A program made the translations under genes and the position numbers. The notes beneath the pieces were generated by a model, which had not been told where the DNA came from, did not search any database, and saw only the letters and a program-made list of their open reading frames with translations. Below, in pieces: positions 1-18,425 of a DNA stretch of 18,425 nt (within the stretch, counting starts at the first letter, position 1; each line of letters starts with the position of its first letter). The stretch lies in the NCBI GenBank assembly GCA_043739185.1, contig JAYUEN010000131.1, positions 1 to 18,425 on the forward strand, given 5' to 3'. Origin of the DNA: Bdellovibrionales bacterium (GTDB lineage Bacteria > Bdellovibrionota > Bdellovibrionia > Bdellovibrionales > JAMPXM01).

Positions 1-59
1 TCAATAGACTGACAGAGGACAGGGGGAACTTTTGCATTCAATGAGAGCAAGCTGCGGTC

Positions 60-1196
60 TCATTGACTTCTGAAAAGGTGAAAGCCTGAATAAAACCAAG
101 TACTATCTTGCGTGCTCATCGCCTTTGATTCTTTTTCCAAATACGAAAGTTCTGGTAATTTTGCCAAGCGAGGAACAAAGAGGGTCCAATAGGCGAGTAT
201 TCCACCTTTATGAAGCCGCTTGGCAATTTGTGAAAATAAAGACTGACTTTCTTCATCGCTTAAGTATTCAAAAATATCAGATAAATTCATAAAATCAAAA
301 GCGCTTGAACTGGTTTGTAAAAATTCTTCTAAAGAAGCTCTGAGGAAAGTAAGGCGATTGGGATTTTGGCGCAAGCTTGCTTGAATTTTTAAGTATTTTG
401 CTTCAACCCAAAGTGGATGTGAGGATTCATTCAGTAGCGGGCCACCACTTAAAAAATTAAAAAGATAGGGGTTCTTTGAAATGAGCTGCTTGCCAATCAA
501 ACTCATAAAATTCTTCATAAATTTTGAGCCTAAATCTTCTTGTTCGACAAACTTAAACTGTGATTCATGGCGACCTTGACGGGAAAACTCTGAGCGTGAG
601 AAAAATTGTCCTACTAGATTTGCGAGCGTACTCAAATCGGCTTGAGAAAATATTCTGAATTGCTCAGCAAGTGAGTCGGTATGTAACATTTTTAAATAGG
701 CCTCAGTGCTCCACAAAGACTTTAGTTTTTGGCGAAACTTTACAAAATAGAGGTCCAATCTACCTTGATAATGTAGCCCACCTTGAATGATTTTTTCTTT
801 TGAATCCCAAAAGTTTAAAGTCTCTCGACTGAGCGAAGACCGTATTTTCTGATATTGATTTAGGGCTTTTCGTTCGTCATATGCAAACATCAATTGTAAA
901 AAATCTTGGTGATTCAGGAGTTTGATGGCTTTAAGTTTGAGTTCAATCAAAGCAATTTGAGCAAAACTCAAATCAATTACGCAAATTTCTTCAGCGTCAG
1001 TTAAAAGGAGCGAAATGGCATTGTCGCCCGCACTTCCGATGCTTAATATTCGATTGGCAGAAGCAGGGTTCGGGGTTGAATTCTTTGGTAATAGGGCAAG
1101 CCCTGAAAAAATTTGTCTATAATCTTCCCATACAAATGAGTATCGCAGCTCTTGTAGATCCCAGGTTTCAAGTAAGGGTGATTTTTGTATTTCCAT
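60..1196 (-). CDS. DUF3419/BtaA-like SAM-dependent 3-amino-3-carboxypropyl transferase
   Basis: 378-aa ORF with family-type motifs: N-terminal 'YSFVWED', SAM-binding 'LSIGSAGDNA' and 'IDLSFAQIALIELK', 'NPY', 'FDFMNLSDIFEYL' and 'GGILAYW'. Assignment is by motif recognition. Confidence 0.85.
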   Translation of the reverse strand: MEIQKSPLLETWDLQELRYSFVWEDYRQIFSGLALLPKNSTPNPASANRILSIGSAGDNAISLLLTDAEEICVIDLSFAQIALIELKLKAIKLLNHQDFLQLMFAYDERKALNQYQKIRSSLSRETLNFWDSKEKIIQGGLHYQGRLDLYFVKFRQKLKSLWSTEAYLKMLHTDSLAEQFRIFSQADLSTLANLVGQFFSRSEFSRQGRHESQFKFVEQEDLGSKFMKNFMSLIGKQLISKNPYLFNFLSGGPLLNESSHPLWVEAKYLKIQASLRQNPNRLTFLRASLEEFLQTSSSAFDFMNLSDIFEYLSDEESQSLFSQIAKRLHKGGILAYWTLFVPRLAKLPELSYLEKESKAMSTQDSTWFYSGFHLFRSQ

Positions 1197-1343
1197 ACTT
1201 GAAAATTAGCACAATGTTCTAGACTAGACTTTGATAAATTTCTGCTCAAGAAAAATCCAGTCAAAGGTCTAGAAGCCTTATCAAATGAAGCTATGTTAGC
1301 ATCGCAAGGATAGGCTTTTGACTAGTCCATTGCATCTCATGAG

Positions 1344-3791
1344 ATGGCAGAGCAGGGGAGGAAAGTTTTGTTCAATTTTTCTAAAATCAAATCACCCGAA
1401 GCCATTGAGACGAAAGCCAATACTAAAACCAAAGCGAGGCATATATTAAAACGCTCAGTATATACTGAGATCGCCAGGCAACAACGCCTTGATCAACTTG
1501 AAAACTACGGAAGCTCTATGAGCGAAATAAGGAGTATGCGCCTTGATCCAACGGAGTTAAGAGGCAATATTGAATGTCTCATTGGCGCAGTCGAAATTCC
1601 CTTAGGCGCGGCCGGCCCACTTCTTCTGCGCGGTACAAATGGTGAGCGCGAAGCCTTTGCGCCAATTGCCACAACTGAAGGCGCGCTTTTGTCTTCAATC
1701 AATCGTGGTTGTCATGCACTCGGAATGTCCGGTGGAGTTTTTTCGCGCGCGCTCAAGCAACGTATGCAGCGTTCTCCGTTCTTTGATTGTGGCAACGCTG
1801 AACAATCTCTCATTCTCAAAAATTGGATATTACAAAGACAAAATCAAATTAAACTTAAGGCGAGACAATTTTCAAGTCATGCGATTTTACTTGAGGTCGA
1901 TTGCAGACTGATTCCGCCTTGTCTGCATATTCGGTTTGTATTTGAAACTGGCGATGCTTCTGGGCAAAATATGACAACTCTCTGCACTTGGAACCTCTGC
2001 AACTGGATCATCTCAGAGTTTTCAAAACAATACCCAAAGCTCATCAAGCACTTTTTAATTGACGGCAATCTCAGTACGGATAAAAAGCACTCCTATATTT
2101 CAGCTATTGTAGGCCGTGGGGTCGAAGTCATTGCCGATGCTCTTGTGCCTGAGTCCGTCATCAATAGAGTATTGGGATCAAACTCTGAAGATATAGCGCG
2201 CTATTTCTCGCAGTGCCAATCGAGTGCCGTTTTGACAGGTACTCACGGTTTTAATATCAATGTGGCAAATGTTATTGCAGGAATTTTCACAGCGACGGGG
2301 CAAGACATCGCATGCATTCATGAATCCAGTACGGCACAGTTGCACTTTGAAAAACGACCCGAAGGATTGTATTTGAGTTTGCTCCTGCCAAATCTTGTGA
2401 TTGGCACAGTTGGCGGTGGGACCGGATTACCTGCACAAAAGCAAATGCTAGAGTTTATGAATTGCCAAGGTGCCGGGCAAATTCAAAATTTTGCAGAATG
2501 CATTGCCGGCTTTTGTTTAGCACTCGAACTCTCGACAGCTTCGGCTTTGGCCGGCGGACAATTTGCCCTGGCTCATGAAAGATTGGGTCGAAATCGAGTC
2601 GAGCATTGGCTTAAAAAATCTGATTTGACAGCTAGTTTTTTTAATCATTTTTTAGCGCCCGACGAAGAATTGGGTCAAGTACTAGAAGCTTACGCAGATG
2701 AGGAATATCAATGCGAAGGCAGTTTAATAATGGATTTAACCTCTCAAATCAGTAAGCGTCCCTGCGGCCTTTGGCCCTTTGTGCTTCGCCGTTCGCGTTC
2801 GCAAAAGCCACAGAAGATTTTCTTAAAATCGAAAGTCTCTGACAAAGAATTATTGTTGGCTCTTGAGGTGATGGCAGGAATGAGTTCTCCGGGACTTGCT
2901 GAATTGCTTAAGAGTTCACAAAAGGACAATCCCTTTCAGCAATTTCATATTCGTGAAATTGAAATTGCTGAAATGCAAGTTCCGGCCCTGAAAAAAATAA
3001 TGCCAAAAACTCTCGGGACCGTAAATAATTCAAAACTTAGCACCTATATTATCGCGCAAGAATTTTTGCAGGGCTTAGAGCTTTTTGGCGCTGTCGAAAA
3101 GCGAGATCTCTGGAGTGACGAATATATTTCGACTGCGATTCAAAATATCAGTGGTGTGCATGCCCATTTTCTAAATCGATTTGAGAATATTGCCAGCCAG
3201 CCATGGATTCTAAGAATGAATCTCGATAGAGCCCAACGCTTAAGTGAAGTTTATTTAGAGCTTGCAAGGAATCTCCATCGGGTGGCATTTGATTGGTTTT
3301 CAGTTGATGATTTGGTTTTTCATGAGTCCAATTTGCCGTTTCAAATTGCGATGTGGTCTGAAATTGAAGCTATGCCTCAGACGCTAGTACACAATGATTT
3401 CAATCCTCGAAATTTGGCCTTTCGAAGAAATAATTCGCGACTTGAACTGGTAGCTTATGATTGGGAGCTTGCGAGCATTCACTTGCCGCAAAGAGACCTT
3501 GTAGAATTACTCGCTTTTTGTCTTGAACCCGAAGTGAATGACCAGAAAATTTTGCAATGGCTGAGCTTTCATAGAAAGCAACTAGAGGCGCAGTCAGGTG
3601 AAAAATTAGATGAGAAGCTATGGTTAAAGGGATGTCGATTCGCAGTCTATGATTTGCTTTTATGTCGGTTTCCTATTTATTCGATTGCCGAGAGCCTTCG
3701 GCACATGAGCTTTCTTAAGCCAAGCTATAAAATGGCGAAGAGAATTCTACATGTTTTAGATCAAGAATTAAATTCGCTTCTTAAAAATTAA
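1344..3791 (+). CDS. Class I HMG-CoA reductase-like domain fused to a C-terminal APH/choline-kinase-family phosphotransferase
   Basis: The N-terminal ~420 aa carry the HMGR motifs 'NIECLIG', 'PIATTEGALLSS' (catalytic Glu), 'TGDASGQNM', cis-loop 'GNLSTDKK' (Lys), 'ATGQDIA' (Asp), 'GTVGGGT' and 'AHERLGR' (His). The C-terminal part has the kinase motifs 'HNDFNPRN' (nt 3390-3413) and 'YDWE'. It is one uninterrupted 815-aa frame. Confidence 0.9.
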   Translation: MAEQGRKVLFNFSKIKSPEAIETKANTKTKARHILKRSVYTEIARQQRLDQLENYGSSMSEIRSMRLDPTELRGNIECLIGAVEIPLGAAGPLLLRGTNGEREAFAPIATTEGALLSSINRGCHALGMSGGVFSRALKQRMQRSPFFDCGNAEQSLILKNWILQRQNQIKLKARQFSSHAILLEVDCRLIPPCLHIRFVFETGDASGQNMTTLCTWNLCNWIISEFSKQYPKLIKHFLIDGNLSTDKKHSYISAIVGRGVEVIADALVPESVINRVLGSNSEDIARYFSQCQSSAVLTGTHGFNINVANVIAGIFTATGQDIACIHESSTAQLHFEKRPEGLYLSLLLPNLVIGTVGGGTGLPAQKQMLEFMNCQGAGQIQNFAECIAGFCLALELSTASALAGGQFALAHERLGRNRVEHWLKKSDLTASFFNHFLAPDEELGQVLEAYADEEYQCEGSLIMDLTSQISKRPCGLWPFVLRRSRSQKPQKIFLKSKVSDKELLLALEVMAGMSSPGLAELLKSSQKDNPFQQFHIREIEIAEMQVPALKKIMPKTLGTVNNSKLSTYIIAQEFLQGLELFGAVEKRDLWSDEYISTAIQNISGVHAHFLNRFENIASQPWILRMNLDRAQRLSEVYLELARNLHRVAFDWFSVDDLVFHESNLPFQIAMWSEIEAMPQTLVHNDFNPRNLAFRRNNSRLELVAYDWELASIHLPQRDLVELLAFCLEPEVNDQKILQWLSFHRKQLEAQSGEKLDEKLWLKGCRFAVYDLLLCRFPIYSIAESLRHMSFLKPSYKMAKRILHVLDQELNSLLKN

Positions 3792-3812
3792 AAAACGATT
3801 GGGAGATTGCCA

Positions 3813-6461
3813 GTGTTATTGATTCCACTAAAAAATTCTTTGAAAATGGCTTCGCCTCAGAGTTGTGGAGGGAAAGCATATCAATTGATTGAGCTCGCGC
3901 GGCGCGGATATTTGGTGCCGGCCTTTTGTATTTTAGAGACTGAAACTATTGCTGAGCGTTTGAACAATACTTTAGAGAGGAACTCTGTTTTAAAATGGCT
4001 GCCGGGTGATCCTGAAGAGATTCAAGGATGGATGGAGCAACAACGGCAATTTGGGTTTCGAAATTTTATTGTGAGATCTTCAATGTGTGGAGAGGACAGC
4101 AAGGAAATGTCCTTCGCTGGTCAACTAGAATCCTTTTCAAATTTGACCCAAATTCAAGACGTCATCGAGGCAATTGAAAAATGTGTTTTGAGTTCTCAGA
4201 GTTTGAGGCTCAAATCCTATCTCAATGCCAAAGGCATTGAGAGTAATAGCTGGAAGCCACAAGTAGCGGTGATCTTGCAGGTCATGATCGAAGCCGATGT
4301 GGCCGGAGTACTTTTTAGTGCTGATCCCAGAGACGGCAATCGCAGGAGGTTTTTAATTTCTTCAAACTACGGGGCCTGCGAAGCCGTGGTTGGCGGACTT
4401 TACGATTGTGATGAATTTAGCGTTGATCCCATTGATAATACTTATACAAGTAAGATTGTGGCGAAAGAGTCGGAACTTAAATTTGCCGAAATTGGTCTCG
4501 CTTCGCAAAAAGTAGAGACTTCAAAAATTCATAAATCTTCTTTGAATTTTGAGCAGATTTCACGGCTTGTAAAGATCGGAAAGGAGCTCACTTGCTGGCA
4601 AGATTCATATGTCGATGTTGAGTGGGTCATCAAAGGAGATAAAATTTGGATTGTGCAAATGCGACCCGTTACCGGGTTAGGACCTGATCGGTCTGAGCAG
4701 AAAGAATATGTATTTGATAACTCAAATATTCAAGAGAGCTTCAATGGACTCACTCTGCCGCTTACCTTTAGCTATGCAAAGCAAATTTATTTTCATGTTT
4801 ATCGTCAAATTATGCAGGTAATGGGTTTTAGCCAAGAGGTCATTGCCAGCCAAGATGTCAGACATCAACAGATGTTGGGATTGATTCAAGGTAGAGTCTA
4901 TTACAATATCAATAGTTGGTACGCCGGGCTTTTGTTTCTTCCCAACTTTGGTCGCAATAAAAAAGATATGGAACAAATGATGGGGCTTGAAACCCCTGTC
5001 GATTTTATCTTGGATCTAAAACTTAGTAAAATGCAAAAGCTACAACGATTGCCAGAGATGATCAGGCTCATGACCAAACTCAGTTGGGAATTTTTTCGCA
5101 TTGATTCAAGAGTAAAAAAGTTTCGACTGGATTTTCAAAAGACTGTGGCGAAAGTTCGAATCGAGAATCTGCGTTGGCTCAGCGCCTATCAATTATTTGA
5201 GCTCCACGAGAAAACCAAAAATAAAATTCTCAATAATTGGTATGCGCCAATTCTCAATGACTTTTATGTCATGATGCTCTCGGGGAGGGTTCGCAGATCA
5301 CTCGAAAAGATTGGATGCGTAAATTTGTTGCCTGATTTGCTGGTGGGTATTGAATTAGAGAGTATCAGGCCCACTGAAAGCCTCATCGATATTGTTGAAG
5401 AGCTTCGGCTTGTGCCTGAGCAGCAGGCAAAGACTTTAACGCACCTCCTTTGCAATGTGGATGAAAAGTTTTGGCGTGAACTCGAAAATTTTCCGAAGTC
5501 TCAAAGTAAAGTCGAGACATTTATTTCTCTATACGGGGACAGGGTGGCTGGTGAGCTCAAGCTTGAAACGCTAAGTTTGCGTCAAGATCGAAGCTTTATG
5601 CTTCGAATTTTAAAAAGCTATTTTTTTGATGCCAACGTAACGCTTAAAAACTTTAAAATCAGACAAAAAGAATTGCGTGAAAAAGCTGAAGTCGAGGTAT
5701 TCACTTCTTTGCAAAATCAGCGAGGTCGCCTTTCGCTTCTTTTATTCAAGGCCCAGCTCAAAAATTTTCGCAGGGCCGTTGCTTATCGTGAAGCCATGAG
5801 ACTCGATCGCACCCGTTCGTTTGGACTATTTCGATCTCTTAACTTAGCTATAGGCGAACGACTTTTTGAAATGGGTGAATTGCAAAATGCGCGTGATATT
5901 TTTTATCTCAAATGCGACGAAATTGACGATTTCTTACACCGTAAGGCAGTCTTTGAAAATCTTTTAGAATTGGTTGAGACTCGCAAGAAACAATATCAAA
6001 GTTGGTCAGAACTAAAACCTAGTCCGCAAATTAAAAGTTTTGGCAATAAAATTCAAAAACAAGCTCAAACCGCATTGAGCTCAGAACTAGTCCTAAAGGG
6101 CCAAGCGTGTTTTCCTGGCATCGTAGAGGCCCGGGTGGTTGTCTTAACTTCGCCAAATGAAAATATAGATTTAAAAGGAAAAATTTTAGTAACTGAAAGA
6201 ACAGATCCTGGCTGGACACCGCTATTTCTACAATTGTCAGGATTACTCGTTGAGCGCGGCTCGCTATTGTCACATTCAGCTGTTGTCGCACGTGAATTAG
6301 GAATTCCAACAATTGTTGGTTTGAAAAATATTTGCCAATTGCTCAAGACAGATGATTTGGTTCACTTTGATGCTTCGACTGGTGAAGTGAGGCTTTTGCA
6401 ATCCAAAGATCAAGCATATCAAAAATCAGAAATAAGACATAAGCAAGAGCTTGAAGTTTGA
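3813..6461 (+). CDS. PEP-synthase/rifampin-phosphotransferase (RPH)-architecture dikinase (ATP-grasp, substrate domain, C-terminal His swivel)
   Basis: ATP-grasp motifs 'GGKA', 'VRSS', 'ED..SFAGQ', 'AGVLFSADP', 'DVEW' and 'QMRPVT'. Central domain begins 'DNSNIQESFNGLTLPLTFS'. C-terminal 'TDPGWTPLF...GSLLSHSAVVARELGIP' holds the phospho-His. GTG at 3813 lies 7 nt after GGGAG (3801-3805), so it is preferred to the track's TTG at 3807. Confidence 0.9.
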   Translation: MLLIPLKNSLKMASPQSCGGKAYQLIELARRGYLVPAFCILETETIAERLNNTLERNSVLKWLPGDPEEIQGWMEQQRQFGFRNFIVRSSMCGEDSKEMSFAGQLESFSNLTQIQDVIEAIEKCVLSSQSLRLKSYLNAKGIESNSWKPQVAVILQVMIEADVAGVLFSADPRDGNRRRFLISSNYGACEAVVGGLYDCDEFSVDPIDNTYTSKIVAKESELKFAEIGLASQKVETSKIHKSSLNFEQISRLVKIGKELTCWQDSYVDVEWVIKGDKIWIVQMRPVTGLGPDRSEQKEYVFDNSNIQESFNGLTLPLTFSYAKQIYFHVYRQIMQVMGFSQEVIASQDVRHQQMLGLIQGRVYYNINSWYAGLLFLPNFGRNKKDMEQMMGLETPVDFILDLKLSKMQKLQRLPEMIRLMTKLSWEFFRIDSRVKKFRLDFQKTVAKVRIENLRWLSAYQLFELHEKTKNKILNNWYAPILNDFYVMMLSGRVRRSLEKIGCVNLLPDLLVGIELESIRPTESLIDIVEELRLVPEQQAKTLTHLLCNVDEKFWRELENFPKSQSKVETFISLYGDRVAGELKLETLSLRQDRSFMLRILKSYFFDANVTLKNFKIRQKELREKAEVEVFTSLQNQRGRLSLLLFKAQLKNFRRAVAYREAMRLDRTRSFGLFRSLNLAIGERLFEMGELQNARDIFYLKCDEIDDFLHRKAVFENLLELVETRKKQYQSWSELKPSPQIKSFGNKIQKQAQTALSSELVLKGQACFPGIVEARVVVLTSPNENIDLKGKILVTERTDPGWTPLFLQLSGLLVERGSLLSHSAVVARELGIPTIVGLKNICQLLKTDDLVHFDASTGEVRLLQSKDQAYQKSEIRHKQELEV

Positions 6462-6475
6462 GGGAGGCGATTTAA

Positions 6476-7486
6476 GTGGAAATACTCAATGAAAAAAACC
6501 TGACTCGAAATAATTTACGACCGAAGTCGCAGAGTTTGCAAAGTTTAAATGCGCAAGCTTTAACACGGACGTTTTCACTCGATGATATGGATTGGACCAA
6601 AAAAGTAGATCACAGCATCTCTTGGATGCCAGAGTCGATGCTTGCACTCACATTTCTTTCTTCTTATCGACTATTGAACAGTGATCAAAAATTAGCGATT
6701 AATCAGAAATATGCGCTTGCGATTTGTGAGCAATTCATTTGGTTTGAACAGGAATTATTATGCAGAGTAATTGCCCGCCTCATGCCGAAACTTCAAGATC
6801 AGACGCTTAAAAAGTGTCTTGAAAACTTCGCCAATGAAGAAACTAGGCATTCAGAGCTCTTTGGTAAATTGTTAAACCTAGCTGATCCTGAAACCTATAA
6901 AACTTCTCACATTGAAAGTCGTGACTTTAACTATTTTAAATTGAGTCTTGGGAGTAAATTATTTTTTGAAGCTCTCATTCGGTTTCCAAACTTATTTTTA
7001 GTTTGGGTGTGGCTTGCTATTTTTTTTGAAGAAAAGACGATTCATTTTAGCCAAATGTACAAAAAGTGCCAAGATAATATGGGCCATTCAAATGTAGATG
7101 CCCAGTTTGCAAAGGCCCATGCCCTACACATGATTGATGAAAGCCGACATCTTCAAATTGACCAATATTTATTAAAAGCTTTTTATGAGCCTAAATTCTT
7201 TTGGCAAAAAAGACTTTGCGCCAAACTTACACAATTGATTTTCAGGGCTTATAAATCACCGCGAAGAATTGCCAAGCGAATTTTAATAAAATTAGCTAAA
7301 GAACAAGCTGAGCATCAGCTTGTATACAAAAAACTTATCAATGAATTGCCAACTTTAAGAAAAAATCAGGCCTATCAGGAAGCAACCTATAGTCGCCAAG
7401 TAATGGGACGAACCTTGGGTAGTCTTGAACTCTATCCAGAAATGAACTGCGCATTGAAGGAACTTTCTCCTTCAATACGCAATTGA
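6476..7486 (+). CDS. AurF/CmlI-like ferritin-fold diiron oxygenase
   Basis: Diiron ligand pattern 'WFEQ...NEETRH...FFEEK...HMIDESRH', including the extra His of HxxDExRH. N-terminal 'DMDW..WMPE' motif. GTG start with GGAGG upstream, 14 nt after the previous stop. Confidence 0.8.
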   Translation: MEILNEKNLTRNNLRPKSQSLQSLNAQALTRTFSLDDMDWTKKVDHSISWMPESMLALTFLSSYRLLNSDQKLAINQKYALAICEQFIWFEQELLCRVIARLMPKLQDQTLKKCLENFANEETRHSELFGKLLNLADPETYKTSHIESRDFNYFKLSLGSKLFFEALIRFPNLFLVWVWLAIFFEEKTIHFSQMYKKCQDNMGHSNVDAQFAKAHALHMIDESRHLQIDQYLLKAFYEPKFFWQKRLCAKLTQLIFRAYKSPRRIAKRILIKLAKEQAEHQLVYKKLINELPTLRKNQAYQEATYSRQVMGRTLGSLELYPEMNCALKELSPSIRN

Positions 7487-7494
7487 AAGTCATA

Positions 7495-9219
7495 TTACAT
7501 CATCATCATCGAGAGAGGAATTCCGAGCATAAAGCCGCCCCAAGACTGCGACAGGATTCTTGAAATACGCTCAATAGACTTTGAGTCGTCGCTTACTCCG
7601 TCAAAGTATTTTGCATAGATTGCTTGTTGCCAATGCTCCGGGCGGCCCCTTCTGTAGTTGCGGTAAGATGCAATGCCACCTTCAACCGCTTTTGTTTCGT
7701 GAGTGCTTTCTTGATTGCAATAGGTGGGCAAAAAATCTTGAAGGTTCGCAGGCGGATCCGTATACAGACGTTTTAAGTGAACTACTAATTTTTCACTATT
7801 AATAACGGCACTGAAAATCTCTCCGTTTTCGATCTCTTTTGCGGCTTGATTTGATTTGTCAATTGTTGGGGGACTAATACCAACTGTTCCAAAGGCATTT
7901 CCAAATCCGGTATTCAATATTCGAGCAAAAGGAGCTACCGCTCTCGGATCAAATAAATTTTCTTGAAGATCGGTTTCGTTTTGGTGATCTCTGAGTGCTA
8001 CCCAAGAGAAATAGGCATTTTGAACCGATGTTTTCAAACTTTCATAACTATTTGATAAATAGCTATTTAATTTATCTTTACCAATTTCAGTTTTAAGACG
8101 AAAGAGATCTGGATGGGCTTTAATGGCATTGTATCTTTGTTCAGAGGTTGCATAGTCTGTTGAGAATGCGGCTTGAAAGCCGTAGACCGATGAAATTTTA
8201 TCGATACTATCAAACAGCCCTCTGAAGCTAAAGGCTTCCATTCCGTAGAGTCCACTCATAGATGCTTGTATGCTAGAAAGCAGCATAAATCTTTCGGATT
8301 CACCAATGCGAACCAAGCGGTCACGACTCGAAGTGAAATTGGCGCTACCATAAAGAATTTGGTTGTCCATAAAAACAGGTTTAGTTGAAAAATTCATGCT
8401 TGAAACGGTATCGTTAAATACGATCAATTGCGGAAGTACTTCCGCGCGCAACCAAGCTTGAAAAGTTGGGCCATCGACCATATCGCATCGACCTTTAATC
8501 CACTTTTTCGTATCCGATTTTTTAGAAGTAGATGGGAGTTCGCACCCATTGTCTTGATTTTTATAATAAGGCTCGACCATGAAATTAAATGCGGCCTTCC
8601 ATTGGGGAGTGGGAAGATAAACTTCAATTCCTGCGGCCATAAATCTCAAAATGGATACCGCCCATGCATGGGCCGCAATCGTTCTCTTATTACCGGCTTC
8701 AAAAATATTTCGCGATCGATAAATAAATCCGCGAAAAGGTTTGAGCATTAAGAGTTGAACAGCTAATAGCTTTGCATCTGGAGTCGCATCAAATTTACCG
8801 CTTTTAAATTCTTTTTCGAGATCATTGAGCAAATTGAAAATTTCTTCTGAGCTTTTTGCTCCAGGGATATCAGCCATTTTTTTACCATCTTTATATACTG
8901 AGCCGCCGATAAACGAACTTTCAATATTTCGAAAATTCTCGGTCAGTACGGTGTTCGGATCGCGGTCCGTGCTTGCAATGCTTCGCTCCGAATATTTTTT
9001 TGCACTTGCCAGTTCCTCTTTGTATCCGTCTGAGGAATAGCCACCTTTGAAGGTCGGCGCGTCCTCCATTTGGACTTCAAATTCAAGAGGTGCTTTTTTA
9101 GTTGCAGCAATAGCGGGGTTCACATTGATTAGTAATCCCGCTACTGCACAAGTTGCACAGGTCAAAATGTTTTTGTACCACAAATTGCGCTGCCAAGAGT
9201 TTCGCAGATTAGGCTTCAT
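7495..9219 (-). CDS. Hypothetical secreted protein (~574 aa)
   Basis: Long open frame. ATG at 9219 is preceded by GGGGAG and followed by a signal-peptide-like segment (…AVAGLLINVNPAIA-A). The track start at 9390 overlaps the divergent gene and is unlikely. Hydrophobic C-terminus 'WGGFMLGIPLSMMMM'. No family recognised. Confidence 0.75.
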   Translation of the reverse strand: MKPNLRNSWQRNLWYKNILTCATCAVAGLLINVNPAIAATKKAPLEFEVQMEDAPTFKGGYSSDGYKEELASAKKYSERSIASTDRDPNTVLTENFRNIESSFIGGSVYKDGKKMADIPGAKSSEEIFNLLNDLEKEFKSGKFDATPDAKLLAVQLLMLKPFRGFIYRSRNIFEAGNKRTIAAHAWAVSILRFMAAGIEVYLPTPQWKAAFNFMVEPYYKNQDNGCELPSTSKKSDTKKWIKGRCDMVDGPTFQAWLRAEVLPQLIVFNDTVSSMNFSTKPVFMDNQILYGSANFTSSRDRLVRIGESERFMLLSSIQASMSGLYGMEAFSFRGLFDSIDKISSVYGFQAAFSTDYATSEQRYNAIKAHPDLFRLKTEIGKDKLNSYLSNSYESLKTSVQNAYFSWVALRDHQNETDLQENLFDPRAVAPFARILNTGFGNAFGTVGISPPTIDKSNQAAKEIENGEIFSAVINSEKLVVHLKRLYTDPPANLQDFLPTYCNQESTHETKAVEGGIASYRNYRRGRPEHWQQAIYAKYFDGVSDDSKSIERISRILSQSWGGFMLGIPLSMMMM

Positions 9220-9351
9220 GAGTTTCTCCCCATTTATTTGAAAAATTTTGTTTAGATGCGACCACATTATCTTAATAGAAAAACCAATTGCGCGTCTATT
9301 GAAGAATAGAATAGACTGGCATTTTATTCTTGGGGAAAGTCTATTAAACAT

Positions 9352-11544
9352 TTGCAGCGTTTCAGTCTCATTTGCGTCAAACTGATTCATAAATACTTAA
9401 GATGCGGTCATCTTTTTGCAATTCGCCATCCTCGTTGGACTTTGGTCTTGCTGGGTATTGTATTAAGCATTTCATGTATGCTGTTGCCGCGAATGCATAT
9501 GCTAATGAGTATTGATGATTTGGTTGATAAGGATTTTAAAACCTATCAACAACTCAAAGAACTTAAGAAAAACTTTTTTGATCAAGATGAGATTTTTATT
9601 GTTATTCGACGAAAGGACCAGACTCGTCTTAACAAAGCAGAGCTTTGCACCAGTCTCAAATGGGTCAATGATTTAGCTGATTCTCGCTCGGACGTAAAAG
9701 CTATTGTCTCGACATTTGGGCTAATGTGGCCCACGGAAACACAAACGCATTTCAAAGTTTCCCCAATACTAAATATCAATTGTGCTGATCGCGTTTCTTC
9801 TGAATCTGAAGCAATTGATCAAGCCTTTATGAAAATTATGAAAAGCCCGTGGGTCGGAGCCCTCACTGCAAAAGATGGATCAGATATCGGTATTCTCATT
9901 TATCCTTCGAATAATTCAAGAAAAAAATCATTCTTCGGAAGTTTCAATGCAAAAATGGTTGATGAATTGCAAGCCGACTTTGAAAACTCTGTACAGAAAG
10001 TTCATCCAGAATTAATCGGTATTTGGGTTGGTGACGGAATATTTCAGTATCATTTGCATAAAGGCTATGAGTCTATGCCACTTTTAAATGGCCTCATGAG
10101 TCTGGTAATTGTCTTTTTGTTTCGACTTCTCATGGGTAGCTTTATCAGCAGTTTTATTTTTTTACAGTTGGTCACCTGGGTTTCTCTTTTGGTTTATGGT
10201 GGCATGGCGTATTTTGGTCATCCGATAGATGTTCTCTCGAGCTCCCTTTCTCTGATGTTTTTCGTAAGTTCTCTTGAAGATTTTGTCTTGCTTTCGCATT
10301 TTATGAAGAAGTGGTCTTGGCGAAGGGCGTTTTCGCGTGTGCTTTTACCGAGCTTCTTTACCTCATTGACCACCATGATAGGTTTTGGCTCTCTAGCCTT
10401 TGCCGACTTGGGAATTGTCAGGCGATTTGGAATTTGGTCCGCAGTCGGAGCGCTCGTTGAATGGATCGTGCTTTTTATATTTTTACCTGCACTGATGCAA
10501 AGTTTTAGTAAATTGCGAATCTGGACAAATCCAAAAAAATCTTTAGACCTCAGTCAAACTTGGCTCATCGGCTTTCGCCCCAAAAAAATCTTTGCACTGG
10601 TCTCACTCTTAGTCATTCCTTTTGCTCTTTTTTCTTTTTCGCATTTAGAAGTTTCGGATTCTCCAGAGAGATTATTGCCCCCCTCTCATCCTGCGCGCCG
10701 GGGGCTAGATATGATCGAGCAGACGCGCGGCTGGCGGAGTCAATTGAGTCTGGTTTTTGCAGAACATGATCAAACTCAATTTAATAAAAGCGTTATCGAA
10801 AAGATAAAAGCCGATCCTCTAGTAAGTCACAGTGAAGATGTCTATGCAGTAAAAGATTTTATGACATCGCAGTTGAGTTCTGAAATGCAGAATTGGCTCA
10901 ATTCTTTTATTGAAGGCAATGCCATTGGCCACCGCCTTGGACCTAGCGGTGAGCAAACGAGAGCAATTCTCTATGTCAAAAATCTTGATATCTCAGATAT
11001 TAAAAGCCTTCGGCTCAAGGTAAACGCACTTTGTCCCAAACAAGAGTGTTGGTTGGCCGGAAGCTTAGTCTCCTACGGAGAACTCGGCGAGCGCGTTCTA
11101 TCAACTCTTTATGAAAGTCTTGGTTTGAGTCTTTTTCTGGTTTTATTTATTTTGCTCTGGCTTTGTTTGGCACTGCGACCTGAAGCTTTTTGGAGTTTGG
11201 CACTTTCAAGTATATGGGGGCCCTGTGCTTTGCTGGTTTGTTTTTATATTTTTAAGTTTCGCGTCTTTTATATTACAAGTATGATTGCTTCAATCATTGT
11301 TGGACTCGCTGGCGACAATGCAATTCAATTTTTATTCTATTCAAAGCGCGGACATCAAATGCAAAAGAGCGTAAGCTTTGTCGGCCCGGCAGTTCTTGCC
11401 ATTTCAATTTGTATGATGATGGCGTCAAGTGTCTTTTTTGCCGGATACTTTGATCCAATGAAAAATCTAGGTGGCCTGATGATTTTAGGAATTTTCTTAG
11501 GCTATGTTGGTGATGTTTGGATACTTCGAGGCCTAAGTAAATAG
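9352..11544 (+). CDS. MMPL/RND-family exporter
   Basis: 730 aa with two repeats of (1 TM + soluble loop + about 5 TM). Motifs 'FTSLTTMIGFGSL', 'RRFG' and 'GLAGDNAIQF'. TTG start is uncertain. Confidence 0.85.
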   Translation: MQRFSLICVKLIHKYLRCGHLFAIRHPRWTLVLLGIVLSISCMLLPRMHMLMSIDDLVDKDFKTYQQLKELKKNFFDQDEIFIVIRRKDQTRLNKAELCTSLKWVNDLADSRSDVKAIVSTFGLMWPTETQTHFKVSPILNINCADRVSSESEAIDQAFMKIMKSPWVGALTAKDGSDIGILIYPSNNSRKKSFFGSFNAKMVDELQADFENSVQKVHPELIGIWVGDGIFQYHLHKGYESMPLLNGLMSLVIVFLFRLLMGSFISSFIFLQLVTWVSLLVYGGMAYFGHPIDVLSSSLSLMFFVSSLEDFVLLSHFMKKWSWRRAFSRVLLPSFFTSLTTMIGFGSLAFADLGIVRRFGIWSAVGALVEWIVLFIFLPALMQSFSKLRIWTNPKKSLDLSQTWLIGFRPKKIFALVSLLVIPFALFSFSHLEVSDSPERLLPPSHPARRGLDMIEQTRGWRSQLSLVFAEHDQTQFNKSVIEKIKADPLVSHSEDVYAVKDFMTSQLSSEMQNWLNSFIEGNAIGHRLGPSGEQTRAILYVKNLDISDIKSLRLKVNALCPKQECWLAGSLVSYGELGERVLSTLYESLGLSLFLVLFILLWLCLALRPEAFWSLALSSIWGPCALLVCFYIFKFRVFYITSMIASIIVGLAGDNAIQFLFYSKRGHQMQKSVSFVGPAVLAISICMMMASSVFFAGYFDPMKNLGGLMILGIFLGYVGDVWILRGLSK

Positions 11545-11559
11545 ACTAGCGGAGATTTT

Positions 11560-12492
11560 GTGTATTTTTTAATATTTTTATTTTTAATATTTATAGTTGG
11601 TCTTATTTGGTTTTTAAGGCCAACGCCCGCAAGTCAATCGGAAATAAAAGAATTCCTTATTTACCCTGAAGTAAGCTCTCACTTTAAAAGTTTTCGCGAT
11701 CTCGAAATTCATTACGATCAAGTTGGGAAGGGCAGAGATATCGTGCTCCTGCATGGTATTGGAGCATCGACTTTTATTTGGCGTTCCTTGATGCCTTTGC
11801 TGGCGCGAAATTTTCGAGTCACAGCGATCGATTTGCCGGGACACGGTCGCTCTGAAAAAAATCTTAAATTCAATTATGATCTTGAAAATGTCAGCGTATA
11901 CTTACTTGATTTTATCGATTCAATAGTGATCAAAGACTATATGCTGATCGGTAGCTCAATGGGAGCTCTCATCGCGCTTTGGATGCTAAAGACGCGCCCA
12001 AAAAATATTTCGGAAGTTATTTGTATATCACCGCCAACAGATCATAGTCTTATCAAGTTTTACAGACCACTTTTACCCCTGCTTTTACCTCTTCATTTTT
12101 TTATCAATCGCATAAGCATGAAGGTGGCAGTGCATAGAGCTATCAATCGGTCTGAGCTCGTAACTCGTGATGTGGTAAACGCCTATATGCTTCCATTTCG
12201 TGATCGTGGAGAGGCCTGGCAATGTTTTTTAAAATCAGTAAATATTTTGGCTCATCCTGAAATTCCAGAAGCCTTAAAACACCTCAATAAAAATGACAAA
12301 TTGAGACTTAAAATTATTCACGGTCTATCAGATAAGGTTGTGCCCAAAAGCATTCCTTTAGAGTTAAAAAAAATGCTTCCGAATGCTGAAATTGAATTTA
12401 TCGAAAATGCCGGGCACCACGCCTTCGAAGATCATCCAGAATTGATTTATGAATCTATTTTGAAATTTGTAAATCCAAAAGAGGAAAAATAG
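11560..12492 (+). CDS. Alpha/beta-fold hydrolase with N-terminal membrane anchor
   Basis: 'LLHGIG' oxyanion motif, 'DLPGHGRS', nucleophile 'GSSMG', acid 'HGLSDKVV' and His 'AGHHAFED'. GTG start after GGAG, 15 nt downstream of the MMPL gene, so probably co-transcribed. Confidence 0.9.
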   Translation: MYFLIFLFLIFIVGLIWFLRPTPASQSEIKEFLIYPEVSSHFKSFRDLEIHYDQVGKGRDIVLLHGIGASTFIWRSLMPLLARNFRVTAIDLPGHGRSEKNLKFNYDLENVSVYLLDFIDSIVIKDYMLIGSSMGALIALWMLKTRPKNISEVICISPPTDHSLIKFYRPLLPLLLPLHFFINRISMKVAVHRAINRSELVTRDVVNAYMLPFRDRGEAWQCFLKSVNILAHPEIPEALKHLNKNDKLRLKIIHGLSDKVVPKSIPLELKKMLPNAEIEFIENAGHHAFEDHPELIYESILKFVNPKEEK

Positions 12493-12532
12493 ATCTGACT
12501 TTCATTATAGCTTTTATTCTTTCCGTATTTGC

Positions 12533-12613
12533 TTGGCAAAATGTTGAAAGCTTCAGGGCCGGGCAATCGGCCTACGGTTAACGGCAGCTGAGGCCCGAGA
12601 ACGAAACTGCCAA
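12533..12613 (+). ncRNA. Candidate structured intergenic RNA (family unassigned)
   Basis: GC-rich patch in an AT-rich spacer with nested helices: ttggca/tgccaa, gcttcag/ctgaggc, and ggccgg-GCAA-tcggcc (GNRA tetraloop). Confidence 0.25.
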
Positions 12614-12796
12614 ACAGTGTATCAATTGGAGACAATGTAATTTTTGAAATTTCAAAAAACTGCAATATGGCGTTTCAGGTGTCAAGTCTTCATTCGTACT
12701 TAAGCTTTCTTCTTAATTTTGAGCACTTAGGTGGGCATGAACGCTGCAATAAATATTGATAATACAATATGAGAGCTAAATAGAAATCAACTCATA

Positions 12797-13975
12797 ATGA
12801 GACAGGTTTTTGAGATGAAAAAAGTGAATGCGAAATATTTTTTAAATTCAAATAAGCAGCATTTAGCCAGAGGACATTTTTTTACAATAATGTTTTTTTC
12901 ATTTCTCATATTTCAAAATTGTGCGCAAATCAATTTCAGTCCAAGCATAAATAAGCTCCAGGGTATTGGGCAGATCTTACCCGATGGGACGGTTCTTGAT
13001 GCCTATATTCAAAGTCCACCTCAAGTGAACAACAAATTAGACATTTTATTTATGGTCAACTCTTCGGCTTCATTGCAAGCCGTGATCCCGAGTATCGTGC
13101 AAGGAATTAGCTCTTTTGTTGGTGAGCTCCCAAATAATTCAGATTTTCAAATCTCAGTCATTCCTTCGCATTCGCCCCGGTCAGTTGCTACCAGTGGGGT
13201 GCTTTTTGGAGCAAATGGAGTGGCGGTTCTGAGCTCGAGCACTTTAGCATTAGCAGATATGCAGACGAATCTCACCGCGACCTTTTCAAGTCTCCCAAGT
13301 GCAAGTGTCAGTGATGAGGGTACAGAAGAAGAAGGATTGGCTTCTATATTTACATCTATTGATTCTGGTCATTTACAGCAAAATCGAAGTCACGGATTTT
13401 TTCGCAGTGATTCTTCACTTGCTGTTGTCTTTATAGCAAACGAGGCCGATGTTTGCGGTGAGCCAGATAGTAATCCCATGACTGACTCGGATTGGTCAGC
13501 AGCAAAAGCTACTCAAGTTTTAGATTGCCAAGCGCCATTGATTGATGCGAATTCAGTTTTGGCAAGTCTCAGAAATTTGCAGGGCGATCGACCTTTACTT
13601 GTTTCAGGAGTTTTATATCCCAGTAAGTCCCAGCAAGCAGGGTCAAATGAAAAAGAATATGGTTGGGGTTATGTCGAAACTGTAATGGCGGCCAATGGCT
13701 GTATGGACCCTACGACTTGCGAAGCTATTATCGATATGAATTTAGATTCAGCGGGTGTGAAAAATGGTCTTTCAGCAATCGGAAATTTAATGCAACATAA
13801 ATTCAACTTCGTATACGATTTCAATTTAAGTCACGAGCCTAAGTCTGTTAGTTGCATTCATATCAAAGTAGATGGTCAAGACTCACAGTTTGAGTACAAT
13901 GCCGCACTTAATTCTGTGCATATCGATCACCCCGGTGTCTCGGGCTCGCAAATTTCAATAAATTATTGCATTTAG
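12797..13975 (+). CDS. vWA-domain-like predicted lipoprotein
   Basis: Lipobox-like 'FLIFQNC', vWA beta1 'KLDILFMVNSSAS' and 'GFFRSDSSLAVVFIANEAD', with a small C-terminal beta domain. The start could alternatively be the ATG of MKKV. Confidence 0.7.
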   Translation: MRQVFEMKKVNAKYFLNSNKQHLARGHFFTIMFFSFLIFQNCAQINFSPSINKLQGIGQILPDGTVLDAYIQSPPQVNNKLDILFMVNSSASLQAVIPSIVQGISSFVGELPNNSDFQISVIPSHSPRSVATSGVLFGANGVAVLSSSTLALADMQTNLTATFSSLPSASVSDEGTEEEGLASIFTSIDSGHLQQNRSHGFFRSDSSLAVVFIANEADVCGEPDSNPMTDSDWSAAKATQVLDCQAPLIDANSVLASLRNLQGDRPLLVSGVLYPSKSQQAGSNEKEYGWGYVETVMAANGCMDPTTCEAIIDMNLDSAGVKNGLSAIGNLMQHKFNFVYDFNLSHEPKSVSCIHIKVDGQDSQFEYNAALNSVHIDHPGVSGSQISINYCI

Positions 13976-13986
13976 AAATTAATAGT

Positions 13987-15936
13987 TTAATTGTTTTCAA
14001 CTCTAGCCTCGCCAACAACATCAGGAAAATAAGTAACTTTCGCATTGATCAAATGCCCAGCCGGAAGCCCTGTGCCGAGTTCCTCTGCGCGCAAAATATT
14101 TTCAGGCAAATTTAAGGATTTGCGAAGCTCATTCATGGTTTGCGGAACAAAAGGGGTAAGCAAAATCATTAAATTTTTAAGTACATAAAAGCAGGTGAAC
14201 AAGGCATCTCTTCGTTCAGCCTCAGGCGCGCGATCATCATGTGGCTTAAATTGCGAAAATAGAGAATTAATTTGGCGCCCATAGTTTTCAATTTGACCCA
14301 AAAGCGTTGAGTAATCACCTTTTTGCATCGAGCGAAGATACAACTGTACGAGCTTTAAGGTTTCAACTTCGGCTTTACCGATTAGCTTTCCTTCCGGAAC
14401 TTTTGAATCAAATTTTGAATGACAGGCTGAGATGGGTTTTTCAAATACGGCATTCATGGGGCCTGCTAAGAATTTATTCCGCTCAGCAAAATGTGTAAAA
14501 TCAAAATTCGATGCTTTCACGGGGAGACTCAACATTGCTAAATAATATCGAACTTGATCAGGTGAAAAGCCCATCTCAAGCAATTGGTCTCCGGTATAGA
14601 AGTTGCCTTTTGACTTACTCATTTTCTCGCCGTTCACCATTAGGTGAAAGACGCTTAAGATTTCTGTCATTTGCAGATCACCCTTCACTGGCAACTGCTG
14701 TAAATCATTTTTTTGTCCCAACCACATCGATCCCTGCATGATCACATAAAAGAAAACATTATCTTGACCTAAAAACTGCACGACGGTCGCTTCCGGATCA
14801 CACCAAAATTCTTTGTATTGTTCTGACTTACGCCCAGACTTCTCAAGTGCCACTTGGGTAAATACAATTGGGGCAATAAGCGAGTCGGGCCAAACATAAA
14901 GAGTTTTGCCCTTCATATCCGGGTCAAGCTCTGGCGGAACCGGAATGCCCCAGGACACATCTCGAGTGATTGGGCGATAGCCCCATTTATCTGTGGTATG
15001 TGATTGAATTCCCGCCGACTCAAGAGTTGATTGCGCTTTTACAAGATCGGCTTTGGTATCAAACAGGCATTCTACTTTTTTCCCGGGGACATATCGTGAT
15101 TTGTGTTTTGGTAGAGTGTCTTTGATTTCTTTGTATTTGTCTTCAAATTGATTTTCAAAGCGGCAACCAATCAAAACGGTATTGATCACTTCTTGCACGA
15201 CGGCTGAGCGCCAGGCCTTTTGCTTGGTTTCAATCCAGGCCTTTAAGGGGTCCGCAACCTTCCACATATTAAGCCACCAATGAGCGGTATCTTTCAATTC
15301 TGGTTTGGCATCACTCAGCTGACTGCGTGGATCTTTTAACTGACTCGGATCAAATTGCGTTCCACACGAATCACACTCATCTGAATAGGCTTCAGAATTT
15401 TGGCAGTTCGGGCAAGTCCCGCGTACAAAGCGATCTTGCAAAAAGCGCTTCATTTTTGGATCAAACCACTGCTTGGTGATGCGCTTTTCTAAAAGTCCAT
15501 TTTTAAAAAGACGGCGTAAAAAATCTTGCGAATACTTTTCGTGATACGCATAAGTTTCAGGGCGAGAGGTACCGGTAAAGACATCAGTTTGAATCGAATA
15601 GTTTTTCAAAGTCAGTTTTTGAGCTTCATGAATAGTATCGATAAATTCACGGATCGACTTACCGGCTTTTACTGCAGCGACCTCACTTGTTGAACCGTGA
15701 TCATCATTTCCGTTCACAAACAAGACATTTTCAGCGCCAATTAACATTCGCATCCAACGAGCGTAAATATCAGCAGGGACGTGGGCCCCGGCGAGGTGAC
15801 CCAAATGCAAGGGGCCATTCGCATAGGGCATACCCGCGGTCACAACAACTTTTTTGGGTTTTTTGAATTGTGCCAGTGCGGACTTCACATCCGTTGGTGG
15901 CGAATACTTATTTTCTGTTTTTGCACTTTGAGACAT
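13987..15936 (-). CDS. metG: Methionine--tRNA ligase (divergent, no C-terminal tRNA-binding appendix)
   Basis: 'PYANGPLHLGH' (HIGH), 'KMSKS', zinc knuckle 'DRFVRGTCPNC…ECDSCG', 'ITRDVSWGIPVP' and 'LYVWPD'. ATG at 15936 is preceded by GGAGG, giving 649 aa. Confidence 0.88.
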   Translation of the reverse strand: MSQSAKTENKYSPPTDVKSALAQFKKPKKVVVTAGMPYANGPLHLGHLAGAHVPADIYARWMRMLIGAENVLFVNGNDDHGSTSEVAAVKAGKSIREFIDTIHEAQKLTLKNYSIQTDVFTGTSRPETYAYHEKYSQDFLRRLFKNGLLEKRITKQWFDPKMKRFLQDRFVRGTCPNCQNSEAYSDECDSCGTQFDPSQLKDPRSQLSDAKPELKDTAHWWLNMWKVADPLKAWIETKQKAWRSAVVQEVINTVLIGCRFENQFEDKYKEIKDTLPKHKSRYVPGKKVECLFDTKADLVKAQSTLESAGIQSHTTDKWGYRPITRDVSWGIPVPPELDPDMKGKTLYVWPDSLIAPIVFTQVALEKSGRKSEQYKEFWCDPEATVVQFLGQDNVFFYVIMQGSMWLGQKNDLQQLPVKGDLQMTEILSVFHLMVNGEKMSKSKGNFYTGDQLLEMGFSPDQVRYYLAMLSLPVKASNFDFTHFAERNKFLAGPMNAVFEKPISACHSKFDSKVPEGKLIGKAEVETLKLVQLYLRSMQKGDYSTLLGQIENYGRQINSLFSQFKPHDDRAPEAERRDALFTCFYVLKNLMILLTPFVPQTMNELRKSLNLPENILRAEELGTGLPAGHLINAKVTYFPDVVGEARVENN

Positions 15937-16316
15937 AGCGGGCCTCCAAAGATATAACTTTAACGAAATTGTTGAGCTAATGCACTCTTTTTGCTTCTTG
16001 AGCATTCAACAAAATTTAATTTCTTGCAAAACTTGGTATTGGAGGTCGGCCTGGGAAGCATTTCGCTGGCAACTCTTATAGCTGAGAGGGACTCATGGTG
16101 TGAAGGCCAAAATGAGAGCCTTATTGGGGCCTCCAAGGGCTTGATTTTTAGGTTTTAGAATACAAGAAAATGAAGTTCTGGGCAAATACTCATCTTAAGG
16201 ATCGGCGTACAAAACCAATTCAAGATAGACGTTAGGCAAAAGCATTTCGTCTAAAGCAAAAGTCACTCGAGATATTGAATGAACTAATTTTGATTGTGCG
16301 AATGCCAACGTCTCAA

Positions 16317-16772
16317 TTATTGAGAGGCAAGGCCTTTTAAAATGTTTCTCAGATATTGGTCGCCGCAATTTCGGTAATTGCGATGATCCGCTTTGCGAAA
16401 AAAAGCGCTGAGTTCTGATTTGGTGATTTTCAAATGACTGGTTTTTTCAATCAAGCTCATTAAATCAATGTCTTTGAGTTCAAAAGCCACGCGAATTTTT
16501 TTTAAAACAATATTGTTCGTCATAGGTGTTTCAATGGGTTGAGGAGTACGGCCCTCAAGATTTTTTCGCTTATAAACAATGAGACCGTTTAAAAAATAAG
16601 CCATGACTTCATCAGGACAAAGCTCGTAGCCCAAATCATCTTCATTCTTTAGATATGAAATCATCTCATCTAAAGTTACCAAATACCCCGCCGACTCAAT
16701 AATTTCTACGAGGACTTTTTCGTTAACATTGAGGATATAGCGAATACTTTGGAGTACATCATTGGTCTGCAT
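16317..16772 (-). CDS. DUF1456 (YehS) family protein
   Basis: Typical duplicated motifs 'TNDVLQSIRYIL' and 'NNIVLKKIRVAF', plus 'KSELSAFFRK.DHRNYRNCGDQYLRNILKGL'. Start set at the ATG of MQTND (151 aa) rather than the track's 16889. Confidence 0.9.
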   Translation of the reverse strand: MQTNDVLQSIRYILNVNEKVLVEIIESAGYLVTLDEMISYLKNEDDLGYELCPDEVMAYFLNGLIVYKRKNLEGRTPQPIETPMTNNIVLKKIRVAFELKDIDLMSLIEKTSHLKITKSELSAFFRKADHRNYRNCGDQYLRNILKGLASQ

Positions 16773-16931
16773 CGGCTTGAAATACCACGCAGGTTTAAGC
16801 GATGCTATCAGAATTGTGAGACTCTTCTCTATAAGGGCGCGCTCTTGATCGCGCAACTGCGATTTCAGGCTTGCCTTGCCGGGCCTCAAGAGCGATGTTA
16901 AAGGGCTTACCGTTTAGCAGTGTGAGGAAAT

Positions 16932-17225
16932 ATGAAAGACGAAAGTGATACTAAAGGGGCCTCCCCAACGACTAGGGTTATCAAAGCTGAAAGGTACCGT
17001 GGCAAGGCTTTGGCTGGTTTTGTCGAAATCCATGCCTATACCAAGCATGGGACGACTTCAATGATCAGTGTAATGCCGCCTGAAAATTTGCAGATTGGCG
17101 AAATCCTTAAGACGAGAGTTTGGATTCTTGGAGCAAAGGAATTTGAGGTTTTGAGTGAGCATAAAAAAGCTATGAAATTACCAGGCACCTGGTATGAAGT
17201 TCGACTGGTAAAACAGGGTACTTAA
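16932..17225 (+). CDS. Small hypothetical protein (97 aa)
   Basis: ATG preceded by GAGGA. Fills an otherwise empty gap. No family recognised. Confidence 0.55.
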   Translation: MKDESDTKGASPTTRVIKAERYRGKALAGFVEIHAYTKHGTTSMISVMPPENLQIGEILKTRVWILGAKEFEVLSEHKKAMKLPGTWYEVRLVKQGT

Positions 17226-17334
17226 ACTGCGACGCATTTTCAAAAAAAATAAGAATATTATTGTTCCTGATTTGAAAAAGGCTCCGAAATACTTCATTTT
17301 GCTAACATTCACTTGAATTTGAAAGCGGGTGCGA

Positions 17335-17742
17335 TCAGGCTTGGTCGACTAGAGTGAGCAAATGTTTTTGTAGATCAGTATAGTGTTTAAAATATTGCGG
17401 AAGATTGAGATAAACTTCATTTGCGATTTTACGATTGTAAGTGTGGCTTGTTCGGTTTCGGTCTTCAAGCATTTGACTCCAAAGATCGTCATTTGATATC
17501 CAGCCCAGTTTAAAAGCCTCTTTAAAACAATCTCTCGGAGCCTTGGTGACAATACCTTTGTGTTCAAGAAATCGTTTGATAGTTTTCCAGGCCATTTCAA
17601 ATGAAAATTCAAATCTTTGAATGCAGGCATCAATTACAATTGAATTTTCATCGCCAACGGGAGTATTTAAGGCTTCACCAAAGCGGGAGATGGCATCTGA
17701 GAACATTTTAAGAGAATATTCTAATTTATTTTTTTGAGACAT
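17335..17742 (-). CDS. HEPN-domain toxin / nucleotidyltransferase substrate-binding protein (HI0074-like, HepT-type)
   Basis: 'DACIQRFEFSFEMAWK', 'PRDCFKEAF' and 'MLEDRNRTSHTYN', which contains the RX4HXY motif. Confidence 0.92.
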   Translation of the reverse strand: MSQKNKLEYSLKMFSDAISRFGEALNTPVGDENSIVIDACIQRFEFSFEMAWKTIKRFLEHKGIVTKAPRDCFKEAFKLGWISNDDLWSQMLEDRNRTSHTYNRKIANEVYLNLPQYFKHYTDLQKHLLTLVDQA

Positions 17743-18022
17743 CGATTAAATCGCCTTTTATAGTTTCTAGAAATTGAGAATCTGCTTTGTAACGATCGGT
17801 AATGTCAATACTATAGAGTGTTTTGAGATGATCGATATCTTCACGAAGTGTGGCCCATGTCTTTTTGTCAATTTGTGAGCCGATATCTATTAAAAAATCA
17901 AAATCGGCATTCGGAGTATTTTTTTGAGTTGCTCGAGAACCGAATAAAAAAACCTTAAATCCCTTTGGGAAGTGTTTGCTTAAGATTTTGTTTAGGTTTT
18001 CAATGATTTCAGTTTCCTTCAG
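17726..18022 (-). CDS. Minimal nucleotidyltransferase (MNT, MntA-type antitoxin), not in ORF track
   Basis: Manual translation: (L/M)KETEIIENLNKILSKHFPKGFKVFLFGSRATQKNTPNADFDFLIDIGSQIDKKTWATLREDIDHLKTLYSIDITDRYKADSQFLETIKGDLIDVSKK*. It has an exact GS-X10-DXD motif and overlaps the HEPN start by 17 nt. There is no in-frame ATG/GTG/TTG, so a CTG start at 18022 is inferred. Confidence 0.88.
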   Translation of the reverse strand: MKETEIIENLNKILSKHFPKGFKVFLFGSRATQKNTPNADFDFLIDIGSQIDKKTWATLREDIDHLKTLYSIDITDRYKADSQFLETIKGDLIDVSKK

Positions 18023-18071
18023 GAGAACAACCCTTCTTTTGGTGAATAGTTTGTTGTACCCTGAGAATCTG

Positions 18072-18096
18072 TTTCGACAAAATAAAAATTTCGACA
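18072..18096. promoter_or_regulatory. Direct repeat tttcgaca x2 in the putative MNT-HEPN promoter
   Basis: tttcgaca at 18072-18079 and 18089-18096. One copy overlaps a possible minus-strand -35 (TTGTCG) lying 16 nt from TACAAC. Confidence 0.25.
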
Positions 18097-18107
18097 GGCT
18101 TTGTTAG

Positions 18108-18320
18108 TTTGGGTTTGGTTGCGTGGGCCGGATTGGGCTGCGCGGGCCGGATTGGGCTGCGCGCATCCTGCGCTTGATCGCTTTCAGCGATCTCACTTCG
18201 TTCGCCTCAAAAGTCGCTTCCTGCGACTTTTGTGAACCGACGGCCTTCGTATATATCCTCGATTCAATTCCTGCGCCCAAACGACAAAACCCAAATGGCT
18301 AATCACTTTGTGATCATCCA
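18108..18320 (-). repeat. 213-bp tRNA-linked repeat unit containing a degenerate, interrupted copy of the tRNA-fMet 3' end
   Basis: 18108-18134 matches 18321-18347 at 26/27 nt. gaaccgacggccttcg (18235-18250) matches the tRNA fragment at 18349-18364 at 15/16 nt. Several perfect hairpins lie between these two pieces. Confidence 0.75.
18125..18162. repeat. Perfect 19-bp tandem duplication (gggccggattgggctgcgc x2)
   Basis: Identical units at 18125-18143 and 18144-18162. Confidence 0.95.
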
Positions 18321-18329
18321 TTTGGGTTT
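18279..18329 (-). terminator. Terminator-like hairpin directly after the tRNA CCA end
   Basis: 12-bp inverted repeat aaacccaaatgg (18287-18298) / ccatttgggttt (18318-18329) with an inner atcac/gtgat stem. On the minus strand it is followed by a T-rich run. Confidence 0.55.
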
Positions 18330-18373
18330 GGTTGCGGGGGCCGGATTTGAACCGACGACCTTCGGGTTATGAG
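18329..18373 (-). pseudogene. 3' half of initiator tRNA-fMet(CAT), from anticodon loop to CCA; probable att site
   Basis: Minus strand reads CTCATAACCCGAAGGTCGTCGGTTCAAATCCGGCCCCCGCAACCA, matching bacterial tRNA-fMet positions 32-76. Upstream sequence (…ctgacgctaacgct) does not supply the TCGGG anticodon stem, D arm or 5' acceptor strand. Confidence 0.88.
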
Positions 18374-18425
18374 AGCGTTAGCGTCAGTTTTGTAAGTGAT
18401 AGAGAAGATTCAGTTTTTCAAACAA

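Follow-up and report, generated by a model that had tools for sequence, protein, structure and literature searches.

Organization of the locus and integrity of the fusion gene

The window, i.e. the whole stretch of 18,425 nucleotides of Bdellovibrionales DNA that was analysed, contains a single open reading frame at 1344..3791 (+ strand; 815 aa) in which a reductase half and a kinase half occur together. Its product is predicted from sequence to be a fusion of an FcrA-type acyl-thioester reductase with a phosphotransferase of the APH/choline-kinase fold. The HMGR-fold (FcrA-type) reductase domain (1476..2591, +) was matched by Pfam HMG-CoA_red at residues 45-416 (E 2.9e-95), and the kinase domain (2616..3788, +; residues about 425-815) by Pfam APH at residues 628-743 (E 1.4e-6, above the cut-off). 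The 815-codon frame and both Pfam domains confirmed the original prediction that the motifs of the two domains lie in one frame.

On one side of the fusion gene, a divergent DUF3419/BtaA-like SAM-dependent aminocarboxypropyl transferase, a recurring member of related clusters, is encoded at 60..1196 (-). The edge of the contig lies 59 bases beyond this gene. The other side begins with an RPH/PigC-type swivelling-His dikinase (3807..6461, +; PPDK_N and PEP-utilizer domains, His823), the most constant partner of the fusion. It is followed by an AurF-like diiron protein (6476..7486, +), which in related clusters comes after a FAAL or FAAL-ACP gene, and by a protein without known family (7495..9390, -) that has homologs in the same cluster at four related loci and whose start is probably later than the ORF call. 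An MMPL/RND-type lipid transporter, another recurring member, is encoded at 9352..11544 (+). Scanning the locus for promoters and terminators yielded matches at chance level only, and no RNA data set was listed as containing it.

The integrity of the fusion gene was examined on contigs of four sequencing runs of one study (X1 to X4). Contigs of X1 and X2, which are possibly the source of the DNA, match the window over positions 1-7600 without any difference or gap, and a contig of X4 covers the domain junction (2524-2861, 0 differences); among the listed pieces of X3, none crosses the junction. No stop or frameshift occurs between the domains in the contigs of X1, X2 and X4. In addition, each of the 119 homologs listed for the kinase half has an HMGR domain as well. 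Together, these contigs and the recurring architecture rule out a frameshift or misassembly as the origin of the fusion and confirm that it is real. The fusion is patchily distributed: within the family 2 of 35 genomes have it, and within the phylum 16 of 401.

The reductase domain and its relation to isoprenoid synthesis

The original prediction identified the N-terminal domain as a class I HMG-CoA reductase. The catalytic residues E112, K247, D321 and H411 (equivalents of Glu559, Lys691, Asp767 and His866) are all kept. The tetrad is likewise complete throughout the 99 fused domains compared, which form 83 clusters at 90% identity and 68 at 70%. Class I HMGRs are the nearest relatives of known structure (6hr7, E 4.7e-70), and a whole-protein Foldseek search listed HMGRs only. 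The best NCBIfam match, TIGR00533, fell below its cut-off, however (269.8 vs 441.8 bits). The NAD(P) motif reads DASGQN (residues 204-209) where DAMGMN is usual; this change had been pointed out before and is present, but it is not diagnostic, because the HMGR of a Streptomyces mevalonate operon reads DASGHN.

FcrA of Ca. Promineifilum breve (Pb-FcrA) and Natronomonas pharaonis is an HMGR-derived fatty acyl-CoA reductase. According to its description (Grossi 2025, PMC11948995), it is marked by an acidic residue at S684, loss of K735 and an aromatic or bulky residue at L862. The fusion has D240 at the position of human Ser684 (2061..2063, +), C291 at that of Lys735 (2214..2216, +), with loss of the salt bridge to the carboxylate, and the bulky aromatic F407 at that of Leu862 (2562..2564, +). 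The three marks are combined in every one of the 99 fused domains and in none of three canonical controls. The human, Arabidopsis and Methanothermococcus structures have S, K and L/H at these positions. Lysine in the 735 column was found in 0/99 fused domains and 3/3 controls, and residue 684 is acidic in every fused domain. These residues indicate that the HMG-carboxylate pocket is remodelled in the FcrA way. The same paper reports that the assayed FcrA, which belongs to the group of the stand-alone clade, does not reduce HMG-CoA, and that Pb-FcrA, the one enzyme for which this was shown, reduces acyl-CoAs of at least 14 carbons with NADPH.

Phylogenetic analysis placed the fused domains as sister, with support of 1.0, to a stand-alone clade that includes the second HMGR copies of haloarchaea (the tree is weak at deeper nodes and does not include Pb-FcrA itself), and some of the haloarchaeal genes in that clade adjoin a wax ester synthase gene. 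Identity between the fusion and the stand-alone FcrA-type group is just 35-39%, and position H752, which is N in all 99 fused domains, is a further difference; chain length or substituents of the substrate may therefore differ from those of FcrA. The fusion shares with FcrA the class I HMGR fold, the four catalytic residues, the pocket marks, the sister-clade position and independence of the mevalonate pathway. In contrast to FcrA, it has a C-terminal APH kinase, F rather than W at position 862 and no N-terminal Lad extension. Its neighbours across related loci are dikinase, UbiA, CarS-like and BtaA genes, and a wax ester synthase was found in the host neither by tblastn nor by Pfam, the latter run being weak, as its controls gave no match.

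As one option, the original prediction had proposed that the fusion reduces HMG-CoA and phosphorylates mevalonate by a non-GHMP kinase. The fusion does resemble class I HMGR (human 1dq8, Methanothermococcus 6hr7) plus GHMP mevalonate kinase in reductase fold, tetrad, cis-loop DKK and the order of reduction and phosphorylation. R590, D690 and K692, the HMG contacts in true HMGRs, are also kept in the fused domains; TIGR00533 is the best family match, albeit below cut-off; and NMP-kinase-fold proteins, which occur as neighbours or fusions, could serve as phosphomevalonate kinase. The remodelled pocket and the APH fold of the kinase set the fusion apart from these enzymes, an assayed FcrA bearing the same marks is reported to be inactive on HMG-CoA, and the same kinase also follows fatty-acyl thioester reductases (see below). 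The ORF itself gave no GHMP match; the GHMP genes of the genome lie on other contigs. Neither GHMP kinase nor HMG-CoA synthase families were detected among 84 neighbours scanned, and unlike in mevalonate systems, no HMG-CoA synthase, decarboxylase or isomerase is located near the fusion. The host has a separate mevalonate operon with a class II HMGR and GHMP kinases. Among 44 other fusion hosts, 25 have DXR only, 15 the decarboxylase only, one both and three neither, and the 25 DXR-only hosts lack both mevalonate-diphosphate decarboxylase and HMG-CoA synthase. Based on the host operon, these 25 MEP-only hosts and the changes at K735 and S684, an alternative mevalonate route was rejected, and we consider a true HMG-CoA reductase coupled to a non-GHMP mevalonate kinase very improbable. 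The gene is most likely independent of isoprenoid synthesis and the fusion not a mevalonate enzyme. The other option of the original prediction, that the pair acts on a non-HMG acyl-CoA, gains support from the FcrA-type pocket of all fused domains. This corrects a widespread annotation: hundreds of bacterial 'HMG-CoA reductase' fusions probably function outside isoprenoid synthesis.

The kinase domain, its relatives and the gene clusters

The kinase half displays all features of the APH/choline-kinase superfamily, i.e. the beta3 Lys (K495), the helix-C Glu (E538), HxDxxxxN (HNDFNPRN, residues 683-690; 3390-3413) and DxE (DWE, residues 706-708; 3459-3467). Its AlphaFold model (pLDDT 95.5) adopts the APH/choline-kinase fold over the full length (best Z 19.6, rmsd 4.0, 288 aligned). 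Fold, catalytic motifs and hydroxyl-group chemistry are shared with APH, choline and ethanolamine kinases, among them the 25-hydroxysteroid kinase 9fsg, while identity in the structural matches is 8-17%. Pfam Choline_kinase did not match the query. Choline kinases were among several APH-fold enzymes of similar Z and no family stood out, so that deducing the substrate from the fold was abandoned.

In the 150 best relatives of the kinase, it is preceded by a thioester reductase in 58 cases and by an HMGR fold in 47; the other 45 are stand-alone proteins or fragments. In all 105 relatives with a recognisable second domain, the kinase thus comes after a thioester reductase of one of two unrelated folds. 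Pfam NAD_binding_4 was confirmed in all 20 of the 58 examined, and TIGR01746 was above cut-off in 3 of 3. The thioester-reductase-kinase relatives often carry an ACP, and FAAL-ACP-R-kinase (P0141) as well as FAAL-ACP-HMGR-kinase (P0212, a single sequence on one contig) were found. Three myxobacterial FAAL-R-kinase loci retain a CarS-dikinase-UbiA module; the methyltransferase and acyltransferase of one of these three loci (L222) have homologs in 11 HMGR-fused loci. On the kinase tree the reductase swap represents one change, and the 58 proteins are therefore not 58 tests; the substrate of the kinase could have changed along with the swap. Further loci of the thioester-reductase type were detected neither in 221 genomes of the phylum of genome G078 nor in 221 genomes of the phylum of genome G042 (one HMGR-type match), and a plasmid search yielded none of full length. 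The kinase half represents a family of its own that is almost always linked to a thioester reductase.

The kinase is replaced in a second set of loci. In 16 unfused operons (HMGR-like, UbiA, dikinase, BtaA, X, GNAT, ligase) and one from Brevibacillus, together 8 clusters at 70% identity, gene X belongs to the diacylglycerol/polyprenol kinase family, as assigned from Atlas names and from motifs which we take to be of the polyprenol-kinase type; Pfam, NCBIfam and PDB searches with X gave no informative match. Such a gene occurs in none of 103 loci that have the APH kinase. Three unfused CdsA loci (L157, L160, L171) have no kinase in view, and two of them end at or before the dikinase.

In the 50 fused loci whose flanks extend for 6 kb or more in both directions, the dikinase was present in 35, UbiA in 28, a CarS-like gene in 27, an AMP ligase in 22, a CDP-alcohol transferase and GNAT in 18 each, MMPL in 11 and BtaA in 7. 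CarS-like or CDP-transfer genes occurred in 31 of the 50; clusters of the BtaA type, like the one described here, often lack CarS. Some related clusters contain a P-loop NMP kinase, and other neighbours are a fatty acid desaturase, an acyltransferase, a phosphatidylserine decarboxylase and an archaetidylserine-synthase-like gene. Elsewhere in the host assembly, no UbiA, GNAT, CarS-like or polyprenol kinase gene was found, a result that an assembly gap would equally produce; the sole match to a polyprenol-kinase profile (31 bits, weak) coincides with the match to a CdsA-like query.

These data bear on two other readings. The reductase might still produce a fatty alcohol while the kinase works at a later step on an intermediate of the glycerol- or amide-lipid type (mono- or dialkylglycerol, diacylglycerol or a ceramide-like compound), yielding a phosphate monoester for a CarS-like enzyme. 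The frequent CarS-like and CDP-transfer genes and the CdsA-type loci without a kinase are in line with this, as is the name of the replacing family, 'diacylglycerol/polyprenol kinase', which therefore does not single out free alcohols. We nevertheless regard it as unlikely, given that the kinase follows a reductase of either fold in the 105 relatives, that BtaA-type clusters often lack CarS, and that the APH kinase is presumably soluble whereas glycerolipid intermediates would reside in the membrane. According to the second reading, the acyl group is short, hydroxylated, aminated or branched, and the product is a secreted phosphorylated metabolite or lipopeptide-like compound rather than a membrane lipid. 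The retained R590, D690 and K692 together with the invariant N at H752, a partner ligase closest to PRK09274/OleC-type enzymes, GH3 and thymidylate-kinase-like genes beside the Streptomyces copies, common MMPL and LolA-like export genes and the patchy distribution would fit such a product. FAAL-ACP fusions and the desaturase, acyltransferase, phosphatidylserine decarboxylase and archaetidylserine-synthase-like neighbours point instead to long acyl chains and phospholipids, making this reading distinctly unlikely.

A predicted alkyl-phosphate route to lipids

The fusion is probably a two-step enzyme that converts an acyl-thioester to a fatty alcohol and then to an alkyl phosphate, feeding an accessory lipid cluster. 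The FcrA-type domain would carry out the four-electron reduction of a fatty acyl-CoA or acyl-ACP to the primary alcohol, probably with NADPH, as judged from family marks and from the activity shown for a sister-clade enzyme. The C-terminal APH-fold domain would then use ATP to phosphorylate the fatty alcohol. The domain swaps support the earlier proposal that the fused kinase probably phosphorylates the alcohol released by the reductase; both the substrate of the kinase and the end product of the cluster are inferred. More tentatively, the RPH-type dikinase (or the P-loop NMP kinase in some clusters) may add a second phosphate or activate a partner, a UbiA-family transferase may link the chain to an acceptor, the head group may stem from CarS-like and CDP-alcohol transferases or from BtaA and GNAT, and MMPL may export the product.

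A fatty acid that is activated and reduced to an alcohol, as predicted here, also occurs in FAAL-ACP-thioester reductase modules (CAR/MxcG-type R domains; myxobacterial elb ether-lipid cluster), and there are relatives in which this kinase is joined to modules of that type; the reductase of the present fusion differs in having the HMGR fold. To our knowledge, neither the elb nor the AGPS route includes a kinase that acts after alcohol formation. In plant phytol salvage (VTE5, VTE6 and UbiA-family transferases), an alcohol is converted to a phosphate and a diphosphate and then used by UbiA, a logic that the proposed order of the cluster resembles. Archaeal polar lipids are formed by DGGGP synthase/UbiA, CarS, archaetidylserine synthase and a decarboxylase (PMC9385802). 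Related clusters likewise contain UbiA, CarS-like and archaetidylserine-synthase-like genes, and one contains a phosphatidylserine decarboxylase. In contrast to the archaeal line, all matches score under the thresholds curated for the archaeal families, the 84 neighbours scanned included neither a GGGP synthase nor a prenyl-diphosphate synthase, and the chain seems to be derived from fatty acids.

It is conceivable, though doubtful, that the clusters represent an undescribed bacterial ether-lipid route of archaeal logic with fatty chains, in which the alkyl phosphate is converted to a diphosphate by the RPH-type dikinase, UbiA attaches the chain to a glycerol backbone through an ether bond, and head groups (serine/ethanolamine or homoserine) are added by CarS-like or BtaA enzymes. 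An allylic chain for the UbiA step might come from the action of the AurF-like protein or the desaturase. Such a route would add further ether-bond chemistry to AGPS, elb and Ger/PlsA, in aerobes and anaerobes of many phyla; proceeding via an alkyl diphosphate and UbiA, it would bridge the lipid divide between archaea and bacteria and be relevant to the question of where alkyl ether lipids come from. No published description of the cluster was found by a literature search which also missed the FcrA paper, so that absence from print is weakly shown. A paper on the lipocone was set aside as a description of the cluster, as its HMGR and UbiA passages concern other operons.

The FcrA paper left open the role of FcrA in bacteria without wax esters, for which the present reading offers a concrete answer, and fatty alcohol phosphorylation provides a testable reaction for an uncharacterised family of soluble kinases. 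As the cluster occurs in the cultured Kosakonia sacchari SP1, Zooshikella sp. RANM57 and Marinicrinis sediminis, the reading is directly testable.

Fusion gene and domain structure

The reductase-kinase fusion (1344-3791, forward strand) is a single open reading frame of 815 aa, located on a window that comprises an entire contig (18,425 bases) of a genome of 97.65% completeness. The domain scan suggested by the original prediction placed Pfam HMG-CoA_red at residues 45-416 and APH at residues 628-743. For the full-length model, pLDDT averaged 87.1, confidence being low in a brief linker (residues 415-419), and the kinase half modelled alone adopted an APH/choline-kinase fold (pLDDT 95.5). Its top structural matches were corramycin phosphotransferase (Z 19.6), choline kinase (18.3) and homoserine kinase (18.0), and no single kinase family stood out in this comparison. 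A regular expression for HxDxxxxN matched 96 of 101 fused proteins, three of the five misses being loci that end inside the gene. Judged from the sequence, the catalytic motifs of the fusion are intact.

Public contigs from three of four runs of one study bridged the domain junction free of indels, two runs possibly being the source of the window itself. With the kinase half as query, 894 proteins matched among 7715 candidates, and all 119 other kinase-half homologs among the matches listed carried the HMGR domain. The observation that both domains lie in one frame was borne out. The closest named relative in the genome collection, a Bdellovibrionales MAG protein, shared 49% identity, which makes the host probably a relative of that group. 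The fusion occurred in 2 of 35 genomes of the family, none of three others of the genus and 16 of 401 of the phylum, and is an accessory gene.

Reductase pocket and isoprenoid route

The reductase half had been predicted to be a class I HMG-CoA reductase. PMC3875450 sets out which residues form the HMGR pocket and gives the DAMGMN motif, and PMC9500038 assigns the HMG carboxylate salt bridge to Lys735. Alignment with the human, Arabidopsis and Methanothermococcus HMGRs placed D240 at Ser684, C291 at Lys735, N306 at His752 and F407 at Leu862 (human numbering). Among 99 fused domains, E559, R590, D690, K691, D767 and H866 were invariant; the carboxylate-pocket residue S684 was E or D in all, H752 was N in all, and K735 occurred in none. 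In contrast, S, K and H were kept in three canonical HMGRs, two haloarchaeal and one from a Streptomyces mevalonate operon, which argues against the predicted identity.

According to Grossi et al. 2025 (PMC11948995), the HMGR homolog FcrA uses NADPH to reduce acyl-CoA with at least 14 carbons and leaves HMG-CoA unreduced; its three marks are an acidic residue for Ser684, loss of a lysine and a bulky residue for Leu862. The lysine is printed there as Lys795 and was taken as Lys735 because the 51-residue spacing fits. All three marks were found in 99/99 fused domains, 17/17 polyprenol-kinase-operon copies and 2/2 Vibrio copies, and in 0/3 controls. When 202 domains were placed in a tree, support for the fused clade was 0.95. 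It included 10 unfused or truncated members, and its sister (support 1.0) was the stand-alone clade with the haloarchaeal second copies. This pattern indicates that the reductase domain is a further member of the FcrA kind. The main text of PMC11948995 lacks the words kinase and phosphotransferase, although its Fig. 4B shows fused domains. The fusion to a kinase, together with its pathway, represents an uncharacterised variant.

The Vibrio copies are stand-alone genes annotated as HMG-CoA reductase (L085:5866-7128 in Vibrio fluvialis; L086 in V. aquimaris). Since they carry the FcrA marks and cluster with a Brevibacillus lipid-operon copy (support 1.0), they are probably fatty acyl reductases left without their operon. 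Stand-alone FcrA-type genes with an N-terminal extension often adjoin an ABC1/UbiB atypical kinase (11 loci, e.g. L056, L058, L066, L067, L071 and L077), a third kinase kind tied to this reductase. A Sinorhizobium meliloti plasmid (L088:3420-9628) carries a divergent HMGR-like gene without the usual cis-loop amid acyl-CoA carboxylase, biotin carboxylase and MmgE/PrpD genes; its product may reduce a carboxylated acyl-CoA.

The kinase half had been proposed as a non-GHMP mevalonate kinase, and a check for the MEP or mevalonate pathway had been suggested. Host contig C398 carries a separate mevalonate operon (L001:5623-10859) with type 2 IDI-like, HMGR and GHMP genes, named from our reading of the translations, and DXR had no match in the host genome. 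HMG-CoA synthase had none either, including in this operon, so host HMG-CoA may derive from leucine breakdown. A second HMGR and GHMP genes were present in 5/5 fusion-bearing relatives of the phylum. Among 44 other fusion genomes, many of them incomplete MAGs and with two unfused genomes set aside, 25 had only DXR, 15 only mevalonate-diphosphate decarboxylase, one both and three neither; HMG-CoA synthase matched in 4/44, none of them DXR-only. The host's separate operon, the 25 DXR-only genomes and the missing K735 argue that the fusion is no mevalonate enzyme.

Exchange of the reductase and kinase halves

The best 150 kinase relatives at the 50% level followed a thioester reductase (R) in 58 cases and an HMGR fold in 47; 45 were without a second domain, and the two of these looked up were both likely fragments. 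By our own profiles, 10 of the 58 also carried ACP or FAAL-ACP; Pfam confirmed NAD_binding_4 in 20/20 checked R types and ACP in 11/16 of one checked subset. P0141 reads FAAL-ACP-R-kinase and P0212 FAAL-ACP-HMGR-kinase. FAAL-R-kinase occurred in 3/351 Myxococcota genomes, adjoining CarS-like, dikinase and UbiA genes, and 11 HMGR-fused loci contained homologs of this operon's methyltransferase (53-62% identity) and acyltransferase (25-36%). In the kinase tree under midpoint rooting, the R type formed one clade nested among HMGR types, which makes the swap a single event.

Sixteen loci without the APH domain showed the order HMGR-like, UbiA, dikinase, BtaA, X, GNAT, ligase, identical to that in Brevibacillus laterosporus. 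X is a membrane protein named diacylglycerol/polyprenol or phytol kinase by Atlas (score 0.96-0.98) and was found in 0/103 loci carrying the APH kinase. Of the 11 core loci with neither APH kinase nor X, most are truncated and three are of the CdsA type. Both halves of the fusion are exchangeable, and a reductase followed by an alcohol kinase predicts swaps of this kind in both.

Gene cluster and proposed pathway

In the window, an RPH/PigC-type dikinase (3807-6461, forward strand) and an AurF-like protein come after the fusion, a BtaA-like gene faces the fusion, and a protein of no known family lies nearby, as does an MMPL transporter, both recurring in relatives. The fuller set on a single contig of a relative (L199 in G479) comprises ligase, UbiA, GNAT, MMPL, the no-family protein, BtaA, fusion, dikinase, FAAL-ACP and AurF. 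Some variants elsewhere have CarS-like, archaetidylserine-synthase-like and PS decarboxylase genes, and in others thymidylate-kinase-like and nucleotidyltransferase genes are present; neighbour tallies over fused loci include partly redundant loci, and our profiles miss divergent UbiA genes. The host assembly yielded no UbiA, GNAT or CarS-like gene.

Starting from what was observed of the fusion, its folds and motifs, the pocket marks, the swaps and the gene context, we propose that the reductase domain very likely converts acyl-CoA or acyl-ACP to an alcohol, which the fused kinase would probably turn into an alkyl phosphate. A sequel of diphosphate and UbiA ether formation is a tentative suggestion. 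Allylic diphosphates are what UbiA enzymes ionise, and a saturated alkyl group would therefore be an unusual donor. Desaturase or AurF partners might circumvent this; alternatively, the alkyl phosphate could serve as UbiA acceptor, for which decaprenyl-phosphate phosphoribosyltransferase is a precedent.

Bacterial ether-lipid routes on record comprise AGPS, the elb cluster and PlsA/Ger (PMC13159169). PMC9385802 reviews the UbiA and CarS steps of archaea, and PMC7852524 discusses homologs of DGGGP synthase in bacteria. The available portions of these three papers do not describe the cluster, and a literature search, which also overlooked the FcrA paper, found no publication on it.

The no-family protein (7495-9390, reverse strand) matched nothing in Pfam/NCBIfam and had homologs only inside this cluster (L092, L172, L199, L203). 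These adjoin MMPL or AurF, and the protein is a candidate export or carrier partner. Right past the BtaA-like gene, an ATG-started frame (1-38, reverse strand) runs off the contig end. The run X1 and run X2 contigs terminate at this end base too, and one of run X3 extends beyond. The region 11560-17742 encodes an alpha/beta hydrolase for which related loci gave no homolog at E 1e-15, a 392-aa no-family protein, and methionyl-tRNA synthetase-like, DUF1456 and nucleotidyltransferase substrate-binding (HEPN-like) proteins, apparently unrelated to the cluster. The cluster GNAT (L161:16517-17527 and homologs), named only GNAT by Pfam and Atlas, presumably resembles bacterial ceramide synthase/YghO-type acyltransferases, going by motifs. 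An actinobacterial variant (L033, L036, L038, L039, L083, L115) combines a GH3 ligase, the fusion and a thymidylate-kinase-like gene, the last of these being DUF6182 in L036 at least; a FAAL is nearby in some cases. Three proteins (P0186, P0251 and L117:914-4045) join a thymidylate-kinase-like domain, reductase and APH kinase in one chain, which would fit conversion of alcohol to mono- and then diphosphate within it.
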